Part shown: piece after piece, positions 1 to 61,330 of the stretch
Layout of the letters: each line of letters begins with the position of its first letter
Numbering within the stretch: the first letter of the stretch is position 1
DNA from: a virus
DNA length: 61,330 bases
IMG/VR virus record: IMGVR_UViG_3300003154_000789
Span: 1-61,330 of that record
Strand: one strand, 5' to 3'
The notes under the pieces: generated by a model
What the model was told of the DNA's origin: nothing
What the model saw: only the letters and a program-made list of their open reading frames with translations
Database searches by the model: none
Position numbers and translations under genes: made by a program

Positions 1-131
1 ATACATATAGATAGAGATTATAGATATGTTAAAAATCTTTCTAAATTTAAAGATAGTAGTTTTTCATCAAGAGACAACATAAAAGATGTAGAATATTTAA
101 AAGAATTGTTAAATTTAGGAGGATTTCTTCA

Positions 132-935
132 ATGAAGATATTCGTATTCGGTAGTACTGGCATGTTGGGGACCTATGTAACTAAATATTTTTCTATGCGA
201 GACTATTGTGTTGTTCCTGTAAATAGAAAAAATATAGATATAACAGATATAACAGACAATATATTAATGCATTCCACCATATCTGAAGGTGATGTTGTTA
301 TAAATTGTGCGGGGCTAATAAAACAAAGATCAGGCACCACAGAATATGATTTTATAAAAGTGAACACCATGTTTCCTCACATGCTTGCTAAAGTGTGCAA
401 CTATAAAAAGGCTACTTTGATACATGTTTCTACAGATTGTGTGTTTGATGGGCTTACAGGAGGCTACAATGAGCATTCTTTACATAATGCTACAGATATT
501 TATGGCCGTTCCAAGTCTTTAGGCGAGCCATCTAATGCCACCGTGATAAGAACTTCTATAATAGGTGAGGAGAATAGTAATTTTTTATCACTTCTTGAGT
601 GGGTTAAATCAAAGAAGAATGGTGTGGTAAATGGATTTACAAATCATTTTTGGAATGGGATAACTTGTCTTAAATTTGCCGAAATTTGTGAGTATATTAT
701 TAAACATGATCTATTCTGGTTCTCAGTAAAACATTTGTTCTCTCCAGAAGTGGTTAGTAAATATGAATTAGTTAAACTTATTTCAGATGTTTATGAACTA
801 AACGAGGAAATAATTCCAACAGAATGCCAAAATAAATGTGATAGATCCTTGACAACTGATAGAATGGATATTATATTACCAATTGAAGATTTGAAATCTC
901 AAATTTATAAACTAAAAAAATTTAGTATAAAATAA
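132..935 (+). CDS. dTDP-4-dehydrorhamnose reductase-like SDR (RmlD family)
   Basis: GSTGMLG Rossmann motif, INCAG, STDCVFDG, YGRSK catalytic motif. Confidence 0.85.
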   Translation: MKIFVFGSTGMLGTYVTKYFSMRDYCVVPVNRKNIDITDITDNILMHSTISEGDVVINCAGLIKQRSGTTEYDFIKVNTMFPHMLAKVCNYKKATLIHVSTDCVFDGLTGGYNEHSLHNATDIYGRSKSLGEPSNATVIRTSIIGEENSNFLSLLEWVKSKKNGVVNGFTNHFWNGITCLKFAEICEYIIKHDLFWFSVKHLFSPEVVSKYELVKLISDVYELNEEIIPTECQNKCDRSLTTDRMDIILPIEDLKSQIYKLKKFSIK

Positions 936-957
936 ACAAACCACATTATAATAGATT

Positions 958-1461
958 ATGGGAGAAGTTGTTATGGAATTTGATAATATCAAACTTGTCA
1001 TAAGTGAAGTTGATGGCATCATTACTGAACATCTCACAGCTTTTGGTGAGATGAATACAGTTGTATTTAAGCAATTTTGTATGAAAGACTTTGAAGCTAT
1101 AAACCTTATAAAAAAAGATTGGGGTTTTGTTTTCTTATCTTCAGATGCTAATATTAACCTTTCTCTTTGTAAAAAGAGAAACATACCTTTTTTTCTCGCC
1201 GAACGTAGCAAAAAAGAAGTTTATAATCAAATTTTGCAGAGATATAGTTTAACTCCAGATAATGTGTTATATGTAGGCTGTAGTTACTCTGATATCAATT
1301 GTATAAAAATGTCCGGTGTTTCTATGAGTCCGGAAGATGCGGTACCACAAGTAATAGCTTTGGTGAATCAAGTCATTCCTATTTATGGTGGTACTGGTAT
1401 TTTATGTTATGTTTATGAGATTCTACATGATTTTAAAATAAACAAAGTAAGAGTGAGCTGA
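958..1461 (+). CDS. KdsC/YrbI-like HAD phosphatase (degenerate motifs)
   Basis: IKLVISEVDGIIT, KQFCMKD, YVGCSYSD, GGTG resemble KdsC; motif I first Asp replaced by Glu. Confidence 0.6.
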   Translation: MGEVVMEFDNIKLVISEVDGIITEHLTAFGEMNTVVFKQFCMKDFEAINLIKKDWGFVFLSSDANINLSLCKKRNIPFFLAERSKKEVYNQILQRYSLTPDNVLYVGCSYSDINCIKMSGVSMSPEDAVPQVIALVNQVIPIYGGTGILCYVYEILHDFKINKVRVS

Positions 1462-1489
1462 TTGCTCTTATATAAATATGGAATAAATT

Positions 1490-4399
1490 ATGGATAACAA
1501 TTCTTATACTAAATTACTTATTCATGGTAATAAAGATATAGGTATAATCGATAGTGCCAATAACCAAGCGGTTCGAGTATATGGAAATGCGAGGATAGCC
1601 AACAGTCATAGACTTATTTCTCCTTATGGTAATGTTCAAATAAAAACAGATCAATATGTTTTTGGTGGTTCTTCTGGATACTTTGATGGTTCTGGAGATT
1701 ATTTATACTTGGCGGATTCTGAAGATTGGAATTTTGGAGCGGGGGATTTTTCAATAGACGTTTGGTATAGAACTACTAAATTGACTTTAGGTAGTGAATG
1801 GCCTGGGCTATTAACTCATAGATATGGCTGGACTAATAATCATTCTTGGTCTTTAGGTCCTGATCAGAATAATAGTGGTTTTGATTTTAACTGGTCTATT
1901 AATGGATCTACTGGAGCAAGTGTTATTTACACAATGTCTTTATCGTTAAATACTTGGTATTATATTACTGTTTGTAGACAAGGCTCAAAATTGTTTTTTG
2001 GTGTAAATGGTGTTGTTAGAGAATTAGTAACATCTGCATCGGCATATTATAATAGTACTACTAATTTATCTATAGGACGACTTGATACTAGTGGTGGACA
2101 TTATCTTAATGGTTATGTAGATGAGCTAAGAATTTCAAAAGGTATTTGTAGATACACTTCTAATTTTACTCCACCAACAGTACCACATATTCCAGATGAT
2201 TATACTGTACTTCTTATTCATTTTGATGGTACAAATGGCTCCACTTCTTTCTATGATTATAGTTTATGGCGGCCTAATTTTAATGATTCTATACTTTTTG
2301 ACGGAGTAGGAGATTGTATACGTCCTTATAATAGCTCAAACTTTACATTTGGATTAGAAGATTTTACAATAGATTTTTGGGTATATTTAGTAAATGGCGG
2401 ACATAATGGTCAGTCGTGGGGAAGAATTTTTGAAACAGAAAGCTTTCCTAATAATGGTGGTATAGCACTTGTTTGTGAAAACTTGGTAAATCCAGCTAGG
2501 TTATTACTTCATAAGTCAGATGGAACACCCATGATTTATACTGACACAGCATTAACAAATAATATGTGGTATCATATAGCCGTCATCAGATATAATGGTG
2601 CAATTAAACTTTATGTAAATGGAGTAGCTCAAACCACAGTGTATTATACACCATTAGAAATAACCACCACTAACATGTCTATTGGTGCTAATCTAAGCCT
2701 AGGAGAGAGCTTTTATGGGTTGATTGATGAGTTTAGAGTATCGAAGGACATAGCTAGATGGAAGGATAATTTTTCGGTTCCAGATTCTGAGCATTCTATT
2801 GATGTATATGAAAACAAAAAACGAAATATATGGGCTAGAGCTCCTTATATTTATAAGGCTACCGCTTCTGGTGTTGATATATTTGACATTGAAACCGCAT
2901 CATTGTTAAATAATATTTATTTTTTAGATGGAGCAAATTCTGTTTGGGCAAATGACGATTATGTTTACATAGGAACTTCTACTTCTGGTATATATAGATG
3001 TCCAGTAAATTCTATAGATAGTAGTCCATATTTTGAAGAATATAAAAGTTATCCAAATATAACTGATAACCATGTCAATTATCTACATGGTAAGGGAGAT
3101 TACTTATGTGCGGCCACAAGTTCTGGAGTAGACCGATATAGATTGTCTGATGAAGATAGAAAATATGTAATCAAAGATAATGTAACAAAGTGTTTTCAAA
3201 CATCAAATGGTGACTATTATTATATAGCAAATATCTTTTCAAGTATAGTTGATTTGGACGATAATATTTTTAAATGGGATTACTGTAGAGTAGTAGAACT
3301 TTCCACATCTATTCCAGAAGATGATTATCAATTTAGCTTTACTATACCAATTACACAACCAGATGATATATATATGCAAACTAAAGAACTTGGCTCTGAT
3401 ATCAGAATAATAGATGATAAAGGAATATCAGTGCCTTATTATATTGAGTTATGGGATAATAGTTCTCCTCCAAAAATCTGGACAAAATTGTCTAAGGACA
3501 CTAATAAATTTTATATTATTTATGGCAATTCAAACGTTTCTGCTATGTCTAGTATTAAAAACACATACAGATTGTTTGATGATTTTGATACCTCAGCGCT
3601 ATCAAATAATTGGATATTTGATAATGGAAATTACTCTGGTAATACATATTATATATCAGATGGTATCATTAGCCTTGTCACCTCTGATAATAATTATCCA
3701 TTAGCATTGTTAAGTTGGAAGTTATTCCGTAATTCTAAAGTTGAGTATAGATTTAGAAGAACCTCTTCGTCTTATTCTGATGACCTAGACTTTCAAGCTG
3801 GTTTTGTAGGCGGAACAATGACATATATTGGTAGCGCAAATAATAACGTAGATGAATTTCCACATTTTTTGGAATCTGCTTCAAGTTCTGGAACAGTATA
3901 TGGCACAAAACTGGCTAGCACTTCTTTTAAGATACATACTTTTGGCGCAACTATTAATAATCAAATGTCAAATTATGATGGAGAAACATTAACCTCATCT
4001 GGTACATTAAATAATGATATTTATAGACAGTTAAAATTTACATATAATAATGGATATGCTGAACCTAGAATAGATATTGACTGGGTTAAGGTAAGTAGTT
4101 ATGATCTTTTTCCTCCGTCATGTGTTGTAGGTAGAGGACAAAAAATTAATGACGTATTTACTGGTGTATCTGAATTATGTGTTGTATATAATGATGGTAA
4201 TGGATATACATATAGCGCTGAACAATATGGTTTATTAGAATCGGGTTGTATTTATGATATTTATATTACAGAGAATACCTCAAAATATGAAGGTGGGAAT
4301 GTTATATTTTTAGCTACATCCTGGGGAGCCAGAATTATAGAAGAGAAACGAGGAGAGGAGATTAACGGAGAGAAAAGAACTTATCTTATATCATCTTGA
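1490..4399 (+). CDS. LamG/concanavalin-like domain virion or tail-associated protein, DUF2341-like region
   Basis: Two LamG repeats (FDGSGDY...DFSIDVW...GYVDELRISKG; FDGVGD...DFTIDFW...GLIDEFRVSK) and GSDIRIID...YYIELW...IIYGN. Confidence 0.7.
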   Translation: MDNNSYTKLLIHGNKDIGIIDSANNQAVRVYGNARIANSHRLISPYGNVQIKTDQYVFGGSSGYFDGSGDYLYLADSEDWNFGAGDFSIDVWYRTTKLTLGSEWPGLLTHRYGWTNNHSWSLGPDQNNSGFDFNWSINGSTGASVIYTMSLSLNTWYYITVCRQGSKLFFGVNGVVRELVTSASAYYNSTTNLSIGRLDTSGGHYLNGYVDELRISKGICRYTSNFTPPTVPHIPDDYTVLLIHFDGTNGSTSFYDYSLWRPNFNDSILFDGVGDCIRPYNSSNFTFGLEDFTIDFWVYLVNGGHNGQSWGRIFETESFPNNGGIALVCENLVNPARLLLHKSDGTPMIYTDTALTNNMWYHIAVIRYNGAIKLYVNGVAQTTVYYTPLEITTTNMSIGANLSLGESFYGLIDEFRVSKDIARWKDNFSVPDSEHSIDVYENKKRNIWARAPYIYKATASGVDIFDIETASLLNNIYFLDGANSVWANDDYVYIGTSTSGIYRCPVNSIDSSPYFEEYKSYPNITDNHVNYLHGKGDYLCAATSSGVDRYRLSDEDRKYVIKDNVTKCFQTSNGDYYYIANIFSSIVDLDDNIFKWDYCRVVELSTSIPEDDYQFSFTIPITQPDDIYMQTKELGSDIRIIDDKGISVPYYIELWDNSSPPKIWTKLSKDTNKFYIIYGNSNVSAMSSIKNTYRLFDDFDTSALSNNWIFDNGNYSGNTYYISDGIISLVTSDNNYPLALLSWKLFRNSKVEYRFRRTSSSYSDDLDFQAGFVGGTMTYIGSANNNVDEFPHFLESASSSGTVYGTKLASTSFKIHTFGATINNQMSNYDGETLTSSGTLNNDIYRQLKFTYNNGYAEPRIDIDWVKVSSYDLFPPSCVVGRGQKINDVFTGVSELCVVYNDGNGYTYSAEQYGLLESGCIYDIYITENTSKYEGGNVIFLATSWGARIIEEKRGEEINGEKRTYLISS

Positions 4400-4446
4400 T
4401 ATGTAAAATGTAGTGCTTTTGGAAAAGGATTGGAGGTGTATAACAA

Positions 4447-5532
4447 ATGATTATCAGACGTGAGACTAAAATGGGCTCAAATGACCTTAATGTTATTTAT
4501 CGCCCATGCAAAGTAGATGAACTTGTAGGTAATGAAATTAATAAAAAAATTATTAAAAACTCATTAGACACTAATTTAGTACCACATACTCAATTGTTTA
4601 CTGGAGATGCTGGTTGTGGTAAAACTACAGCAGCTAAGATAGTTGCTTTAGGATTGAATTGTGAAGTTAATGGCGTAAGTTCTAATCCATGCCTTCAATG
4701 TAATTCCTGCAAAACAATTCTAGAAGGAAATAATATTGATGTAAAAGAAATTAATGTAGGTCAAACTGGCGGAAAAGATTATGTTGATGCTATAGTTAGA
4801 GATCTTCCTATGGCCCCCTTTAGTTCAAGATACAAAGTATTTATATTTGATGAAGCTCATAAACTTACAACGGCTGCAAAAGATCTTCTTTTAAAACCAT
4901 TAGAGCAAGGGTATGATCATATTTATTTTATATTTTGTACAAATCAACCTGAAGAATTAAAAAGTAAAGTAAAAGAAACCGGTGAACCATTTTTAAGACG
5001 CTGTTTCTCTTTGAAATTTAAAAGAATTCCTCAACAGACCATGAAGGATCTTTTACAAAATGTTTGTGAATTTGAAGGCTTTCAGTTTAATTCAGATGTT
5101 ATAGATTTAATAGCAAATGAAGTTAATGGTGCCCCCGGCCAAGCTCTTGTTTGGTTAAGTCAAATAGCGGCTGAAGGTTCTTGGAATTTGGACGTAGCAA
5201 AAGAAATTTGTGAAGTTGGTCTTGATAATATTGAGCAAGAGGTTATAGAACTATTCAAAACTTTAAATGCTGGAAACTTTAAAGAATCTGTAAATGTTTT
5301 TAGTAAAATAAAAAACACTCAGATAGAAAGCATGCGTATAAGTATAGCTGGTCTTTTTGTGAGTTGTTTAAAAAAGGCTAAAAAGGTAGGAGATGGTCGC
5401 AAATATTCTAAAGTATTAGACGTGATAACAATGCCCATATACGATCCAGGCAAATTGGCCGAACATAAATGGTATAATTATATGTTTAAAATTTCGGATA
5501 TTATTGCAGAAGCAAATAGGAAGGGGGCATGA
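4447..5532 (+). CDS. dnaX: Clamp loader, DNA polymerase III gamma/tau-like AAA+ ATPase
   Basis: YRP start, Walker A GDAGCGKTT, Zn module C..PCLQCNSC, Walker B DEAH. Confidence 0.85.
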   Translation: MIIRRETKMGSNDLNVIYRPCKVDELVGNEINKKIIKNSLDTNLVPHTQLFTGDAGCGKTTAAKIVALGLNCEVNGVSSNPCLQCNSCKTILEGNNIDVKEINVGQTGGKDYVDAIVRDLPMAPFSSRYKVFIFDEAHKLTTAAKDLLLKPLEQGYDHIYFIFCTNQPEELKSKVKETGEPFLRRCFSLKFKRIPQQTMKDLLQNVCEFEGFQFNSDVIDLIANEVNGAPGQALVWLSQIAAEGSWNLDVAKEICEVGLDNIEQEVIELFKTLNAGNFKESVNVFSKIKNTQIESMRISIAGLFVSCLKKAKKVGDGRKYSKVLDVITMPIYDPGKLAEHKWYNYMFKISDIIAEANRKGA

Positions 5533-7454
5533 CATCTATAGTAGAACAAAATCAAGTTGGATTACCAAAGCCCAATTATACATACGTAACTGATGAAGCT
5601 GGGGCAAGAGAGGCCATGTCTTTTTTGGATAAATACCCAGTTCATGCAGTCGATACAGAAACCACAGCTTTAGATCCATATGAAGCTAAGTGGACTCTTC
5701 TTCAAATAGGGGTGCCAGAAAAATCTTTTGTTTTTGATGTTAGATATGATACTGAACATAGTAGTCTACATCCTGAAGTATTAGATCCTTTATTAAATGA
5801 TCCTTCTAAATTACATATATTACAGAATGCATCTTACGATATGAAAATTATAAAGCGAAATAGAGGATTTTACTTACCAAATATATACGATACGATGCTG
5901 GTAGAACAACTATCCACACTTGGATTAGCCTTCACTAAGGCTAGTTTAGCAGCTTTAGTTTTACGCCACTTGGGACTTTATATGCCAAAAGAACCAAGAA
6001 ATACATTTACAGATTATGGGCAAAAATATGAGCCATTTCAGTTGGAATACGCAGCAAATGATGTCGTTCCACTACATCTTATTAGAGATCTTCAATGGAC
6101 CAGAATTAAAAAAGAAAATTTAGAAAATGCCGCTAGACTTGAGTTTGAATTTATTAAGCCACTATGTGAAATGGAATTGAATGGTATTCATATAGATACT
6201 GATAAATGGCGTATTATAATGACGGATGTAGAGAAGGAAAGAGTAGAAGTAGGCGGGATTATAAGAGAAATCTTATCAGAAGTAGAAGATCAGAATACTT
6301 TGTTTGGAGTATCTTTAGTAAATATTGATAGTAATGCCCAACTAAAGAGAGCTTTGAATAGATATGGTTTACCTATAGAAAAAACTGATGTTAGTGCTTT
6401 AGAGAAACATGCAGGACTTCCTGTTATAGATGCTATTTTAGATTATAGAAAAGCCAACAAATTGATAAGCACTTATGCTGAAACCCTGTTAGCCAAGATT
6501 AGTAAATATACTGGCAGACTTCATACCGATTTTAGACAGATGGTAAGCACTGGGCGTATGAGTAGTTCAAACCCTAATCTACAGAACATTCCAAAGAAAC
6601 AAAAGTATAGATCATGTTTTGTAGCTGCTCCAGGTTATAGGTTATTAACGGCAGATATGTCAGGTGCTGAACTCAGAATTCTTGGAAATCTATCACAAGA
6701 TCCTGTGTTTGTAGATGCATATTCCACAGGTCAAGATTTACACACAAGAACAGCTTCTGAGATTTTTGATGTAGCATATGACAGAGTAGAAAAGCATATG
6801 AGAAATGCAGCAAAGGCTATTAACTTTGGTCTCTGTTATGGTATGTCTCCTGTAGGCTTGTCTAAAAGATTAAAGATTACAAAAAAAGAAGCAGAAGTCA
6901 TGATCAATAAGTATTTTAATAGATATCGCGGGATCAAAAGATATCTGGATAAAGCTGGACAAGATGCGGTTAGAAATAGATATAGTGTCACCGCTAGTGG
7001 TAGAAGACGTTATTATAATATGCCAGCCTTTGATCATCCAGATAGAAAAATCATTCAGGGTTCTATAGAACGCCAAGGAATGAATGCTGGTATTCAGGGT
7101 AGTAATGCTGATACGATTAAAGAGTCCATGATTCTTTTGACTCAGCGTCTTGAAGGATATGACGCTCGTCTACTTCTTACTGTACATGACGAGGTAGTAG
7201 TAGAAGCCAGAGAGGATATCGTGAATGAAATAGCACCAATAGTTTCCCAATCTTTGATAGATGGTTTTGGTAAGTATTTCAGTTTAATTCCTATGGAAAG
7301 TTCCACGCTTGTTGGACCTTGTTGGTTAAAGGGAGCTTGTGAAGAACGCTTACCAAGTGGAAAGAAATGTGATAATTTAGAAATGAAATTTGTTGAGGAC
7401 AGTAAATATGGTTCTAAGTTAGTTTGTGCTAAATGTGGAGCATCTCAAGAATAA
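5529..7454 (+). CDS. polA: Family A DNA polymerase with 3'-5' exonuclease
   Basis: Exo DTET and YAAND; TGRMSSSNPNLQNIP, ADMSGAELRI, AKAINFGLCYG, VHDE. Confidence 0.95.
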   Translation: MTSIVEQNQVGLPKPNYTYVTDEAGAREAMSFLDKYPVHAVDTETTALDPYEAKWTLLQIGVPEKSFVFDVRYDTEHSSLHPEVLDPLLNDPSKLHILQNASYDMKIIKRNRGFYLPNIYDTMLVEQLSTLGLAFTKASLAALVLRHLGLYMPKEPRNTFTDYGQKYEPFQLEYAANDVVPLHLIRDLQWTRIKKENLENAARLEFEFIKPLCEMELNGIHIDTDKWRIIMTDVEKERVEVGGIIREILSEVEDQNTLFGVSLVNIDSNAQLKRALNRYGLPIEKTDVSALEKHAGLPVIDAILDYRKANKLISTYAETLLAKISKYTGRLHTDFRQMVSTGRMSSSNPNLQNIPKKQKYRSCFVAAPGYRLLTADMSGAELRILGNLSQDPVFVDAYSTGQDLHTRTASEIFDVAYDRVEKHMRNAAKAINFGLCYGMSPVGLSKRLKITKKEAEVMINKYFNRYRGIKRYLDKAGQDAVRNRYSVTASGRRRYYNMPAFDHPDRKIIQGSIERQGMNAGIQGSNADTIKESMILLTQRLEGYDARLLLTVHDEVVVEAREDIVNEIAPIVSQSLIDGFGKYFSLIPMESSTLVGPCWLKGACEERLPSGKKCDNLEMKFVEDSKYGSKLVCAKCGASQE

Positions 7455-7477
7455 CATAAAATTAAGGAGAAAATTAG

Positions 7478-7921
7478 ATGTTAGCAAATGGATTAAAAAT
7501 TTTTTATACTAAGATACATAAAGACGCAGTTGTTCCAGTGTATGAGAAGCTGGATGACGCAGCATGTAGTTTAAGAGTAATTGAAGATTACACAGTTCAT
7601 CCAGGTAAAAGAATTTTAGCTAAGACAGGACTAAAGATAGCGATACCAGAAGGTTTTGAGGCACAGGTTAGACCACGTAGTGGTAATGCTTGGAAGAAAG
7701 GGCTTACTGTTTTAAATAGCCCAGGCACTATCGATGCTGGATATAGGGGCGAAATTATGATAATTCTCATTAATCTAGGAGATGAGGATATTCTTATTAA
7801 AAAGGGAGACGCTGTTGCTCAAATGAAATTTTCACCAGTTTATACTGGTTATTTTATGGAGACTGATAACTTAGGTTCAACACAACGTGGAATAGGTGGT
7901 ATTGGCTCTACTGGTCATTAA
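7478..7921 (+). CDS. dut: dUTPase
   Basis: RPRSG, GTIDAGYRGEI, RGIGGIGSTG. Confidence 0.95.
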   Translation: MLANGLKIFYTKIHKDAVVPVYEKLDDAACSLRVIEDYTVHPGKRILAKTGLKIAIPEGFEAQVRPRSGNAWKKGLTVLNSPGTIDAGYRGEIMIILINLGDEDILIKKGDAVAQMKFSPVYTGYFMETDNLGSTQRGIGGIGSTGH

Positions 7922-7937
7922 GGAGGATTACACATAT

Positions 7938-10469
7938 ATGTTTATAGACCCTTTTCAGGAAAAAATATGGAAGGATAAATATCAATATAATGATGAAACC
8001 TATGAGGGATTTTGTCATAGAATATCTGACAATGTTTTTTCATTAGAGAAAGAAAAAAAGAAAAAACTTTTCGATCTATTAGTTGATTTTAAAGTTATGT
8101 TTGGTGGGCGAATCAATTCAAATATAGGCGTCTCAGAACAAGGTTTAACTTTGTTCAATTGTTTTATAGAGGCTATTTCAAAAAATCCAGACTCTTTGGA
8201 AGGTATTATGGATATGGTGACAAAGTATGCCATAACCTTAAAGACGGAGGGCGGTGTAGGTTTCTGTGCTAATTTTTTGAGACCAGCTAAAACAGTCATA
8301 AGAAAAATAGGAGTGACCACACCCGGTGCAATTAAGTTTTTAGAGATATTTGATAAAGTATCTGAAGTAATTACTTCGGGAAGTGTTGATAAAGATGATA
8401 GTTATCAAGGAGTTCCTTCAAAAAATAGTATACGTAAAGGAGCTACTATGGTAACGCTAAATATAAATCATCCTGATATAGAAGAATTTATTACTGCTAA
8501 ATCTATTCCTAATAAACTTACTAAAATGAATATGTCTGTACTGATTACAGATGCTTTTATGTATGCTGTCAGTAATGATTTAGATTGGGATCTCTGGTTT
8601 CCTGATATCAATTTCGAAAAATATGATGATGAGTGGGATGGTAATTTTGAAGCCTGGGCTGAAAAAGGATACCCATATGTTGTATATAAGAAAATAAGAG
8701 CACAAGAATTATGGGAACTTCTACTTAAGAATTTACACAATAGAAATGAACCGGGAATTTTATTCATTGATAATGTAAGAAAGATGGATAATTTGCACTA
8801 TCTTGACGGAGGTGCTATAACGGCTACTAATCCTTGTGGAGAAGTGCCAGGTAATACAGGGATAGTTAAGTATAATGGTGAGCTAGTTCAGTTGGGTGAT
8901 GTTTGTAATTTAGGTTCCATTAATCTAACTAAGTTTTATGATATAAAAGAAAATCGTTTTTGTGTGAAAGAATTTAAAGAAGCGATTGATATAATGGTTC
9001 ATTCTTTAGATAATATTATTGAAATATCTAATTATCCATTGGTTATGTATGAACAAGCATCAAAACTTAAAAGAAAAATTGGCATAGGACTCATGGGTGT
9101 AGGCTCTTTAATGATGATGATGAATCTTCGTTATGGAGGCGAGGAATGTTTAGATGTTCTCGATACCATTCTTAAAGAATTTATGAATCAGGCTTATGAA
9201 AGTTCTGCACTATTAGCTGCAGAAAAAGGACCGTTTCCTTTGTGGGATGCTAAAGCACTTGAAGGTGGTTTTCTAAATAGTGGAGAAGTTCTTAAACCAG
9301 CAGTATTAAAACTTATAGAAAAACATGGTTTAAGAAATTCTGCTGTTTCAGCTATAGCCCCAAATGGTACCCTTTCTATTGTTGCTGGAAATATTTCCGG
9401 TGGCTTAGAGCCTGTATATGCTAAAGAGTTTACTAGATGGAACAGAGTGGAGGGTAGACAAGTAGATTTTGAATATCCCAATATACATAAGGGTGAATGG
9501 TTTGAAACAAATTATTTTAAAGAACAACAAGTTGCTGATGAATCTATATTAGTGTCTAAAGATGGGGAATATCGTATAGATAAGAATAGTGGTTTGTGTA
9601 AGAAAACTACCATTAAAGACTATGGTTACAATCTTGCATTGGAAAATGGAAATACAGAATTGGCTGGTGCTAAAGATTTGACAGTTGAAGAACATCTTTC
9701 GGTATTGAAAGTATTTGCTAAATATATAGATCAGTCTTGTAGTAAGACCATAAATTTACCATCAGATTTGAGTTTTGAAGATTTTAAAGTGCTGTATGGT
9801 AAGATTTATAGCTATGGTATAAAAGGATGTACTACATATAGAGATGGGACTTCAGTTGCTGTACTTGAAACACAGAAGAAAGAACAAGAAAAATCTGTCA
9901 AACAGCAGCAAAAAGAATTTCTAGAGATGTTTAAGGGGCAAGAAAATGGCGACATTGTGTTTGAAAATGTAGAACTTCCAGACGAGTACCCAGCTAAAGG
10001 TTATATTCTTAAAACAGAAAATAAGAAGTGGTATTTAAGTGTAGCCTTTAAAGATAAAGCCTGTACCAGACCATTTGCTATATTTGTTAATACAAATAAT
10101 AAAGAAGATAATATAGTTACATTCAATACTTTGGATGTTTTGGAAGCTGTGGCTATTTCTAATGGGCTAAAGAGCGAGTTTATAGAAGAAACAAAAAGAA
10201 AATGTGCCTATCAAAAGAACCCGGTAAAGGTTTGTAGGATGTTAGGTCTTCTTTTAAGACATAATGTGTCTATATATGCTATCGTAAAAGGATTGGATAC
10301 AGTAGAAGAAGCTATTCCCGGTACATTTATATTTAGAATAAAGAAATTTCTTTCTCAGTTCATAACCAAAATTACTGAGCCTACATTGTGTCCTGAGTGC
10401 GGAGAAAAGACCATCGTTTTTGAATCTGGTTGCTACATATGTAAAAATTGTGGGAATACAAAATGCTAG
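7938..10469 (+). CDS. nrdJ: Class II (AdoCbl-dependent) ribonucleotide reductase
   Basis: LFNCF, RKGATM, TNPCGE, CNLGSINL, IAPNGT, SKTINLP, C-terminal CPECG..CYICKNCG; AGGAGG upstream; no beta-subunit gene adjacent. Confidence 0.9.
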   Translation: MFIDPFQEKIWKDKYQYNDETYEGFCHRISDNVFSLEKEKKKKLFDLLVDFKVMFGGRINSNIGVSEQGLTLFNCFIEAISKNPDSLEGIMDMVTKYAITLKTEGGVGFCANFLRPAKTVIRKIGVTTPGAIKFLEIFDKVSEVITSGSVDKDDSYQGVPSKNSIRKGATMVTLNINHPDIEEFITAKSIPNKLTKMNMSVLITDAFMYAVSNDLDWDLWFPDINFEKYDDEWDGNFEAWAEKGYPYVVYKKIRAQELWELLLKNLHNRNEPGILFIDNVRKMDNLHYLDGGAITATNPCGEVPGNTGIVKYNGELVQLGDVCNLGSINLTKFYDIKENRFCVKEFKEAIDIMVHSLDNIIEISNYPLVMYEQASKLKRKIGIGLMGVGSLMMMMNLRYGGEECLDVLDTILKEFMNQAYESSALLAAEKGPFPLWDAKALEGGFLNSGEVLKPAVLKLIEKHGLRNSAVSAIAPNGTLSIVAGNISGGLEPVYAKEFTRWNRVEGRQVDFEYPNIHKGEWFETNYFKEQQVADESILVSKDGEYRIDKNSGLCKKTTIKDYGYNLALENGNTELAGAKDLTVEEHLSVLKVFAKYIDQSCSKTINLPSDLSFEDFKVLYGKIYSYGIKGCTTYRDGTSVAVLETQKKEQEKSVKQQQKEFLEMFKGQENGDIVFENVELPDEYPAKGYILKTENKKWYLSVAFKDKACTRPFAIFVNTNNKEDNIVTFNTLDVLEAVAISNGLKSEFIEETKRKCAYQKNPVKVCRMLGLLLRHNVSIYAIVKGLDTVEEAIPGTFIFRIKKFLSQFITKITEPTLCPECGEKTIVFESGCYICKNCGNTKC

Positions 10470-10479
10470 GAGGAATATA

Positions 10480-11076
10480 ATGAGACTAGGCTTTGATCTT
10501 GATGAAGTGGTTGTTGATTTAACTTCTGAATTTGAAAAATATTTAGAGAGCACTTATGGTATAGAGTGGCCTATAAATTGCTTTGTTCACTATGATATGG
10601 TAAAATGCATATTTGATTCTGATGAAGACTTCAATGCCAGAATCGTAGATGATATGCTAAGAATTGCTAATGATGTAGATTTTCAATTTCAGGCTAAGCC
10701 AGTGGAGGGAGCGGTGGAGGTCTTGCATAAACTTAAAAGGGCGGGGCACAAATTATTTTTTATAACCTCTAGACCTAAGAGGAACCAACCAATGACTTAT
10801 AAATGGCTAAGACAAAATGATGTGCCTTTCGATAATTTATCTGTTGTAGGACACAATGCCCCTAAAGGTCCTTGTGGGAGTAGATACAAACTTGACATGT
10901 ATGTCGATGATTTACATAAACATCTAGAGTCAATGTGGATTTATAAAAAACGTTGGCGTAAAGGTCTTCTCCTATTAGATAAACCATGGAATGAAAATTA
11001 TATAGATGGTAGTAGATTTAGTAGAGTCAAAGATTGGCAAGAAATATTAAGACATGTTGGAATTCAAAATCGATAG
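10480..11076 (+). CDS. 5'(3')-deoxyribonucleotidase-like HAD protein
   Basis: DLDEVV, ITSR, YVDD, DKPWN, RVKDW. Confidence 0.8.
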   Translation: MRLGFDLDEVVVDLTSEFEKYLESTYGIEWPINCFVHYDMVKCIFDSDEDFNARIVDDMLRIANDVDFQFQAKPVEGAVEVLHKLKRAGHKLFFITSRPKRNQPMTYKWLRQNDVPFDNLSVVGHNAPKGPCGSRYKLDMYVDDLHKHLESMWIYKKRWRKGLLLLDKPWNENYIDGSRFSRVKDWQEILRHVGIQNR

Positions 11077-11081
11077 GCGAC

Positions 11082-11109
11082 TTGACAAAGTGGTTTTGTG
11101 TATTATCTT
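11082..11109 (+). promoter_or_regulatory. sigma70-type promoter
   Basis: TTGACA-16 bp-TATCTT; member of a repeated motif family. Confidence 0.7.
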
Positions 11110-11153
11110 ATACCAAGTGAAGGATGATAACATTTATATAGGAGAAAGATATT

Positions 11154-11546
11154 ATGTCAAAAGTAAAATGTAGTGTGTGTGCAAACGAGAGAGGACATAT
11201 GTGTCTCATAAAAAAGATAGGTGTTGCTATTAATAAACCTCGCATTTGTGAAGCTTATACATATGATGAAGGAAAATTAAAAGCTAAGGTGTATGTTCCT
11301 ACTATTAAGATGGGATATAAAGACCATCAAGAATCCAAACGTCGTTTAAAAGAAGAACTCAAGGCTCTTAAGAAATCAATGGAGGCTGGACCTTCTCAAG
11401 GAACCGCTAAAGATTTGGGTTTAGTTAAATCAGATGAACCCAAAATTATTACATCGGAAAGCCCAGAATTTTATATTCCAAGAACCGATTCTAAGCATCC
11501 ACTAACTGGGGATTTAAGTAGATTTTTGACAACGGCAAAAGGATAA
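11154..11546 (+). CDS. hypothetical protein (Cys-rich N-terminus)
   Basis: ORF with GGAG RBS after promoter. Confidence 0.6.
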   Translation: MSKVKCSVCANERGHMCLIKKIGVAINKPRICEAYTYDEGKLKAKVYVPTIKMGYKDHQESKRRLKEELKALKKSMEAGPSQGTAKDLGLVKSDEPKIITSESPEFYIPRTDSKHPLTGDLSRFLTTAKG

Positions 11547-11551
11547 TATAC

Positions 11552-11812
11552 ATGGTAATAAAATTACTTTGCACGAATTGTAAAAAATATTATTTTTGTT
11601 CAAGGGCGAACACTAAAATGTATGGTCCAATAGTGGAAACTACTTGTCAACATTGTGAACGAAAAGTAACCAGAAATATAGGAGCATTTTTAGTAGAACA
11701 AACCTTACATATAGATGAACAGCTTAGTACAGCCGCTACTATGATTGCTTTAAGTACAGCTTTGGAATCTCTTATTGGTAATGAAGAGGCTTATAAAAAG
11801 AAAAAGAAATGA
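11552..11812 (+). CDS. hypothetical Zn-ribbon protein
   Basis: CTNC...CQHC. Confidence 0.55.
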   Translation: MVIKLLCTNCKKYYFCSRANTKMYGPIVETTCQHCERKVTRNIGAFLVEQTLHIDEQLSTAATMIALSTALESLIGNEEAYKKKKK

Positions 11813-12420
11813 TCTATCCTACTTATGAATTAGAAGAAGAATCTAAGGCTTTAGGCTATAAGTATATAGTCGGAGTAGATGAAGCTGGAAGGGGACCTGG
11901 TGCTGGCCCAGTGGTTGCTGCGGCAGTACATGTTCCCCTCGAAGCTTTACAGATGCTTACTGGTAAAGTAAATGATTCTAAGAAAATGAGTGCCAAACAT
12001 AGAGAAGAGATGTATAAAGTCATACGTGATAGTTGTATTTTTGGTATCCAAGCTATAGAAGCTAATATAATAGACGAGATTAATATTCTGGAAGCTACCA
12101 AACTTGCTATGAAAAGTGCAATAGAGCAGACAGAGTACTATGATTATGTTTTAGTAGATGGTACAGTTGATTTAAGAAAACAGATTTTCTGTCCTCATCG
12201 TCAAGTAATAGGTGGGGATGCTAAATCTATTTCTATTGCCGCCGCAAGTGTTCTTGCTAAGGTCTATAGAGATAGAATAATGGAAGACATACACGCTATA
12301 TGGCCAATTTATAATTTTAAAAAAAATAAGGGTTATTTAACCAAAGAGCATATAATAGCTATCCAAACTTACGGTATAACAGATTATCATAGGGCTACAT
12401 TTAGGAAGGTAGGTAAATGA
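11809..12420 (+). CDS. rnhB: Ribonuclease HII
   Basis: GVDEAGRG, DSKK, VDG, GDAKSISIAAASVLAKVYRD, HRATF. Confidence 0.95.
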   Translation: MIYPTYELEEESKALGYKYIVGVDEAGRGPGAGPVVAAAVHVPLEALQMLTGKVNDSKKMSAKHREEMYKVIRDSCIFGIQAIEANIIDEINILEATKLAMKSAIEQTEYYDYVLVDGTVDLRKQIFCPHRQVIGGDAKSISIAAASVLAKVYRDRIMEDIHAIWPIYNFKKNKGYLTKEHIIAIQTYGITDYHRATFRKVGK

Positions 12421-12550
12421 GTTCATTATATAATAGATTTGTACATTATTTATATTATATAGTAATGAGTATCTGTATGGTTTCTTGTGCTATAATAACT
12501 GTAGGTGGTATTTATATAATGGTAGTTTCTATAATAGAAAGGATGGTGAA

Positions 12551-12829
12551 ATGAATACGGATTTAGAGGTATACACCAATTTTATAAGAAGTGTTTGTGC
12601 TCTTCGTAAATGGAAAAAAGATTGGCTTCAAGGAGGCTGTTATATTCACTTAGAAGTTTCTGAACTCATTGAAGCTTTGAGAGGAAAGGGAAATCCTTTA
12701 GAGGAATTGGGTGACGTGCTATTTACCTTAATAGCTGTTGCGGATTATTATAATATTGATCCATTAGAGGCAATAGAACATAGTGTTAAAAAGCATACAA
12801 GGCTTTTGGAAAAGGATGGTTTAACATGA
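12551..12829 (+). CDS. MazG-like nucleotide pyrophosphohydrolase
   Basis: LEVSELIEA...EELGDVLF. Confidence 0.75.
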   Translation: MNTDLEVYTNFIRSVCALRKWKKDWLQGGCYIHLEVSELIEALRGKGNPLEELGDVLFTLIAVADYYNIDPLEAIEHSVKKHTRLLEKDGLT

Positions 12830-12900
12830 TATTTTTAGAATGTATTTTTAGCAATAATTTACTGGATAAACTAACCTCCTGATAGTAGGAGGGTACCAAA

Positions 12901-13767
12901 ATGATTGAGAATTCAGAACTTAGTTGGTATATACATTCTTGTAGGAAGATCAATAGAGTGGCTATGATTTTTGGCTGTTCTACACATAATATAAGAAAGT
13001 ATATTAGTAAATACAATTTAAAAACTCCTAAAGGTTTTTATGCATCTGGAGTTGTGTGTGGTCGGCCTAAGGGCATACCAATGAGCCACGAGCAAAAACT
13101 TTTATTTTCTAAGATGTTTGAAGGAAAAAATAATCCCATGTTTGATAAAAAACATGATAAGGTAACTAAAAAGAAAATGTCAAAAAATCATGCAGATTTT
13201 TCTGGTGATAAAAATCCCTTTAAAATTTCTTTAAAAGATGAAGACAATCTTGAAGCACATAAGAATAGATGTAGAATCTTATGGGGTAATAGAAGTGGGG
13301 AATGGAAACAAAACTTTTCAGAAAAGTTAAGTAAGTCTATGGCTATGTCTAAAAAATTTGATATGACGAACATTAATAAGCAACATGAATCAGGCCGTAT
13401 AAATACTAAAAAAGCTGGAAGAATTTTCGTTAGGAGTTCTTGGGAAAGAATATTTGCAGAATTTTTGGATAGTTTAGAGGTGGTAGAAAAATTTAGTTTA
13501 GAAAAATTTTGTGTCCCATATTATATAGATGATGCTAAAAGATACAGTAGGATAGATTTTTTAGTTAATTTTAATAATGGGCTGATAGTCATGTTTGAAA
13601 TCAAACCTAAGAATCTTTTAAAATATGGTAGTAATTTACATAAGATAAGAGGTTATAAGAAATACTGTGAAGTACATAATATATTTTTTTGTTTGCTCAC
13701 TGATAGAATTTTATTTCATGAGGATAAATTGAAACAATTAATTGCTAAAATTTCCAGAAGCAAATGA
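12901..13767 (+). CDS. Putative homing endonuclease (NUMOD3 repeats plus TnsA-like PD-(D/E)XK domain)
   Basis: GKNNPMFDKKH, GDKNPF repeats; RSSWER..., IDFLV...EIKP. Confidence 0.7.
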   Translation: MIENSELSWYIHSCRKINRVAMIFGCSTHNIRKYISKYNLKTPKGFYASGVVCGRPKGIPMSHEQKLLFSKMFEGKNNPMFDKKHDKVTKKKMSKNHADFSGDKNPFKISLKDEDNLEAHKNRCRILWGNRSGEWKQNFSEKLSKSMAMSKKFDMTNINKQHESGRINTKKAGRIFVRSSWERIFAEFLDSLEVVEKFSLEKFCVPYYIDDAKRYSRIDFLVNFNNGLIVMFEIKPKNLLKYGSNLHKIRGYKKYCEVHNIFFCLLTDRILFHEDKLKQLIAKISRSK

Positions 13768-13781
13768 GGGGAAGGATTTTG

Positions 13782-14582
13782 ATGAACGAGATAAATAAAA
13801 AATTAACTATTGAATTAAAACAAGAACTATTTCCAGAAAATTTAATTTTGTCGGGATTTCGTGGGAGCATTAGTCATGGAACACATATAGATAGCTCAAA
13901 CCCAGACAGCATAGATGATATTGATTTGATGGCAATCTTTTTGTTTCCTACTGATATTTATTTAGGACTTAAACAACCTAAAGAAACAGTTGAAAGATTT
14001 ATTAGAGAATGGGACGTTGTGTCATATGAATTCAAGAAATTTGTACGAATGTTGTTAAACTCAAACCCTAATGTTATGTCGATGCTCTTCTTATCTCCTG
14101 AGCATTATGTAGATGTTCATCCATATGGTAAGATATTAATTGATAATAAAGAACTCTTTATATCCAAAAAGGCTTACACAGCTTACAAAGGATATGCAAA
14201 AGGACAACTATTACGTATGAATTCTACTAACAAATATCTAGGTTACATGGGATCCAAACGTAAAAAATTAGTTGATACTTTTGGTTACGACACAAAGATG
14301 GCTAGCCACACAATACGGCTACTGCGGATGATAGAGGAGTTTCTAATTAGTGGAGAAATGAAAGTTTATCGTGATGACGATAGAGAAGAACTGATAGATA
14401 TAAAGATTGGTAAGTGGTCAAAGGATGAGGTTAAGGACGAAGCCAAGAGGTTGTTCAATCTGACAGATGAGGCTTATATAAGATCAAGTTTGCCTTCGGA
14501 ACCTGACTATGATAAAATTAATATTATAGTTAAAGATATTTTGTCTGATTATATTTGTGGGGGAGATGGTTATGCAATTTAA
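13782..14582 (+). CDS. Pol beta-superfamily nucleotidyltransferase (RlaP/YcgL-like)
   Basis: GSISHG...DDIDL, NPNV, YKGYAKGQ, GYDTKMASHTIRLL. Confidence 0.8.
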   Translation: MNEINKKLTIELKQELFPENLILSGFRGSISHGTHIDSSNPDSIDDIDLMAIFLFPTDIYLGLKQPKETVERFIREWDVVSYEFKKFVRMLLNSNPNVMSMLFLSPEHYVDVHPYGKILIDNKELFISKKAYTAYKGYAKGQLLRMNSTNKYLGYMGSKRKKLVDTFGYDTKMASHTIRLLRMIEEFLISGEMKVYRDDDREELIDIKIGKWSKDEVKDEAKRLFNLTDEAYIRSSLPSEPDYDKINIIVKDILSDYICGGDGYAI

Positions 14583-15846
14583 AACCCTCTTCAATGATTT
14601 AAGGAATACAAGTAAGCCCTCCGAGAAACAAAAAGTATTGATTAGTTATGATAGTCCAGAACTACGAGAACTTTTAAGGTTGACTTACGATAATTTTGTT
14701 TTGTTTAATGTTAATATCAAACCCAAAGATATACCAGTTCCAGCAGACAAAGATCTTGGCGATTTATTTGAGCAAGTCGAAGCCACTCTTAGATTTTGTG
14801 AGCACTCTAATTCGGCTAAGCAAAATAGAGAGATGGTAATAGCATTACTTAAACAACTGAACTTTGGTTCTCAAGAATTATTAGTGGGTGTTATTAATAA
14901 AAATTGGGCTGTTGGAGTTAGTTCCAAGGCGGTGTTAAAATGGTTACCTGGGCTAATAAATCAGTTTAATGTTCAACTTTCTAATACATATGACCCAACA
15001 AAATCAGGACATCAGTTATTAAAATGGCTTTTATCGTATAAATTAGATGGTTTAAGATGCATTGCTTTAAGAAAAGAAAATGAGTGGTTTCATTATTCTC
15101 GTAAGGGAAAAGAATTCTTAACTGTCAATCATCTTAAGCCTCAGTTAGAAGCACTTTATAAGAAATATGGTTGGACCTTTTTTGACGGGGAACTTTATAA
15201 ACATGGACTAACTTTTGAAGAAATACAAGGCCCAATCATGGCATTTACAAAGGGACAGGTCCCAGATATGGAGTACCACGTGTTTGTTGCTGGTGATGCC
15301 AAAAAATTTCTCGCCGGAGAAGATCCAAATCATGTAGAAGTTATAGAATATATAACAGAACCAGAAGCTCCACATATCAAGAGTACCTCTCTTGGACTAA
15401 TAGAATTAAAAGAGATTATAGAAAAGGTAGAAGAAGCTTTTGAACAAGGTTATGAGGGTATAATGCTTCGAGATCCAGATAACCTTTATGACTATAAACG
15501 TTCCAACGCATTACTTAAACTTAAACGTAGTTTAATTGAGGAAGTTTCAGAACAATCAGAAGTTATCTCAGATTGTATTGTTACTAGAATAGAATATAAA
15601 GATGACTTTCCTATAACAGAAGATGGTAAGATTCATACTGAAAGATTACTTAATAAAGTTTGGGTTATGCAGGAAAATGGTATAGAAGGTAAAGTAGGCT
15701 CTGGTTATTCATTAGATTTTAGACGTAAGTATACAGAGAAACCGTGGGAACTTATAGGTATGCCTGTAGAGATTAAACATCAAGGATGGGGGGCTAATGG
15801 TCGTATGAGATTTGCTAGACTTTATAGAGTTAGAGAAGATTTATGA
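14572..15846 (+). CDS. ATP-dependent DNA ligase
   Basis: KLDGLR, SRKGK, FDGELY, GYEGIMLR, LLKLK, VGSG, MRF. Confidence 0.9.
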   Translation: MQFKTLFNDLRNTSKPSEKQKVLISYDSPELRELLRLTYDNFVLFNVNIKPKDIPVPADKDLGDLFEQVEATLRFCEHSNSAKQNREMVIALLKQLNFGSQELLVGVINKNWAVGVSSKAVLKWLPGLINQFNVQLSNTYDPTKSGHQLLKWLLSYKLDGLRCIALRKENEWFHYSRKGKEFLTVNHLKPQLEALYKKYGWTFFDGELYKHGLTFEEIQGPIMAFTKGQVPDMEYHVFVAGDAKKFLAGEDPNHVEVIEYITEPEAPHIKSTSLGLIELKEIIEKVEEAFEQGYEGIMLRDPDNLYDYKRSNALLKLKRSLIEEVSEQSEVISDCIVTRIEYKDDFPITEDGKIHTERLLNKVWVMQENGIEGKVGSGYSLDFRRKYTEKPWELIGMPVEIKHQGWGANGRMRFARLYRVREDL

Positions 15847-15918
15847 ACAAAATCTATAAATTGTACTATTATATAGTTAGTCTCATGGGACTAAATAATA
15901 GAAAGGGATATTCAACAT

Positions 15919-16188
15919 ATGATTAACATTAAAAAATATGAAAAAAACATTATTCATTATGAATGTACTTGTGGGGCAAAAGGTATGTGCTCCTTCAAAC
16001 CCATGAATAGAGAAGCTGCTATAGTAATAGATATTAAATGCCCTGCTTGTCAAGAGACTGAGAGAATGACATTGATACAATATAATGATGAGGTTAGTAA
16101 ACGCTCAATGGTAGATAATATAGAAAATATAGACCTATCGTGGGTCCCTTCTATTAACGAAGAAGTACTATATAATGGAGACGAATAA
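15919..16188 (+). CDS. hypothetical Zn-binding protein
   Basis: CTC...CPAC. Confidence 0.5.
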   Translation: MINIKKYEKNIIHYECTCGAKGMCSFKPMNREAAIVIDIKCPACQETERMTLIQYNDEVSKRSMVDNIENIDLSWVPSINEEVLYNGDE

Positions 16189-16191
16189 AGT

Positions 16192-17166
16192 ATGGAATTA
16201 GTGATTGATAATAATTTTAAACAGACTTATGAGTTCTACTATGGTGATTTAAGAGACAAATTAATTATAGAAGTAATAAATGGTATGTTTACCAATTACG
16301 ATGCTGAGATAGTAACAGATGCCGTTAATATAATAAAGACTTCCATTGCATTGGGATCTACTTATACAGAGTGTTATGATAGGATAATTAGTTCCATCCT
16401 CCAGAGATTTCCTCTTGGTGATGATATAGATAAGTTTATTATTAGTTTAGTTATAAAGATAATGATAGCTACCGGTGCTCCAGATATTGAAGAACTTATC
16501 AGATCTCCTAGAGATATAAATAGAGAAGTAACAGCTAAACACTTTAGGATACCATCTAAAAAGGTTACTGACCAAATGATTCAAGAAGTTCTAATTGCAT
16601 CAGATAAATTTACATCCACAAGTTATTCAATTACAGATCCTCCAGTTGGAAGTTGGGATGAGTACTTTTATAATATATGCAGACAGGTAGCTAGAAATTC
16701 CAAGTGCTTATCTAGAAGAATAGGAGCTGTACTAGTCCAGGATAAGAGTATAGTGGGTACCGGTTATAATGGACCTCCATCAGGTGTACCAAGATGTGAT
16801 AATCGTTGGGAACTTGACAAAGCCTTTGCTACAAAATACGATGCATATAGAAAGGATAAGGATATAAAAGGAATATGTCCAAGACACATAATTGGTTTTG
16901 CTTCAGGCGAGGGATTGAGTATTTGTCCAGCGTCACACGCTGAGGTTAATACAATAATAAATTCAGCTAAGAATGGTATATCTACCAAAGGGGCAATATT
17001 ATACATGTCATGCGGAATCCCATGTTCTAATTGTTTAAAAGAGATCATAAACGCTGGTATTAAAGAGATAGTTGTACTATCATTAAGAACTTATGATGAA
17101 AATTCATTATATCTACTCAATAATAGTGATCTAGGAATTAGATTATTTGGTTTTACTATTAAATAA
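16192..17166 (+). CDS. dCMP deaminase with N-terminal extension
   Basis: WDEYF, GYNG, HAE, PCSNC. Confidence 0.85.
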   Translation: MELVIDNNFKQTYEFYYGDLRDKLIIEVINGMFTNYDAEIVTDAVNIIKTSIALGSTYTECYDRIISSILQRFPLGDDIDKFIISLVIKIMIATGAPDIEELIRSPRDINREVTAKHFRIPSKKVTDQMIQEVLIASDKFTSTSYSITDPPVGSWDEYFYNICRQVARNSKCLSRRIGAVLVQDKSIVGTGYNGPPSGVPRCDNRWELDKAFATKYDAYRKDKDIKGICPRHIIGFASGEGLSICPASHAEVNTIINSAKNGISTKGAILYMSCGIPCSNCLKEIINAGIKEIVVLSLRTYDENSLYLLNNSDLGIRLFGFTIK

Positions 17167-17246
17167 ATAAACATATTTTTATTTTTGTACTATATAGGAT
17201 AATAGAGGTCCATTTGGGACCATAAATATATTAGGAGGAACTAAAA

Positions 17247-17786
17247 ATGGCTGAAAAATTTTATTTTGATTTTTATCAGATTCCAGCAACTGGAGTTGAG
17301 GAACCTGATCTTGATGGTGCCCGTAGCGGCGTAGATGTCTCTATTAGACGTGCTATAGATATGAAGATGTCCAATTTTGGTGCATTGAATACTGGTGCTC
17401 GTTTTAGTAGTGACTATACAAGAACTAATACTATGGCTTTTAAAGCCAAAGGTGAATCAGAAGACTGGAATGTACTTACTGAAGACACAGGTATAGGTAG
17501 TAATGTTGCTTCACGTAGTTCTAGTGTCAACCACAATCCACTTATCTGGGGAAGTTCAATTAAATACACTCGTGATGACCAGTTTATTAGAATGACAATG
17601 TCAAATAATAATGAGGGTGCTCAAGTTGATCCTCCTAAATTTGATGTTATGGATTCGAAAGAAAGATCTGCTGAGGGTATTGACGCCCTTGATCAATCCT
17701 ATAAGAACTGGCCTACTGAAGGTTGGAGATCTCTTGGTGGAAAGTATGACTTTGAGATGGCTTATGCTGGTGGAGTTCTTAAATAA
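17247..17786 (+). CDS. hypothetical protein (possibly virion)
   Basis: Strong AGGAGG RBS, intact ORF. Confidence 0.65.
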   Translation: MAEKFYFDFYQIPATGVEEPDLDGARSGVDVSIRRAIDMKMSNFGALNTGARFSSDYTRTNTMAFKAKGESEDWNVLTEDTGIGSNVASRSSSVNHNPLIWGSSIKYTRDDQFIRMTMSNNNEGAQVDPPKFDVMDSKERSAEGIDALDQSYKNWPTEGWRSLGGKYDFEMAYAGGVLK

Positions 17787-17790
17787 TTAA

Positions 17791-17988
17791 ATGATTAATA
17801 TGTGTGATTGTAAAGATTGGGAAACATTAAAACATGATAATACTAACATTTTCCAGTGGGATCCAACGAATGGTTGGATTCTACACTGGATAGAACTGAC
17901 TGAAGAACCGGGTTTTACTCAAGTACATAGGTATGGTGTCTCTATAAATTTCTGTCCAATGTGTGGTTCATGTTTGAAAAATCCATAA
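17791..17988 (+). CDS. hypothetical Zn-ribbon protein
   Basis: CDC...INFCPMCG. Confidence 0.5.
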   Translation: MINMCDCKDWETLKHDNTNIFQWDPTNGWILHWIELTEEPGFTQVHRYGVSINFCPMCGSCLKNP

Positions 17989-18004
17989 GGAAATACTGTG
18001 ATTC

Positions 18005-18499
18005 ATGGCTGAAAGAGAACGAATAAAAACAAGCACCGTAACTTTAGATATAGAATTGCAAGATCTTCTTGAGGTGGTTTCTAAGTCTGGTAGTAAACCT
18101 CCACTTAGTAACGAGACCAATACACATTCTATGGAAGGTGAAGAATTAAAAAAAGCTTGGTTTAAACACGTGCTCATAAGCATGGAAAAACTTAATGATC
18201 AAGTAGAATCTATAAGAAGAGTAGACCTGGTTGATATTCAAGTTGAATTTAAAGAAAGTATAAATGATGTTAAAGAAACCATAAAGAAAATAGAGCAAAA
18301 GATAGATAAAGCAGAAGATGAATTAAAAGCATATAAAAAAGATGTTGTTTCACCACTTAGTGACAAAGTTTTAACTTTAGCAGTTAAACTAGGCGTATGG
18401 AGTGTGATAGCTGGTTTTATAGGTAGTGGTCTGATGGGATTAATCTTCTATATAATTAAAGAACATGTCATTAAACCTGCCATCGTAGGTGGTCGTTAA
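18005..18499 (+). CDS. Coiled-coil protein with C-terminal membrane anchor
   Basis: Heptad-like charged region, then hydrophobic LGVWSVIAGFIGSGLMGLIFYII. Confidence 0.6.
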   Translation: MAERERIKTSTVTLDIELQDLLEVVSKSGSKPPLSNETNTHSMEGEELKKAWFKHVLISMEKLNDQVESIRRVDLVDIQVEFKESINDVKETIKKIEQKIDKAEDELKAYKKDVVSPLSDKVLTLAVKLGVWSVIAGFIGSGLMGLIFYIIKEHVIKPAIVGGR

Positions 18500-18521
18500 T
18501 GATATATAGGAACTAATATTG

Positions 18522-20585
18522 ATGATGGACGAGCTAAAAAGGCTTAGAGAGCTAACTGAGGCTTTGACTGGTAATGGTTATCTCAAAGATCAAGCTAAGG
18601 AATGGGAATACGCACTTGATGCTATTCCGGAATGTGTATATATAATAAATAATAAATTTGAAATGAAATTTGTTAATAAAACACTAGCGGAACGCCTCGG
18701 TAAGAGTAAAGAAGAACTTTTTAATAAGATTTGCTATGAGGAAATACAAGGTCATTCTGAAGATTTTCCTAAAAAAGGTAGCGTAGATGATTATAAAGTT
18801 CTAAAGGCAAAATCTGTGCTGGAAGATATTTATATAATAAAATTAGGAGGGTGGTTTAATGTAACTAGGTCTCCTATTTATTCTAATTCTAGTAAACTAT
18901 TAGGTTTTATATGTGTTCTACAAGATGTAACAATAAAGAAGAAGGCTTTAGAGGGTTTGGTATATAGAGAAGCTACATTAGACGCAATATTTAATGCAGC
19001 ACCCATTGGTATAGGACTCATAGATGAGGAAGGAAGAATAATAAAAGCTGTTAATAAATTTCTTACCGATCTAACGGGATATACTGAAAAAGAATTAGTG
19101 GGGCAGTCAGTAAGAATTCTTTATCCATCAGAAGAGGAATTTTTACATGTTGGAAAAGTAAAATATGCTACATTAAAAGAGACTGGAATTGGTGCAGTAG
19201 AAACACAATTTCGCACAAAGGCTGGAGATATTTTAGATATATTTTTAAAAACGACTAAAATTAAATCTGGTAAATATTTAGTTTTTACAGTCACGGATAT
19301 AACAAATAGAAAGAAAAGAGAAAGACAGTTAAAATTAAATGAAGAACGTCTAAAATCTATTTTAGAACTCACCAAAATGAGTTATAGTTCTTATGAAGAA
19401 ATAACTACCTACGCTTTAGAAGAAGCGGTTAGACTAACCGATAGTAAAATAGGTTATATACATTTTGTAAACACTGCTGGAGATGATGTAGATTTAACTT
19501 TATTTCAATGGTCTAAGGAAACAAATGAAAATTGTATAGCTAACAAGGTTCCTCATTATCCCTTAGCAGAGGCTGGATGTTGGGCAGATTGTGTACGAGA
19601 AAAGAAACCAATAATCCATAATGATTATGAAACTATGACTTATGCAGAAGGCAAACGTGGACTTCCACAGGGGCATATAGGTCTTAGTAGACATATGGGA
19701 GTTCCTATTATGGAGAGCAATAATGTAGTAGCCGTAGCTGGTGTTGGGAATAAAGCTTTATCATACGATGAAACTGATTTAAGACAATTAAATCTATTTA
19801 TGAATAGTATGTGGGATATACTTAAAAGACAGAAGGCAGAGGAAGAATCTAAAAGAAATAGAGAATACTTTGAACGCCTAATCAATTCTACTCCTACAGG
19901 TATATTTGTTTACAAATTAGATGGGGATAATCTTATACTTAAACATTTTAATAAAGCTGCTACCAATATCCTAAAGATAGACTCATTAGTTGTGAATAAA
20001 ACTATAGAAGAACTTTTTTGTACCTTAACCAAACTTCCTATAATCGAGGAGTTTAAAAAGCTTGCTAAAGACGGGGGAACATTTTCTGATCTCATATATA
20101 AATATACTCATAATTCTATAGAAAGTATATATTCTGTAACTGCGTTTCAATCTGATGTAAATGAAGTGGCAGTATTATTTTATGAGGTAACTGATCACAT
20201 AAAAGCTTTTGCTGAAATAAAAAGTGGTCAAGATAAATTTAAAATTGTATTTGACAATAGCACAGATATGATTACTATTATACGTCTAGAGGATGAGATA
20301 ATTGTAGACGTCAATCCTGCTTTTGAAACTTACACTGGATACAAAAAAGAAGAAGTTATTGGTAAAAATATGATGAGTCTAAGTTTATGGAGTAGTATAT
20401 ATAATGACTCAACATTTCGTGATTTATTAACTAAAGAATCTAAAATTATGGATTATCCTTCTATTTTAAAACTGAAAGATGGAAGTGTGAGAAATATTTT
20501 AGTTTCCTCGTCTATAATTTATATTGATGATACACCGCATGTTGTATCAATTACGAGGTTGTATGATAAGAATTCTACTACTTGA
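18522..20585 (+). CDS. Multi-PAS/GAF sensor protein without output domain
   Basis: PAS motifs (DAIPECVYI, NAAPIGI..GYTEKELVG, NSTPTGI, DNSTDMI..GYKKEEVIG) and GAF (DSKIGYIHF..WADCVR..IHNDY..GVGNK); no HisKA/HATPase. Confidence 0.8.
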   Translation: MMDELKRLRELTEALTGNGYLKDQAKEWEYALDAIPECVYIINNKFEMKFVNKTLAERLGKSKEELFNKICYEEIQGHSEDFPKKGSVDDYKVLKAKSVLEDIYIIKLGGWFNVTRSPIYSNSSKLLGFICVLQDVTIKKKALEGLVYREATLDAIFNAAPIGIGLIDEEGRIIKAVNKFLTDLTGYTEKELVGQSVRILYPSEEEFLHVGKVKYATLKETGIGAVETQFRTKAGDILDIFLKTTKIKSGKYLVFTVTDITNRKKRERQLKLNEERLKSILELTKMSYSSYEEITTYALEEAVRLTDSKIGYIHFVNTAGDDVDLTLFQWSKETNENCIANKVPHYPLAEAGCWADCVREKKPIIHNDYETMTYAEGKRGLPQGHIGLSRHMGVPIMESNNVVAVAGVGNKALSYDETDLRQLNLFMNSMWDILKRQKAEEESKRNREYFERLINSTPTGIFVYKLDGDNLILKHFNKAATNILKIDSLVVNKTIEELFCTLTKLPIIEEFKKLAKDGGTFSDLIYKYTHNSIESIYSVTAFQSDVNEVAVLFYEVTDHIKAFAEIKSGQDKFKIVFDNSTDMITIIRLEDEIIVDVNPAFETYTGYKKEEVIGKNMMSLSLWSSIYNDSTFRDLLTKESKIMDYPSILKLKDGSVRNILVSSSIIYIDDTPHVVSITRLYDKNSTT

Positions 20586-20916
20586 AGATGATGTGTTTAG
20601 AGTACGTTTCTTTATAGAACGTTTTGGACAATATAAATTAAAGATAACAGAAAATGTAGAGGATGCCATAGAATATTTAAAAGACTACAGGTTCGATTAT
20701 ATATTTCTTGATAACGATCTTGGTAGAGGCAATGGTGAAGGTATAGATGTTGCTAAGTTCTTGCAAGACCATCCAGACAACCTTAATAATAAAGCAGTTA
20801 TTATAATTCATTCTTGGAATATACCTGCTACAGTCACTATCAAATCTATGCTTCCTGGGGCTATCTCTGCTCCATTTAATACTGAAAATTTTTATAATTT
20901 AAAGCTTGACATTTAA
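20563..20916 (+). CDS. Stand-alone receiver domain
   Basis: ILLLEDD, IFLDNDLG, IHSWN (cyclic-phosphate-processing receiver-like pattern). Confidence 0.7.
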   Translation: MIRILLLEDDVFRVRFFIERFGQYKLKITENVEDAIEYLKDYRFDYIFLDNDLGRGNGEGIDVAKFLQDHPDNLNNKAVIIIHSWNIPATVTIKSMLPGAISAPFNTENFYNLKLDI

Positions 20917-20933
20917 CAAATAATGCTTATCTT
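20906..20933 (+). promoter_or_regulatory. sigma70-type promoter
   Basis: TTGACA-16-TATCTT upstream of hsp20. Confidence 0.7.
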
Positions 20934-20977
20934 AGTAGTAAGTGGGAGTCCACCTAATAATAAGGAGGACAAATATC

Positions 20978-21466
20978 ATGACAAAGAAAGATCTTGCTAT
21001 ATATTCTGGCTCACCATTGAGCGAATTATTTAAAGTAAGCCGTTTCGGTGATATCACTAAAAGATTTGATGATCTATGGAAAATTTGGGATTATGATATG
21101 CAGGCTTTTATGGATCTTCAACCTAAAACTGCATTTCCTAAAATCAATGTTGCCGAGACCGACACTTCTTATGAAGTTGAGGTGGCTTTAGCTGGATTTG
21201 AGAAAGAAGATATAAACATGGAGTTGAAAGACAACTGTTTATACATTATGGCAGACAAAAAAGAAGAATCTTCAAGCGAAGACTCGGATAAAAAATATCT
21301 TATGAGAGAGATATCTTCTAGATCATTTAGAAGAGCTCTGAATCTTCCAAAAAAAGTTGAAGAGGCTGACATTGAATGTTCTTTTAAAGATGGAACTGTG
21401 AAATGTGTTCTAAGAAAAGAAGCAGTTAAAGTAAAAGATGACACTGTTAAAATTTTAATTAAATAA
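20978..21466 (+). CDS. Hsp20/alpha-crystallin small heat-shock protein
   Basis: FPKINVAET, ALAGFEKEDI, REISSRSFRR, FKDG; AAGGAGG RBS. Confidence 0.9.
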   Translation: MTKKDLAIYSGSPLSELFKVSRFGDITKRFDDLWKIWDYDMQAFMDLQPKTAFPKINVAETDTSYEVEVALAGFEKEDINMELKDNCLYIMADKKEESSSEDSDKKYLMREISSRSFRRALNLPKKVEEADIECSFKDGTVKCVLRKEAVKVKDDTVKILIK

Positions 21467-21506
21467 TTTAAAATGGTGGGCTCCCGCTAAATTTAGGAGG
21501 ACTGGA

Positions 21507-21761
21507 ATGCGAAAGGATTTTGAAGATTGTGTTAAGAATGGTGGAAGAGTAAGAATTAAACAACTAAAGAACAATAAGTCTATTAAAATATGTTATGATA
21601 AAGAAGGTAATTCATTTTCTGGTGGAATCACTGTAGGAAAACCAGCTGAAACCGCCAAGGAACAAAAAGTTGAACAGGAACAAAAAATTGATACATCTAA
21701 AGCTTTAGCAGATAGGTTGGTAGAGCTTCAGAAATATATCAATACTCATTACCACACTTAA
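21507..21761 (+). CDS. hypothetical protein
   Basis: AGGAGG RBS. Confidence 0.6.
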   Translation: MRKDFEDCVKNGGRVRIKQLKNNKSIKICYDKEGNSFSGGITVGKPAETAKEQKVEQEQKIDTSKALADRLVELQKYINTHYHT

Positions 21762-21773
21762 AAGGAGAAGGTT

Positions 21774-22268
21774 ATGATCAGATTTACAGACGTTGATGAT
21801 AGTGTAGTTGAAATTTTTCTATCAACACTTGAAGAAAGATTTCCAAATTTGGCTCAACTAAAAATCAAATTAATTTTTGATACCAAGCGAAGAATCAAAG
21901 ACGGGGAAATCGTTCTAGCTAGTACAGAACTAGCATCGGAAAAAATAAAATTTTTTTCTAAAGATGATTTAGCAGTAGAGGGGTACGATATTGTTATTAT
22001 TTTTGATCAGAAGGCTTGGGAACTTTCTAATACAGTAGATAGGAAGAGAGTTATGTCCCACGAACTTCGTCATGTATTCATTGATGAACAAGGTAAAGTT
22101 AAATTGCTTCCACATGACATATCGGATTTTAGAATGGAACAAAAACTCAATGTGGATGACCCAGATTGGAAATTTAAGCTTGCTACATTAGTCAATGATG
22201 TATATGAACAAGAGAAAGAAATGGCAAAGCAAAGCAAACAATTGGGTAAAGGGGAGCAAACATGGTAA
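21774..22268 (+). CDS. Putative phage metallopeptidase
   Basis: SHELRH zincin motif followed by LLPHD. Confidence 0.65.
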   Translation: MIRFTDVDDSVVEIFLSTLEERFPNLAQLKIKLIFDTKRRIKDGEIVLASTELASEKIKFFSKDDLAVEGYDIVIIFDQKAWELSNTVDRKRVMSHELRHVFIDEQGKVKLLPHDISDFRMEQKLNVDDPDWKFKLATLVNDVYEQEKEMAKQSKQLGKGEQTW

Positions 22269-22549
22269 AAACAACAGATCAAGACATTGTTCAGAACCTT
22301 GAAGGTTTGACAGAAGAGGTAAAGGAGGAGGCATGGGCTAATTGGGTAAGGTCAGAAATTAGTGCTGCTCTTGATATTTATTTACCTATATCTTTTAAAA
22401 GCGATATCAATGTAGGTTATTATCCACATATCATTGAGACTTTGGAGAGTGGGGAAGTTAAAGATCCCATTCTGAAAGGCGGAGTAATTTTAACTATAGA
22501 CTTAAAGTTTGAGAAGCCGATAGATATTACTAAACCAAGAATAGAATAA
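22262..22549 (+). CDS. hypothetical protein
   Basis: Coupled ORF with GGGGAG RBS. Confidence 0.55.
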   Translation: MVKTTDQDIVQNLEGLTEEVKEEAWANWVRSEISAALDIYLPISFKSDINVGYYPHIIETLESGEVKDPILKGGVILTIDLKFEKPIDITKPRIE

Positions 22550-22569
22550 AAAATTTAGGGGTAATATAC

Positions 22570-23154
22570 ATGTCTAATAAAGGGCTTATTTATTTTCAAG
22601 ATGGTAAAATAATAGCGGAGCATGGAAATGCTAGGGTTTATAAAATGAATGGAGAATTGTTCCTTGAAATTGGTCCAGGACACACTCTTTGTTGTGCTGA
22701 GGGAGAACTTGTAGAATATATACATCAGCTATCTGATTTTCCAAGGGGACGTTGTTTGGAGATAGGCTTAGGTCTTGGTATAGTTTCTAGATATTTGTTT
22801 ACATTTCCACAAGTTACGCATGTAACTACTATAGAAAATAATCTCGATGTTATAAAAGTCCATAACAAATTAAAAGAAGAAGATCGAGGATTAGATATTG
22901 AATACCCAGCAGAAAAACATAGAATTCTATATGCTGATGGTATTGAATACGCATATCAAACCAAAAAGAAGTATGATTTTATTTTCATAGACTGTTATAC
23001 TATTATTGATGAAGAAACGCTTCCACTAATTGCAGATATGGCAGCGGCTTGTTCTAGAGTATTAAACCGAGGAGGAAAAATGATAGGCTGGCTTGATAAG
23101 CATACTCCTGGTCCTTATTATTCAATTTTTCAAAAGATTTTTAATCAGTATTAA
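22570..23154 (+). CDS. Class I SAM-dependent methyltransferase (spermidine-synthase-like)
   Basis: LEIGLGLG, TIE, ADG, YDFIFID. Confidence 0.7.
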   Translation: MSNKGLIYFQDGKIIAEHGNARVYKMNGELFLEIGPGHTLCCAEGELVEYIHQLSDFPRGRCLEIGLGLGIVSRYLFTFPQVTHVTTIENNLDVIKVHNKLKEEDRGLDIEYPAEKHRILYADGIEYAYQTKKKYDFIFIDCYTIIDEETLPLIADMAAACSRVLNRGGKMIGWLDKHTPGPYYSIFQKIFNQY

Positions 23155-23306
23155 TAAACAAATAAGAATAATAGGGGGTGATATATAATGGGCTGCAAGT
23201 CAAAACCGAAACCGAAACCTAAATGATTTAAACTATATGAATAATGTAACCTTTAAAGGGTAGAGAAAATTTTATTTCTCTACCTTATTTAATTACGAGG
23301 TGTATA

Positions 23307-23747
23307 ATGGAAAATAATAATTTAAATTTAGTTATTGAGAGAGCTCAGAAAGCTTTGGATACTGCTAAAAAGTTGACGACTAAAGATCGTAAGAAGCTGA
23401 AATCCGGTACATTCTGTGGACCAGGTCGTAGTTTTCCAGTACCAGATTGTCAACATGTGGCAACTGCAAAAGCATTCCTAGGACGATCAAAGTTTTCGGC
23501 ATCCACTAAACAAAAGATCGCTGCTTGTATTAATAGAAAAGGAAAGGCGTTAGGATGTGGCGGAGAAAAGAAAGCTAAAGCCTCAGAGAATGAATTTCCA
23601 AAGTATATTGAATTAAGTGCAGAACAGAAAAGACTTTATGCCTCTGATATTTTTGAAGAAACTAAACGACTAGTAGAAGAATCAATTGCCAATCCCGGCA
23701 TGGACTTGGATTTTGACCTCGTGCAAATAGAGGATATGGAAGACTAA
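23307..23747 (+). CDS. hypothetical basic protein
   Basis: GAGG RBS, intact ORF. Confidence 0.55.
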   Translation: MENNNLNLVIERAQKALDTAKKLTTKDRKKLKSGTFCGPGRSFPVPDCQHVATAKAFLGRSKFSASTKQKIAACINRKGKALGCGGEKKAKASENEFPKYIELSAEQKRLYASDIFEETKRLVEESIANPGMDLDFDLVQIEDMED

Positions 23748-23776
23748 TAACTAGCCCATATTGTGGGGGAAATGGA

Positions 23777-24340
23777 ATGGAATTACAAGCACTTCAAGAT
23801 GCAGCAGCACTTTGTAAAGGCTGCGAGCTTCATAAAGGACGTATCAATCCAGTATTTGCTAAAGGTAATTCAGTTGCTGAGATCATGATCTGTGGAATGG
23901 TTCCTGCTGATGAAGAAAATAAAGTTGGACTACCTTTTGTAGGTAGAGCAGGTAAACTATTAGACAAAATTCTAATGGATACCATGTTGACAATGGATGA
24001 TGTATATATTACTAATCTTGTCAAATGTTATCTGGCTGCAGGATTGCCTCTAAAATTTGATTGGATAGATTCCTGCCTACCTTATTTAATTGTACAGATA
24101 GATATCATTAGTCCCAAGGTTATACTAACCCTTGGAAAAGATGCTTCCATTACTTTATTAGGATTGGATTCTAAGATCTCTTTGGGTAGTATTGTCGGTA
24201 AAGTATTTGAGTATGGAGATGCTAAGGTTATTCCTACTTATCATCCTTCTTATTTGTTGAGGGGAGGAGGCGATAAGCATAAGAGTTATCCTAATGTGAT
24301 AAGAGATTTTAATTTAGCAAAAGAACTACTTGACAAATAG
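23777..24340 (+). CDS. Uracil-DNA glycosylase family 4
   Basis: CxxCELH, GLPFVGRAGKLLD, ITNLVKC, YHPSY. Confidence 0.85.
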   Translation: MELQALQDAAALCKGCELHKGRINPVFAKGNSVAEIMICGMVPADEENKVGLPFVGRAGKLLDKILMDTMLTMDDVYITNLVKCYLAAGLPLKFDWIDSCLPYLIVQIDIISPKVILTLGKDASITLLGLDSKISLGSIVGKVFEYGDAKVIPTYHPSYLLRGGGDKHKSYPNVIRDFNLAKELLDK

Positions 24341-24357
24341 AATTTATGTATTACTAT
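24330..24357 (+). promoter_or_regulatory. sigma70-type promoter of tRNA cluster
   Basis: TTGACA-16-TACTAT directly before first tRNA. Confidence 0.7.
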
Positions 24358-24367
24358 ATAACTATGA

Positions 24368-24438
24368 CGCGGGAAGAATTGGTATTCAAATGGGGCTCAT
24401 AACTCTGTCTTAGAGGTGTTCGATTCCCTCTCCCGCAA
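24368..24438 (+). tRNA. tRNA-Met(CAT), initiator-like
   Basis: C1.A72 mismatch, GCGGGA/TCCCGC acceptor, loop CTCATAA, GTTCGATT. Confidence 0.8.
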
Positions 24439-24538
24439 ATAAATCCTCACGCCTTGGGAAAAAATAAGCCAAGGATGAAATAGTTAGCATCTTGGGCTCG
24501 AATGCTATTAAAGGTTGAAATAATCGGGTATCATTTAA

Positions 24539-24608
24539 GCCGAGGTCTTATGGTGAGAAGTCTAGTTTCATAAACTAGAACTGGAGGGATCGTTACCCTT
24601 ACTCGGCA
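24539..24608 (+). tRNA. tRNA-Met/Ile2(CAT)
   Basis: GCCGAG/CTCGGC acceptor, CTAGT-TTCATAA-ACTAG, atypical T loop. Confidence 0.75.
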
Positions 24609-24609
24609 C

Positions 24610-24822
24610 ATGAAAACGTTTCTTAAATACATTTGTAGCTCATTAGAAGTATTATGCTGTGCAACGCATCCTTTTGTTGAATTAGAGATACTCCTAACAG
24701 GAAGACATTGTAATTTAACTCATTTAAGTTTGTTATTAAATGATAAATATGATTTGGGAGTATGGAAAATGGTTAAGCCAGAAGAAACATACTACCCAGA
24801 TTATTCTGTACGAAAAATCTGA
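24610..24822 (+). CDS. hypothetical protein
   Basis: Fills gap between tRNAs; no SD. Confidence 0.4.
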   Translation: MKTFLKYICSSLEVLCCATHPFVELEILLTGRHCNLTHLSLLLNDKYDLGVWKMVKPEETYYPDYSVRKI

Positions 24823-24893
24823 CGACATGCCTCGAATGGTTAGGGGTCTGGTTGCAACCCAGATATATGTGGGTTCGATTCCCTCTGTCGTCT
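24821..24893 (+). tRNA. tRNA-Cys(GCA)
   Basis: GACGACA/TGTCGTC, TCTGG-TTGCAAC-CCAGA, U73. Confidence 0.85.
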
Positions 24894-24897
24894 AAGA

Positions 24898-24980
24898 GGA
24901 AAGTATCCGGCTGGATGAGGACGCAGTCCTGAAAACTGTTGGGTGTAAAAGCCTTGGGAGTTCGAGTCTCCCACTTTCCG
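24898..24980 (+). tRNA. tRNA-Ser(TGA)
   Basis: GGAAAGT/ACTTTCC, loop CCTGAAA, long variable arm, G73. Confidence 0.9.
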
Positions 24981-25014
24981 CAAGTCTTCTGACCCTATTA
25001 TAGGAGGATATATC

Positions 25015-25585
25015 ATGATTAAATATAGTAGGGAAGAGCATGCGTTGTTATTCGACGTATTTTTTAAGTTTATATATGAAAATTTTATTCTAGTTGTTGT
25101 ACCTGATAGTAAGATAAGGATGATTCGAGAAGTTTTTTTCCGGCGTGGTTGGAAAAAAACTTGGAGAGAAGAGATTTAAATACGATAAAGATCAAATGTT
25201 TCAGCGGTGCTTAACTGGCTTCTTAGGAGAAGCTGCTGTCGAGGAATTCTTCGGCATTAACTTTATCGATTGGTCTGTTGGTGTTACAGACGCGTATAAT
25301 TATGCAGACCTTAAAGCTCTTGGTATAAATGCTGGAATAAAAACATGTAGAGTGGGAAATTTTCCTTTGATAAAAAGGAATACCAAAAGACCTCAACTTA
25401 TTTGTATACGAATTAGTGACAACGAAGTTTTAGTTGGTGGTTTTGCTTCTCTTGATAAGTTACATCGTTTTACTGACGACAAACTTATATTAGACGACAA
25501 AGCTAAGGAGTGGAAAACAGCTTTTTGGGGAATTCATGACTTAAAATATTTTACTAATCTTGAAGAACTTAGACTGTTAGTCTAA
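25015..25585 (+). pseudogene. Phage protein split by a +1 frameshift at a T7 run
   Basis: GGAGG+ATG at 25015; frame changes at T7 25133-25139 into ORF 25145-25585. Confidence 0.55.
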
Positions 25586-25638
25586 GAAATTAACTCAAAG
25601 GGTCAGAAGACAAATTTTAATTTAAGAAAGGAGATAGT

Positions 25639-25893
25639 ATGTGTAACGCCGATTTAAAAATAAGCCCCATTCCATATGTATATAAATGGGGAAAAGATAT
25701 AGTGACTGAGTTTTGGGTCAAGTATTCGCCTAAGAAACCTGATCCATCAGCAGGATTTATTGGTATGATGAAAGAAAAACTTATTGGCTTTACAAAAGAT
25801 GTGATGCCTACCGTAATTTGTGAAGAGGTAGACAGACAAGTAAGACCTCTTATTACTGCTAATAAGTGGATGTATTTTACTATTGTAAAATAA
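25639..25893 (+). CDS. hypothetical protein
   Basis: AAGGAG RBS. Confidence 0.6.
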   Translation: MCNADLKISPIPYVYKWGKDIVTEFWVKYSPKKPDPSAGFIGMMKEKLIGFTKDVMPTVICEEVDRQVRPLITANKWMYFTIVK

Positions 25894-25900
25894 TTTAAAT

Positions 25901-25984
25901 GCCTGTGTGGTGTAATTTGGTAGGCACGCAACGCTTAGAACGTTGTGCTCTAAGAGCATGGGGGTTCGAGTCCCTTCACAGGCA
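25901..25984 (+). tRNA. tRNA-Leu(TAG)
   Basis: GCCTGTG/CACAGGC, CAACG-CTTAGAA-CGTTG, long V arm. Confidence 0.9.
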
Positions 25985-25985
25985 C

Positions 25986-26462
25986 ATGAAATATTCAAAA
26001 GAAATATTAGAGGAAGCAATAGAACACATCATCTCTATGGCTGGAGTATTACGATACTTAGGAATATTATGTTCTGGTGGTATGCATTCTCATTTATCCA
26101 ATAAGATAAAACGCCTTAATATAGATACATCACATTTTTTAGGAAAGAGAGCTAACAGTGGAGAAAACCACGTTGGAGGCTGCGATAGAAAAGAAGCATC
26201 CAAAATATTAATTCATCGTAAAGATGAATATAGAAGATCTAAAAGACATCATTTAGTTAGAGCCTTAAAAGAGATGGGGCGTGAGTATAAATGCGAAGTT
26301 TGTGGTGTTGAAGAGTGGAATGGTCATGAACTAATGTTGCCAGTTGATCATATAAATGGTGATTGGTTAGATGATAGAATAGAAAATCTTAGATTTCTAT
26401 GCCCAAATTGTCACTCTCAAACAAAGAGTTTTGCTGGAAAAGGGAAAAAGAAAAACTTATAG
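25986..26462 (+). CDS. HNH homing endonuclease
   Basis: CEVCG...VDHINGD..DDRIENLRFLCPNCHSQT. Confidence 0.85.
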   Translation: MKYSKEILEEAIEHIISMAGVLRYLGILCSGGMHSHLSNKIKRLNIDTSHFLGKRANSGENHVGGCDRKEASKILIHRKDEYRRSKRHHLVRALKEMGREYKCEVCGVEEWNGHELMLPVDHINGDWLDDRIENLRFLCPNCHSQTKSFAGKGKKKNL

Positions 26463-26465
26463 AAT

Positions 26466-26536
26466 GGGGTTATCGTATAACGGGATTACACTGCCCCTGC
26501 AAGGCAGATATTAGAGTTCGATTCTCTATGACTCCA
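26466..26536 (+). tRNA. tRNA-Ala(TGC)
   Basis: G3:U70, CTGCC-CCTGCAA-GGCAG. Confidence 0.9.
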
Positions 26537-26538
26537 AC

Positions 26539-26661
26539 GTGCTCCTAGTTCTTTTGAACCTTAATCTGTTCGATTCGGAGCTGAGGGAAGCGATACTGAA
26601 ACAAAGGTATCATCCACGAGAGTGGCCCTTGGTATGATGGTTTGGTGGCCGGAGGGAGTAT
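26539..26661 (+). ncRNA. Candidate structured ncRNA
   Basis: Terminal GTGCTCC/GGAGTAT stem, T-arm-like TCTG-TTCGATT-CGGA, three-way junction with CCAC-GAGA-GTGG. Confidence 0.45.
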
Positions 26662-26681
26662 AATTTAACAAGGAAAAGGGT

Positions 26682-26915
26682 ATGAACATATATAAAGTAG
26701 ACTTACACAGATTAAGACATGAGGATGCTCGTCGAGTAGTAATCAATTTTATTGAGGACCATTGGAACGAGGAAGCAGAGCTCGAAATTATTACTGGTAA
26801 CAGTCAAAAAATGCAAGGCTTAGTAATGAATGTTCTGGATGAATATAAACTGACCTATCAAATAAGTAGAATGTTTGATTTAAATAACAAGGGGTATATA
26901 GTTACATGGACGTAA
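26682..26915 (+). CDS. Smr-domain protein
   Basis: VDLH, EIITGNS, NKGYIV. Confidence 0.7.
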   Translation: MNIYKVDLHRLRHEDARRVVINFIEDHWNEEAELEIITGNSQKMQGLVMNVLDEYKLTYQISRMFDLNNKGYIVTWT

Positions 26916-27085
26916 GATATGAAGAAACTGTTCTTTATCTTTGCTCAGAAGAAGGTTGTCCTGGAAGTATTGGGTTGAGTAAATCTTTACCTTCTCCAGA
27001 AGGTTCTAAGTGCATGGCTTGTCGTAAGGGGTACTATATAAAATATGAAGAGCCAGAGTATGTTAGTTGGCACATAGAAGCATAA
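26906..27085 (+). CDS. hypothetical Cys-containing protein (59 aa)
   Basis: MDVRYEETVLYLCSEEGC...CMAC. Confidence 0.4.
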   Translation: MDVRYEETVLYLCSEEGCPGSIGLSKSLPSPEGSKCMACRKGYYIKYEEPEYVSWHIEA

Positions 27086-27157
27086 TGCCGTTTAGCTCAG
27101 AGGGAGAGCGGTTGTCCTACAAACAACATGGCGATGGTTCAATCCCATCAACGGCAA
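27086..27157 (+). tRNA. tRNA-Val(TAC)
   Basis: TGCCGTT/AACGGCA, GTTGT-CCTACAA-ACAAC. Confidence 0.9.
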
Positions 27158-27164
27158 AAGTAAA

Positions 27165-27239
27165 GGGACTTTAGCTAATGGGGTCATTCAGCGGCTGGTT
27201 GAAGCCCAGCAGAACTCCGTTCAACTCGGAGAGGTCCCA
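27165..27239 (+). tRNA. tRNA-Phe(GAA)
   Basis: GGGACTT/AGGTCCC, GCTGG-TTGAAGC-CCAGC. Confidence 0.85.
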
Positions 27240-27260
27240 CAACATTAATTGGAGAGATAA

Positions 27261-27677
27261 ATGTTTTCTACAGGTAGAAAAGGTGATATAGGTGTGCATA
27301 AGTCGATAGCAATCTTATTAGAATTAGGATTAGATGTATTTTTACCAGTATCAAATAGTAAGCCTTATGATATATTGGTCGGGGACAAGAAAAATTTTTA
27401 TAAAGTGCAAGTTAAATATAGAAAGATAAGAAAAGATGGGACATTGGCTGTTGAGTTTGCTATTAAATGCAGTCACACCAAAAGAGGAACTTTAAGAAGA
27501 GCAATGACATCCGAAGATGTAGATATTTTCTGCATTTATTGCCCGGATACGGATAAATGTTATTTTGTAGAGTCTGCTAATAGGAAGTCAATAATGTTAA
27601 GAATTATTGACTCTGTAAATAATAAGAAATGTAATATTAATTACGCGAAAGACTTTGAAAAATGGCCGTATAGCTAA
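27261..27677 (+). CDS. PD-(D/E)XK homing endonuclease (group I intron-associated type, free-standing)
   Basis: KGDIG, PYDILV, KVQVKY, VDIFCIYCP. Confidence 0.75.
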   Translation: MFSTGRKGDIGVHKSIAILLELGLDVFLPVSNSKPYDILVGDKKNFYKVQVKYRKIRKDGTLAVEFAIKCSHTKRGTLRRAMTSEDVDIFCIYCPDTDKCYFVESANRKSIMLRIIDSVNNKKCNINYAKDFEKWPYS

Positions 27678-27736
27678 ATGGAATAGCACCATTCTACGAA
27701 AATGGATTTATACAGGTTCGACCCCTGTTGCGGCCC
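27664..27736 (+). tRNA. tRNA-Arg(ACG)
   Basis: GGCCGTA/TGCGGCC, CCATT-CTACGAA-AATGG. Confidence 0.85.
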
Positions 27737-27897
27737 CAAGGAAAAATGATATGGGAAAGTATAGAACACAACAATTATTTGTATGCCCTTACTGTAATAT
27801 AGCAGGATGGTTTAAGCGTGGTCAAAGAGATGGACATATCAATAAAAGTCATCCTGACAAGCCTGTCATTTATGGTACAGGTATAGAAGAAAGATTT

Positions 27898-27982
27898 GCC
27901 GAAATGGTGGAATGGGATACACATCTGTTTCAAAAGCAGACGAGCTAAGCTCATGCGAGTTCGACTCTCGCTTTCGGTACCA
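27898..27982 (+). tRNA. tRNA-Leu(CAA)
   Basis: GCCGAAA/TTTCGGT, loop TTCAAAA, long V arm, CCA. Confidence 0.9.
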
Positions 27983-28001
27983 ATTTAAATGGAGATAAAA
28001 A

Positions 28002-28364
28002 ATGAAAAGTGTGATGATAGTGGAGGATGACGAGTTGATAAGGAACTTATTGACTGCTTTTGTTACACATACAAAGAAGTTTGATGTGATAGACAGTGTT
28101 ATGTCAGGAGAAGAAGCTATGCTTCTTTTTAAGCCTGGAAAATATGATCTTGTTATAATAGATTTAAGTTTAGTTTTCATGTCTGGTTCAGAAGTATGTT
28201 TGCTCATAAGACGGCAGGATAAAGATGTTCATATTTTAGGAATGACTGGATACAGGGATCTCATTAATAATGAACATATACTCGCCACAGGTTTTAACAA
28301 GATTTTTTTAAAACCATTTGAGTATACAGATTTTTTTGATTATATAGAAGATTTATGGAAATAA
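28002..28364 (+). CDS. Response regulator receiver domain
   Basis: VEDD, IIDL, MTG, KPF. Confidence 0.8.
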   Translation: MKSVMIVEDDELIRNLLTAFVTHTKKFDVIDSVMSGEEAMLLFKPGKYDLVIIDLSLVFMSGSEVCLLIRRQDKDVHILGMTGYRDLINNEHILATGFNKIFLKPFEYTDFFDYIEDLWK

Positions 28365-28367
28365 TAC

Positions 28368-28395
28368 TTGACAAATAGAAAACATGTATTATCTT
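28368..28395 (+). promoter_or_regulatory. sigma70-type promoter
   Basis: TTGACA-16-TATCTT. Confidence 0.7.
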
Positions 28396-28451
28396 ATAGG
28401 TAAGTAAAGGGAAGCAAAATAAGAATAACTTAAAGGAAAAGGAGAACTAAA

Positions 28452-28688
28452 ATGAAAAGACATTCTAAGATGGTAGGAAAAAGTAACGTTAAGAATTTGA
28501 TCGTAACCAATAGAGACATGATCACCTTATCTCTCGACAAGGGAGAGGAATTGACAGCTTTTATTCAGAATTTGGAAGCATCTAGACGTGACAATCGTAT
28601 GACAAACACTGTACGTTTATGGATCAAGGATGGTAAGATCTACGTTTCTAATAGATTTAAGGCACCTTATACTGGTAATACCGTTTAA
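28452..28688 (+). CDS. hypothetical protein
   Basis: AAGGAG RBS after promoter. Confidence 0.6.
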   Translation: MKRHSKMVGKSNVKNLIVTNRDMITLSLDKGEELTAFIQNLEASRRDNRMTNTVRLWIKDGKIYVSNRFKAPYTGNTV

Positions 28689-28699
28689 CTTTTGAGGAT

Positions 28700-28784
28700 G
28701 CAGAGGTGGTGGAATTTGGTAGACACGCAGGTTTGAGAGACCTGTGATTTAAGTATCGTGGGAGTTCAAGTCTCCCTCTCTGCA
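28700..28784 (+). tRNA. tRNA-Leu(GAG)
   Basis: GCAGAGG/TCTCTGC, CAGGT-TTGAGAG-ACCTG. Confidence 0.9.
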
Positions 28785-28814
28785 CATACTAATCCTATGA
28801 ACGAAGGAATTATA

Positions 28815-29036
28815 ATGTATTCAACATTCAAAAGAATAATATCTAAGCATACGTCTCCAGAGGATATTGTTGCCTGGAAAGGATTTTTGATAGGCATTCT
28901 TTTAGTTATGTTTACCATAGGACCTCTTATCACTTTAGCTCTTATATTTATATTCAATGAGCATACTGATATAGATGATATAATAAAGATGCATTTAGAA
29001 CATTTTGTACAAGTGTTGATGAGTTATATAAGATAA
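28815..29036 (+). CDS. small membrane protein
   Basis: Hydrophobic segment, AAGGA RBS. Confidence 0.45.
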   Translation: MYSTFKRIISKHTSPEDIVAWKGFLIGILLVMFTIGPLITLALIFIFNEHTDIDDIIKMHLEHFVQVLMSYIR

Positions 29037-29039
29037 ATT

Positions 29040-29115
29040 GCCTTTGTAGCTCAGTAGGAAGAGCGTTCGCCTTGTAAGCGAAATGTCACGGGTTCGATTC
29101 CTGTCAGAGGCTCCA
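29040..29115 (+). tRNA. tRNA-Thr(TGT)
   Basis: GCCTTTG/CAGAGGC, TTCGC-CTTGTAA-GCGAA, CCA. Confidence 0.92.
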
Positions 29116-29120
29116 ATTAA

Positions 29121-29207
29121 GGAAGGCTAAATCTAATTAGGTAAGATGCTTGTTTGCTAAACAGGTGGGTGTAACAAGCCCTAAAGGTTCGAGTCCTTTG
29201 CCTTCCG
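29121..29207 (+). tRNA. tRNA-Ser(GCT)
   Basis: GGAAGGC/GCCTTCC, loop TTGCTAA, long V arm. Confidence 0.9.
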
Positions 29208-29238
29208 CATGATTAGATATAAATTAAAGGAGATTAAT

Positions 29239-29655
29239 ATGCTTAAAAAACTTATACCTATAATTTCTTTTTTAATATTATTGAGTTCTTCAGCCAGTGC
29301 TGAATGGGTTCAGAAAGATTATGTTACTTTTTTTGGTCCCACCAATCAAACTGTAACTGTTGCTTGGAATCCATCAGCTGAGGCTAATTATTATGAACTA
29401 GAACTAAATCAAGTGGAACAGAATACAAAAACTATTCTTCCCACTGGACAAAGTCTAACTGATACACAGAAGACTTTTTCCTTACCAAAGACAGGACATT
29501 TTATTATAAGGGTAAGGGCTTGTAATAGTGCTATTAGTCAGTGCAGTTCATGGGCTTCATCAACAGACGCAACCGTGTCCATGGTAGGTAGTGATAGTCG
29601 GGCTTGGTGGATTTATGGTTACGTAGCCCCTCCCGGCCCGATAGTGATACATTAA
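29239..29655 (+). CDS. Secreted fibronectin type III-like protein
   Basis: Signal peptide MLKK...ASA; TVAWNP..YYEL..IRVRACN. Confidence 0.6.
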   Translation: MLKKLIPIISFLILLSSSASAEWVQKDYVTFFGPTNQTVTVAWNPSAEANYYELELNQVEQNTKTILPTGQSLTDTQKTFSLPKTGHFIIRVRACNSAISQCSSWASSTDATVSMVGSDSRAWWIYGYVAPPGPIVIH

Positions 29656-29684
29656 AATACAGGTTTAACGTGGGGGTGATAACT

Positions 29685-29996
29685 ATGGCTAAAATCAAGA
29701 CTGTAACAATCTCTTTCGCAGCATCAGATTCACCTGATGTGGTAGGATATAAACTCTATGTCGAGGAATCTCCTACAGCAGTGTCTTATAGTTCTTTGTC
29801 ATTTGATCTAGGTAATACTACATCTATAGACCTTTCCATGCTTGAAGGAATGGCAAGTAAGAGTGGTGTTTTTAACCTAGGTGTTTCTGCAGTTGATACT
29901 GTTGGTAATGAAAGTGATATGAGTTTGTCTAATGACGTCCCTTTGGACTTCATGGCACCGAACCCTCCTGGCGAGATTGTTATTACACGCTCGTAG
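29685..29996 (+). CDS. Fibronectin type III-like protein
   Basis: DVVGYKLY, VSAVDTVGNES. Confidence 0.6.
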   Translation: MAKIKTVTISFAASDSPDVVGYKLYVEESPTAVSYSSLSFDLGNTTSIDLSMLEGMASKSGVFNLGVSAVDTVGNESDMSLSNDVPLDFMAPNPPGEIVITRS

Positions 29997-30069
29997 TTTT
30001 CTTAAGATTTTTATATAGAAAACTTTTTGGTTGGGTGTCTTAATATAAATATGTAGTAGTATTGAAACC

Positions 30070-30164
30070 GAAGACTCGTATATATTAGAAAGTATTCTAG
30101 AACGCTTTCTTTTAAAATGTGGAATGGCTTGGGCCAAAGCGATAGCGACCAAGCACGAGTCTTC
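30070..30164 (+). ncRNA. Candidate structured ncRNA
   Basis: 10-bp GAAGACTCGT/ACGAGTCTTC closing two internal hairpins. Confidence 0.4.
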
Positions 30165-30187
30165 TCTAATTATATAAGGAATTATTT

Positions 30188-30535
30188 ATGGTATCCAATA
30201 AAATTATGAAGGCTTATGAAAATAAGGATGCAATCGTATATAGAGCTATGTGTGATTGTGGAAGTAGTGGATGCGATCTTACGCTAGATGTTGAAAAAGC
30301 TCCAGATCTAGGAATGGTTTTTCTTACTTTATATAAAACTTTATCTTGGACTTCTTATGAATATTCTCGTAGTTGGATTAGAGATTTTTTCTGGAGAGTA
30401 AGTAATGCCCTTAAAATTTTATTTTGGGGAGAAATTAAAGTAGAAGGTGACTTTGTAATGCGAGAAGAACAAATGGATGCATTTATAAAAGCATTACAAG
30501 AGGCTAAAGAAACACTAAAAGGAGAGGTTTCCTAA
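30188..30535 (+). CDS. hypothetical protein
   Basis: AAGGA RBS; stop lies within tRNA-Ser. Confidence 0.55.
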   Translation: MVSNKIMKAYENKDAIVYRAMCDCGSSGCDLTLDVEKAPDLGMVFLTLYKTLSWTSYEYSRSWIRDFFWRVSNALKILFWGEIKVEGDFVMREEQMDAFIKALQEAKETLKGEVS

Positions 30536-30604
30536 TAGGTAAGGAGCCCGTTTGGAATGCGGGTGGGCTAATCACCTTTGCAGGTTCAAGTCCTGTCCTC
30601 TCCG
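30521..30604 (+). tRNA. tRNA-Ser(GGA)
   Basis: GGAGAGG/CCTCTCC, CCCGT-TTGGAAT-GCGGG. Confidence 0.9.
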
Positions 30605-30615
30605 CAAGAAAATAT

Positions 30616-30689
30616 TCCTCGGTAGTGAAAAGGCATCACGATTGGCTGTTAACCAATTATTCCTGGTTCGACCCCAGGTCGAGGAGCCA
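30616..30689 (+). tRNA. tRNA-Asn(GTT)
   Basis: TCCTCGG/TCGAGGA, ATTGG-CTGTTAA-CCAAT, CCA. Confidence 0.92.
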
Positions 30690-30719
30690 ATATAAACTTT
30701 TTAATAAGGAGAAATAATC

Positions 30720-30932
30720 TTGAGCGAATTATACACTCATATTAAAACTGGAAATTTGTATGAAGTAGTAGAACGTAATATCATAAACGCTACTAATGGA
30801 GCGAATGACCAGATCATGATAATGTATAGAAGAAAAGGAGATGTAACTGGCTGGAAAACATTTGTAAGAGAAGAAAGAGAATTTCTTGAAAAATTTAGGG
30901 CGGTACATAATAAACGACATGAAAGATTATAA
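30720..30932 (+). CDS. DUF1653-like small protein
   Basis: YTHIKTGNLYEV...FVRE..EF. Confidence 0.55.
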   Translation: MSELYTHIKTGNLYEVVERNIINATNGANDQIMIMYRRKGDVTGWKTFVREEREFLEKFRAVHNKRHERL

Positions 30933-30972
30933 ACAGAAACATAAATAACGGGCCGCTTTGGCCCGCATAGTC

Positions 30973-31043
30973 GGGCCACAAGCTTTAAGGTGAAGCATCG
31001 GGCCTTTAACCCGAAGAACACGGATCATTACCATGGTGGCCCA
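30973..31043 (+). tRNA. tRNA-Lys(TTT)
   Basis: GGGCCAC/GTGGCCC, TCGGG-CCTTTAA-CCCGA, atypical T arm. Confidence 0.8.
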
Positions 31044-31066
31044 CAAAAAGGAAAAGGAGAACGCAT

Positions 31067-31255
31067 ATGAAAAGACCTAATGTAAAAGATTATAATTTAT
31101 GGGATGGAATGGATTGTACAAGATACATTCATGCTATACATTCATATTGTGATTATCTTGAAAAACAAGTTGATATTTTGAATGCTCTAGAAGCAGGCGG
31201 TGTAGATAATTGGGAAGGATATGATGATGCTATGTCAGCTTTTGATAATGAATAG
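31067..31255 (+). CDS. hypothetical phage protein
   Basis: ALEAGGVDNWEGY motif, AAGGAG RBS. Confidence 0.6.
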   Translation: MKRPNVKDYNLWDGMDCTRYIHAIHSYCDYLEKQVDILNALEAGGVDNWEGYDDAMSAFDNE

Positions 31256-31264
31256 GTAGATTAA

Positions 31265-31651
31265 ATGGAAACGAAACAAGTAATAGTAGTACGTAAGGAT
31301 TTAAAGATGGGTTGGGGAAAAATGGGTGCTCAGATTGCACATGCTGCTATGGCCGCCGCATTTACTAATTACCTTACGGATAATGGAGATTTAGTTTGGA
31401 ATTATATACCACCAAAAGAGATTAGAGAATGGCTTAGAGACGCCTTCACTAAAATTTGTGTGTGGGCTAAAGATGAAGAAGAACTACTTGATATTTATAT
31501 GAAGGCACGTCAAGCAGATCTTCCTTGTTCTCTAATAAAAGATAATGGAAGGACAGTGTTTAAAGGAGTACCAACTTTTACTACTGTGGGGGTTGGTCCT
31601 GGAGGAATTTCGGAAATAAATAAAATCACTGGACATTTACCATTGATATGA
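31265..31651 (+). CDS. pth2: Peptidyl-tRNA hydrolase, Pth2 family
   Basis: KQVIVVRKDLKM, GKMGAQIAHA, KIC, IKDNGRT, GVGP, ITGHLPL. Confidence 0.9.
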   Translation: METKQVIVVRKDLKMGWGKMGAQIAHAAMAAAFTNYLTDNGDLVWNYIPPKEIREWLRDAFTKICVWAKDEEELLDIYMKARQADLPCSLIKDNGRTVFKGVPTFTTVGVGPGGISEINKITGHLPLI

Positions 31652-31657
31652 TTAAAT

Positions 31658-31731
31658 TGGGGTGTAGCTCAGATGGATAGAGCACCGGTCTTTGAAATCG
31701 GGTGTCGTTGGTTCAAGTCCAACCATCCCAG
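31658..31731 (+). tRNA. tRNA-Gln(TTG)
   Basis: TGGGGTG/CATCCCA, CCGGT-CTTTGAA-ATCGG. Confidence 0.9.
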
Positions 31732-31804
31732 CAACATAAACTAACCTCTATTATGGTAGAGCACTAGATTTTTACACAAGTGTAATACCATATTGGAGGA
31801 TAAA

Positions 31805-32518
31805 ATGAATAATAAAAGATCTTGGACAATTGATGATTTAGGAGAGGCAGTAAAAGTAAGTGACAGCTTTGCAGAAGTGCTAAGGTTATTAGGGTTGAGA
31901 ACTGCTGGTGGAAATTTCGGAAACGTTAAAAAACATATAAAATTAAATAATATAAGTACAGAACATTTTACAAGGAAAAGGGTATTAGAAGCATTAAAAC
32001 CATTCAAAGCTATACATCTATCGGAAATACTAATTGAGAATAGTACATATAAGAATAACCAAAGATTAAAAATAAAACTTATAGAAGCAGGTATTTTAGA
32101 AGACGTTTGTTGTAAATGTGGTCAGGAGCCTGTATGGAATAACGTCCCATTAGTATTACAGTTGGATCACAAAAATGGAACTCATAATGATAATAGAATA
32201 GAAAATTTGAGAATTCTATGTCCTAATTGTCACACACAGACAGATAGTTTTTGTGGTAAAAATGTTAAGAATGTTAAGAATAAACCAGATAAAGATATAT
32301 TTAAAAAATGCCCGATGTGTAAAAATAAACTTATACATAAAAGTTCTAATGTGTGTTCTCCTTGTAGAAATATATTAAATAGGAAGGTCATTAAAAGGCC
32401 AACAAGATCTGAATTAGCAGAGTTGATTTCTAATAATACTTGGGCGGCTGTTGGTAGAATGTTTGGTGTGGCTGATAATACCATAAGAAAGTGGGCCAAA
32501 CGGTATAATTTATTGTGA
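31805..32518 (+). CDS. HNH homing endonuclease with C-terminal HTH
   Basis: LQLDHKNG..DNRIENLRILCPNCHTQT; VGRMFGVADNTIRKW. Confidence 0.88.
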   Translation: MNNKRSWTIDDLGEAVKVSDSFAEVLRLLGLRTAGGNFGNVKKHIKLNNISTEHFTRKRVLEALKPFKAIHLSEILIENSTYKNNQRLKIKLIEAGILEDVCCKCGQEPVWNNVPLVLQLDHKNGTHNDNRIENLRILCPNCHTQTDSFCGKNVKNVKNKPDKDIFKKCPMCKNKLIHKSSNVCSPCRNILNRKVIKRPTRSELAELISNNTWAAVGRMFGVADNTIRKWAKRYNLL

Positions 32519-32539
32519 TAAATTTTATAGGAGATTATT

Positions 32540-33043
32540 GTGCATACCATAGTTTTGAATGCTGATTATACATACTTGAACACAGTTACGTGGCAACGTG
32601 GTATAAAACTAATCGTCAAAGAGAAAGCTAAAGTATTAAAGGAGGCCGACCAGCAGATAACAAACTCTGAAAATACTCATAGCTTTAAAATTCCTCTGGT
32701 ATTGAAGCTGATAGAGATGGTTAACACTGTATATAGAAACAAGGTTCCATTCTCTAAAAAGAATATCTTTATACGAGATAATTATACTTGTGTATATTGT
32801 GGCATTAAAGAAAATTTAAGTATCGATCATGTTATACCATGTTCAAGAGGTGGCAAAACTAATTTCGAAAACTGTGTTACTAGTTGTGTAAAATGTAACA
32901 TAGCTAAAGGAAGTAAGATGCCTGAAGAAACAGGTATGCGATTAAAGAAACGTCCTCATGAGCCTACTATTGTAGAATTTTTAACTTATAAAATGAGGCA
33001 TACTGGTGTATATGAATTTCTAAAAGATTTGAGAATTTACTAG
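32540..33043 (+). CDS. HNH endonuclease (McrA/HNH_5-like)
   Basis: LNADY, RDNYTCVYCG, IDHVIP.SRGG, NCVTSC..CN. Confidence 0.88.
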   Translation: MHTIVLNADYTYLNTVTWQRGIKLIVKEKAKVLKEADQQITNSENTHSFKIPLVLKLIEMVNTVYRNKVPFSKKNIFIRDNYTCVYCGIKENLSIDHVIPCSRGGKTNFENCVTSCVKCNIAKGSKMPEETGMRLKKRPHEPTIVEFLTYKMRHTGVYEFLKDLRIY

Positions 33044-33113
33044 CGGGTATCGTCTAATGGTAGGGCCTTAGCCTTCCAAGCTATTGATGGGAGTTCGATT
33101 CTCCCTACCCGCT
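33043..33113 (+). tRNA. tRNA-Gly(TCC)
   Basis: GCGGGTA/TACCCGC, loop CTTCCAA, U73. Confidence 0.92.
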
Positions 33114-33131
33114 CAACAAAGGAGAAGGAAG

Positions 33132-33443
33132 ATGAAAGACATTAAATATATGACAGCAGAAGATTTTAGAAAATTAGGTTTCTTGCAAGAAGCCAATAGA
33201 AAATTCTTCCATCCTCTTGGTCTTGCTCTTGAAGTTATTACTAATAAGAATGGAGATGAAGAACTGGGAGGCATTTGGGATTATCGTAAGGACCCAGAAG
33301 GAAATTTCTTTGGTAATGGTATGATTAAACAAGATAAGATTGATTTTGTAGAAAATCTTCGTCAATCAAAGATAGAAAATCGTATTGCTCTTCAAGATGA
33401 ATACAATATTAAGGTAGATGACGAAGGGATACAGGTTATATGA
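33132..33443 (+). CDS. hypothetical phage protein
   Basis: LQEANRKFFHPLGLAL, IWDYR.DPEG; GGAG RBS. Confidence 0.65.
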   Translation: MKDIKYMTAEDFRKLGFLQEANRKFFHPLGLALEVITNKNGDEELGGIWDYRKDPEGNFFGNGMIKQDKIDFVENLRQSKIENRIALQDEYNIKVDDEGIQVI

Positions 33444-33447
33444 ATAT

Positions 33448-33537
33448 GGTGGAGGTGGTGGAACTGGTAGACACGCTAGGCTGTGGCCCTAGTGTCCTTA
33501 ATAAGACGTGCGGGATCATATCCCGTCCTTCACCCCA
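33448..33537 (+). tRNA. tRNA-His(GTG) with long variable arm
   Basis: G-1:C73, GTGGAGG/CCTTCAC, CTAGG-CTGTGGC-CCTAG, CCA. Confidence 0.85.
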
Positions 33538-33558
33538 TATTTCAAAGGAGGAAACTAT

Positions 33559-33726
33559 ATGCTAAAAATTGATATGAATGCGATGGCAAATCGTGTAGCT
33601 GTAGGAGAGGGTGGTAGAGTAGAGGTAAATATTGCTCAAATTAAAGAGGTGCTTAAAGTATTTCTTGAAGAGCTATCTAAATATGAAGACGAAGAAATTT
33701 TAGAAGTTGTTAAACGACACAAATAG
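33559..33726 (+). CDS. small hypothetical protein
   Basis: AGGAGG RBS. Confidence 0.55.
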   Translation: MLKIDMNAMANRVAVGEGGRVEVNIAQIKEVLKVFLEELSKYEDEEILEVVKRHK

Positions 33727-33805
33727 GAGACATAATAATGTACAGAATAGTTTTATCATGTGGAGGTCTTGCCAAGTAAGGTCCCTTTAAAGGAGGTGAT
33801 ATTAC

Positions 33806-33991
33806 TTGGAAATCAAGACCCATAAATCTGGAAAGAAACACCGTAAATACGGTAGGTCTTCCAGAAGGCCATCGCACCATCGTTACAATTTAGAACAACG
33901 ATGGATTAAAAACAAAGCCCGTCGTATCAAGAAACATAATAAAGCAGTACTTAAAAAACTTGCCAAAAAACTTGCTCGTATGGGCATATAA
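33806..33991 (+). CDS. small highly basic protein
   Basis: AGGAGGTG RBS, TTG start, K/R-rich. Confidence 0.55.
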   Translation: MEIKTHKSGKKHRKYGRSSRRPSHHRYNLEQRWIKNKARRIKKHNKAVLKKLAKKLARMGI

Positions 33992-33998
33992 CTTTAAC

Positions 33999-34024
33999 AG
34001 GGCCTTTCGGGGCCCTAAAATTTC
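33999..34024 (+). terminator. Putative intrinsic terminator
   Basis: AGGGCC-TTTCGG-GGCCCT hairpin, weak U tract. Confidence 0.4.
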
Positions 34025-34027
34025 TAC

Positions 34028-34055
34028 TTGACAAATAGATAATGTGTATTATATT
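34028..34055 (+). promoter_or_regulatory. sigma70-type promoter
   Basis: TTGACA-16-TATATT before tRNA-Glu. Confidence 0.7.
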
Positions 34056-34067
34056 ATATATACAAAC

Positions 34068-34141
34068 GCTCCAATAGACGAAAAGGATAAGTCATCAGGC
34101 CTTCAACCTGAAGAGTGCCAGATCGTACCTGGCTTGGAGCA
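34068..34141 (+). tRNA. tRNA-Glu(TTC)
   Basis: GCTCCAA/TTGGAGC, TCAGG-CCTTCAA-CCTGA. Confidence 0.85.
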
Positions 34142-34153
34142 CAAATATTGGAT

Positions 34154-34240
34154 AGGATGTATATGGGCATCCTTCCTTGATGAGAGGACCCATAAAAGCC
34201 TCTTATCAGAACAGGGCTATAGGGATATCACTGTAGTCCT
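34154..34240 (+). ncRNA. Candidate three-hairpin kissing-loop RNA
   Basis: Three hairpins; loops TATGGG and CCCATA are complementary. Confidence 0.45.
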
Positions 34241-34243
34241 ACT

Positions 34244-34316
34244 GGTCTTCTAGCTCATCTGGTAGAGCAACGTACCGATAATGCGTAGGTGCCAAGTTCA
34301 AGTCTTGGGAAGACCA
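34244..34316 (+). tRNA. tRNA-Ile(GAT)
   Basis: GGTCTTC/GAAGACC, ACGTA-CCGATAA-TGCGT. Confidence 0.9.
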
Positions 34317-34358
34317 CAGAGTATAACGTAGTATAACACTTAGAGGAGGACTACTAAT

Positions 34359-34577
34359 ATGAAACTGTATATAGTAAAGCTTTCCGAACAAGTATCTTAC
34401 ATTAAAGTAAGAGATATCGCTAATAGAATAGACTCAGATAGTACGATTACTGTAATAGAACATAGTAAAGTATATGAATTCCAAAGTAAAAAGGTAGCAG
34501 ACACGATAGCCAGAGTGTTCAATGGTGTAGTCGAAGCCATTGAATATAACATCAACAACAATTATATGCAGGTATAG
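34359..34577 (+). CDS. hypothetical protein
   Basis: GAGGAGG RBS. Confidence 0.55.
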   Translation: MKLYIVKLSEQVSYIKVRDIANRIDSDSTITVIEHSKVYEFQSKKVADTIARVFNGVVEAIEYNINNNYMQV

Positions 34578-34729
34578 TATATGGGAAAATGGTTTGTCGG
34601 CCCCAAAACAAAGTGTCCATATTGTGGTGAATACAAAGTTCTATATAGTAGAACGGTAAAAGGAAAACTTATAGGACGCTGTAGTCATTGTGAAAATTGG
34701 CTTTATACAATAGCAAAGGAACTATAAAT

Positions 34730-35716
34730 ATGGAAGTGTATAGAACTAAAGATGGGCTAGTTAGTAAATATGTTCATGACGATGGTTCAGAAACATCTAT
34801 TAAATCTGTGAGTTCATGTGGAAACGTTTTAAATAAGGCTACTGGTAAGATAGAACCAGTAGAGGTAGATAGAAATAAGTTTTCCGTTTTTATTTCTTCG
34901 TCAGTTGGTTGTAATCTTGGATGTAAGTTTTGCTATCTAACAACAAAGAAATATCCATACCATAAACTTTCTATGCATAGGATATTTAATAATGTAAAGG
35001 AAGCACTTACTGCTGAGGTTGCAGAAAAACCACAACTTCGTAAGAAATATATGAAACTTAGTTGGATGGGTATGGGAGATGCTTTTCTATTAAATCCAAT
35101 TGCTTTAAGAGAAGTATCGAATAAGATATTAACCTGGGCAGTAAGAGATAAGGGAGTAGCAGTAGGAGTAGACGGTATTGATATTGCTACAATGCTGCCT
35201 GTGAGCAGACCTGGTTGGCCACATCATCTGGCAGCACTGAATGATGACTGCTTTGGTTATAGGATTAATCCACATAGTAAAGATAGAAGTAATCTGAGAA
35301 TATTTTATTCCTTACATAAATTTAGTGATAGAAAAGATATTATGCCAGCTAGTAGATATAATGATGTGGCAAACGATTTACAACTACTGAATCAATTTAA
35401 ACAATGGTATGGTGTAGATATTATTCTTCATCAGTTATTTTTGGAAGGTGTGAATGACACCGAACAAGACCTAAGACAAATAAAATCAGGGATTGATTGT
35501 TTAATTCCTGATACTGAACTTCGTATATTAAGATTTAATGAATGTAAGGACTCTATATATAAAGAGTCTAGTAGGTTTGATGAGTTAGTTAAAATGTATT
35601 CAGAGGCATTACCTAAAGTTAAGTATCAGATTTCAGCGGGATCAGAAATTAAAGCGGCCTGCGGAATGTTCTTAATGGGAGAGAAACCTAACACCTATGA
35701 ATTTAAGGAATTTTAA
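34730..35716 (+). CDS. RlmN/Cfr-like radical SAM RNA methyltransferase (divergent)
   Basis: ISSSVGCNLGCKFC, MGMGD, YSLH, GVND, IKAACG. Confidence 0.7.
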   Translation: MEVYRTKDGLVSKYVHDDGSETSIKSVSSCGNVLNKATGKIEPVEVDRNKFSVFISSSVGCNLGCKFCYLTTKKYPYHKLSMHRIFNNVKEALTAEVAEKPQLRKKYMKLSWMGMGDAFLLNPIALREVSNKILTWAVRDKGVAVGVDGIDIATMLPVSRPGWPHHLAALNDDCFGYRINPHSKDRSNLRIFYSLHKFSDRKDIMPASRYNDVANDLQLLNQFKQWYGVDIILHQLFLEGVNDTEQDLRQIKSGIDCLIPDTELRILRFNECKDSIYKESSRFDELVKMYSEALPKVKYQISAGSEIKAACGMFLMGEKPNTYEFKEF

Positions 35717-36352
35717 ATGTATATTAGAAGTATATCGTATAACCAGCATCAGATTATTAAATGGATATTACAATTACATTGCGAAGGGGATATAGAACTA
35801 GATCCTACTTATAGTACTGGAGGGTTCTATAAACAAGGGGTAAAGGAACCTAAATATAAATTTGATATATACCCACAAAAGCCCGGTGTAATACAGGCTA
35901 ACGCGGAACATTTACCTATTAAGGATGAGTCTATTAGCACAATGATATTGGATTTCCCTTTTCTAGCCACCAAGGGGCCATCTTTATTGAATAAAAAAGA
36001 AGGACAGAATGAAACAATTAAAAGATTTGGATGTTATCCCACAGAGAAAGAGTTATTTGCTCTTTTTAAAAATTCATTAAAAGAAGCATACAGAGTTTTA
36101 AAGAAGAATGGGGTTTGCATTTTCAAAATTCAAGGGAAGATTAGCTCTTCGAAGCAATATTTAAGTCATCACTACGTTATGAACTACGCCGAACAGGTTG
36201 GGTTTTATATAAAAGATGAATTTGTTCTTTTGGCCAAAAACAGACTCACACCTAAATGGCAAATTGATGGGCAAAGGAATGCCAGGAAATACCATTCTTT
36301 TTTTTTGGTTTTTCAAAAGAAGACTGTAAATTTAGGAATTGAAAAATGCTAA
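35717..36352 (+). CDS. Putative DNA methyltransferase
   Basis: LDPTYSTG, DFPF (DPPF-like), EAYRVLK.NG. Confidence 0.6.
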   Translation: MYIRSISYNQHQIIKWILQLHCEGDIELDPTYSTGGFYKQGVKEPKYKFDIYPQKPGVIQANAEHLPIKDESISTMILDFPFLATKGPSLLNKKEGQNETIKRFGCYPTEKELFALFKNSLKEAYRVLKKNGVCIFKIQGKISSSKQYLSHHYVMNYAEQVGFYIKDEFVLLAKNRLTPKWQIDGQRNARKYHSFFLVFQKKTVNLGIEKC

Positions 36353-37182
36353 TGAAAGTTTGTAAGATATGTGAAATTGAGAAATCAATAAATGATTTCT
36401 ATAAACGAAAAGATAGTGGTAACTGTCGATTGGAATGTAAAATCTGTGCTATTAAACAAAGAAAAGAATGGGCTCTTAAAAATAAAAATAAAGCGAAAGA
36501 AAACAAAAAAGAATGGTATTTAAAGAATATAGAAGTGGTAAAGAAGAAACAAAAAGAGTATCGTATCGAAAATAAAGATACGATAAAAAATAAGCATAAA
36601 GAATATCATAGTACACACATATGTACACAGGACAAAAGATTAAAAAATATAGCAACTATAAAATGGAAAAATTCTTTAGCATCGTATGAAACATATACGT
36701 ATAAATTGAAGTATGCTGACGAGGTCAAAAATAATAATGGGTTGTTGGAGGTTAGATGCACTTATTGTAACAAATGGTTTACACCAACAAACTCACAGAT
36801 ACGAAATAGAATTGGTGCTCTTATAGGTTCAGGAAGAGGAGAACAACGCTTGTATTGTAGTGATGAGTGTAAGAAATCTTGTCCAACTTTTGGTCAAAAG
36901 AAATATGAAAAAGGGATTAGACTTGCAACTTCTAGGGAAGTTCCGGCTGAATTTAGAAAGATAGCTTTAGAGGATAGAAACTATACATGTGAAAAGTGTA
37001 ATTCAATTGAAGATGGTCTCCATGTACATCATATTGAGGGTTATACAGAGCAACCAATGTTCATGGCAGACTTATCTAATGTGATAGTGGTATGTAAAAA
37101 GTGTCATAGTAAAATACATAAGCAGAAAGGTTGTAATTACCAAGATTACCAATGTGCAAATAAAAAAGAAGAGGGTACTTGA
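36346..37182 (+). CDS. HNH endonuclease
   Basis: CKIC..CKIC N-terminus; DRNYTCEKC, HVHHI, NVIVVCKKCH. Confidence 0.85.
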   Translation: MLMKVCKICEIEKSINDFYKRKDSGNCRLECKICAIKQRKEWALKNKNKAKENKKEWYLKNIEVVKKKQKEYRIENKDTIKNKHKEYHSTHICTQDKRLKNIATIKWKNSLASYETYTYKLKYADEVKNNNGLLEVRCTYCNKWFTPTNSQIRNRIGALIGSGRGEQRLYCSDECKKSCPTFGQKKYEKGIRLATSREVPAEFRKIALEDRNYTCEKCNSIEDGLHVHHIEGYTEQPMFMADLSNVIVVCKKCHSKIHKQKGCNYQDYQCANKKEEGT

Positions 37183-37206
37183 CAAATAAGAAAGATGTAT
37201 TATATT
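37179..37206 (+). promoter_or_regulatory. sigma70-type promoter for tmRNA
   Basis: TTGACA-16-TATATT. Confidence 0.7.
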
Positions 37207-37262
37207 AGTATTAACAAGTTATAAATAATAATGTAACTTGTATATAAGTAAGAAACACATTC

Positions 37263-37658
37263 GGGGATGACAGGTTTCGACATGGCGGATGTGACTATAG
37301 GCTCGATGCGTAGACTGTACAATACTACGTTAAAAATTGTATAAAAATAAATAACGAATCTATGTTAAACTATGCTCGTGAACAACTTACCGATGGTATT
37401 AGTGTCGTTAAATCTATGAGCAGATATATGGAAGCTGTCTAATAAACAATTCCATGGGGCTTTGCAGAGGCCTAGCAACAGAATTCTGTAGTTCGTTTTA
37501 AATTTTTAGTTGTGAGTATAAAGTTTCGTAGTTCTTTTTTGCAAAACTACGTGGTGGAAGGCGACGGTTAAAGCCGTTGGCCCCTTGTTGTTAGTATTAT
37601 CATCGTCAACCCTATAGAACCAACGTTGTGGACCCCGGTTCAATTCCGGGCATCTCCA
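37263..37658 (+). ncRNA. ssrA: tmRNA
   Basis: GGGGATG-ACAGGTTTCGAC 5' end, GGAC-CCCGG-TTCAATT-CCGGG-CATCTCC-A 3' end with G3:U; internal tag ORF ending TAATAA. Confidence 0.92.
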
Positions 37659-37671
37659 AGGAGTAGTAAAA

Positions 37672-37742
37672 GGTCTGTTGGTGAAATGGTATCACAGAAG
37701 ACTGTCGATCTTCAATCAGGGGATCAATACCCCTACAGACCG
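37672..37742 (+). tRNA. tRNA-Asp(GTC)
   Basis: GGTCTGT/ACAGACC, GAAGA-CTGTCGA-TCTTC, G73. Confidence 0.85.
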
Positions 37743-37753
37743 CAAGTAAGTAT

Positions 37754-37822
37754 GGGTCACGGACCGGCGTCCAGACGGGCCTCCAAAGCCCATCGTGCGG
37801 GGTTCAACACCTCGGTGACCCG
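37754..37822 (+). tRNA. tRNA-Trp(CCA)
   Basis: GGGTCAC/GTGACCC, GGGC-CTCCAAA-GCCC, short D arm. Confidence 0.75.
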
Positions 37823-37853
37823 CAGGTAGTAAAAATTAAAAGGAGAACTATAA

Positions 37854-38525
37854 ATGAACTTCACAATACTAACCCCTGGTGATTGCCCAGTGATGTATGA
37901 TAAGTCTGATGCCACAGCTTCTAATTTTGGTGGCAGCAGGGCTGTTACAGCTGATATAGTAAAAGAACCACAATTTGATAAGCATTTAGATACAAGTTAT
38001 ATAACAGTTTCTGGCGGGGCAACAGTAAGTGGTGTCATTATTCCAGGTACTGGGTTATATAAAGTTTTTAGCTTTACAGAAGAAAGTTTGCCTGATTACG
38101 CTAAAAATATGTTTATCCAGGAGCGTTATGATACATATAATGCCTTAGTAGCATCTGGCATAGAAAACATGTATATAATACCAGATAGTTTTGATTTTTA
38201 TTTTCCTGGAACAGGTGATTATACCCATCGTTATGGTAACGCCCCATCCATAGAAGAAAATCCAGTAGATACTGCCATCAGAGATATAGATGATATGTCT
38301 AATCTTGAAGAACGTAAGAATGATTTCTCTCAGCAAGAGATAAGAGCAGATGTTCAGAAAGGTAATGAGGGGTTAGGTATTCAGTCTGATCCAGAAAATC
38401 GTCCTCGTATGGATGAAGGAACTGATGCAGTTCAAGTACCGAGTTCAGATTTCCGCGAAGAGATGAAGAAAAATAATAGATGGTCATTTGGTAACTCAGC
38501 ACGTTATGAAGGGGAAATAAGTTAA
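37854..38525 (+). CDS. hypothetical protein
   Basis: AAGGAG RBS. Confidence 0.65.
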   Translation: MNFTILTPGDCPVMYDKSDATASNFGGSRAVTADIVKEPQFDKHLDTSYITVSGGATVSGVIIPGTGLYKVFSFTEESLPDYAKNMFIQERYDTYNALVASGIENMYIIPDSFDFYFPGTGDYTHRYGNAPSIEENPVDTAIRDIDDMSNLEERKNDFSQQEIRADVQKGNEGLGIQSDPENRPRMDEGTDAVQVPSSDFREEMKKNNRWSFGNSARYEGEIS

Positions 38526-38627
38526 TGACGTAGATTTCTGGTTTTACATAGATTAGGGGTCCTCCTTATATTTAGCTTAATTTTATTAATATATAAACAA
38601 TTCAACATAATATAAGGAGAATACAAA

Positions 38628-38930
38628 ATGAGATACACAAAATACCCTATGATGAAAGATGAACTTAAACAATTAGCAAAAGAAATTCGTGAGTGCAAGA
38701 GCGTCCGTAAACAAGATGAAAGAGAAAAATTAAATTTAGAACTGTATCAAGTTCAATATAATATTGATAAACGAAAAGATATATTTAGGCACACACATAT
38801 AGCATACTGCATGCTCAGAGGTAAAACATATGAGCAAATTGAAAATCACTGTAGAGTTCTCCCAAACTTTAACAGGATAAACAAGTTGATGGAAGAGAAT
38901 GAACAAAAAACTATTTGTGCTAGTGCGTAA
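38628..38930 (+). CDS. hypothetical phage protein
   Basis: RHTHIAYCMLRGKTYEQIE. Confidence 0.65.
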   Translation: MRYTKYPMMKDELKQLAKEIRECKSVRKQDEREKLNLELYQVQYNIDKRKDIFRHTHIAYCMLRGKTYEQIENHCRVLPNFNRINKLMEENEQKTICASA

Positions 38931-39195
38931 AAATTTGTCAAGAAGTCAGCAAGCAGTTCAAGCGGGTCACGCAGTAGCAGAATATCTGCTCCGTGGCCCG
39001 TTTACGTTTTGGGAGAACGGAACTCTTGTTTACTTAGAAGTAAAAGATGAGATAGTCCTTAGACAATGGGAGACATAGATTTCTTCCGCGGGCTATAAGA
39101 CAGTACCTTTCTATGAACCAGATAGAAATAATGAGATGACAGCATTTGCTTCAGAAGGTTGCGATGATCTTGTAAGAGAATTAAAATTACTTTAA
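38899..39195 (+). CDS. Pth2-like protein with in-frame TAG at 39076-39078 (readthrough candidate or pseudogene)
   Basis: LFVLVRKNLS..QAVQAGHAVAE before the TAG; FYEPD.NNEMTAFA...LKLL after it, same frame. Confidence 0.7.
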
Positions 39196-39208
39196 GAGGT
39201 GAGGTGTC

Positions 39209-39400
39209 ATGTATGATGAAGAAGACTTAAAGGATTGCATAGACTTAGACTTAGAATGGTTAAAAAAAGAACTTGAGGACTTGACAATAGAGGAAAGATG
39301 TCTTATATTGGATGAGTACATAGAGCGGACACAGAAATATGGTGTAGGTATACTGGAATATAAGGCTTTTGTTGAAGCATTTGATAAATTGGAGGATTAA
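39209..39400 (+). CDS. acidic hypothetical protein
   Basis: GAGGTG RBS. Confidence 0.5.
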   Translation: MYDEEDLKDCIDLDLEWLKKELEDLTIEERCLILDEYIERTQKYGVGILEYKAFVEAFDKLED

Positions 39401-39405
39401 AAGGA

Positions 39406-39762
39406 ATGTCATATAATATAACGAGTTGGAAGACTAAGGAAATATCTAATTTACTAATACCATTAAAAGTTATAGCAGATCTACCTTATACGTATATTGA
39501 AGTTGATGGTGCAAGTGTGAGTGCCAAAGGACTTTCTGAAGGTTTCAAACTTGAAGGAAATTTAATAGATAACAATATTGTAGAAGTAACCAAAATAAAA
39601 ACTTCTGATGATGGTAGTGGTTCAACTTGGCAAGATTTTATTAATATGCTTAAAGAAAGTAGAGGTATACTTGTTGCTATTCAAATTTGGGAGGGCGGAG
39701 ATAGCCTTTCTAAACTTATAGTAAATAATGGTGAAGTAATTGATGAGCCATATGAGTTGTAG
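39406..39762 (+). CDS. hypothetical protein
   Basis: WEGGDS motif, RBS. Confidence 0.6.
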   Translation: MSYNITSWKTKEISNLLIPLKVIADLPYTYIEVDGASVSAKGLSEGFKLEGNLIDNNIVEVTKIKTSDDGSGSTWQDFINMLKESRGILVAIQIWEGGDSLSKLIVNNGEVIDEPYEL

Positions 39763-39773
39763 GGAGAATAGTA

Positions 39774-39953
39774 ATGGAAATAGAAAAGGCAAGAGATAGA
39801 ATCCAGGCTATAGAAAAAAACATAACAGATCTTATCCGTGATTTCGAAAAGGAATATGATATGTGCATCAATAGAGTAGGTCTTGAACGTACTTATGCAT
39901 TGGGGGATAGGTTTGGGTATTTATGTCGGGTCAACTTTGATATTAGGTTGTAG
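39774..39953 (+). CDS. 59-aa hypothetical protein, paralog of next ORF
   Basis: GGGAG RBS; ends VNFDIRL. Confidence 0.55.
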   Translation: MEIEKARDRIQAIEKNITDLIRDFEKEYDMCINRVGLERTYALGDRFGYLCRVNFDIRL

Positions 39954-39963
39954 GAGAATAGGA

Positions 39964-40143
39964 ATGGATATATTAGAAATGCAGAAGAAAAAGGCGGTAG
40001 TGGAACATGCAATAGATGAACTTCTAAATACTTTTGAAGAAGAAACTAATATGAGAGTATACGATATAGATTTCGATCGAGGGATAGAGATGACACAGCG
40101 TGGTAGTTTTATTTTTAATGTTAATTTGGATATAAGATTATGA
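39964..40143 (+). CDS. 59-aa hypothetical protein
   Basis: AGGAG RBS; ends VNLDIRL. Confidence 0.55.
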   Translation: MDILEMQKKKAVVEHAIDELLNTFEEETNMRVYDIDFDRGIEMTQRGSFIFNVNLDIRL

Positions 40144-40751
40144 TAGATCCTTCAAATATAACTAACTATAATTTGACAGAAGATGAATTAGAGGAGCACA
40201 TACTTTTCTGGGTAGCAGCTGCTGGAAAGAATGGTAGAACTGCAGCAAGACGCCTTGAAGTATTTCTTACTATGATTACCTATAATGGTATGAGCCCTTT
40301 TGATGCTTTAAAAAATCAATATCTATATGATGTTAAAGAAAAAGGTGACCCTACTCATGCTACTATGTCTGAACTTATGAAGCTGGCAGGGATAGGTTGT
40401 TATACTAATAAGAGTAAAACCTTTACTGAATTATCTCATGCACCTATAGATTTAAGTACATGCTCCACTGAAGAATTAGAAAAGATATATGGTATTGGAC
40501 CAAAGACTGCTAGATGTTTTATCCTTCACTCACGTAAAGGTGCAAGACTATCTGGTCTTGATACACATATGCTTAAACATTTAAGGGAAATGGGAGTAGA
40601 AGGTGTTCCTAAGTCTACGCCTTCTTCCAAAAAGAAATATATGATATTGGAACAAGAAGTTTTAAGGTTAGCAGACGAGGCAGGAATGAGCCCCGCTGAT
40701 TATGATTTAAAAATTTGGAACAAATACTCGACAAAAGTTCTTGACAAATAG
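40140..40751 (+). CDS. HhH-GPD superfamily DNA glycosylase-like protein
   Basis: IYGIGPKTARCF HhH, LDTH, YDLKIW. Confidence 0.7.
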   Translation: MIDPSNITNYNLTEDELEEHILFWVAAAGKNGRTAARRLEVFLTMITYNGMSPFDALKNQYLYDVKEKGDPTHATMSELMKLAGIGCYTNKSKTFTELSHAPIDLSTCSTEELEKIYGIGPKTARCFILHSRKGARLSGLDTHMLKHLREMGVEGVPKSTPSSKKKYMILEQEVLRLADEAGMSPADYDLKIWNKYSTKVLDK

Positions 40752-40768
40752 AAGTTATGTATTATCTT
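40741..40768 (+). promoter_or_regulatory. sigma70-type promoter
   Basis: TTGACA-16-TATCTT. Confidence 0.7.
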
Positions 40769-40821
40769 ATATATAAGTAAGGGAAAGGCAAATTTCAATA
40801 ACAGTACAAGGAGAATGTAAT

Positions 40822-41550
40822 ATGCAAGAAAAAATGATTAGTATTAATGACAAAGGAAGAAAAACCAATCGTAGTTCTTTAGCATTCTATAACAAACAAA
40901 AAGAATTGCTAACTGTATCTGCTTTAAAAACTCCAATCGAACAGCTAGTGGCTACATATGGTTATGATGTTGTAGCTAACGTGCTGAGCACATTTAAAAA
41001 GTTTCCATATAGAAATAGTCAATGGTTTGACCAAGATAAATATCCTTCAGGTAAATCTTTTAGTGAAGCCTATGTAAAATTTATGAGAGAGGAAGTGTTC
41101 ACCGATCTCATTGAACATAAAGGTTCCACATCATACGATGACGATTTATCAAAAATTAGAATAGAACAGAAAGCTATACGAGCTCTTGGACCCAAAGCGT
41201 TAGGTTCCTTCTCTGATAGAGCACAGATTAAAGCTGAGTTTAAAAATACTTCTAGGACTTGGCAGCAGGTTAAACCAGATCTTTTTGATATGCTTTTAGG
41301 AGCCGTTGTTTATCTTGATCGTACAGACTATTATCTTATTCACAGATCTGATATGTGTTTGACCATACATGATGATTCTCCCAATAAAGTTAAACTTGGA
41401 AAACAACATGCTAAGGGAGAAAGTTGGGGACAAGTTAATCCCTTCAGACCATTAACAGAATCTTTTCTATTTGCTACATCAACTGAAACAGAGCCTTTGG
41501 AAAATGTGAAATTACTTGACTTTCTAAATAAACTCAATGTTGGAATTTAA
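40822..41550 (+). CDS. hypothetical protein, possible restriction endonuclease
   Basis: YDD...IEQKA (PD-(D/E)XK-like); coupled to methyltransferase. Confidence 0.4.
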   Translation: MQEKMISINDKGRKTNRSSLAFYNKQKELLTVSALKTPIEQLVATYGYDVVANVLSTFKKFPYRNSQWFDQDKYPSGKSFSEAYVKFMREEVFTDLIEHKGSTSYDDDLSKIRIEQKAIRALGPKALGSFSDRAQIKAEFKNTSRTWQQVKPDLFDMLLGAVVYLDRTDYYLIHRSDMCLTIHDDSPNKVKLGKQHAKGESWGQVNPFRPLTESFLFATSTETEPLENVKLLDFLNKLNVGI

Positions 41551-42982
41551 GAATATACAAGAAAGAAAAGAGGTTTTGGGCCAGTTTTTCACTCCTGAAG
41601 AACTGGCTTTAAAACTTATAGAAAATTTAGACATCACCACTGATCTAATAATTGAACCTTCATTCGGTTCGGGTAATTTTTTGACAGCTTTGAGTTCAAA
41701 ATTTTCTATAGAAAAGATTATAGGTATAGAATTGGATGAATTCTATTATGATTTGGTTAAAAATAATGAGAAATTCAACAACATGAAGTTGCTAAATGAA
41801 AATTTTTATGACTTCTCTATCTGTGATTTTTCAAAATCTATAACTTTTGTAGGGAATCCTCCCTTTAGAACACCAGCATGGTCCTTAAAAACACATAATA
41901 AATATGTTAAAATGTTATGTAAAAAATATGACATTCATGGTATAAGGGAGGAGGCAATATTTTTTATAGTTAAGACCTGTGATATTCTAATTGAAAATGA
42001 TATACCTGGTTATATATATTATATAGTACCATCTACCATTATCAAAAATAATACCAAATTTTATAAGTCGTTCATGAAGTTTTTAATAAAATACTTCTTT
42101 ATTTCCATAAGTACTATTGAGAAGAATCAATTCGACAACGTGTCCCAAGATTTAATATTCTTACAGTTGGAAAAGAAACAAGATTTAAAAAAGATACAAG
42201 AATATATAATGGTAGATACAGAAAAGATAGATCTAAAAGAATATATATTTGGAAAGGATGACCTTATACCACATCAAGAAATTTTCAAGAGATCATACTT
42301 AGGTTCAGTTCCTTGTGAGAGTATATTTATATCTATTTCTGGTGAGCCTATAGAACATTTCAGACAGCGTCTTATAAAACTTTTTTATTGTAATATTAAA
42401 AACAATGAGGAACTATTATCATTATTATCTTTTGATGGAAAACGCTATCTTAAAGTTTTGGGGTCTGGTTCAGAAGCAAATGTGGATTCAAAATTAGACA
42501 TAATAACAAATTATATAAATGAAATTAAACGAAGAATAGATCTTAATATTTTTAGCGATAGTAATAATTATAAACCTATAAGACATAGAAAGGAAGATAG
42601 GTATTACTTTAGACATAGAGATCTTAAGGGTTTAAGTTTTGTTTATGAGTTAAACCCAAATCCAGGACAGTCTTTTTATTTTACTGGTAATCCATCACAT
42701 TCATCCACAGATTACTTTGGATATTGTTCTTATGATGTGACACGAAATTCTAGTCCAGGGGCGTGTAGAACAATTCCTTTAGAGGACTTGGAGGAGAATT
42801 TAGTAGAGGAATTTAAGGTTTATTGGAACGAAAATACTAATGGATTAGATTATAAATACATCTTTGATTATATAATTTTTATATCTAAAACACAGTGGTA
42901 TAGAGATATCAAGAAAGAAAAAAGACGTATGTATTTTTCTCTTCCAAAGAAGTTTAATAGATTATTTCTTGAGAGTACTTGA
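41537..42982 (+). CDS. N6-adenine DNA methyltransferase
   Basis: LGQFFTP, IEPSFGSGNF, GIELD, GNPPF. Confidence 0.85.
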   Translation: MLEFKNIQERKEVLGQFFTPEELALKLIENLDITTDLIIEPSFGSGNFLTALSSKFSIEKIIGIELDEFYYDLVKNNEKFNNMKLLNENFYDFSICDFSKSITFVGNPPFRTPAWSLKTHNKYVKMLCKKYDIHGIREEAIFFIVKTCDILIENDIPGYIYYIVPSTIIKNNTKFYKSFMKFLIKYFFISISTIEKNQFDNVSQDLIFLQLEKKQDLKKIQEYIMVDTEKIDLKEYIFGKDDLIPHQEIFKRSYLGSVPCESIFISISGEPIEHFRQRLIKLFYCNIKNNEELLSLLSFDGKRYLKVLGSGSEANVDSKLDIITNYINEIKRRIDLNIFSDSNNYKPIRHRKEDRYYFRHRDLKGLSFVYELNPNPGQSFYFTGNPSHSSTDYFGYCSYDVTRNSSPGACRTIPLEDLEENLVEEFKVYWNENTNGLDYKYIFDYIIFISKTQWYRDIKKEKRRMYFSLPKKFNRLFLEST

Positions 42983-43006
42983 CAAATAGTAGTTATGCAT
43001 TATATT
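42979..43006 (+). promoter_or_regulatory. sigma70-type promoter for suppressor tRNA
   Basis: TTGACA-16-TATATT. Confidence 0.7.
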
Positions 43007-43027
43007 ATATGTATGAAAAACGGATAT

Positions 43028-43103
43028 GGCTCAGTAGCTAAGTTGGCGTAGCGGATGCCTCTAAAACATTGAAACATGGGTTCGAGTCCCATCTGAGCCA
43101 CCA
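43028..43103 (+). tRNA. Amber suppressor tRNA (CTA)
   Basis: Canonical register GGCTCAG-TA-GCTA..TAGC-G-GATGC-CTCTAAA-ACATT-GAAAC-ATGGG-TTCGAGT-CCCAT-CTGAGCC-A-CCA. Confidence 0.82.
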
Positions 43104-43122
43104 TTAAGAAAAGGAGAATTAT

Positions 43123-44013
43123 ATGAAAAACGAAGCATTGTATAAGAATTTTGACAATATCCCAACCCGTAAAGGAAGAGGTGGAGTATATCCTTATGTC
43201 CGTTGGCAAGATGTAGCCGATAGGATGAACGAGGTATTTGGCACTAACTGGTCTAGTGAAGTTTTATTTCAGGATATTATTGGAGCTAACGTCATAGTCA
43301 GAGTTAGAGTGACGATTACTGATTCAGAAAAAGGAATATTTTTTACGCAAGAAGGATTTGGCGGAGCTCCTAATGATGCTAACGCAGAAGCTGGCACACC
43401 CTTCAAGTCTGCGTATTCCAAAGCATTAAAAGATGCCTGTAAAAAGTGGGGAGTTGGGTTATATCTTGATGAAGACGATGATAGTAGTAGTATGTCCACG
43501 CCAACATTGCCTACCGGATATATGGGAAAAGAAATTGGGGTACCTCCAAGTATTCCAGTTTTAACAGAAGACCCTGGTGTTTTTTCTAAATCTGCACCAC
43601 CTTTTCCCCCAGTAGTAGGCGAAAGTAGTATGCCCCTGCCCCCAGGAGTTGGTGGAGGTATGCCTTTGCCCCCAGGAGTTGGTATGAATAATTCACACAC
43701 AATTGTTGTTCCCGAGACTCCTACGCTGCCTTCTATGCCTTCGATTCCACCTACGGTGAATCTAAAGGATAACACCCCAATGTCAAAAGTTGGTGTTATT
43801 AATACTGGGGAACCTGAATATATCTCCGATGTGCAGAGAGCAGCATTACAGAGTATATTAAGTATTAAAGGTGTAGATTATAAAACCCTAGCTCAAGAAG
43901 CATTTGAATTTAATGGACTTACGATAAGCCCTATTCCTGAAGCAGATAAGTTATCTTATCAGGAAGCTGTTTATGTAATTAAATTTGGTAACGATAAATT
44001 TCGTAAACGATAA
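43123..44013 (+). CDS. Rad52/Rad22-family single-strand annealing protein with Pro-rich linker
   Basis: RKGRGG..YV, VADRMNEVFG.NWS, KSAYSKALKDACKKWGVGLYL. Confidence 0.8.
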   Translation: MKNEALYKNFDNIPTRKGRGGVYPYVRWQDVADRMNEVFGTNWSSEVLFQDIIGANVIVRVRVTITDSEKGIFFTQEGFGGAPNDANAEAGTPFKSAYSKALKDACKKWGVGLYLDEDDDSSSMSTPTLPTGYMGKEIGVPPSIPVLTEDPGVFSKSAPPFPPVVGESSMPLPPGVGGGMPLPPGVGMNNSHTIVVPETPTLPSMPSIPPTVNLKDNTPMSKVGVINTGEPEYISDVQRAALQSILSIKGVDYKTLAQEAFEFNGLTISPIPEADKLSYQEAVYVIKFGNDKFRKR

Positions 44014-44026
44014 GGAAAATAATAAT

Positions 44027-45964
44027 ATGTCAGAAAATTATAAAGTTCATAAAGCTTGGATTAAAGAAGCAGAATTTGAGATTTTAGTTCTAGAAGTTCC
44101 TGGAGCTGAAATAGAGGATAAGTTAGCTTATCTTGCTAGAGATAAGGGAAACATCAACAGAAGTTTTTACGAAGATTTTGTTATTGCTACTTGTGTAGCT
44201 AATATTAATCAGTTGTTATTTCATATCAAACAGCAAGCTAACTTACCTCCTAGTTTAATGCAGGTTCGAGAAGAGGTGATGAAACAGGTTCTTAAGGTTA
44301 ATCCACTACTTGAGCCAGATAATTTAGTTATCAATCGTAATTCTGTTATTAAACTTAAAGGTATAGACGGACTGAAAGATGATGAACGCCTTTTAACAGA
44401 AAATAAACATTGGAATATCTCCTATTATGATGAGGCTACAGATCCAATAGAAGACGCCCCTGTCATGCCGAAAGATGTATCGAATGATAAGAAAGATAAG
44501 AAGGGTTTACCATCTGAGATGAAGAATATTGAAGATTTAGCATTTGGGATAGTCAAGCAATGGTGGAAGCGTATAAATAGGTATGTCGAAGTCAAGAAAT
44601 ATAATGAACAAGATATGGGAAGTCTTTTAAGTCAGAGATTTTTTCATAATAGATCTAGTTTTCAGACTTATATAGTATCAATTTGTGTCGTGGATTCTGA
44701 GGATTTGTTTATAATGTTAGATAACATGGGTCTTCCTAATAGAGTTGCTCCCCCAATTTTGATGCATGAGGTGTACGAACTTTGTAAAGAAGCGAATCCA
44801 TTTTTGACCTATGAGAATGCACAAGATTTAACAGACAAGCTTGAGGAAGAAGATGATGAACCTAAAAATCAGAAACCTCAATCACCAAATAGAATGGCTT
44901 CTCATGCACGTCAGCAAAACACAAAGAAAAAGAAGCAGAAGAAAACATTTAAGGATGTACATAAAGAGGATCTATTAAAACTTGCAGACACCATGAAAGT
45001 GTTTGTTATTGGACAAGATGCAGCTGTAGATCAGATTGTAGAAGCCGTTCAGAGAGCCAGCGTCGGTCTTAAAGACCCAGTAAAACCCATTGGTTCATTT
45101 CTATTTGCTGGTAGAACTGGTGTTGGTAAGACTTTGACTACCAAAGTTCTTGCTGATGAACTTATTAAAGATAGAAATAATCTAGTTACTATAGATTGTT
45201 CTGAATACTCCGCTGATCATGAATATGCTAAACTTATTGGTAGCCCTTCTGGGTACGTAGGGCATGAACAGGGTGGTATTCTTACAAATGCTATTCTTGA
45301 GGATCCATTTAGCGTAGTTGTTTTCGATGAGATAGAAAAGGCAAGTCATAAAGTGCATGAACTTATGCTACAAATACTTGAAGAAGGGCGTTTAACAGAT
45401 GGTAAAGGGCAAAAAGTATCGTTCAAAGATACAGTAATTATTATGACTTCCAATATTGGTGTGTCTGAAGTTGATGATGTGAAGAAAACTATTGGCTTTG
45501 GTGATGTTGGAAAACTCACAGAAGACAAGAAAACAAAAGCTATTGACGGAGCTATTAAGAAAAAATTTAAGCCAGAGTTTTTGAATCGTATCGACTCTGT
45601 AGTTCACTTTCGTTCTTTATGCAAGGCGGATTATTCAAGAATTATAGATATAGAACTCTATAAATTGAATGAAAATCTTAGAACTAATGATACCGAGTTT
45701 AAAGATTTGGAATTGGAGTTTGACAAAAAAATCAAAGCTCATATTTTTAAACATGGTATCGATGAAGATTTTGGTGCTAGACCACTTAAACGATGTATTG
45801 AAAAAGAAATATCTACTCCTCTTGCTGTAAGACTTTTAAGGGGAGATATCGATGTAAATGCTACCGTTATGGTAACTATGCGACAAGCTAAAGTCGATTT
45901 TGATATAAAGAAAGCTGAAGTAAAAGAAGAGGGAGAGGAGATTTTTAAGACCTCAATCTGTTAA
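44027..45964 (+). CDS. ClpA/ClpB-like AAA+ ATPase (single D2 module)
   Basis: VIGQD, GRTGVGKT, LIGSPSGYVG, FDEIEKA, GRLTD, KPEFLNRID, GARPL. Confidence 0.9.
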   Translation: MSENYKVHKAWIKEAEFEILVLEVPGAEIEDKLAYLARDKGNINRSFYEDFVIATCVANINQLLFHIKQQANLPPSLMQVREEVMKQVLKVNPLLEPDNLVINRNSVIKLKGIDGLKDDERLLTENKHWNISYYDEATDPIEDAPVMPKDVSNDKKDKKGLPSEMKNIEDLAFGIVKQWWKRINRYVEVKKYNEQDMGSLLSQRFFHNRSSFQTYIVSICVVDSEDLFIMLDNMGLPNRVAPPILMHEVYELCKEANPFLTYENAQDLTDKLEEEDDEPKNQKPQSPNRMASHARQQNTKKKKQKKTFKDVHKEDLLKLADTMKVFVIGQDAAVDQIVEAVQRASVGLKDPVKPIGSFLFAGRTGVGKTLTTKVLADELIKDRNNLVTIDCSEYSADHEYAKLIGSPSGYVGHEQGGILTNAILEDPFSVVVFDEIEKASHKVHELMLQILEEGRLTDGKGQKVSFKDTVIIMTSNIGVSEVDDVKKTIGFGDVGKLTEDKKTKAIDGAIKKKFKPEFLNRIDSVVHFRSLCKADYSRIIDIELYKLNENLRTNDTEFKDLELEFDKKIKAHIFKHGIDEDFGARPLKRCIEKEISTPLAVRLLRGDIDVNATVMVTMRQAKVDFDIKKAEVKEEGEEIFKTSIC

Positions 45965-46006
45965 AATATAATATAGTGGGGTGAGATTCCCCACACAAGG
46001 AATACT

Positions 46007-46501
46007 ATGGATCTAAGAGAACTGGAAGACTATGTATCTATAATGTTAGGACAATTGCGTGTAGCCTTTAAAAAGTTTAATATAATCAGAGGCATTTCTA
46101 CTCAATTTATTATCGAGGATTTTGGTTTAATAATTTGTTGTATAAATAGAGTCGATTACGCTCAAGTTAATGATATGCTTGTTAAGAATTATTCTGATTG
46201 GAGACTATTTTATGTAACCACTAATGATGATATAGCCACAAAAAAAGATGAAGTACTATGGCATTTGATGCGTTGTGGTTATATGAAGTGGTTACGATAC
46301 ACTTTCCCAAGACAAGTTAAGAGTATCATCAATGGCACAGAGAGTCTAGGGCAGAAGATTATAAGGGAGCGTTTGAGAATTTGGGCAAACAAACCAAAAT
46401 ATAAATTTCTTATTGAAGACAATAAAGCAGCATTGATAAATGGTGTGCTAAGAGAATTAACAAGTGATCCTAGCTTTTTTGATTATATGCCGGAGGAATA
46501 G
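46007..46501 (+). CDS. hypothetical protein
   Basis: AAGGA RBS. Confidence 0.55.
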   Translation: MDLRELEDYVSIMLGQLRVAFKKFNIIRGISTQFIIEDFGLIICCINRVDYAQVNDMLVKNYSDWRLFYVTTNDDIATKKDEVLWHLMRCGYMKWLRYTFPRQVKSIINGTESLGQKIIRERLRIWANKPKYKFLIEDNKAALINGVLRELTSDPSFFDYMPEE

Positions 46502-46504
46502 ATT

Positions 46505-46708
46505 ATGCTAAAAGATAACGGTAGGTTAAAACCAGCTTCAAAAGCTGAAATGGCAAGTCTTAAAAAAGATAAAAGCATGTACTGTCTTAAGTGTAAGGAA
46601 TATAAAAATATATCAAAAGTCGAATTTGCAAATACAAAATGTGATTGTTGTGGAGAACAGCTTGTAGATTCTACCATAGCAAGTAATAAAGCCATTGGAA
46701 AATGGTAA
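46505..46708 (+). CDS. small Zn-ribbon protein
   Basis: CLKC...CDCC. Confidence 0.5.
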   Translation: MLKDNGRLKPASKAEMASLKKDKSMYCLKCKEYKNISKVEFANTKCDCCGEQLVDSTIASNKAIGKW

Positions 46709-47505
46709 CGGAGATTCACATGACAGAAGAACGTAGTATTACTAATGGTAATTCTGAGGATAAAGATCTAAAGGAACATAAAGATCATAAAGAAATTCAG
46801 ATAGTATTAGATTCTACTTATCCATTACTACAGAAGTTTAGAGAGATTTGTCCCGGTACGTATAAACATTCTCAAGCTATAGTATCTATAATAGAAGGGG
46901 TGGCATTAGCTTTAGGATTAAATGTTACAAAGATGAAGATAATGGCTCAATACCATGATATAGGAAAGATGTTTTCTCCTAAGTGTTTTACAGAAAATCA
47001 GGTAGATGAAGAAAATCCACACGATAAACTTACTCCTATGGTGAGTTATAATATTATAACACGTCACGTTTCCGATAGCGTCACTATATTGATAAACGAT
47101 CATAATTTTCCTAGGGATATTATAGAAGCAATCAGCCAACACCATGGTACTTCTGTACTTAGATATTTTTTTGATAAATCAGGGACAGATATAGAAGATG
47201 CCTTTCGTTATAAGACGCATAAACCTGTATGTATAGAGTCAGCAGTGCTCATGATCTGTGATCAAATAGAAGCAACATCTAGATCTTTTATGCAGTCTAA
47301 TAAATTTGATACTCAGTTGGTGATAGATAAAACTATAAATTCACTAATAGACGATGGGCAATTAGATGAAGTAGTGATGCGTCTTGGGGACTTGAAAAAG
47401 ATTAAAGAGGCTCTGAAAAAAGAAATAGAAGGCTCCTATCAAAAGCGTGTGGATTATGATAGGGCAAAAGAAAAGATTAAGGATACTATAATAAAGGAAA
47501 ATTAA
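46702..47505 (+). CDS. HDIG/HD phosphohydrolase (soluble domain of 7TM-HD/PgpH-like)
   Basis: PGTYKHS, YHDIGK, FTENQ, QHHGT, FRY, MICD..EA. Confidence 0.8.
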   Translation: MVTEIHMTEERSITNGNSEDKDLKEHKDHKEIQIVLDSTYPLLQKFREICPGTYKHSQAIVSIIEGVALALGLNVTKMKIMAQYHDIGKMFSPKCFTENQVDEENPHDKLTPMVSYNIITRHVSDSVTILINDHNFPRDIIEAISQHHGTSVLRYFFDKSGTDIEDAFRYKTHKPVCIESAVLMICDQIEATSRSFMQSNKFDTQLVIDKTINSLIDDGQLDEVVMRLGDLKKIKEALKKEIEGSYQKRVDYDRAKEKIKDTIIKEN

Positions 47506-47506
47506 T

Positions 47507-47917
47507 ATGCCTGTATGGGGATGGTATGTAATAGTAATTATAGCAACATTGTTGATAGCAGTTTCTTATCACCTTAAAGAAACCATAAAATATAATAAAA
47601 AGCTTAAAATTGAGAATGATAAAATATTAAGTCAGAAGAAGAGTTCTGAAGTTAGACTAGGAAGAATAGGGGAACAAATGGCTCCATTCTTTCAAAGTTG
47701 GCCACTTGATCCTAATGGTTTTAAGTTTTTAGGAAATCCAGTTGATGGAATATCATTTGAACAAGAGGCTATTTACTTTATTGAAATAAAAACTGGTAAG
47801 GCTAGGCTTACTGAAAGTCAAAAAAATGTGAAGCGTCTTATTAAAGAAGGTAAAGTATATTTTACTACCTTTAGAGTAAGTGAAGACGGCTGTTCATTTA
47901 AAGTAGAAGAGGATTAA
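47507..47917 (+). CDS. Membrane-anchored Holliday-junction-resolvase-like endonuclease
   Basis: N-terminal TM; G.IGEQMAPF, FLGNPVD, FIEIKTG. Confidence 0.75.
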   Translation: MPVWGWYVIVIIATLLIAVSYHLKETIKYNKKLKIENDKILSQKKSSEVRLGRIGEQMAPFFQSWPLDPNGFKFLGNPVDGISFEQEAIYFIEIKTGKARLTESQKNVKRLIKEGKVYFTTFRVSEDGCSFKVEED

Positions 47918-47919
47918 AT

Positions 47920-48114
47920 ATGAATAAAAGAGAAAAGAAATGGTTCAAAGGTGGTGGTCCATTTTCCGAAATAAATAAATTCACTACAGATTTTAAAATG
48001 ATATCAATGAGTGGTGAGATTTTATTTGGAGTTCCTTCTTTTGATCCAGGCGATCTTCTTGATATGGAAAAAGCACCCTGGCCCGACGAATTAGATGAGA
48101 ATCATACAAAATAA
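47920..48114 (+). CDS. hypothetical protein
   Basis: GAGGA RBS. Confidence 0.45.
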   Translation: MNKREKKWFKGGGPFSEINKFTTDFKMISMSGEILFGVPSFDPGDLLDMEKAPWPDELDENHTK

Positions 48115-48241
48115 TAATGAGGAGATAATATGGAGCATCTAACTTTTTATCAGGGGCTGATGTTAGGAATAGTTATAGGCTTCTTTATAGGGGCAATTGT
48201 AATGGCATTTGTAGCGTTAAATCATTAGGAGGATATTATAT

Positions 48242-48439
48242 ATGGCACATAGATGGATTTTAAAAGAGCAACCGTTAGATGAAGATGGTAATCCACCACC
48301 TTTTTCTTCATTCAATTTACCTATGATGGTATTGAGTACCTCCTTTGCCTGTGAAGAAATGGGTCTGACACAAGGTACACCTTTAACAGATGCCTATTAT
48401 AGGACGATTACACATCCAGATAAGATGAAAAAAGGATAA
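48242..48439 (+). CDS. hypothetical protein
   Basis: AGGAGG RBS. Confidence 0.5.
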   Translation: MAHRWILKEQPLDEDGNPPPFSSFNLPMMVLSTSFACEEMGLTQGTPLTDAYYRTITHPDKMKKG

Positions 48440-48443
48440 ATAA

Positions 48444-48926
48444 ATGAAATTTAAAGTACTTATTATATTATTGTTATTTTTATTGCTGCCTATATCTCTC
48501 TTTGCTGCTAATGAAATTAGAATAGAAGCTAAGCCTACAAAGGAAATGAAAGAATTAAGTATAGATTGTAATACGTTAAATTTATCTACTCTAAGAATAT
48601 TTCTAACTAGAAAAACTATACCAACTAAAGTTTACTTCTATTCTGCAATTTATTACAATGATATACTTGGAACAGCTTACTACATTGCTAGAACAGATAT
48701 TCTAAATAGATATGTATTTATATCATATGGTCCTGGAGAGCCCATAAGATCCCAGTTCTATGGTATGGGTTTTATTATTCTATTAAATTATTGGGAAGAC
48801 ACTGCATTCTATGATGTTTTCAAACATAAAACTTGTGCGGAATTAAAACAATATCATTTTATCTATGGTTTTTCTAGCAAAACTGACATGAGTGATTTCG
48901 AAGGAGCCGAATTCTATTTTAAATAA
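48444..48926 (+). CDS. putative secreted protein
   Basis: Signal peptide MKFKVLIILLLFLLLPISLFA. Confidence 0.55.
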   Translation: MKFKVLIILLLFLLLPISLFAANEIRIEAKPTKEMKELSIDCNTLNLSTLRIFLTRKTIPTKVYFYSAIYYNDILGTAYYIARTDILNRYVFISYGPGEPIRSQFYGMGFIILLNYWEDTAFYDVFKHKTCAELKQYHFIYGFSSKTDMSDFEGAEFYFK

Positions 48927-48940
48927 TATTCTAACTTCTA

Positions 48941-49120
48941 TTTCCCAGAAATTTCAAGGGTAAATTTGGAAGGGCGGTTCCGTAAGCAGCAGCAGCAGCT
49001 AAAAGTTTAAGTTTAAAATAAAAAAATATTGGTTTCCCATAAACTCCAAGGGTAAATTTAGGAAGCCGGTTCCGTAGACGAAAAAAACACCTAAAAGTTT
49101 TTAAAAAAATAAACAAAATA
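48941..49120. repeat. Imperfect tandem direct repeat (92-bp period) near the transcription convergence zone
   Basis: TTTCCCA..CAAGGGTAAATTT..GGAAG..CGGTTCCGTA..CTAAAAGTTT occurs at 48941 and 49033. Confidence 0.7.
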
Positions 49121-49542
49121 ACATATAATAAAGATACAGATACGGAAAAAGAAAACAAAAGGATACCGATAGTCTATAGAATATAGTGTAGAAGCCGCGT
49201 ATAGAATACCGGGATTATAAAAAGAATAGAAAGGGAAATACTATGAAGGAAAAAATAGGAAGGATTAGATTTAGTGGTAGGGGTTTCTTCTCTAGTATCA
49301 ATATCTTTACTACGCGATTTGCTATGATTGATGCTATAGAAGTTTATGGACTTGGTGGGGATGGATTGAGAGGAAAGAATAATAGAAGAGAAGACGATAT
49401 AAGGGATTCGCTCCAAGCTCCTCCCTTATATCAGGAGGAAAAATTATGAAACAATTAAAGCACAGGAGTAAAAGGAGTCAATTCTTTCCCCTGGTGAAAC
49501 ACTGCATGCATGGTGACGACATACATGCAGATAAAACAATCG

Positions 49543-50430
49543 TTATACTGTAGGATTATGTACCCACAGAAGCATAGCACGCTTTATATTTACTGGATTT
49601 GTACGTTTAAATTTAGTAGCTTCATAACGCTGAATTACCGGATGTTTAGTCGAACCAGTATATACACCACTTAAGTAGTCAATAAGAATATTGTCCACCA
49701 CGTTATACGCCTTTATATAATCGCCCATTTCAGCCGTCCAATTAGGCAGCAGCTGATCGATATCACTGTTGGTAATACCCAAACCATCGGTAGGCACGGC
49801 ATTTGCACATCTCAGTACGGGTTGTCCAATGACGTCTGCCATACCAAATACTTCAGTTTTCCAAAGCTCCTGAATTAATCCAAGATCCCCCACATCTCCA
49901 TGGAGAGTCCAAAATCCAAGATAGTATTCTGTAAGGTTATCTGTTGATAGAACAAGTCCTTTCTGCTCTTGGGCTTTATTATACAAGAAGATCATTCGAG
50001 TACGAGCTTTTATATTACCCATTCGAATCTTTTCTTCATGAGTCAACATCTTCCCATCAATACCTTGGATATACTTTTCATACAGAAGTGAGTCAACACC
50101 TCTAAGAATACCAAGAAAGGTTTCAGCCAGATTTACTTCCGCAAATTCATCACAGTATGTCCTACCAACAATATCTGCTCTCTCTATCTCCTCCTTTTTG
50201 TTGCTTAAGATCTTTAAGCTGTATCCAGAAAGTGTTATCTCCCGACCTTCCTTTTTCAAACCGTCACAAATTTTTCTGGCAAGGGCGGCTATAACAGCAC
50301 TATCTACCCCGCCAGAAATACCAAGAACAAGTGTTTTAATATTCGAGTTGTCTCGCAAGTATGAAATACCTGCATTGACAGCTCCACTTACCATGAATTT
50401 ATACTCTGAAGAAATCTTTGAAGATTCCAT
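49543..50430 (-). CDS. nadE: NH3-dependent NAD+ synthetase
   Basis: GISGGVDSAV, GNIKARTRM, TDNLTE..LGFWTLHGD, PTDGL. Confidence 0.9.
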   Translation of the reverse strand: MESSKISSEYKFMVSGAVNAGISYLRDNSNIKTLVLGISGGVDSAVIAALARKICDGLKKEGREITLSGYSLKILSNKKEEIERADIVGRTYCDEFAEVNLAETFLGILRGVDSLLYEKYIQGIDGKMLTHEEKIRMGNIKARTRMIFLYNKAQEQKGLVLSTDNLTEYYLGFWTLHGDVGDLGLIQELWKTEVFGMADVIGQPVLRCANAVPTDGLGITNSDIDQLLPNWTAEMGDYIKAYNVVDNILIDYLSGVYTGSTKHPVIQRYEATKFKRTNPVNIKRAMLLWVHNPTV

Positions 50431-50440
50431 AACATTCTCC

Positions 50441-51079
50441 CTATTTATACAGTTCATGTTCTACAATGTATTCATGAATGGCAACTAATAATCCCTTTGG
50501 TTTATTCTTCTTTTGGTGTTCCCAATTGTTGTGATAGTCTTCCCGAATCTTTGATGAAGCATTCTGTCCACCATTTTCTCCCAATATGAACACATTTGTG
50601 GTTTGTTCAATCCAAATATGTGAATTTGAAAAACACCAGTCATGGGGTCCATGAATGAATCCTGGTCTTTTAACAACCACAAAAGGTATTGTCTTCAAAA
50701 GATTTCTACTATTTCTCCATTCTCTAATCCTACTAGCTTGATCAGAGCCTATCACATAATAAAATTCTCTATCAGGATGTCTTCGTATAAGTTCTATTAT
50801 AACGGCATAGGCTCCAGCTTCATTTGCCATTTCTATTTCAGTTGTGCATATACTGGAGCATGGACCTAAATAGTTCACCACATATTTAAGCATGGCTATT
50901 CTGTGTTCTGGGCTGGTGAGTTTCTTTTGGCCAAAAGCATCTGAATAACAAGGAAGGAACCATAATTCTGCTGGACAGTTGGAAAATCTTTTGTGTCCTA
51001 ACACAGTGGCTGCTGTATTTATATGACTTTTATGTGGTGGATCAAATGCTCCGCCGAATAATAGAGTTTTTATCTTCAT
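50441..51079 (-). CDS. nadD: Nicotinate-nucleotide adenylyltransferase
   Basis: FGGAFDPPHKSH, HRIAML, IGSD, W, RPG, SSKIR. Confidence 0.88.
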   Translation of the reverse strand: MKIKTLLFGGAFDPPHKSHINTAATVLGHKRFSNCPAELWFLPCYSDAFGQKKLTSPEHRIAMLKYVVNYLGPCSSICTTEIEMANEAGAYAVIIELIRRHPDREFYYVIGSDQASRIREWRNSRNLLKTIPFVVVKRPGFIHGPHDWCFSNSHIWIEQTTNVFILGENGGQNASSKIREDYHNNWEHQKKNKPKGLLVAIHEYIVEHELYK

Positions 51080-51080
51080 C

Positions 51081-52274
51081 TTACCCCGCTATCTTTTCTT
51101 TAACAACTTTAATCAGGTAGTCTAAAAATTCTGGGTCCTCACACATACCCTTCCCTGCACTATCACTTATCTTTGCTACAGGTCTACCATTACACTCTAT
51201 CGGTTTCATAACTACCTGTGGGGCTTCAAATCCACAATCATTGGTAAGATAAGTACCTATACCGAAGGATACATTTATCTCATTGTGAAAACGTCTGAAG
51301 AGATCTAAAGCAACCTCAAAAGTAATGCCATCGCTGAATATGGCAGCTTTGGTACGTGGATCAATCCTTAATTTCTTGTAATGGGCAATCAATTTTTCAG
51401 CCCACCAAATCGGGTCCCCAGAGTCATGGCGACAACCATCAAATAGTAGAGCAAAGTAGCGATCAAAGTCTTTTAGGAAAGCATCAAAGCCTATTGTATC
51501 AGACAGGGCAATTCCCAATTCTCCACGGTATTCATTTGTCCAAGCTTGAAGTGCTGCTGACTGACTATCAGCCAAACGAGGACCGAGCTGTTGATGAACT
51601 TGGAAAAGCTGATGAGCCATGGTTCCTATAGGTTTGACACCATATTTTTTAGCAAACATAACATTGCTGGTGCCAACAAAATATTTACCATAATTTTCCA
51701 CAATGAAGCCGATCAGTTCATCTTGCCACTCTACATCAGCACGACGTCTTGTACCGAATTCTGCGAACTTGAATGCCTGGTCCTTATGAAGACTTGCATC
51801 TAGCATGGTAAACTTATCCTTGAGCCTTTTACGGGCTTCAGGAAGCCATATGATCTTGGATGTGGAATTTTCGGTGTAGAGTTGGCTTACAATCGAAAGA
51901 ATTGGCTCTTCAAATGGTATAGTTGTGAGCCATGGTCCATCAACTTCAATAACTAGTACCCCGTTCACATTGCGGATTTTGATGTAAGCCCTATTCAATT
52001 GAAACAATCTGAGATATTCAATAAAATCTCGTTTTAAATAGGGAATGCTGGATAGATACTTGAGTTCGTCTTCAGTGAATCTTAAAGTGCATAGATGATC
52101 CACTTCTTTCTTTACTCGACCTACAAAATCATCCATGGAAATACGAAGCTTCATTCTATCCCAGTTTCTCCATTTGAATGCATAGCGAACCCATGCACCT
52201 GAACACTGATGAAGGGCAAGCTGCATCATTGAGAAGGTATAAAAATCACTGTCTGTTAGACTATTTATAATCAT
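51081..52274 (-). CDS. pncB: Nicotinate phosphoribosyltransferase
   Basis: DSDFY..SM, EFGTRR, GTSNV, GTMAH, RHDSGDP, FSDG, FGIGT, KISD..GK. Confidence 0.93.
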   Translation of the reverse strand: MIINSLTDSDFYTFSMMQLALHQCSGAWVRYAFKWRNWDRMKLRISMDDFVGRVKKEVDHLCTLRFTEDELKYLSSIPYLKRDFIEYLRLFQLNRAYIKIRNVNGVLVIEVDGPWLTTIPFEEPILSIVSQLYTENSTSKIIWLPEARKRLKDKFTMLDASLHKDQAFKFAEFGTRRRADVEWQDELIGFIVENYGKYFVGTSNVMFAKKYGVKPIGTMAHQLFQVHQQLGPRLADSQSAALQAWTNEYRGELGIALSDTIGFDAFLKDFDRYFALLFDGCRHDSGDPIWWAEKLIAHYKKLRIDPRTKAAIFSDGITFEVALDLFRRFHNEINVSFGIGTYLTNDCGFEAPQVVMKPIECNGRPVAKISDSAGKGMCEDPEFLDYLIKVVKEKIAG

Positions 52275-52276
52275 AG

Positions 52277-52429
52277 CTATCCTTTCACTTTTAGACTGTC
52301 TCGTAATCGTTCTTCAATATACTTGGTATTGTTTACATACACTTGCTGGTCTTCTGCATTTGTTTCCATACCTTGTATTATCTTACGGACGACTAGGTCA
52401 GCCTTATCTTTTTCGGTTTTTTGTTTCAT
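52277..52429 (-). CDS. small hypothetical protein
   Basis: MKQKTEK... with AAGGA RBS. Confidence 0.4.
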   Translation of the reverse strand: MKQKTEKDKADLVVRKIIQGMETNAEDQQVYVNNTKYIEERLRDSLKVKG

Positions 52430-52445
52430 ACTCGATGGTCCTTCT

Positions 52446-52748
52446 TTAAGATCCATCGGCTGTACATGACTTCCCGCAGATGGAACATTTACCAGTCTCT
52501 TCCTCACTATCATTTTCAATGACATAAGCCTTTTTCTTTTCACGAAGTTCTTTTCTTGTACTGGCAAACCACGGTACACGAGATACGATTATGGCTGAAT
52601 CACCAAAGTGTTCACATGATTCAATCGTGAACATCTTTGTACTGATTGCCGAGCAACGTGGACAGAAGTCGTAATGTTCTTTAAACCTCACAACTTGTTC
52701 ATGACCACAAAAATAACATGCTTTATCTACGATTCCGAATTCTTCCAT
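52446..52748 (-). CDS. Zn-finger hypothetical protein
   Basis: CYFC, CPRC, CSIC; GAGGAG RBS. Confidence 0.55.
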   Translation of the reverse strand: MEEFGIVDKACYFCGHEQVVRFKEHYDFCPRCSAISTKMFTIESCEHFGDSAIIVSRVPWFASTRKELREKKKAYVIENDSEEETGKCSICGKSCTADGS

Positions 52749-52773
52749 GACAACTCCTCGATTTTAAAAATAG

Positions 52774-53106
52774 TAGGTGGTGTGCTGTTACGCCAAATGC
52801 CTGTCTTCTACCGCAAGATTCTCACCCCCACCACACATATAACCAATCTTGCAAAACGCAATGTGTAGCCGTGCTTCTCAAAGCACGCTTGGGCACGACG
52901 GAAGATTTCTTATCCGCCGAGGCAGTGCATATACGGAGACAGGTTTGTCGCACCCATAGTGTCGATACGTACAACTGCCGTCTCCTTAAATGTCATCTTT
53001 TGCAATGATGGCGGGCAACTCATTATAGGTACCGAATATTTGTTATTGGCGTAACATTGTATTCGGCAGGGCGAACCTGGCTGCTTCTAAGCCAACCTCC
53101 CACCTA
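52774..53106 (-). ncRNA. Structured RNA mimicking the 23S rRNA L11-binding domain (H42-H44) with insertions
   Basis: UAGGUGG-GA-GGUUGGCUUAGAAGCAGCCA ... CCUAUAAUGAG ... GGCGUAACAGCAC-A-CCACCUA. Confidence 0.75.
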
Positions 53107-53157
53107 TCTTAATTGAATTTCAGTCGTCTATTATGGCGACGATGACCAAGTTAAAGG

Positions 53158-53694
53158 TTAAATAATTTCAGTGCCATAAAGAGCGGACATCCTTTTAATG
53201 GCCATATTGTCCATTTCCTGATCGAAATCGGCGACACAATTCTGATGAATCACTGTTGGATAATCACGATTGGCTAGATCTCCAACTGTATCCATTACAC
53301 AGATACTTGTGCATACTCCAGCTACCTCAATCACAGAGTTTCCTGGCTTCAGCCCGAAGTGTACTTGAAGAGTGAATTCCAGTGAGGTATTGTAGAAACC
53401 ACTGTATCTGGTTTTTGTGACAATGGCATCCGTTCCTTGTGTAAAATTCAACTCATCGATAATTCTTGCTCCATATGTATTAATGACACAATGTTTTGGA
53501 AAACGTTTAAACTCAAGATCATCTTCTGTATGGGCATCAGACAAGAAGATAACTGGATAACCATTTGCACGATATTCTTCAATTCTTGCTTTAACAAAAG
53601 GCACAATTGCCTGAGCCGTAGGGCCACAAAATAATGCCCCATCCTGTTTGATAAAATCGTTTAACATATCAACTACGAGTAAAGCCTTTTTCAT
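53158..53694 (-). CDS. pncA: Nicotinamidase (isochorismatase family)
   Basis: VVDMLNDF..GAL, DAH, FPKHC, KTRYSGF, GVCTSICV; located in NAD gene block. Confidence 0.82.
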   Translation of the reverse strand: MKKALLVVDMLNDFIKQDGALFCGPTAQAIVPFVKARIEEYRANGYPVIFLSDAHTEDDLEFKRFPKHCVINTYGARIIDELNFTQGTDAIVTKTRYSGFYNTSLEFTLQVHFGLKPGNSVIEVAGVCTSICVMDTVGDLANRDYPTVIHQNCVADFDQEMDNMAIKRMSALYGTEII

Positions 53695-53698
53695 TCTT

Positions 53699-53908
53699 TC
53701 ACTTCTCTGATTCAGATCTAGCTCTTATCTCCTGCCAATACATACATTCAAAGTGTCGATCATTGATTGATATATTTTTTTCTATAATTCTTTCAGCGAT
53801 CAAACACATTTCTTTTGGTTTAGTATCAACATGACATTCAGTTATACCATACCATGGAATAGAAGCATGACAACCAAATCTTTTTTTGTTCGAATAGTTA
53901 TCACTCAT
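53699..53908 (-). CDS. hypothetical protein
   Basis: Small coupled ORF. Confidence 0.4.
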   Translation of the reverse strand: MSDNYSNKKRFGCHASIPWYGITECHVDTKPKEMCLIAERIIEKNISINDRHFECMYWQEIRARSESEK

Positions 53909-54112
53909 TTATTATTCCTTTATTTTTATAGAACTTTTGCCGGACTTCTGCCTCTGTCAGACAGCATGTCCGGCGACAAAACATTTTCCCCACCCCCATC
54001 CCACTCGACCTCTGCTCGATTGGGGCATGTTCAATAGATTCTATATGGAGTTTATATTCGTGTTGCCAATACGTATATAAATTGTCCAAATAGAAATCTT
54101 TTAAACATTCCC

Positions 54113-54427
54113 TCACAAAGCTGGTGTTGCGAATGAAAAATTTCGGAGGATACGAAGCGTAACCGCGGTATCAAACCTACTCTCCTTCATGTTGCGTTCA
54201 TAAAGTCCAATTTCAACGAGTTGTATATAACCAATAGGAAAATGGAACCACTCACATATTGCGGGTCGATACGCCGCTAGTGAAATAGAATCCATAATTA
54301 AATCTTGGATATAATACTTCCCTCCCTCGAAAATTATGTTCGCCTTTACACGCAATGCACGTGAAAAATATATATGTTTTATGGTACTACATTCTATTAA
54401 TTTAAATTTAACATATATCAAAGCCAT
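54113..54427 (-). CDS. hypothetical protein
   Basis: ORF only. Confidence 0.35.
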   Translation of the reverse strand: MALIYVKFKLIECSTIKHIYFSRALRVKANIIFEGGKYYIQDLIMDSISLAAYRPAICEWFHFPIGYIQLVEIGLYERNMKESRFDTAVTLRILRNFSFATPAL

Positions 54428-54506
54428 GCATCACGCTTACAACATTTTTTAATTTAATCTCATCTAATAAATAATAAATAATTGTAAAACTGTACTTCTT
54501 AACTAA

Positions 54507-55271
54507 TTAACTAATAAGTTTATTTATCTCACCGACTGGCAAAGATTTCAATTTTGCCATGGCATCAAAATAAATACCCTTACTCAACTCTGAAAATCCT
54601 GGAGATGAATTGATCTCTATGAAATAGATTTTCATACTGTTATCCACAATTAAATCCACCGCACCAAAAGACATTCCCATAACTTTAAGAATCTTTTCTG
54701 AAATATCTTTTGCATCAGTGAATACTTTGTGGCTATTGGGCGATTGTACGCTTTGAAAGTGCCCTCCCTGATGAAAATTCCAAGCTATTTGGTCGGAGGG
54801 ACCCACACGTTTATGAACAGCCCAATCTTTTTTAGATATCCAGGAAAATGCATGAACACGAAGTTCATATTTCCTTTCTTTTACCATCTTCTGATAATAC
54901 TTTCCAACAATTTTGCCACGCCCCCTTGCGGCGATGATTCCATTACCCTGACTTGAGTGTACTCTTTTTTCAATCCAATCAGAAAGTTTAGCTGTTTCAG
55001 GGAGGGATAACCTCGTTTCAGGTACAGTTATCCCTTTATTTTCTGCATCTTTTACAGAGGAATACTTAGAACGACCAACATGACCATTGATCATAGGTAC
55101 TTTTATTGCTGGCGGGTATTTTCTGAAAAATAAATCAAGTCTTTCGCCACTTACCCCGTAGTTTATAATGGCATCAGCTTTTTGTCCAACATATCTGCGT
55201 ATACCAACATTGTTTATGATTTCTCTACAGGATTTGGATGCCCTATTTCCAATGATACATATGTTAGTCAT
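54507..55271 (-). CDS. ATP-grasp (RimK-like) ligase
   Basis: QGNGI, YQK, ELRVH, FGAVD, IEINSSPG. Confidence 0.75.
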   Translation of the reverse strand: MTNICIIGNRASKSCREIINNVGIRRYVGQKADAIINYGVSGERLDLFFRKYPPAIKVPMINGHVGRSKYSSVKDAENKGITVPETRLSLPETAKLSDWIEKRVHSSQGNGIIAARGRGKIVGKYYQKMVKERKYELRVHAFSWISKKDWAVHKRVGPSDQIAWNFHQGGHFQSVQSPNSHKVFTDAKDISEKILKVMGMSFGAVDLIVDNSMKIYFIEINSSPGFSELSKGIYFDAMAKLKSLPVGEINKLIS

Positions 55272-55284
55272 AGTTGAATACTCC

Positions 55285-55671
55285 CTAGTCCTCAAACAAC
55301 GGTCTACGTCCTTTACAGATATCATCTATGTACTGTTCGAAAGGACGCAGTCTTCTTTTCTCTCCATGTCGTGATTGTAATGAGGAAAGTTTCATAACTT
55401 GTTCCCAATTCTTCTTATCGGTATCCTCATCTATATCAACTCCTAGATCCAGATCAATCTCACGATCAAACTCTTCGTGGAGCTCCTCTGCCAAAGCGAA
55501 AGCGAGACCCATTTCTTCTGGCCCCATTTTGTCAAATAAATCCCGATCTTGCTCTCTCCTGTTTGTATCAATAATCTGGTCATAGGTGTCATACAGATAA
55601 TCTTCTCCACCCATTCTCCCATCATCAATACCTTCGTAACCTTCATGACTACAGTGGTCAATACCAAACAT
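55285..55671 (-). CDS. acidic hypothetical protein
   Basis: Intact ORF in operon orientation. Confidence 0.55.
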   Translation of the reverse strand: MFGIDHCSHEGYEGIDDGRMGGEDYLYDTYDQIIDTNRREQDRDLFDKMGPEEMGLAFALAEELHEEFDREIDLDLGVDIDEDTDKKNWEQVMKLSSLQSRHGEKRRLRPFEQYIDDICKGRRPLFED

Positions 55672-55686
55672 AAATTCATCACCTCT

Positions 55687-56226
55687 TTATAAATTTCTAC
55701 TTAGTCTCAAGAATATTAACATTTTAACGATTCTGTCCACCAAATATTTTTGCGTCTCATCCATTTCACGGTCAAGATTTTCTATGATATACTGAGTCTC
55801 TTTGATGTAGCGGTCAACAAAATGGGTTGGAATACAAATTTCCTGCAATCCTACGATATTGCTTAGACGATCACAAAGTTTTATTAGAAAAGCCTTATCT
55901 GACATAGCATTGATTTTTCTTGATAGATAAACAGCTTTTCCATAAATGGCTATTTGGGAGTCATCATTTGTTACTTCTCCTACCAGTCCCATAACTATCC
56001 CGCCAAATTTTTTTCCTAGTTCGTCCAAGGTTGTGGAAGTATTTTCAACCACATCATGACAAAGAGCAGCGATGTACTCATCATCAGAAGCTTTCCCATC
56101 TGTAGCCTCCCATAATAGCTGTGCCGTTTCTTCTAAATGAATTAGATAAGGTTTGTTGGTGAACTTTCGCTTCTCATCATGATGACGATCTGCAACAAAG
56201 TTATGTGCTACCATCAACCTATTCAT
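55687..56226 (-). CDS. HD-domain protein, SpoT/Mesh1 hydrolase-like
   Basis: H..RK..PYLIH, AALCHDVVEN, IKLCDRLSN. Confidence 0.8.
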   Translation of the reverse strand: MNRLMVAHNFVADRHHDEKRKFTNKPYLIHLEETAQLLWEATDGKASDDEYIAALCHDVVENTSTTLDELGKKFGGIVMGLVGEVTNDDSQIAIYGKAVYLSRKINAMSDKAFLIKLCDRLSNIVGLQEICIPTHFVDRYIKETQYIIENLDREMDETQKYLVDRIVKMLIFLRLSRNL

Positions 56227-56666
56227 CTTTGAACCTCCGATAACACCATGAGAAACTCTCTTAACTCGGGTGTGTATTGTATATACTGTGTACCAGTACC
56301 TATAAAGTGTTGTCCATAGGTCGGAGAGTCATCTACATGCACACATAGCCCCATAGATTTTGAGTACTTAGCTTTTGTGCTATCCCAAAGGTGTGGGGCT
56401 ATAAGAGGCTGTGTTAAATCACCGTTCTTATATGATATGTGTGTGCCGATCATCTTATGGAAGGTTGTAATAGAGAATACATGGTCATACCGGACGCCAA
56501 AATTATCTATACGAGTGAACAACTCGTCAGAAAGTTCACGCCCAGTCAAAATATGAACCTCGTGTCCTTTAGTTTTTAATCTATGAGTAAAAAATGAAAA
56601 AAATTCGGGGTCTCGATCAATCACCCCATGTACATCAATACCTATCTTTATGATTCTCATATACAC
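56223..56666 (-). CDS. HAD-like protein
   Basis: IDVHGVI, LTGR, K, HVDD. Confidence 0.65.
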   Translation of the reverse strand: MYMRIIKIGIDVHGVIDRDPEFFSFFTHRLKTKGHEVHILTGRELSDELFTRIDNFGVRYDHVFSITTFHKMIGTHISYKNGDLTQPLIAPHLWDSTKAKYSKSMGLCVHVDDSPTYGQHFIGTGTQYIQYTPELREFLMVLSEVQR

Positions 56667-56810
56667 CCTTCCTTTATAAAAATTCGAGAGGATTCTTTAA
56701 CGGATACGATCAATCCGAATCCATGCTATGCCGGATTATGCTAACTGTAGTTTGATTTTGTTTTATATCGTAAATCCTCTCATTTGCTACTATGCTCTTA
56801 GCAAACTTGT

Positions 56811-56900
56811 AATAGGTGAGAACTTTGTCATCGGTTTTTTTTGCCATTAATCTGATTATGAGTCGGATATGAAGTAACCGAACAACTCACTACACCTATT
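56811..56900 (-). ncRNA. Y-RNA-like repeat 3
   Basis: AAUAGGUG/CACCUAUU stem, UAGUGAG, CGGUUACUUC. Confidence 0.6.
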
Positions 56901-56909
56901 GTTTAAAGT

Positions 56910-57017
56910 AAAGACGAGAAACCGGATCTCAGGTGCGGGTTCATTCCCGCATAAACCTTGGCGATTAGCCCTGGCAGAGTATGATTCTGAAGTAACTGAA
57001 TTCCTCACTTCATCTTT
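56910..57017 (-). ncRNA. Y-RNA-like repeat 2
   Basis: AAAGAUG/CGUCUUU stem, AAGUGAG, CAGUUACUUC. Confidence 0.6.
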
Positions 57018-57024
57018 GAATATG

Positions 57025-57122
57025 TATGGCGAGACAATTGGAAACGGGCTGTTTTTCTGGGGTTTTATGCCCCGGATAGATTACAAGTCTATTGAAGTAA
57101 CCGTATTCCTCACTACGCCATG
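57025..57122 (-). ncRNA. Y-RNA-like repeat 1
   Basis: AUGGCG/CGCCAU stem, UAGUGAG, CGGUUACUUC. Confidence 0.6.
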
Positions 57123-57126
57123 AATG

Positions 57127-57585
57127 TTAAAGGTTTACAACATGGATGTTAACATTATTCCATGTTCTTGGGTTCCTAAAACTGTGGATGCTTTTCCAAC
57201 CGTTCCTGGAAAGAATACGCTGTTGTGTCTCATTAGTCACAACATCTGTACATAATAGACATCCGTATCCTAGGACTCTTGCTATATCTTTTCTGATGCC
57301 ACATAGCAGTGTGCCAAAACCCTTTTTACGCATGCCTGGAGATACGGAAGCATGATATGAGACGCATACGCCACAGCAACCTGGAAGCTCTGCTAATGAA
57401 AACCTAGCAATAGATAATGCCATAATACCATTTTTGTCAGGATCTCCTAACACTGTGTAAATATATGCTGGTATTTTACCGTTGTTGTCATTATGGAGTG
57501 TATCTACAAATATCTTGGCTTCTTTACCAAGTAAATCACTGATTTGCTTCTCAGCGTCTGCAATTATGTCCACCAAATTTGCCAT
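57127..57585 (-). CDS. GNAT-like protein
   Basis: VSPGMRKKGFGTLL acetyl-CoA-binding-like motif; RILSRNGW. Confidence 0.55.
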   Translation of the reverse strand: MANLVDIIADAEKQISDLLGKEAKIFVDTLHNDNNGKIPAYIYTVLGDPDKNGIMALSIARFSLAELPGCCGVCVSYHASVSPGMRKKGFGTLLCGIRKDIARVLGYGCLLCTDVVTNETQQRILSRNGWKSIHSFRNPRTWNNVNIHVVNL

Positions 57586-57856
57586 ATCCTCTCCTTAAAA
57601 TATTACTTGTGTTTAACCACCCCGGTAAACAATCAAATCTAAACTTGATTTCTTACCTATGGGGTGGTTAAACGTGCCCGCCCCGTCCCCACACGCTCTA
57701 AAGTTCCTCTTTACTTCTATCAATTTCAACATTATACAATGAATGGACCCCGACTCTAAAAATTTTCGATACGTATATCTAATCATGTTAGAGTACTTTC
57801 GTCGATTATAGTAGTATACTGTTGACTATGATGCATTTGAAGTATAAAGAAACTTG

Positions 57857-57940
57857 TGGGGAGTGATGGAGTCGAACCACCCGAGCCGTTTAGACGCATG
57901 GTCTACAGCCATGCCCGCTACCCCTACGGTATAACTCCCC
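57857..57940 (-). tRNA. tRNA-Tyr(GTA)
   Basis: GGGGAGT/ACTCCCC, CATGG-CTGTAGA-CCATG, long V arm. Confidence 0.92.
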
Positions 57941-57947
57941 AAAAGTA

Positions 57948-58223
57948 TTAAATCTTTTTACCAGTACAACAACCACAACAACCGTGAATTCCTTCTGAGT
58001 CATCCATACCATGTCTCCTTCTGAATGCCATATCATCTGGATCAGGATGTCCAATTCCACAAGGACAGATACGCTCCATTATACCACGGTCATCTCTCCA
58101 ATGTGTAGGCCAGTCTTTCATTTTATGATTAGAAGGATTGTGTATGCTGCAGTATTCACCAGCACAATCTTTTCTATCATGTACTTTCAACTTTACTCCT
58201 GTACCATCCACGTAGGTTTCCAT
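57948..58223 (-). CDS. Cys/His-rich phage protein
   Basis: CSIHNPS.H, MERICPCGIGHPDPD, HGCCGCC. Confidence 0.6.
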   Translation of the reverse strand: METYVDGTGVKLKVHDRKDCAGEYCSIHNPSNHKMKDWPTHWRDDRGIMERICPCGIGHPDPDDMAFRRRHGMDDSEGIHGCCGCCTGKKI

Positions 58224-58873
58224 AATTTGTTTGGTATCACCTCCTTATGCATCCAATGTCTATCTGTCTGTACATGATTAGCTCTTACATATTTCGCCAC
58301 CGACCTTCCAAAATTCTCATATTTGAACTCGGAGACAAGCCTTACCACATAACCCTCGTGCTTATCTCCATATTTTTCATGATACATATCATCTATTTCT
58401 TTTAAAGATGTTACTGGTGATGATATAGCATCAAGATTGATAACTTCTGGGGTATATATGTGCATGAAGTCGAGAGCATCCATTGTATCTTCCCAACTCA
58501 AACATAGATTGTCACCAAACTCTGTTGTCCATACAGAGAACGCTAAGAAGTAAGACATCAAATCGTCGTATGCTATGGAGTGTTTTGCATACAAATTTTC
58601 CCCGCAAATCCTCCATTCAGGAAATATCAAATCTTTTATGCTGGCATGAAATGCTTTCATCCAGTGCCTAGACGCATGGTCTTTTGAATCAATTGATCTA
58701 GCATGCATATGATCATGATATAAAGTAGTATTCTCACCATCCATTTTTACCATGGCAATAAGAGGCTCTCCCTCTAAATGACTTGTATCTGTGAGAACTC
58801 TATCATCTTTTGTTCTTCCCGGAGACCATGGTAAATGTGGTGTTCTTGGATATTTATATCTTCTTTCTATCAT
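58193..58873 (-). CDS. RNA ligase family nucleotidyltransferase
   Basis: KYPRTPHL, KMDGEN (motif I), GENLYA, EGYVVR, KYVR. Confidence 0.82.
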   Translation of the reverse strand: MIERRYKYPRTPHLPWSPGRTKDDRVLTDTSHLEGEPLIAMVKMDGENTTLYHDHMHARSIDSKDHASRHWMKAFHASIKDLIFPEWRICGENLYAKHSIAYDDLMSYFLAFSVWTTEFGDNLCLSWEDTMDALDFMHIYTPEVINLDAISSPVTSLKEIDDMYHEKYGDKHEGYVVRLVSEFKYENFGRSVAKYVRANHVQTDRHWMHKEVIPNKLWKPTWMVQE

Positions 58874-59069
58874 GATATTTTATCCTATTCTTATATCTCT
58901 TTTTGCAAATTCCAAGATCCTCTTTCATGGATGAGCTAATAGCCATAGCTGAATCATAATACTCATCATACTCATTTTCAAGGTCTTCTTTCATGGAAGA
59001 ACTGATAGCAAAAGGACCATCATCTTTCCATAAGTCTTCATCCATTGCTGAACCAAAAAGCATACTCAT
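58854..59069 (-). CDS. acidic protein with internal duplication
   Basis: AISSSMKEDL occurs twice; AGGAGG RBS. Confidence 0.5.
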   Translation of the reverse strand: MSMLFGSAMDEDLWKDDGPFAISSSMKEDLENEYDEYYDSAMAISSSMKEDLGICKKRYKNRIKYHDRKKI

Positions 59070-59097
59070 ATGATTTGCCTCCTAATTACAGAATTTT

Positions 59098-59240
59098 TGG
59101 GTGGAGCGGGGAATTGAACCCCAGTCGTCCCTGACCACGACCCATCTTGAGAACTTACTTCCTATACTTCCAGGGCGAGTAATAACCACAGAATGATTAT
59201 TCTTTGTTCCTGTATATAGGTATGCTCAGTCGTACTCCAC
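59098..59240 (-). ncRNA. tRNA-His-like RNA with insertions
   Basis: GUGGAGU/GCUCCAC-CCA acceptor, GGGG-UUCAAUU-CCCC T arm, CCCUG...UCGUGGU-CAGGG. Confidence 0.55.
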
Positions 59241-59261
59241 GTTTTAATGCTGGGATGTTTG

Positions 59262-59537
59262 TATGTGTAGAATATTTTCTTTTCGCGGGGATTCGAACCC
59301 ACACTTTTTCTTTCGAAAATCACAAAGATTCATCAGTAAATGGTACCAATGGTATCTCAAGTAGCCTAACAGTTTCTCTTTCCTTAGAGGTGGATTTCAG
59401 AGGGATACCTCCAAAGCTCACAGGCATTTAGTCGGTCCAGAGCTGTCAAAGAGCCCGACAAGCGACACTAAACTACTAGGTGACTTTCGAAAGACGCATT
59501 ATCGTCCTGGTATATGCTATAAAATACTATTCAACAT
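59262..59537 (-). ncRNA. tRNA-like RNA with large insert in anticodon-arm position
   Basis: GUGGG-UUCGAAU-CCCCGC T arm; 15-bp UCUUUCGAAAGUCAC/GUGAUUUUCGAAAGA stem. Confidence 0.5.
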
Positions 59538-60007
59538 ATTGTAGTGCTACAAATTTATCGGTGTCTTTTCTCTTTCCTCAAACAACTTATATGCTACACA
59601 TAATATATGATAGTATGTCCATCAGAACTCCTCTTGCGTGCCTGAACAAGTTTAAGATCGTTAAATGTGATGATCGATTGGTTTCGATTAACTATGATAA
59701 CAATTATGTAAACATTAAACCTCTCTGCTAGCTCAAGTTCGTTGGGGACTGCTCAATATATTAAAATGCACATGCGGCTGTTAATGTTAGAAAGAAAAAA
59801 ATTCTCACCTAGCAATATGGCATACAAACATGTTATCATAAAAAGAACCGTTCGGACTGTGACTTTCTGTTGTCTAATTCTCCCTTCCCTTCCTCCGCGT
59901 TTAGACGCTGACAACCTACTAGCGTATCCGGTGCTGTTTTTAGCTCTTTAAATGACCTATATAGACGGCTTTTATACCGATCATATATCTCTATTTTGAA
60001 TTCAAAT

Positions 60008-60051
60008 AGAAAGAAATTATACACACCCGGCTTCCAGAACCAGGTGTGTAT
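60008..60051 (-). terminator. Hairpin/terminator after Ro60
   Basis: ATACACACC/GGTGTGTAT stem followed by U-rich tract. Confidence 0.5.
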
Positions 60052-60056
60052 GTTAT

Positions 60057-61330
60057 TTATTGTTGCTGGAATTGATCTGCTGTGTCAATCATTCGTTTTG
60101 CGAATTTCAATATGCTTCCAGACCACCCACCGATAATATACGTCCTGTCATAATATTCAGGGAGCAGAGTGTCTTCATACCCAGCGATCTGCACAAGAAA
60201 CACGTTAACTTTGGAGTTAACTTTGGAACGATACTCATTAAGGAGTAGAGGTACATCGATATAACTTCTACCTCTCCCTTGCCAGATGTACTGCTTATAA
60301 TCGGCAGCATTTTTACCATAGAGTCCACCATGCCCTGCCTGCATGTCGGAGTAGATAAACATGTTATCCCAATGCTCTTTGTTTCGAATGGCTTTGTCAA
60401 GTGCTAACCACACACCATTTTCAGTGCCTTCCCCGATATGTGTCCCTTTTTCGTTGGCTTCGGATGTCTGATCCATAATTGAAGCCTTCTTTCGAATAGG
60501 CATACAATCCAGGCGGTCACCAAAAATTCCCAGGACTCCTTCATCAGAAATACGTCCTGTAAGAACCCCCATCAGATTTCCAATCTGAGCTACTGTCATA
60601 GAGCTCAATTCTGAAATAGGAGTACCATGTGCAGAACCAGAGTTATCAGTAAGTACCAGTGATCTCCCATTTAATGTGGGCAAGTTACCTACAGAAATCT
60701 CAAGGCATTCTTCGATAGCATCTTGAACAAAACCAGGGGCACCTTTATTCGCATTGTGTGCGGATAGATAACGAAATGGAAGTTGTCTTCCTTTCGCAGC
60801 AGTGGCTACGAGTTTCTTTAGCCACAGTTCAGGAGGAACTTTAGCCTCCAACAAATTTCGAATGTTGCGGAGAAGAGCCATATGCCCCATGACTTCTACT
60901 GCCTCTTCCCACGAGCCGCCACCGGAACGGATTGATTCCCAGGTCCTGATGTCCTCTCCCAATTTCAGCTCTCCTCGCATGAGTTTACCAATTGGTGAGT
61001 CATAGCCATAGAAACCCTTACCCATTGCCAGATTGGCGACATCAACAGTCTTAACAACACGATCTTCCATTCTGTATTTCGCCAGTTGATAATCATTGGC
61101 TGTGGACAGAATGTCTTTCCAAGCACGCCTCATGGCGTTTGGAACTGGCTTACCGAAAGCTGACAGTTGATAGGCGAGTTGAACTGCCGGTTCATCCATA
61201 CGCCCTGTAATCAAAGCTGCATACTTACGTGTCAAGCCAGTACCGCGGACCTTAGGATGATTAGCCGCACGAATCAGTATTACTTGAGGAGTTGTTCTAA
61301 TGTTCTCCTCGTTACGTAATGTAGCCGCCC
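60057..61330 (-). CDS. Ro60/TROVE-vWA RNA-binding protein (5' end outside window)
   Basis: YQLAKY, TWE, HMALLRNIRN, QLPFRY, vWA MIDAS DNSGS, SDMQ, GGWS; frame open to window edge. Confidence 0.9.
   Translation of the reverse strand, partial: AATLRNEENIRTTPQVILIRAANHPKVRGTGLTRKYAALITGRMDEPAVQLAYQLSAFGKPVPNAMRRAWKDILSTANDYQLAKYRMEDRVVKTVDVANLAMGKGFYGYDSPIGKLMRGELKLGEDIRTWESIRSGGGSWEEAVEVMGHMALLRNIRNLLEAKVPPELWLKKLVATAAKGRQLPFRYLSAHNANKGAPGFVQDAIEECLEISVGNLPTLNGRSLVLTDNSGSAHGTPISELSSMTVAQIGNLMGVLTGRISDEGVLGIFGDRLDCMPIRKKASIMDQTSEANEKGTHIGEGTENGVWLALDKAIRNKEHWDNMFIYSDMQAGHGGLYGKNAADYKQYIWQGRGRSYIDVPLLLNEYRSKVNSKVNVFLVQIAGYEDTLLPEYYDRTYIIGGWSGSILKFAKRMIDTADQFQQQ

What the first reader, a model, noticed from the sequence alone, without database searches (positions are those of the whole stretch)
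38899..43103. Amber-suppressor tRNA paired with a Pth2-like gene carrying one in-frame TAG
Seen: an intact CUA-anticodon tRNA (43028-43103) with encoded CCA, its own promoter and a C31.A39 mismatch. A Pth2-like ORF (38899-39195), absent from the ORF track, has both conserved halves separated only by TAG at 39076-39078. TAG is otherwise a normal stop here (RNR, UDG), so the genome is not globally recoded. Inference: a suppression-gated gene, made only when UAG readthrough is high, or an early stage of stop-codon reassignment.
Basis: partly seen in the sequence, partly recalled or inferred. Interest (0 to 1): 0.82.

Follow-up and report, generated by a model that had tools for sequence, protein, structure and literature searches.

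The report
Suppressor-tRNA-dependent phage Pth2-like gene
A giant groundwater phage with the normal genetic code keeps a UAG stop codon in the middle of a small tRNA-hydrolase-like gene and carries its own UAG-reading tRNA, a pairing conserved in many phages, so the protein is probably completed only when that tRNA overrides the stop.

Summary
Both observations hold. A sound tRNA with a CUA anticodon lies at 43028-43103. A 98-codon gene with a Pth2 fold lies at 38899-39195 and has one in-frame TAG at codon 60.

The TAG is not a private mutation. Five other DNA contigs carry TAG at the same codon, and 13 diverged protein clusters stop after residue 59. Synonymous sites are saturated, yet the 38 codons after the TAG are under purifying selection (dN/dS 0.13-0.32).

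In 72 of 100 fetched loci of this family a tRNA-CUA lies on the same strand, often 1-60 nt behind the gene. Other lineages carry in-frame TAG at codons 2-4, 15, 34-37 or 47. A 100-aa upstream ORF (38628-38930) belongs to the module and is fused to the Pth2-like domain in other phages.

The 141.5 kb held are not recoded: RNR, a glycosylase and a deformylase end in TAG, and no other TAG-split gene was found. A canonical Pth2 also lies at 31265-31651.

Best reading: the full-length protein depends on suppression, in a conserved protein-tRNA module that probably forms a feedback loop. Nothing is experimental.

This scan has reported the same design on other genomes, with TAG at codon 3 or 4. Codon 60, the extra TAG positions and the fused partner are new here. 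I found no paper describing it.

The parts
38628..38930 (+). 100-aa all-helical partner ORF with an invariant RHxHIAxC..G..IE motif. It overlaps the start of the Pth2-like gene by 32 nt.
   Evidence: It is conserved with the same 32-nt overlap in L039 (57% identity), L115 (39%), L038 and L002. It is fused in frame to the Pth2-like domain in P0172, P0183, P0190, P0192 and P0232. No Pfam or PHROG hit. The AF2 model has pLDDT 87.9 and no PDB fold match.
38899..39195 (+). Pth2-fold gene of 98 codons, read through one UAG. It belongs to a divergent family (phrog_1866) at the edge of PF01981.
   Evidence: The family has 3324 50%-identity cluster representatives at E<=1e-3.
39076..39078 (+). In-frame TAG at codon 60, followed by ATT. 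It lies in helix alpha-2 at a variable alignment column.
   Evidence: TAG sits at the same codon in L035, L036, L037, L038 and L115. 13 protein clusters end at residue 59. Downstream dN/dS is 0.13-0.32. The helix spans residues 51-63.
42979..43010 (+). Promoter-like 32-nt motif (TTGACA, 16-nt spacer, TATATT) about 20 nt before the tRNA.
   Evidence: 11 of 12 consensus match. The same motif occurs at 40741-40772; 0 of 100 shuffles gave two matches.
43028..43103 (+). tRNA with anticodon CUA (amber suppressor type) and encoded CCA.
   Evidence: 19 tRNA-CUA genes of the family share a cloverleaf, with compensatory changes in 19 of 21 pairs.
31265..31651 (+). Context: a canonical PTH2 paralogue (128 aa) inside the tRNA array. 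It is not gated.
   Evidence: PF01981 scores 104 bits, E 4.5e-31. GK and DxGRT motifs are present.
37263..37658 (+). Context: a phage tmRNA 1.2 kb upstream of the gated gene.
   Evidence: ARAGORN; Rfam RF00023 at 74.3 bits.

Best explanation
The phage carries a conserved three-part module: a 100-aa helical partner protein, a 98-aa Pth2-fold protein and a tRNA(CUA).

In this clade codon 60 of the Pth2-fold gene is UAG. Release factor 1 would end translation there and give a 59-residue fragment. That fragment lacks two beta-strands and the invariant E73-P-D75...T81 motif. The whole domain is made only when the phage's own tRNA(CUA), transcribed from its own promoter 3.8 kb downstream, inserts an amino acid. 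Output of the protein therefore follows the level of UAG suppression in the infected cell.

The protein travels with the tRNA even where there is no TAG, and it has the fold of enzymes that cut the ester bond at a tRNA 3' end. I therefore infer that it acts on this tRNA (its aminoacyl or peptidyl form) or on the products of read-through, so that the in-frame UAG closes a feedback loop.

Shown by sequence: conservation of the TAG, selection on the downstream frame, the gene-tRNA linkage, the fold, and the standard code elsewhere. Inferred: that the tRNA is charged and suppresses, the inserted residue, the enzyme's substrate, and the sign of the feedback. I lean towards negative feedback, by analogy with prfB and infC.
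For: 1. TAG at codon 60 in 6 DNA sequences. Flanking codons have diverged and dS ranges from 0.4 to saturation. 13 further protein clusters stop after residue 59.
2. The 38 codons after the TAG stay open, end at the family's normal stop, and have dN/dS 0.13-0.32. There is no start codon for re-initiation until codon 80.
3. A tRNA-CUA lies on the same strand in 72 of 100 family loci, in about 30 of them 1-60 nt behind the gene. None lies in the 19 loci of an unrelated family fetched by the same scans.
4. The TAG60 relatives L038 and L115 have a tRNA-CUA 0.9-1.2 kb away, with the same GGCYCAG acceptor stem as here.
5. In-frame TAG occurs at other columns of the same gene in other lineages (codons 2-4, 15, 34-37, 47), all with intact downstream sequence. 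I verified it in the cultured phages ME3 and Arash.
6. A record with an early TAG but no nearby tRNA-CUA has one 60 kb away.
7. In-gene TAGs are followed by A in 28 of 43 distinct contexts, against 8 of 34 terminal TAGs of this genome.
8. No other TAG-split gene was found in 141.5 kb. The flanks of related loci are not recoded.
9. The fold is Pth2.
10. The partner ORF is fused to the domain elsewhere.
Against: Nothing is experimental. Expression, charging and suppression by the tRNA are all unknown.

The tRNA's anticodon stem is weak (C31.A39 and G27.U43), and the single-sequence fold does not give a cloverleaf.

34 ordinary genes of this phage end in TAG, so strong suppression should be costly.

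The quick tree is poorly resolved. It intersperses TAG60 rows with relatives that have a sense codon at position 60, so the TAG may flip easily.

Many family members have no in-frame TAG at all, so gating is not essential to the module.

The Lys aligned with the Pth2 GK motif is Gln here, and the Asp of DxGxT is Glu, so hydrolase activity is uncertain.

Only about 54% of the genome was held.
Confidence: 0.7

Rival explanations
1. Tolerated, not selected. Because the phage has a suppressor tRNA, a TAG at a position that accepts any residue is nearly neutral in this gene, which is expressed together with the tRNA. It drifts in and out without any regulatory role.
For: TAG60 rows are interspersed with close relatives that have a sense codon at position 60 (Q, K, H, E, N or R). 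Column 60 is variable. Many family members have no TAG.
Against: TAG is kept in all six DNA sequences although synonymous sites are saturated. In-frame TAG was found in no other gene of this genome. It recurs at five or more columns of this one family. The 3' context is biased towards A.
Confidence: 0.13
2. Early or partial genome-wide reassignment of TAG (code 15-like). Most recoded genes would lie in the part of the genome not held.
For: Only 141.5 kb were held, with CheckV completeness 54%. The same protein is on record on a 247-kb contig. Recoding in known phages is concentrated in late genes (10.1101/2021.08.26.457843). Lak phages, which are TAG-recoded by my recollection, also carry the family.
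Against: 16% of called genes end in TAG, several confirmed by homology. TAG read as sense gives less ORF gain than TGA or TAA read as sense. The same single-gene pattern holds in dozens of distant phages whose flanks are not recoded.
Confidence: 0.07
3. The 59-residue N-terminal peptide is the real product, or the gene is a decaying pseudogene. The downstream part would be untranslated or made separately.
For: Gene callers output 59-aa proteins for the whole clade.
Against: Downstream dN/dS is 0.13-0.32, with no stops or indels over 38 codons in six diverged sequences. There is no start codon before codon 80. The AF2 model is a single compact domain whose core strands lie after residue 60.
Confidence: 0.03

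Closest known systems
Stop-codon-recoded phages with their own suppressor tRNAs (TAG read as Gln, 'code 15': crAss-like, Lak and others; Borges et al., 10.1101/2021.08.26.457843; Peters et al., PMC9523058)
   Same: A phage-encoded tRNA(CUA) is needed to translate phage genes that hold in-frame TAG, in a host with the standard code. The proposed role is regulatory.
   Different: There, many genes (mostly late ones) are recoded and TAG is lost as a stop. Here one small gene family carries the TAG, TAG still ends about 16% of genes, and the target gene is physically linked to the tRNA. The preprint has no occurrence of 'hydrolase' or 'Pth'.
prfB (RF2) autoregulation through an in-frame UGA, and infC (IF3) through an AUU start (from established knowledge)
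   Same: A translation-related gene holds, inside its own reading frame, the signal whose decoding it could report on. Its output therefore follows the state of the translation apparatus.
   Different: prfB uses a +1 frameshift and no special tRNA, and RF2 is known to act on the UGA. Here the event is tRNA-mediated read-through, and the product's action on UAG decoding is only inferred.
Archaeal and eukaryotic peptidyl-tRNA hydrolase 2 (PF01981; PDB 2zv3, 1wn2, 3erj, 1xty, human Bit1 1q7s)
   Same: The same alpha/beta fold (TM 0.75-0.84) and shared RxDL...Q..HA motifs.
   Different: It is about 20 residues shorter and below the Pfam cut-off. The GK Lys position is Gln and the DxGxT motif is E-P-D..N..T. 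The phage has a true PTH2 as well.
Orphan suppressor tRNAs of standard-code jumbo phages, e.g. Xanthomonas phage XacN1 (PMC5852040)
   Same: A standard-code jumbo phage with tRNA(CUA) genes and a member of this protein family.
   Different: The authors read through 18 terminal amber codons and found no target. The XacN1 copy has no TAG and is fused to an HD-like domain. Here a target is identified.

Membership tests
PTH2 (PF01981) | Scores over the Pfam gathering cut-off | tested here: not met
   No PF01981 hit for the read-through protein even at E<=10. A six-frame scan of the genome with PF01981 finds only 31274-31645. Some relatives do pass, e.g. XacN1 ORF364 at 25.3 bits against a cut-off of 23.
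PTH2 (PF01981) | Pth2 alpha/beta fold | tested here: met
   AF2 pLDDT 94.2. The Foldseek top 14 are all Pth2-fold chains, TMq up to 0.84. The profile matches PDB Pth2 at E 2.6e-4.
PTH2 (PF01981) | Catalytic Lys (GK motif) and Asp (DxGxT). These residues are recalled from the S. solfataricus work; I could not retrieve the paper. | tested here: not met
   In the alignment to 2zv3, Q17 sits at the Lys position and E73 at the Asp position. The canonical paralogue P0121 keeps GK and DNGRT.
PTH2 (PF01981) | Hydrolyses peptidyl-tRNA | not testable with these tools
   Needs an enzyme assay.
Amber suppressor tRNA | Cloverleaf tRNA with a 7-nt anticodon loop, U33, CUA at 34-36 and a purine at 37 | tested here: met
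   The consensus cloverleaf of 19 family tRNAs has covariation in 19 of 21 pairs.
Amber suppressor tRNA | Is aminoacylated and inserts a residue at UAG in vivo | not testable with these tools
   The acceptor stem and discriminator vary across the family's tRNAs (A, G, U, C at 73). No amino acid can be assigned.
Pyrrolysine system (ARAGORN's label 'tRNA-Pyl') | PylS synthetase present and tRNA with Pyl-specific architecture | tested here: not met
   No TIGR02367 match in the 141.5 kb (the genome is incomplete). The tRNA has an ordinary D-arm and a 5-nt variable loop. The label follows from the anticodon alone.
Code-15 (TAG-recoded) phage | Low coding density under code 11 that is rescued by reading TAG as sense, with many genes holding in-frame TAG | tested here: not met
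   83% of the genome is covered by crude code-11 gene calls. TAG read as sense adds less ORF length than TGA or TAA read as sense. No other TAG-spanning gene was found. 46% of the genome was not seen.
Autoregulatory recoding (prfB-like) | A conserved in-frame stop in a translation-related gene | tested here: met
Autoregulatory recoding (prfB-like) | The product acts on the decoding of that same stop codon | not testable with these tools
   Inferred only, from the fold and the gene-tRNA linkage.

The most novel reading that the evidence does not exclude
The module is a self-contained governor of stop-codon read-through. The Pth2-fold protein, working with its helical partner, would remove the aminoacyl or peptidyl group specifically from the phage's tRNA(CUA). 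Because its own mRNA needs that tRNA at codon 60, the loop would hold UAG suppression at a set level in the infected cell. This would be a natural, portable and orthogonal tRNA/enzyme/sensor circuit. It would also explain the 'orphan' suppressor tRNAs of standard-code jumbo phages.
Probability: 0.2. Interest if true: 0.9.

Novelty: new variant of a known kind. Interest (0 to 1): 0.74.

Why it matters
Suppressor tRNAs in standard-code phages have had no known target. The XacN1 authors looked for one and found none (PMC5852040). This locus and its relatives supply a specific, conserved target gene that is physically tied to the tRNA.

In-frame UAG has arisen at several positions of that one gene. 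This is the kind of repeated outcome expected if read-through dependence is useful in itself.

If the loop works as proposed, it is a minimal natural example of a trans-acting tRNA switch. It would bear on three questions:
- how phages tune host translation;
- how stop-codon reassignment can begin from a single gene;
- where to find natural orthogonal suppressor tRNA parts for synthetic biology.

The family is large (about 3300 clusters at 50% identity) and present in cultured phages, so the idea can be tested directly.

Tried and rejected
The 247-kb and 313-kb contigs that carry the 59-aa proteins could not be fetched.
- The script machine was lost, so there was no careful tree, no clade test and no exact distance tallies afterwards.
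I did not try another route.

Searches that found nothing useful:
- Megablast of 38000-44000 against phage records: no match.
- A second scan of viral contigs with the 59-aa alignment: none.
- PDB fold search for the partner ORF: no match.
- The HD-like partner seen in ME3 and XacN1 has no match in this genome.
- No RF-1 domain and no PylS in the 141.5 kb.
- Literature searches for the gene-tRNA pairing found nothing. The Pth2 active-site paper was not retrievable.

Other TAG read-through candidates, all rejected:
- 46007, 69059, 74707, 117102, 117912 and 122940 have a Shine-Dalgarno site and start codon just after the TAG.
- 66805, 110641 and 34359 have no family spanning the TAG.
- At 101390 the deformylase domain ends at the TAG.

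Comparisons with limited yield:
- Profile-profile comparison of the family with the phage's canonical Pth2 aligns only the first 15 residues.
- The single-sequence fold of the tRNA does not give the cloverleaf. The comparative fold does.
Full report
**The observation**

The window is the first 61 kb of a 141.5-kb IMG/VR virus record. GC is 37%, and CheckV rates it about 54% complete.

ARAGORN finds 27 tRNAs and a tmRNA in the record. Exactly one tRNA has a CUA anticodon, at 43028-43103. Rfam's tRNA model gives it 59.7 bits, typical of the array.

Its sequence shows an encoded CCA and a CU-CUA-AA anticodon loop. The anticodon stem is weak, with a C31.A39 mismatch and a G27.U43 pair.

A TTGACA/TATATT promoter-like site lies about 20 nt upstream. 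It is part of a 32-nt motif that recurs exactly at 40741-40772, in front of another gene.

The ORF 38899-39195 reads as 59 residues, TAG (39076-39078), 38 residues and TAA. No in-frame start follows the TAG until codon 80.

**What the protein is**

Pfam does not recognise it. The evidence for the fold is:
- PHROGs gives phrog_1866 (E 7.9e-9) and a 'hydrolase' family.
- A profile of 73 homologues matches solved Pth2 enzymes at E 2.6e-4.
- The AlphaFold model built with that alignment is confident (pLDDT 94.2).
- Its best 14 PDB matches are all Pth2-fold chains, most of them named Pth2 or Bit1, with TM up to 0.84.

So it has a Pth2 fold but belongs to a divergent family. In the alignment to M. 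jannaschii Pth2, the Lys of the GK motif is Gln17 and the Asp of DxGxT is Glu73. Their catalytic role I take from memory of the S. solfataricus work, which I could not retrieve.

The phage also has a bona fide PTH2 at 31265-31651 in the tRNA array (104 bits). It keeps both motifs. The gated gene is therefore not simply 'the phage's Pth'.

The family is large: 3324 cluster representatives at E<=1e-3.

**Is the TAG real and conserved?**

The homologue search returned 13 diverged clusters (73-95% identical) that all end at residue 59, beside full-length 98-aa relatives. At position 60 the full-length relatives have Q, K, H, E, N or R.

At the DNA level there are four metagenome contigs (L035-L038) and one contig of a MAG labelled Desulfobacteraceae (L115). 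All five have TAG at exactly codon 60. The 38 codons after it are open and conserved, and end at the family's usual stop.

Among these six sequences synonymous sites are heavily diverged (dS 0.4 to saturation). The part after the TAG has dN/dS 0.13-0.32, like the part before it. The TAG is therefore old and maintained, and the downstream part is translated.

**The gene-tRNA linkage**

I ran ARAGORN on all 119 loci fetched through the protein.

Of these, 100 belong to the family. In 72 of them a tRNA-CUA lies in the fetched stretch, always on the gene's strand. In about 30 it lies only 1-60 nt behind the stop codon. The other 19 loci belong to an unrelated 180-aa family caught by the same peptide pattern, and none has a tRNA-CUA.

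Most of the 28 family loci without one are short contigs. One long record whose gene has an early TAG but no nearby suppressor has a tRNA-CUA 60 kb away.

The TAG60 relatives L038 and L115 have the tRNA 0.9-1.2 kb upstream. Their tRNAs share the GGCYCAG acceptor stem with the one here.

Nineteen tRNA-CUA genes of the family fold into one cloverleaf. Compensatory changes occur in 19 of 21 pairs, and the CUA is invariant. They are evolving as working tRNAs.

The flanks of related loci show no sign of TAG recoding.

**In-frame TAG recurs in this gene**

Besides codon 60, other lineages carry TAG at other positions, each with intact conserved sequence on both sides:
- codon 15: L077
- codon 34: L009
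- codons 35-37: L071, L044, L047, L052, L088
- codon 47: L012, L054, L065
- codons 2-4: many distant members

I checked two cultured phages myself:
- Acinetobacter phage ME3 reads ATG ACT TAG ATT. Its record annotates an internal start and a 'tRNA-OTHER, anticodon CTA' 0.45 kb upstream.
- Salmonella phage Arash reads ATG CTG TAG AAC, with a CUA tRNA about 1 kb downstream.

The base after these in-gene TAGs is A in 28 of 43 distinct contexts, mostly Ile codons. Among this genome's terminal TAGs it is A in 8 of 34. From memory of classical E. coli work (Bossi; Miller and Albertini), a 3' A favours amber suppression.

**A third part of the module**

The 100-aa ORF 38628-38930 overlaps the start of the gated gene by 32 nt. 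The same ORF with the same overlap occurs in L039, L038, L115 and L002.

In five other proteins its homologue is fused in frame to the Pth2-like domain. It is all-helical and has an invariant RHxHIAxC motif. No family or fold match was found.

**Is the genome recoded?**

No, within what was held:
- Crude gene calls cover 83% of the genome under code 11.
- Stops are TAA 137, TGA 47 and TAG 34.
- Reading TAG as sense lengthens ORFs less than reading TGA or TAA as sense.
- RNR, the HhH glycosylase-like gene and peptide deformylase end in TAG where their domains end.
- Every other case of coding sequence on both sides of a TAG has a ribosome-binding site and start just after it, or no family spanning it.

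**How it most likely works**

The sequence evidence shows that full-length protein needs UAG read-through. It also shows that the phage supplies a matching tRNA from its own promoter, and that protein, partner and tRNA travel together across deep divergence.

I infer that the tRNA decodes codon 60, so that protein output follows suppressor activity. From the fold and the linkage I infer that the protein works on the ester end of this tRNA or on the by-products of read-through. That would make the in-frame UAG a feedback element.

By analogy with prfB and infC I lean towards a negative, level-setting loop. It would limit damage to the many genes that end in UAG. A positive or fail-safe coupling is not excluded.

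The inserted residue cannot be named. The acceptor stems and discriminators of the family's tRNAs vary. Column 60 accepts many residues.

**Caveats**

- There is no experimental evidence of any kind.
- The tree is a quick one on 100 columns and is poorly resolved. It places TAG60 rows among sense-60 rows, so I cannot count gains and losses. A 'tolerated' reading keeps some weight.
- For the 13 protein clusters only the stop position is known, not the stop codon.
- Nearly half the genome was not seen.

**Comparison with what is known**

Stop-codon recoding with phage suppressor tRNAs is known for code-15 phages, but there it affects many genes. Autoregulatory recoding is known for prfB. I found no paper that links a Pth2-like gene to a suppressor tRNA or reports an in-frame TAG in it. 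The XacN1 paper states that no target of its suppressor tRNAs could be found.

Earlier agents of this scan reported the same design on other genomes, with TAG at codon 3 or 4. That note gave me the lead to inspect the N-termini, and I confirmed it on my own loci.

Added here: the codon-60 clade, the further TAG positions, the fused partner ORF, the canonical Pth2 paralogue, and a case where gene and tRNA lie 3.8 kb apart under separate promoters.

Noticed in passing
window 31265-31651 (+): A canonical PTH2 (PF01981, 104 bits) lies inside the tRNA array, directly before tRNA-Gln. The phage therefore has two Pth2-fold genes of different kinds.
   Followed up: partly
window 37263-37658 (+): A phage-encoded tmRNA (Rfam 74.3 bits). 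ARAGORN predicts the tag peptide VSIKFRSSFLQNYVVEGDG, which does not end in the usual hydrophobic degradation signal.
   Followed up: no
window 40741-40772 and 42979-43010 (+): A 32-nt promoter-like motif (TTGACAAATAG.AGTTATG.ATTAT.TTATAT) occurs twice with no mismatch, before gene 40822-41550 and before the tRNA-CUA. It is probably a class of phage promoter.
   Followed up: partly
family tRNA-CUA genes (alignment A5); window 43058 / 43066: The 31-39 pair of the anticodon stem is mismatched (C.A, A.C or C.C) in 6 of 19 aligned suppressor tRNAs, including this one, leaving a 4-bp stem. A 2026 NAR paper on 4-bp anticodon stems (PMC13092985) came up in a search, but I did not read it.
   Followed up: partly
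L159 1800-2363 (ME3_194); L157 1961-2500 (XacN1 ORF364, N-terminal part): In the early-TAG clade the Pth2-like gene is followed by an HD-motif protein (HDxGKP). In XacN1 that protein is fused to the N-terminus of the Pth2-like domain. No homologue was found in this genome's 141.5 kb.
   Followed up: partly
L158 2798-2872 (Salmonella phage Arash, record 49176-49247): The record annotates this tRNA as tRNA-Phe. ARAGORN reads a CUA anticodon.
   Followed up: partly
window 38899-38930: The 32-nt overlap between the partner ORF and the Pth2-like gene contains a run of six A (CAAAAAAC). The two ORFs are one reading frame in other phages. I did not examine whether a frameshifted fusion is ever made here.
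   Followed up: no
window 18519-20585 (+): A 688-aa protein made of several PAS domains and a GAF domain (sensor-type domains), unusual for a phage early region.
   Followed up: no
P0123: A 3148-aa database protein matches profile positions 37-77 of the family in 22 separate stretches. It may be a repeat protein or an artefact of translation.
   Followed up: no
L098-L114, L119, L120: A separate family of about 180 aa that begins LEKRMYFFVPYNIS shares only the first 30 residues or so with the Pth2-like family. It never has a tRNA-CUA nearby.
   Followed up: no

Follow-up and report, generated by a model that had tools for sequence, protein, structure and literature searches.

A probable jumbo phage contig with a predicted four-gene deamidating NAD+ salvage module and Desulfobacterales-like PncA and PncB

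Does a phage that encodes pncA, pncB, nadD, and nadE carry a working route from nicotinamide to NAD+, and what would it gain from it? The window analyzed here, a stretch of 61,330 nucleotides, comes from a 141.5-kb IMG/VR viral contig (IMGVR_UViG_3300003154_000789) with a CheckV completeness of 54%, and the original prediction presented its NAD genes as a new, third phage route. This novelty does not hold, since jumbo phages with clustered pncB-nadD-nadE, forming a complete Preiss-Handler pathway, were already described from gut and environmental ecosystems (Li et al. 2024, Microbiome 12:268, PMC11662467). These NAD-jumbo phages were found in gut, sediment, and deep-subsurface samples, and a phage pncA is mentioned as well (PMC11662467). 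The finding in itself is not new, such phage clusters having been reported in 2024; what is added here are the Desulfobacterales-like PncA and PncB, the virus-type NadD and NadE, the Nudix association, the co-occurrence with nadE, and two cultured carriers.

All four genes are intact ORFs on the minus strand, with their catalytic motifs preserved, and are arranged in pathway order. The most upstream is pncA (53694-53158, 178 aa), a predicted nicotinamidase, followed by pncB (52274-51081, 397 aa), a predicted nicotinate phosphoribosyltransferase, a nadD-like gene (51079-50441, 212 aa) for a predicted nicotinate-mononucleotide adenylyltransferase, and nadE (50457-49543, 304 aa), predicted to encode a single-domain NH3-type NAD+ synthetase. 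The ORFs, the Pfam and NCBIfam profiles, and the solved homologues support the originally predicted identities, the shared orientation, and the order. The near abutment of the last three genes is also borne out, with one base between the pncB stop and the nadD start and an overlap of 17 nt between nadD and nadE. With a nadE start at M10 (50430), preceded by a GGGAG ribosome-binding site, the overlap would become a 10-nt gap and the product would have 295 aa. Because the three genes, clustered within 49543-52274, abut or overlap, they are probably translated from a single transcript. The pncA gene lies 883 nt upstream of pncB with other features in between, so that any co-regulation of the two is putative. 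Next to pncA is an ORF-free stretch of about 400 nt on the minus strand (52760-53157), which has a minimum free energy of -121.7 kcal/mol (z = -2.4 versus shuffled sequence) and found no Rfam match at E <= 1. It is possibly a structured RNA and may not belong to the pathway. The next ORF (52748-52446, minus strand, 100 aa) has a GAGGAG ribosome-binding site ahead of it and encodes two CxxC pairs in a zinc-ribbon-like arrangement, with a weak Pfam match to Zn_Tnp_IS91 under the cut-off and no match in NCBIfam or PHROG. A candidate ORF of 50 aa, read from the sequence (52429-52277, minus strand), stops 2 nt short of the pncB start codon. Promoter and terminator scans returned no more sites than shuffled sequence.

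PncB has the profile of a type I NAPRTase. Both the NAPRTase and NAPRTase_N domains were found by Pfam, the scores for the NCBIfam models NF003704 (491 bits, cut-off 379) and TIGR01514 (416 bits, cut-off 270) exceed their thresholds, and PDB ID 1yir matches residues 2-390 at 4e-111. All four aligned phage PncBs share the GTMAH motif with H221. PncA belongs to the Isochorismatase family (Pfam ID PF00857, 1.6e-36) and matches PDB entries 5zn8 and 6a8l over its full length at 1.1e-23.

NadD carries the CTP_transf_like domain (Pfam ID PF01467, 6.5e-14), and its translation contains the motifs GGAFDPPHKSH (PPHxxH) and SSKIR (SSxIR). The Atlas model has a TM score of 0.80 to a Bacillota NadD. Over residues 7-211 the match to TIGR00482 reaches 95.8 bits, under the equivalog cut-off of 112, which weighs against a working pathway, and the preference for NaMN over NMN is putative. 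NadE carries the NAD_synthase domain (Pfam ID PF02540, 1.5e-30) and an SGGVDS P-loop (SGGxDS), and NH3-dependent NAD synthetases in the PDB match it at 6e-15. The Pfam search found no CN_hydrolase domain, that is, no glutaminase, and the single-domain NadE is therefore taken to be of the NH3 type. The Atlas clusters nearest to NadE are 75-100% viral, and NadD and NadE both appear by sequence to belong to virus-dominated subfamilies. The divergence of the NadE subfamily likewise weighs against a working pathway, and NaAD as its substrate is putative.

Taken together, we consider it likely that the deamidating salvage I pathway for pyridine nucleotides, i.e., the Preiss-Handler pathway plus nicotinamidase, is encoded by these genes in working form, as a long-standing module of a jumbo phage. 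PncA would hydrolyze nicotinamide to nicotinate and NH3, PncB would join nicotinate with host-made PRPP into NaMN, the NadD-like enzyme would adenylate NaMN with ATP to NaAD, and the single-domain NadE would convert NaAD, ammonia, and ATP into NAD+. The predicted dependence on host PRPP stands, with no PRPP synthetase in the window and neither PRPP synthetase nor Pribosyltran_N in the whole 141.5-kb contig, which covers about half of the genome. Expressed in infection, the module would raise the capacity to remake NAD+ from a breakdown product, so that a cofactor shortage in phage replication may be avoided. The phage might benefit either through NAD+ supply in general or by being relieved of defenses that deplete NAD+; the activities, the substrate preferences, and this benefit are all predictions from sequence.

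Three other readings of the locus were weighed. The isochorismatase-family gene might not encode a nicotinamidase, which would leave the phage with just the three-step nicotinate route of Li et al., and this is suggested by NCBIfam scores that are all far under the cut-offs, with RutB and biuret amidohydrolase on top, and by placement in PHROG 19305, which has no assigned function. However, solved nicotinamidases (also 3o90, 1ilw, and 3s2s) are matched full-length, and the Asp-Lys-Cys triad (D9/K94/C128) and the nicotinamidase-type D-x-H...H metal ligands (D53/H55/H68) align to theirs and are kept in 15 to 17 of the 17 phage homologues adjoining pncB. The gene adjoins pncB in many viral contigs, and the relatives of PncA and PncB lie on contigs of matching size in bp, making this reading very unlikely. 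Somewhat less remote, though still unlikely, is a Francisella-type order with the same ends and another intermediate, in which NadE, as an NMN synthetase, would first amidate NaMN, and the resulting NMN would then be adenylated to NAD+ by the NadD-like enzyme. The distance of NadE from canonical NadE, with its virus-dominated nearest clusters, fits this order, as does the presence of PDB ID 3fiu, which we take to be the Francisella NadE, among its better matches (9e-14); the NadD score under the equivalog cut-off and the NMNAT label on some of its nearest Atlas clusters point the same way. Against it, NadD has its top PDB matches among NaMN-preferring enzymes of the Bacillus type (Bacillus and Staphylococcus NadD 3hfj, 2qtr, 1kam, and 2h29, about 1e-17), and NadE scores 113 bits for TIGR00552, above the cut-off of 64.

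The third reading, raised as a caveat in the original prediction, is that the block is bacterial host DNA fused to phage DNA by misassembly. PncA and PncB are indeed closest to Desulfobacterales genes, with 54-65% identity, but NadD and NadE are only 26-34% identical to those of the likely host (31-34% for NadE against Desulfobacterales NadE), and pncB in Desulfobacterales is solitary, without an adjoining pncA, nadD, or nadE. The contig is strand-coherent, and phage genes flank the block on both sides: the window encodes a baseplate protein, clamp loader, DNA polymerase, RNR, ligase, Lon-like protease, and RNA ligase, Ro/TROVE, Nudix, CCA-adding enzyme, and RuvB genes follow downstream of it, and 22 tRNAs and one tmRNA were found. 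The GC content of 0.37-0.40 is typical for this genome, the four genes deviating from its ORFs by no more than 0.7 sd in both GC and GC3, versus 0.43-0.51 in the Desulfobacterales loci. Proteins at least 90% identical are encoded on independent contigs of 312,947, 247,044, and 113,241 bp, reaching 96-100% on the two longest. These observations contradict a misassembly, which we regard as extremely improbable. The carrier seems to be a jumbo phage with a genome of about 250-310 kb, of which 141.5 kb is seen here.

A survey of phage genomes, proposed along with the original prediction, showed that the gene set recurs in many large phages. Relatives of PncB were found on 44 IMG/VR contigs, with the PncB of this phage being only 39-54% identical to the sampled phage PncBs, and among 43 of the 44 contigs, 31 encode NAD synthase, 23 an isochorismatase, and 17 a CTP_transf_like protein. 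In the nine pncB-carrying viral genomes that are at least 90% complete, NAD synthase is always present (9/9), CTP_transf_like occurs in seven and isochorismatase in six, and a PRPP synthetase in none. Three viral contigs (L002, L003, and L046) have the complete four-gene set plus a Nudix gene, and a further one (L079) has pncB, Nudix, nadE, and pncA, with nadD not being detected. The same five families are present in the cultured jumbo phages Sinorhizobium phage Phosso and Agrobacterium phage Atu_ph07. The likely host of our phage has its own copies of all four enzymes, and the phage copy therefore duplicates the host pathway and fills no gap, which weighs against the explanation favored here.

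The Nudix protein of this genome (positions 63472-63942 of the contig) is 156 aa long, has its Nudix box intact, and is encoded about 10 kb from the cluster. Among named proteins, it best matches the Nudix halves of NadM-Nudix and of the ADPR-responsive NrtR, and it is 45% identical to the Nudix proteins encoded inside the L002 and L003 clusters. Nudix genes also lie within the clusters of L079, L046, L027, and Phosso, and in Atu_ph07 the gene adjoins the adenylyltransferase and isochorismatase genes.

This companion bears on what the pathway might be for. A counter-defense role is plausible: the module would mainly rebuild NAD+ after the action of NADase effectors (SIR2, TIR, DSR, RES, and others), in effect forming a fourth NAD+ reconstitution pathway. 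On this reading, PncA would take the released nicotinamide, while the Nudix enzyme would split the released ADP-ribose into AMP and ribose-5-phosphate, from which host Prs would supply PRPP for PncB. The starting compound is one of the NADase products, PncA is kept in most of the near-complete genomes (6/9), and Nudix genes lie in or beside the clusters named above. NARP2, which likewise starts from nicotinamide and PRPP, defeats such defenses (10.1101/2024.02.11.579819), and the same logic was put forward for jumbo phages by Iyer et al. (2021, PMC7824862), who saw in their NAD+ synthesis a response to the NADase effectors of the host. However, our literature search found no paper reporting such a role for this route, its four steps cost about three ATP plus PRPP per NAD+ and may lag behind fast NADases, and the host's own copy of the pathway evidently fails to rescue cells from such defenses. 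The Nudix gene is also distant from the cluster in this genome, with ADP-ribose as a putative substrate, and no defense-sensing or other anti-defense gene is linked. A dedicated counter-defense function is thus a tentative reading that we hold at less than even chance. Held with slightly lower probability is the stronger idea of a genuine fourth system for NAD+ reconstitution in phages that would recycle both NADase products by PncA-PncB-NadD-NadE and a travelling NadM/NrtR-type Nudix enzyme, combining virus-specific NadD and NadE with host-derived PncA and PncB.

The known systems resemble the module in some points and differ from it in others. The NAD-jumbo phages, compared via their published description (e.g., Kuafu_71), share the clustered pncB, nadD, and nadE that give a nicotinate-to-NAD+ route, whereas here pncA lies upstream in pathway order and the relatives of PncA and PncB suggest Desulfobacterales and not Bacteroidota. 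Bacterial operons for salvage I, or the pyridine nucleotide cycle, such as Pseudomonas aeruginosa PA4918-4920 (pncA-pncB1-nadE under NrtR, PMC7318152), resemble the module in their enzymes, the chemistry, the clustering of pncA, pncB, and nadE, and a Nudix protein of the NrtR/NadM clade, but the phage set is virus-borne with NadD and NadE of virus-dominated subfamilies, and the short phage Nudix protein does not have the DNA-binding domain that would make it a repressor. NARP2 (Nampt and Nmnat, Vibrio phage KVP40; Osterman et al. 2024; Lee et al. 2017) is also phage-encoded and makes NAD+ from nicotinamide and host PRPP without requiring a phage PRPP synthetase, although in two amidated steps via NMN, compared to four deamidated steps via nicotinate, NaMN, and NaAD here. 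The sole NAPRTase-family gene in the contig, about half of the genome, is of the PncB type and not Nampt; neither Nampt nor the Prs-like Adps, marker enzymes of NARP2 and NARP1, was found in these 141.5 kb. NARP2 was shown by experiment to defeat NADase defense, whereas the deamidating module is known from its genes alone. NARP1 (Adps and Namat) and NARP3 (PnuC and NadR) are further phage-encoded means to restore NAD+, the former rebuilding it from ADP-ribose via ADPR-PP with a Prs-like enzyme, for which this contig has no gene, and the latter, named in 2026, importing nicotinamide riboside (PMC13464706). Unlike the module described here, neither uses deamidated intermediates.

Bacteria commonly fight phages by depleting NAD+. 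Three phage routes for rebuilding it are proven by experiment, whereas the four-step route via deamidated intermediates, widespread as it is in large phages, is known from gene inventories only. The window is a further example of this known cluster type, with PncA and PncB resembling those of sulfate-reducing Desulfobacterales. Phosso and Atu_ph07 are cultured phages in which the counter-defense idea is testable. If the module does rescue phages from NADase defenses, it would add a fourth counter-strategy and might explain why these phages retain their own NadD and NadE lineages.

The four genes lie on minus-strand open reading frames (ORFs) where the original prediction had placed them, and their order of transcription, pncA, pncB, nadD, nadE, is that of the pathway leading from nicotinamide through nicotinate, NaMN, and NaAD to NAD+. 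The pncA gene (53694..53158) encodes a 178-residue protein of the isochorismatase family (Pfam ID PF00857, 1.6e-36), which can be aligned over its whole length to the solved protein 5zn8/6a8l (1.1e-23) and to the solved nicotinamidases 3o90, 1ilw, and 3s2s. It contains the Asp-Lys-Cys triad (D9/K94/C128) and the nicotinamidase-type metal ligands (D53/H55/H68), which are conserved in 15 to 17 of 17 phage homologues adjoining pncB. The triad, the ligands, and the alignments to solved nicotinamidases argue against a reading of PncA as something other than a nicotinamidase, and this alternative was rejected.

The product of pncB (52274..51081), 397 residues long with both NAPRTase domains, scores 491 bits against NF003704 (cutoff of 379) and 416 bits against TIGR01514 (cutoff of 270), and matches Pseudomonas PncB2 (1yir, 4e-111) over residues 2 to 390. 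The GTMAH motif is kept, and H221, which corresponds to the autophosphorylated histidine of Salmonella PncB, is invariant in the four phage PncBs aligned. The HIGH-type nucleotidyltransferase NadD (51079..50441, 212 residues) carries the motifs GGAFDPPHKSH and SSKIR; its best family, TIGR00482, covers residues 7 to 211 with 95.8 bits, below the cutoff of 112, and its best solved relatives are the Bacillus and Staphylococcus NaMN adenylyltransferases (about 1e-17). NadE (50457..49543, 304 residues) is a single-domain NAD synthase (TIGR00552, 113 bits, cutoff of 64) with an SGGVDS loop, matching NH3-dependent NAD synthetases, and the Pfam domain search found no glutaminase domain in it. None of the four genes has an in-frame stop. 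Their assignment to the nicotinamide-to-NAD+ pathway appears sound at the level of sequence. Some of the viral contigs with PncB relatives (L004 at 723-2606, L013, L033, L037, and L042) encode a long NadE of the glutamine-dependent type, with CN_hydrolase and NAD_synthase domains (ORFs of 630 to 1010 residues), in contrast to the short NH3-type enzyme of the window.

The near abutment of pncB, nadD, and nadE was likewise confirmed, with 1 base between the pncB stop and the nadD start and a 17-nt overlap of nadD and nadE. An alternative nadE start at M10 (50430), which is preceded by a GGGAG site and is where the ESM Atlas record of the same protein begins, would leave a 10-nt gap instead of the overlap. 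The pncA gene is located 883 nt upstream of pncB, and the region between them contains, on the minus strand, a putative 50-residue ORF (52429-52277), a 100-residue zinc-ribbon ORF (52748-52446) that contains two CxxC pairs, and, between the latter and pncA, an ORF-free stretch of about 400 nt (52760-53157), whose RNA folding is somewhat stabler than that of shuffled sequences (z = -2.4). An Rfam search of 48900-54600 at E <= 1 gave no match, the NAD+ riboswitch included. Promoter and terminator scans returned no more sites than in shuffled sequence, which leaves the operon boundaries putative. The PncB of viral contig L003 (6001-7368) is extended at its C terminus by about 50 residues that include two CxxC pairs and are missing in the other PncBs aligned; in the window, the CxxC ORF is separate and located just upstream of pncB.

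Misassembled host DNA as the source of these genes is very unlikely and was rejected, since the window makes up the initial 61 kb of a 141,526-bp IMG/VR virus record (CheckV completeness of 54%), encodes the phage genes for a baseplate wedge protein, clamp loader, DNA polymerase, and ribonucleotide reductase, and shows GC and GC3 values for the four NAD genes that deviate by at most 0.7 standard deviations from the ORFs of the genome, while proteins 96 to 100% identical to PncA, PncB, and NadD are found on other contigs, of 312,947, 247,044, and 113,241 bp. An ATP-dependent DNA ligase, a Lon-like protease, and an RNA ligase are also encoded in the window, and the minus-strand block extends past its end, where it encodes a TROVE/Ro protein, a Nudix hydrolase, a CCA-adding enzyme, a sigma-like factor, and RuvB. 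The only blastn matches among GenBank phages were short, at 66 to 78% identity. The window further contains 22 tRNA genes and a tmRNA (24821-43103 and 57856-57940), among them an amber-reading tRNA with anticodon CTA at 43028-43103, labeled tRNA-Pyl by ARAGORN. An RNA-repair neighborhood adjoins the NAD genes (58193-58873 and 60057-61330, minus strand, continuing to contig position 61724), with an RNA ligase, a 555-residue TROVE/Ro60 protein, the Nudix protein, a class II aldolase-like protein, and the CCA-adding enzyme as members; it is also seen in L005, and RtcB adjoins the NAD cluster in the relatives L002, L003, L006, L044, and L079.

An alignment-based scan found 44 IMG/VR viral contigs with PncB relatives of 39 to 54% identity. 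Whole-record family searches, covering 43 of them, detected NAD synthase in 31 records, Isochorismatase in 23, and CTP_transf_like in 17, corresponding to 9, 6, and 7 of the nine near-complete records (at least 90%). In L002 (235.8 kb, 98% complete) and L003, the genes are arranged on one strand as pncB-Nudix-nadD-nadE-pncA, with RtcB one gene further on, and in L046 (158 kb, with terminal repeats) as pncB-nadE-pncA-nadD-Nudix. Lower-GC JGI metagenome contigs show the orders pncA-pncB-nadE, pncB-pncA-nadE, or pncB-nadD-nadE. Among cultured jumbo phages, the Sinorhizobium phage Phosso (PV764938.1) carries nadE, pncB, Nudix, adenylyltransferase, and isochorismatase-family hydrolase genes inside 6 kb, and the genome of the Agrobacterium phage Atu_ph07 (MF403008.1) contains pncB, an adjacent trio of Nudix, adenylyltransferase, and isochorismatase genes, and, elsewhere, NAD synthase. 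Many matches in the separate searches with PncA, PncB, and NadD share the same "longest contig" value (e.g., 247044, 113241, 9702, 63572, 14276, and 5294), and these identical values suggest that the three genes travel together in the lineage of the window.

PncB and PncA show one pattern of relatives, from which NadD and NadE depart. The nearest relatives of PncB are metagenomic proteins (64 to 81% identity), encoded on contigs of 313, 264, 100, and 64 kb, followed by Desulfobacterales PncB (62 to 65%), whose loci (GC of 0.43 to 0.51) have a stand-alone pncB. In a FastTree phylogeny, the PncB of the window groups with about 35 metagenomic proteins in a clade that is separate from most PncBs of IMG/VR phages and adjoins the stand-alone Desulfobacterales clade; support for this join is weak and the sampling is biased toward close hits, and therefore we do not claim a donor. 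PncA matches phage-lineage proteins first and then Desulfosarcina and Desulfobacteraceae proteins at 54 to 59% identity. NadD has only 45 matches at E <= 1e-10, all metagenomic, and is 26 to 28% identical to Desulfobacterales NadD. NadE, with 224 representative clusters at E <= 1e-30 and nearest Atlas clusters that are 75 to 100% viral, shares 31 to 34% identity with Desulfobacterales NadE versus 46 to 47% with that of L002 and L003. As PncA and PncB resemble Desulfobacterales proteins, while NadD and NadE are far from them and NadE is nearer to viral proteins, the module looks like a mosaic of host-like PncA and PncB with virus-lineage NadD and NadE.

The Nudix gene (contig positions 63472-63942, minus strand), the sole one in the genome as assembled, is located about 10 kb from pncA, and its product is 45% identical to the Nudix protein inside the L002 cluster. 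The best named matches, all below the cutoffs, are the ADP-ribose-responsive repressor NrtR and, in bifunctional NadM-Nudix enzymes, the Nudix half. The short length (156 residues) and intact Nudix box make a hydrolase more likely than a repressor. Acting as an ADP-ribose pyrophosphatase, it could channel the second NADase product toward ribose-5-phosphate, from which the PRPP required by PncB is made. The lack of a PRPP synthetase, originally observed for the window, extends to the whole 141.5-kb contig and to 41 of the 43 pncB-carrying viral records; the N-domain was detected in two, neither among the nine near-complete ones.

The contig, about half of the genome, encodes no NAD-dependent ligase (LigA), Tpt1, or SIR2 and has only a subthreshold Macro match (111342-111479), so that no phage NAD+ consumer was found that would explain a self-supply role. 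All four enzymes are present in the likely host group itself, and the phage would therefore duplicate the host pathway rather than complement a missing one. The most likely role is to increase the flux of NAD+ resynthesis in the infected cell. Relief from NADase defenses is a possible selective benefit: NARP2 (Nampt plus Nmnat), a known phage NAD+ reconstitution pathway with the same starting point of nicotinamide and PRPP, does relieve such defenses, but the four-step route is costlier. Two further genes lie upstream of pncA on the minus strand, a candidate small alarmone hydrolase (HD_4 protein, 179 residues, 55687-56226) resembling the RelA/SpoT hydrolase domain (TIGR00691, 3.9e-14), 2 kb away and with a homologue just upstream of pncB in L002, and, between it and pncA, a 272-residue RimK-like ATP-grasp ligase (54507-55325; PHROG annotation "ribosomal protein S6 glutaminyl transferase").

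The proposal of a newly recognized third route does not hold, as Li et al. (2024) already named a pncB-nadD-nadE cluster in the phage Kuafu_71 and mentioned phage pncA, in a study whose results are all stated to be bioinformatic (PMC11662467). Iyer et al. (2021) framed jumbo-phage NAD+ synthesis as an answer to host NADases but covered only the amidated route (PMC7824862); pncA, pncB, and nadE are among the auxiliary genes of CPR/DPANN viruses (PMC12647753), the jumbo phage PA5oct upregulates the host pncA-pncB1-nadE operon (PMC7318152), and NARP3 is a PnuC/NadR route (PMC13464706). Literature searches turned up no relevant work on a NARP4 or on experiments with a phage nicotinamidase. The phage Preiss-Handler cluster is thus already known, and the window is a further example, to which the analysis makes modest additions: the apparent mosaic origin, the traveling Nudix gene, and two cultured phages, Phosso and Atu_ph07, suited to testing the counter-defense idea.

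Follow-up and report, generated by a model that had tools for sequence, protein, structure and literature searches.

A structured phage RNA predicted to rebuild the GTPase-associated centre of 23S rRNA, and the phage RNA family to which it belongs

A 333-nt non-coding RNA of a large groundwater phage, structured and probably stand-alone, belongs to an extensive family of phage RNAs as one of its divergent members. The RNA lies at 52774-53106 on the minus strand of the stretch of DNA analysed here (the window), which is 61,330 nt long and makes up bases 1-61,330 of a 141.5-kb IMG/VR record (IMGVR_UViG_3300003154_000789). Judged from its sequence, the RNA brings its two ends together into a copy of the GTPase-associated centre (GAC) of 23S rRNA, with the upper part of H42, with H43 and H44, and with the turn at 1082-1086. 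The GAC of bacterial 23S rRNA (top of H42, H43 and H44; E. coli positions 1051-1108) is the 58-nt domain that binds uL11 and thiostrepton. We give a probability of about one in two to the reading that the RNA is a free imitation of this factor-docking site, probably in a particle with uL11, and draws something away from the GAC of the ribosome.

An earlier note on this DNA had proposed that a non-coding RNA at the same position, interrupted by inserts, reproduces the uL11-binding centre (H42-H44) of 23S rRNA. That proposal is borne out: all the pieces listed are present, a model built without the window matches the RNA end to end, and its core closely resembles real 23S GACs.

Core of the RNA

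Read on the minus strand, the RNA opens with UAGGUGG (53100-53106), the 5′ strand of an H42 equivalent, and ends with the 3′ strand CCACCUA (52774-52780), assigned by sequence and helix covariation. The two strands pair with each other, and all 8 pairs covary both in the family and in the sub-family of the window's copy. Next to the 5′ strand lies a piece equivalent to 23S 1056-1077 (53078-53099, assigned by identity to 23S GACs), with G1056, the 5′ strand of H43, the loop and the upper 3′ strand, including GGUUGGCUUAGAAGCAGCCA. Its landmarks are U1060 at 53095, A1067 at 53088 and G1071/C1072 at 53084/53083. The H43 hairpin, with loop 1065-1073 (UUAGAAGCA) on the G1062-C1076 stem, is identical to real 23S rRNA at 53093-53079. 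After a first insert, CCU-AUAAU-GAGU (53018-53029) supplies the equivalent of 23S 1079-1090, that is C1079-U1081 at the base of H43, the junction A1082-U1086 (AUAAU) and G1087-A1088-G1089-U1090. After a second insert, the segment at 52781-52797 carries a UUUG linker, the H44 hairpin GCGUAACAGC (G1091-C1100; 52793-52784) with its GUAAYA loop and A1095 at 52789, and A1101-C1102-A1103. The 3′ signature motif of the family, UUUGGCGUAAYAGCACACC, is present here at 52797-52779.

The nucleotides of the tertiary contacts (U1060/A1088, the 1082-1086 pair, and G1071 and C1072 with H44 pairs) are all present, the 1082-1086 pair being A-U. As far as can be read from the letters, the window's RNA retains both the tertiary-fold nucleotides and the two factor-facing loops (A1067 and A1095). 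Once both inserts and the UUUG linker are taken out, a 57-nt core remains, which is identical to four real 23S GACs at 44-48 of 57 positions (77-84%). One of these comparators, the E. coli reference L125 (strain ChlosBP-23-1, NZ_CP048603.1), is an atypical operon variant in its H42 part and was therefore used only as one of the four. Its H42 strand of the GAC (23S ~1045-1056) reads GCCGUGGGAUG, as against the commonly quoted GCCAGGAUG; the difference comes either from an unusual operon or from a faulty assembly.

The closing helix sets the RNA apart from an rRNA segment. Rfam shows no rRNA around the RNA, so that H42 does not run on as it does in rRNA, and the helix is 7 bp long. Since UAGGUGG/CCACCUA covaries freely in the family, it is self-paired, not paired with rRNA. 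Matches in E. coli (5,426 genomes) were confined to annotated 23S rRNA. The inserts, compared with E. coli 23S rRNA, gave chance 8-12-mers only and no other rRNA-like stretch. A 15-nt match to one further locus (L103) lies outside rRNA and was set aside as chance.

Family model and covariation

IMG/VR was scanned for exact occurrences of the 17-mer UGGCUUAGAAGCAGCCA, which lies within 53078-53099, and at least 118 loci were found. Only a handful of the loci listed are real 23S rRNA. Most others listed have the H43 copy, junctions of the UUUAAAGAGU type, a variable insert of ~70-345 nt, UUUGGCGUAAYAGCACACC and then the complement of the sequence upstream of H43.

An alignment of 27 short members (A1) was prepared without the window, and its core structure was written from the rRNA model. 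This structure is 96.8% paired across the 27 members. In the closing helix H42, 8 of 8 pairs show double changes; the pair 1058-1080 is UA in 12 members, GC in 8 and AU in 5, and the tertiary pair 1082-1086 is UA in 12, CG in 9 and AU in 3. The covariation score is 0.557, against 0.131 for shuffles and at most 0.161 for slid partners. A covariance model of the core, with a search of phages for covarying homologs, had been suggested as a check on the original observation, and such homologs were found. The covariance model (R1), built from A1 and so with the window excluded, aligns over its whole length (model positions 1-194) with the window's RNA, at 52772-53108, scoring 50.9 bits (E 1.4e-13). 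This is its sole match in the window and in the whole 141.5-kb record.

The 17-mer preselects for H43, and the rescan that we take as unbiased used the 3′ motif alone; R1 finds 59 members in the 95 new loci obtained in this way. Conservation in this set is 100% for U1060, C1072, A1084, A1085, G1087 and A1088, 98% for G1071 and 82% for A1067. Position 1061 is U in 47%, A in 37% and G in 12%, and it is variable in rRNA too (PMC6239185). A1095 is kept in all members examined, while positions 1096 and 1097 are relaxed. Together with the double changes in H42, the six invariant nucleotides agree with the earlier claim that loops are conserved while stems are compensated.

The family has more than 150 members in total, from 95 nt to more than 400 nt in length, and the inserts vary widely between them. 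These numbers bear on the most trivial account, that the RNA is a non-functional captured fragment of a host 23S gene or a chance likeness. The 19-nt identity to 23S rRNA found in the window's RNA would suit such an origin. Against it stand the covarying self-closing helix, the size of the family and the E-value of the model match; furthermore, A1101, the UUUG linker and the insert site are family signatures not found in rRNA. We regard this account as next to impossible, and a dead 23S rRNA fragment in particular is excluded by the helix covariation, the model match and the conserved tertiary nucleotides in the unbiased set.

Several members have features of their own. The minimal ones, of 95 nt (L145 201-295 and L171 1568-1662), contain a 26-nt hairpin insert and a variant H43 (GGAUUGAAAGCGUCC). 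Two R1 matches fall within ~1 kb on one contig in L167 (3767-4086 and 4725-4942) and in L203 (549-646 and 890-983); the L203 pair may be halves of one longer RNA, as the first is without the 3′ motif and the second without the H43 sequence. In L062, a family member has a group I intron (Rfam RF00028, 55.2 bits; 7483-7677, minus strand) a few hundred bases away.

Distribution and novelty

Unannotated members are present in cultured phages: Pseudomonas phage pf16 (KU873925, ~29.4-29.6 kb; 113.8 bits), where the member sits between tRNA-Asn and tRNA-Pro, Aeromonas phage 4_4572 (MK813943, ~75.08-75.37 kb; 99.4 bits) and Cronobacter phage GAP32 (JN882285, ~289.5-289.8 kb; 78.7 bits). These members were found by blastn with a shorter typical member; blastn of the window's whole inter-ORF gap against GenBank phages gave no match. 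The cultured carriers infect Pseudomonas putida, Aeromonas hydrophila and Cronobacter, and the hosts of carriers overall span many phyla. The 3′ motif occurs 57 times in 185,579 prokaryote species (one genome each), and many of the contigs concerned are from metagenome-assembled genomes. The family is phage-specific and rare in cellular genomes.

A tRNA gene lies within 500 nt of 36 of 67 members, and all 158 tRNAs within 2 kb are on the strand of the RNA. Same-strand placement with tRNAs is typical of the family but not defining.

The family is new, in that it has no Rfam 15 entry and no published description that we found. Neither the window's gap, searched at gathering thresholds and again with E as high as 10, nor any of 15 member loci matched an Rfam 15 family, and a literature search that included the 224-motif paper found no description of a GAC-mimic RNA family. 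The first impression that the RNA belongs to no named family agrees with both searches.

Inserts and sub-family of the window's copy

The window's copy is an atypical, divergent member in which two phage-specific domains are set into H43 and H44.

Insert 1 takes the place of U1078. It had been put at ~47 nt; the insert is there, but by count it has 48 nt (53030-53077), which form a short hairpin AGG-UUCG-CCU followed by a longer one, CCGAAUA...UAUUCGG. It is shared with L132 and, in a shorter version, with L126/L131 only; the other family members have unrelated hairpins at the U1078 site. Both hairpins show compensatory changes (CCGAAU/AUUCGG to CAGAAU/AUUCUG, and AGG/CCU to AGAC/GUCU). By replacing U1078, insert 1 may engage A1077 in the H43 internal loop, near the U1060-A1088 contact, and could change or block uL11 binding in the sub-family of the window.

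Insert 2 is a multi-helix domain in H44 (52798-53017). Its length of 220 nt is as first estimated, and it is closed, as also claimed, by UGCC (53017-53014) and GGCA (52801-52798). This extra helix after GAGU is a family trait, and it covaries in the family and in the sub-family. The invariant motifs of insert 2 are CCCGCC, GGCAGU...ACUGC(C), CCGUAU, CCCAA, GUGUUU, UGGGxGxGA and GGUAGAAGAC. Two pairs of conserved complementary segments cross other helices, which makes pseudoknots possible.

The window's inserts matched no other member in the first family set. The sub-family was found by a 3′ junction scan, which gave L126, and by a scan of one metagenome, which gave six more loci; all are covariance-model matches. 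The architecture of insert 2 is common to the window and five other lineages (L132, L126/L131, L129, L127/L133 and L130). In the sub-family alignment (A3; 8 sequences from these 6 lineages) RNAalifold gives 69 pairs, of which 38 have a compensatory change. Relatives differ by 1- and 2-nt indels together with compensatory stem changes, and indels of these sizes mark the region as non-coding. In the window's clade the mimicry of the loop is less than absolute, since L126 (6478-6801) and L131 (2364-2687) have the H43 loop UUAGGGG instead of UUAGAAG, with G at 1061.

Two insert motifs recur elsewhere or recall rRNA. The motif CACC-CC(N)GNRA(N)GG-UAAGG, a small tetraloop hairpin just before the return to H44, occurs in many members, among them L008, L043, L041, pf16 (L123 1496-1688) and 4_4572 (L124 1495-1782); the window has GGUAGAAGAC at the matching place. 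The 379-nt member of L027 (3689-4067, minus strand) has in its insert UAGUACGGGAGGA, which is one mismatch from the sarcin-ricin loop of 23S rRNA. No sarcin-ricin-like motif was found in the window's inserts.

The inserts could themselves be the working part, the GAC fold, perhaps clamped by uL11, serving only as a scaffold that closes and stabilises the RNA ends. The wide differences between inserts, the conserved folded domain with invariant motifs in the window's insert 2 and the sarcin-ricin-like hairpin of L027 would fit this idea. The 95-nt members, whose insert is a 26-nt hairpin only, argue against it, as do factor-facing loops that are conserved beyond the needs of a clamp, and we hold it to be improbable.

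Locus of the window's RNA

The RNA occupies part of a 409-nt inter-ORF gap on the minus strand. Upstream is a pncA-like isochorismatase gene (53158-53694, minus strand); downstream is an ORF for a 100-aa zinc-ribbon protein (52446-52748, minus strand), after which come pncB, a nadD-like gene and nadE. The genes pncA, pncB, nadD-like and nadE stand in pathway order (49543-53694, minus strand) and supply, in a phage, the whole of NAD+ salvage by the deamidating (Preiss-Handler) route. A block of a SpoT/Mesh1-like HD_4 gene, a small ORF and a RimK-like ATP-grasp ligase gene is found at 54507-56226 on the minus strand; it is also present in L126 (4228-5963) and L131, just upstream of the RNA, with proteins 55-64% identical.

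An array of 21 tRNA genes (24821-43103, plus strand, with a CUA-anticodon tRNA at 43028-43103) is on the strand opposite to the RNA, and a tmRNA gene lies at 37263-37658 with the ARAGORN-predicted tag VSIKFRSSFLQNYVVEGDG. There is no tRNA gene within 1.5 kb of the window's RNA, which thus lacks the same-strand tRNA-array placement seen in the family.

A scan around the window's copy on the RNA strand found no sigma-70-type promoter and no canonical terminator. Because of this, and because it is placed inside a protein-coding gene block, the RNA may be made only as part of an mRNA, and it is probably cut out of a longer transcript. Two flanking elements are candidates for a part in this. A hairpin with the stem UCGUC/GACGA around GCCAUAAUA (53124-53142, minus strand) stands 18 nt upstream of the RNA; its 5-bp stem is compensated in relatives (CCGUU/GACGG in L132, UCAUC/GAUGA in L126/L131), and it may serve in processing or as a leader. 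The closing helix is directly followed by a U-rich tail, CUAUUUUUAAAA (52762-52773, minus strand), which could be a 3′ end or processing signal; a U-run is found there in L132, L126 and L131 too. Beyond this tail come the ribosome-binding site of the next ORF and its start, at 52748.

Gene order in L132 is that of the window: pncA, RNA, zinc-ribbon ORF. In L126/L131 the order is HD_4 (58% identical), ORF, RimK-like ATP-grasp (64% identical), RNA, an ORF like the zinc-ribbon ORF (o100b) and nadD. The more distant RNAs with the window's insert type (L129, L130 and L127) are 4-715 nt from tRNAs and not beside NAD genes. As these distant same-insert RNAs adjoin tRNAs and the synteny is confined to close relatives, placement in the NAD block is a trait of one phage clade, not of the RNA.

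This arrangement bears on the suggestion, also made in the earlier note, that the RNA is a cis-regulator of pncB-nadD-nadE. A local cis element of the NAD-salvage operon (one that regulates the downstream ORFs and pncB-nadD-nadE, acts as a stabiliser or marks a processing site) would account for a position after pncA and before the next ORF, all on one strand, where neither promoter nor terminator was found, and for a place upstream of o100b/nadD homologs in L132, L126 and L131 as well. However, the family overall, like the distant RNAs that share the window's insert, is found beside tRNAs, and a search of pncA neighbours gave a sole relative (56% identity), in a phage with no such RNA beside its pncA. 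The suggestion thus has little support, and a role of this kind is very improbable.

Gene partners of carrier phages

A uL11 gene was found in 0 of 48 carrier records, so any uL11 partner would be that of the host. HD_4 genes were found in 11 of the 48 records and in 4 of the 20 near-complete ones, counts that stand without a control set and come from a search of imperfect sensitivity, which missed an HD_4 gene of L126 that was found by hmmscan. At this frequency HD_4 is not an obligatory partner. Among 1043 ORFs around 124 loci there was no recurrent protein neighbour; the largest clusters, of 6-8 loci, are GIY-YIG homing endonucleases and TerD.

These counts bear on a sponge for uL11 or for uL10-bL12. 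Soaked up by the RNA, the protein that RelA needs would be missing from ribosomes, and the stringent response would be blunted in concert with the phage SpoT/Mesh1-like HD hydrolase. uL11 recognises exactly the GAC fold (PMC6239185), the carriers are without a uL11 of their own, the HD_4 gene is 2.6 kb upstream of the window's RNA, and the order HD_4, ATP-grasp, RNA is kept in L126/L131. That order is nevertheless kept among close relatives only and HD_4 was found in a minority of carriers, so the stringent-response link once drawn from the neighbouring HD gene finds little support. A sponge would also catch free uL11, not ribosome-bound uL11, and insert 1 may disturb the uL11 site. We consider the sponge, in this full form, unlikely.

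Proposed role

The GAC is an autonomous fold that is required for uL11 binding (PMC6239185). In the preferred reading, the RNA would fold like the autonomous 58-nt rRNA domain and be bound by the host's own uL11; the RNA or RNA-protein particle would then stand in for the factor-docking site outside the ribosome, soaking up something that otherwise acts on the ribosomal GAC. The ligand might be uL11 or stalk proteins in free form, a factor of translation or of the stringent response, or a toxin or defence effector directed at the GAC. Translation would in this way be protected or retuned during infection. The core would be the functional part, because 95-nt members exist, and the inserts would be accessory modules. 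A1067 and A1095 are conserved more than the fold itself would demand, which suggests a ligand that reads the surface facing the factors. What we say of the nature of this ligand is drawn by analogy with the ribosome, as no conserved protein neighbour was found in the 124 loci.

The last of these ligands corresponds to a decoy, in which surplus A1067/A1095 target loops would spare the ribosomes from a GAC-directed toxin, defence effector or thiopeptide. GAC-directed toxins exist: Tre23 ADP-ribosylates H44 around 1095-1098 and impairs the GTPase of EF-G (PMC8661411). The retention of A1095 in every member examined and of A1067 in 82% of the unbiased set would be expected of such a decoy; the tmRNA and 21 tRNAs of the phage point to heavy investment in RNA upkeep, a context that fits a phage defending its translation apparatus, and phage RNA mimics that neutralise host systems are exemplified by the ToxI mimic (PMC3475682). 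On the other side, the GAC is not a known target of any anti-phage system, the many-phyla host range suits a universal ligand better than a patchy toxin, and positions 1096 and 1097 are relaxed. Taken as a complete explanation the decoy is, like the sponge, a doubtful one; within the preferred reading, a uL11/stalk sponge and a decoy for a GAC effector are about equally likely, and scaffold and cis roles are less so.

A wider version of the preferred reading can be put forward tentatively, at somewhat under even odds. Phages of hosts in many phyla would make a free replica of the GAC, some adding a sarcin-ricin-type hairpin; with uL11 of the host recruited to it, the replica would either trap factors of translation or of the stringent response or serve as a decoy for a hypothetical class of host immunity aimed at the GAC, and would be the first viral copy of an rRNA functional centre. 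If the RNA works as proposed, viral mimics gain a copy of an rRNA functional centre beside tRNA mimics and guide-RNA mimics, and the RNA would point to an unmapped phage-host battleground centred on translation (uL11, the stalk, RelA or GAC-directed toxins). The idea is directly testable, since the family is present in cultured phages. The sub-family of the window, with its two conserved inserts, set against the 95-nt members offers a way to separate core from accessory function.

Comparison with known systems

The closest likeness is to the 23S GAC itself. Shared with it are the order of helices, an identical H43 loop, the 1082-1086 pair, U1060/A1088, the contacts of G1071/C1072 with H44, A1067 and A1095. 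Unlike the GAC, the phage RNA is free-standing, with a covarying closing helix of its own, and is not in any rRNA gene; it has A at 1101 and not U, a UUUG linker and an extra helix between 1090 and 1091, and the window's RNA has in addition the 48-nt insert at 1078.

The leader of rplJ (L10), Rfam RF00557, imitates part of the GAC region of rRNA. Ribosomal protein leaders such as this one are also RNAs that imitate, off the ribosome, a protein-binding site of rRNA, but they are cis-acting mRNA leaders of bacterial ribosomal protein genes and have only partial likeness to rRNA. For the window's RNA there was no match to RF00557 or other ribosomal protein leaders at E up to 10, and its neighbours are pncA and the zinc-ribbon ORF, with no ribosomal protein gene.

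T4 species 1 (rnaC) and species 2 (rnaD) are stable RNAs within the phage tRNA cluster, on the tRNA strand, and in this they resemble the family. Considered as relatives they were rejected as unrelated, the best model score in the T4 tRNA region being 4 bits.

GOLLD and ROOL (10.1101/2024.12.08.627333) are large structured RNAs of phages and prophages that are often beside tRNA genes. The family described here likewise consists of large structured phage RNAs that are often tRNA-adjacent. Its fold is unrelated to theirs, with no Rfam match, and GOLLD and ROOL do not copy an rRNA site.

The ToxI pseudo-antitoxin (PMC3475682) and the RNA anti-CRISPR rAcrIIA1 (10.64898/2026.06.03.729762) are phage RNAs that imitate a host RNA to divert a host protein. 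By analogy, the GAC-mimic RNAs would follow the same concept with a different RNA imitated, the diversion being in their case a proposal.
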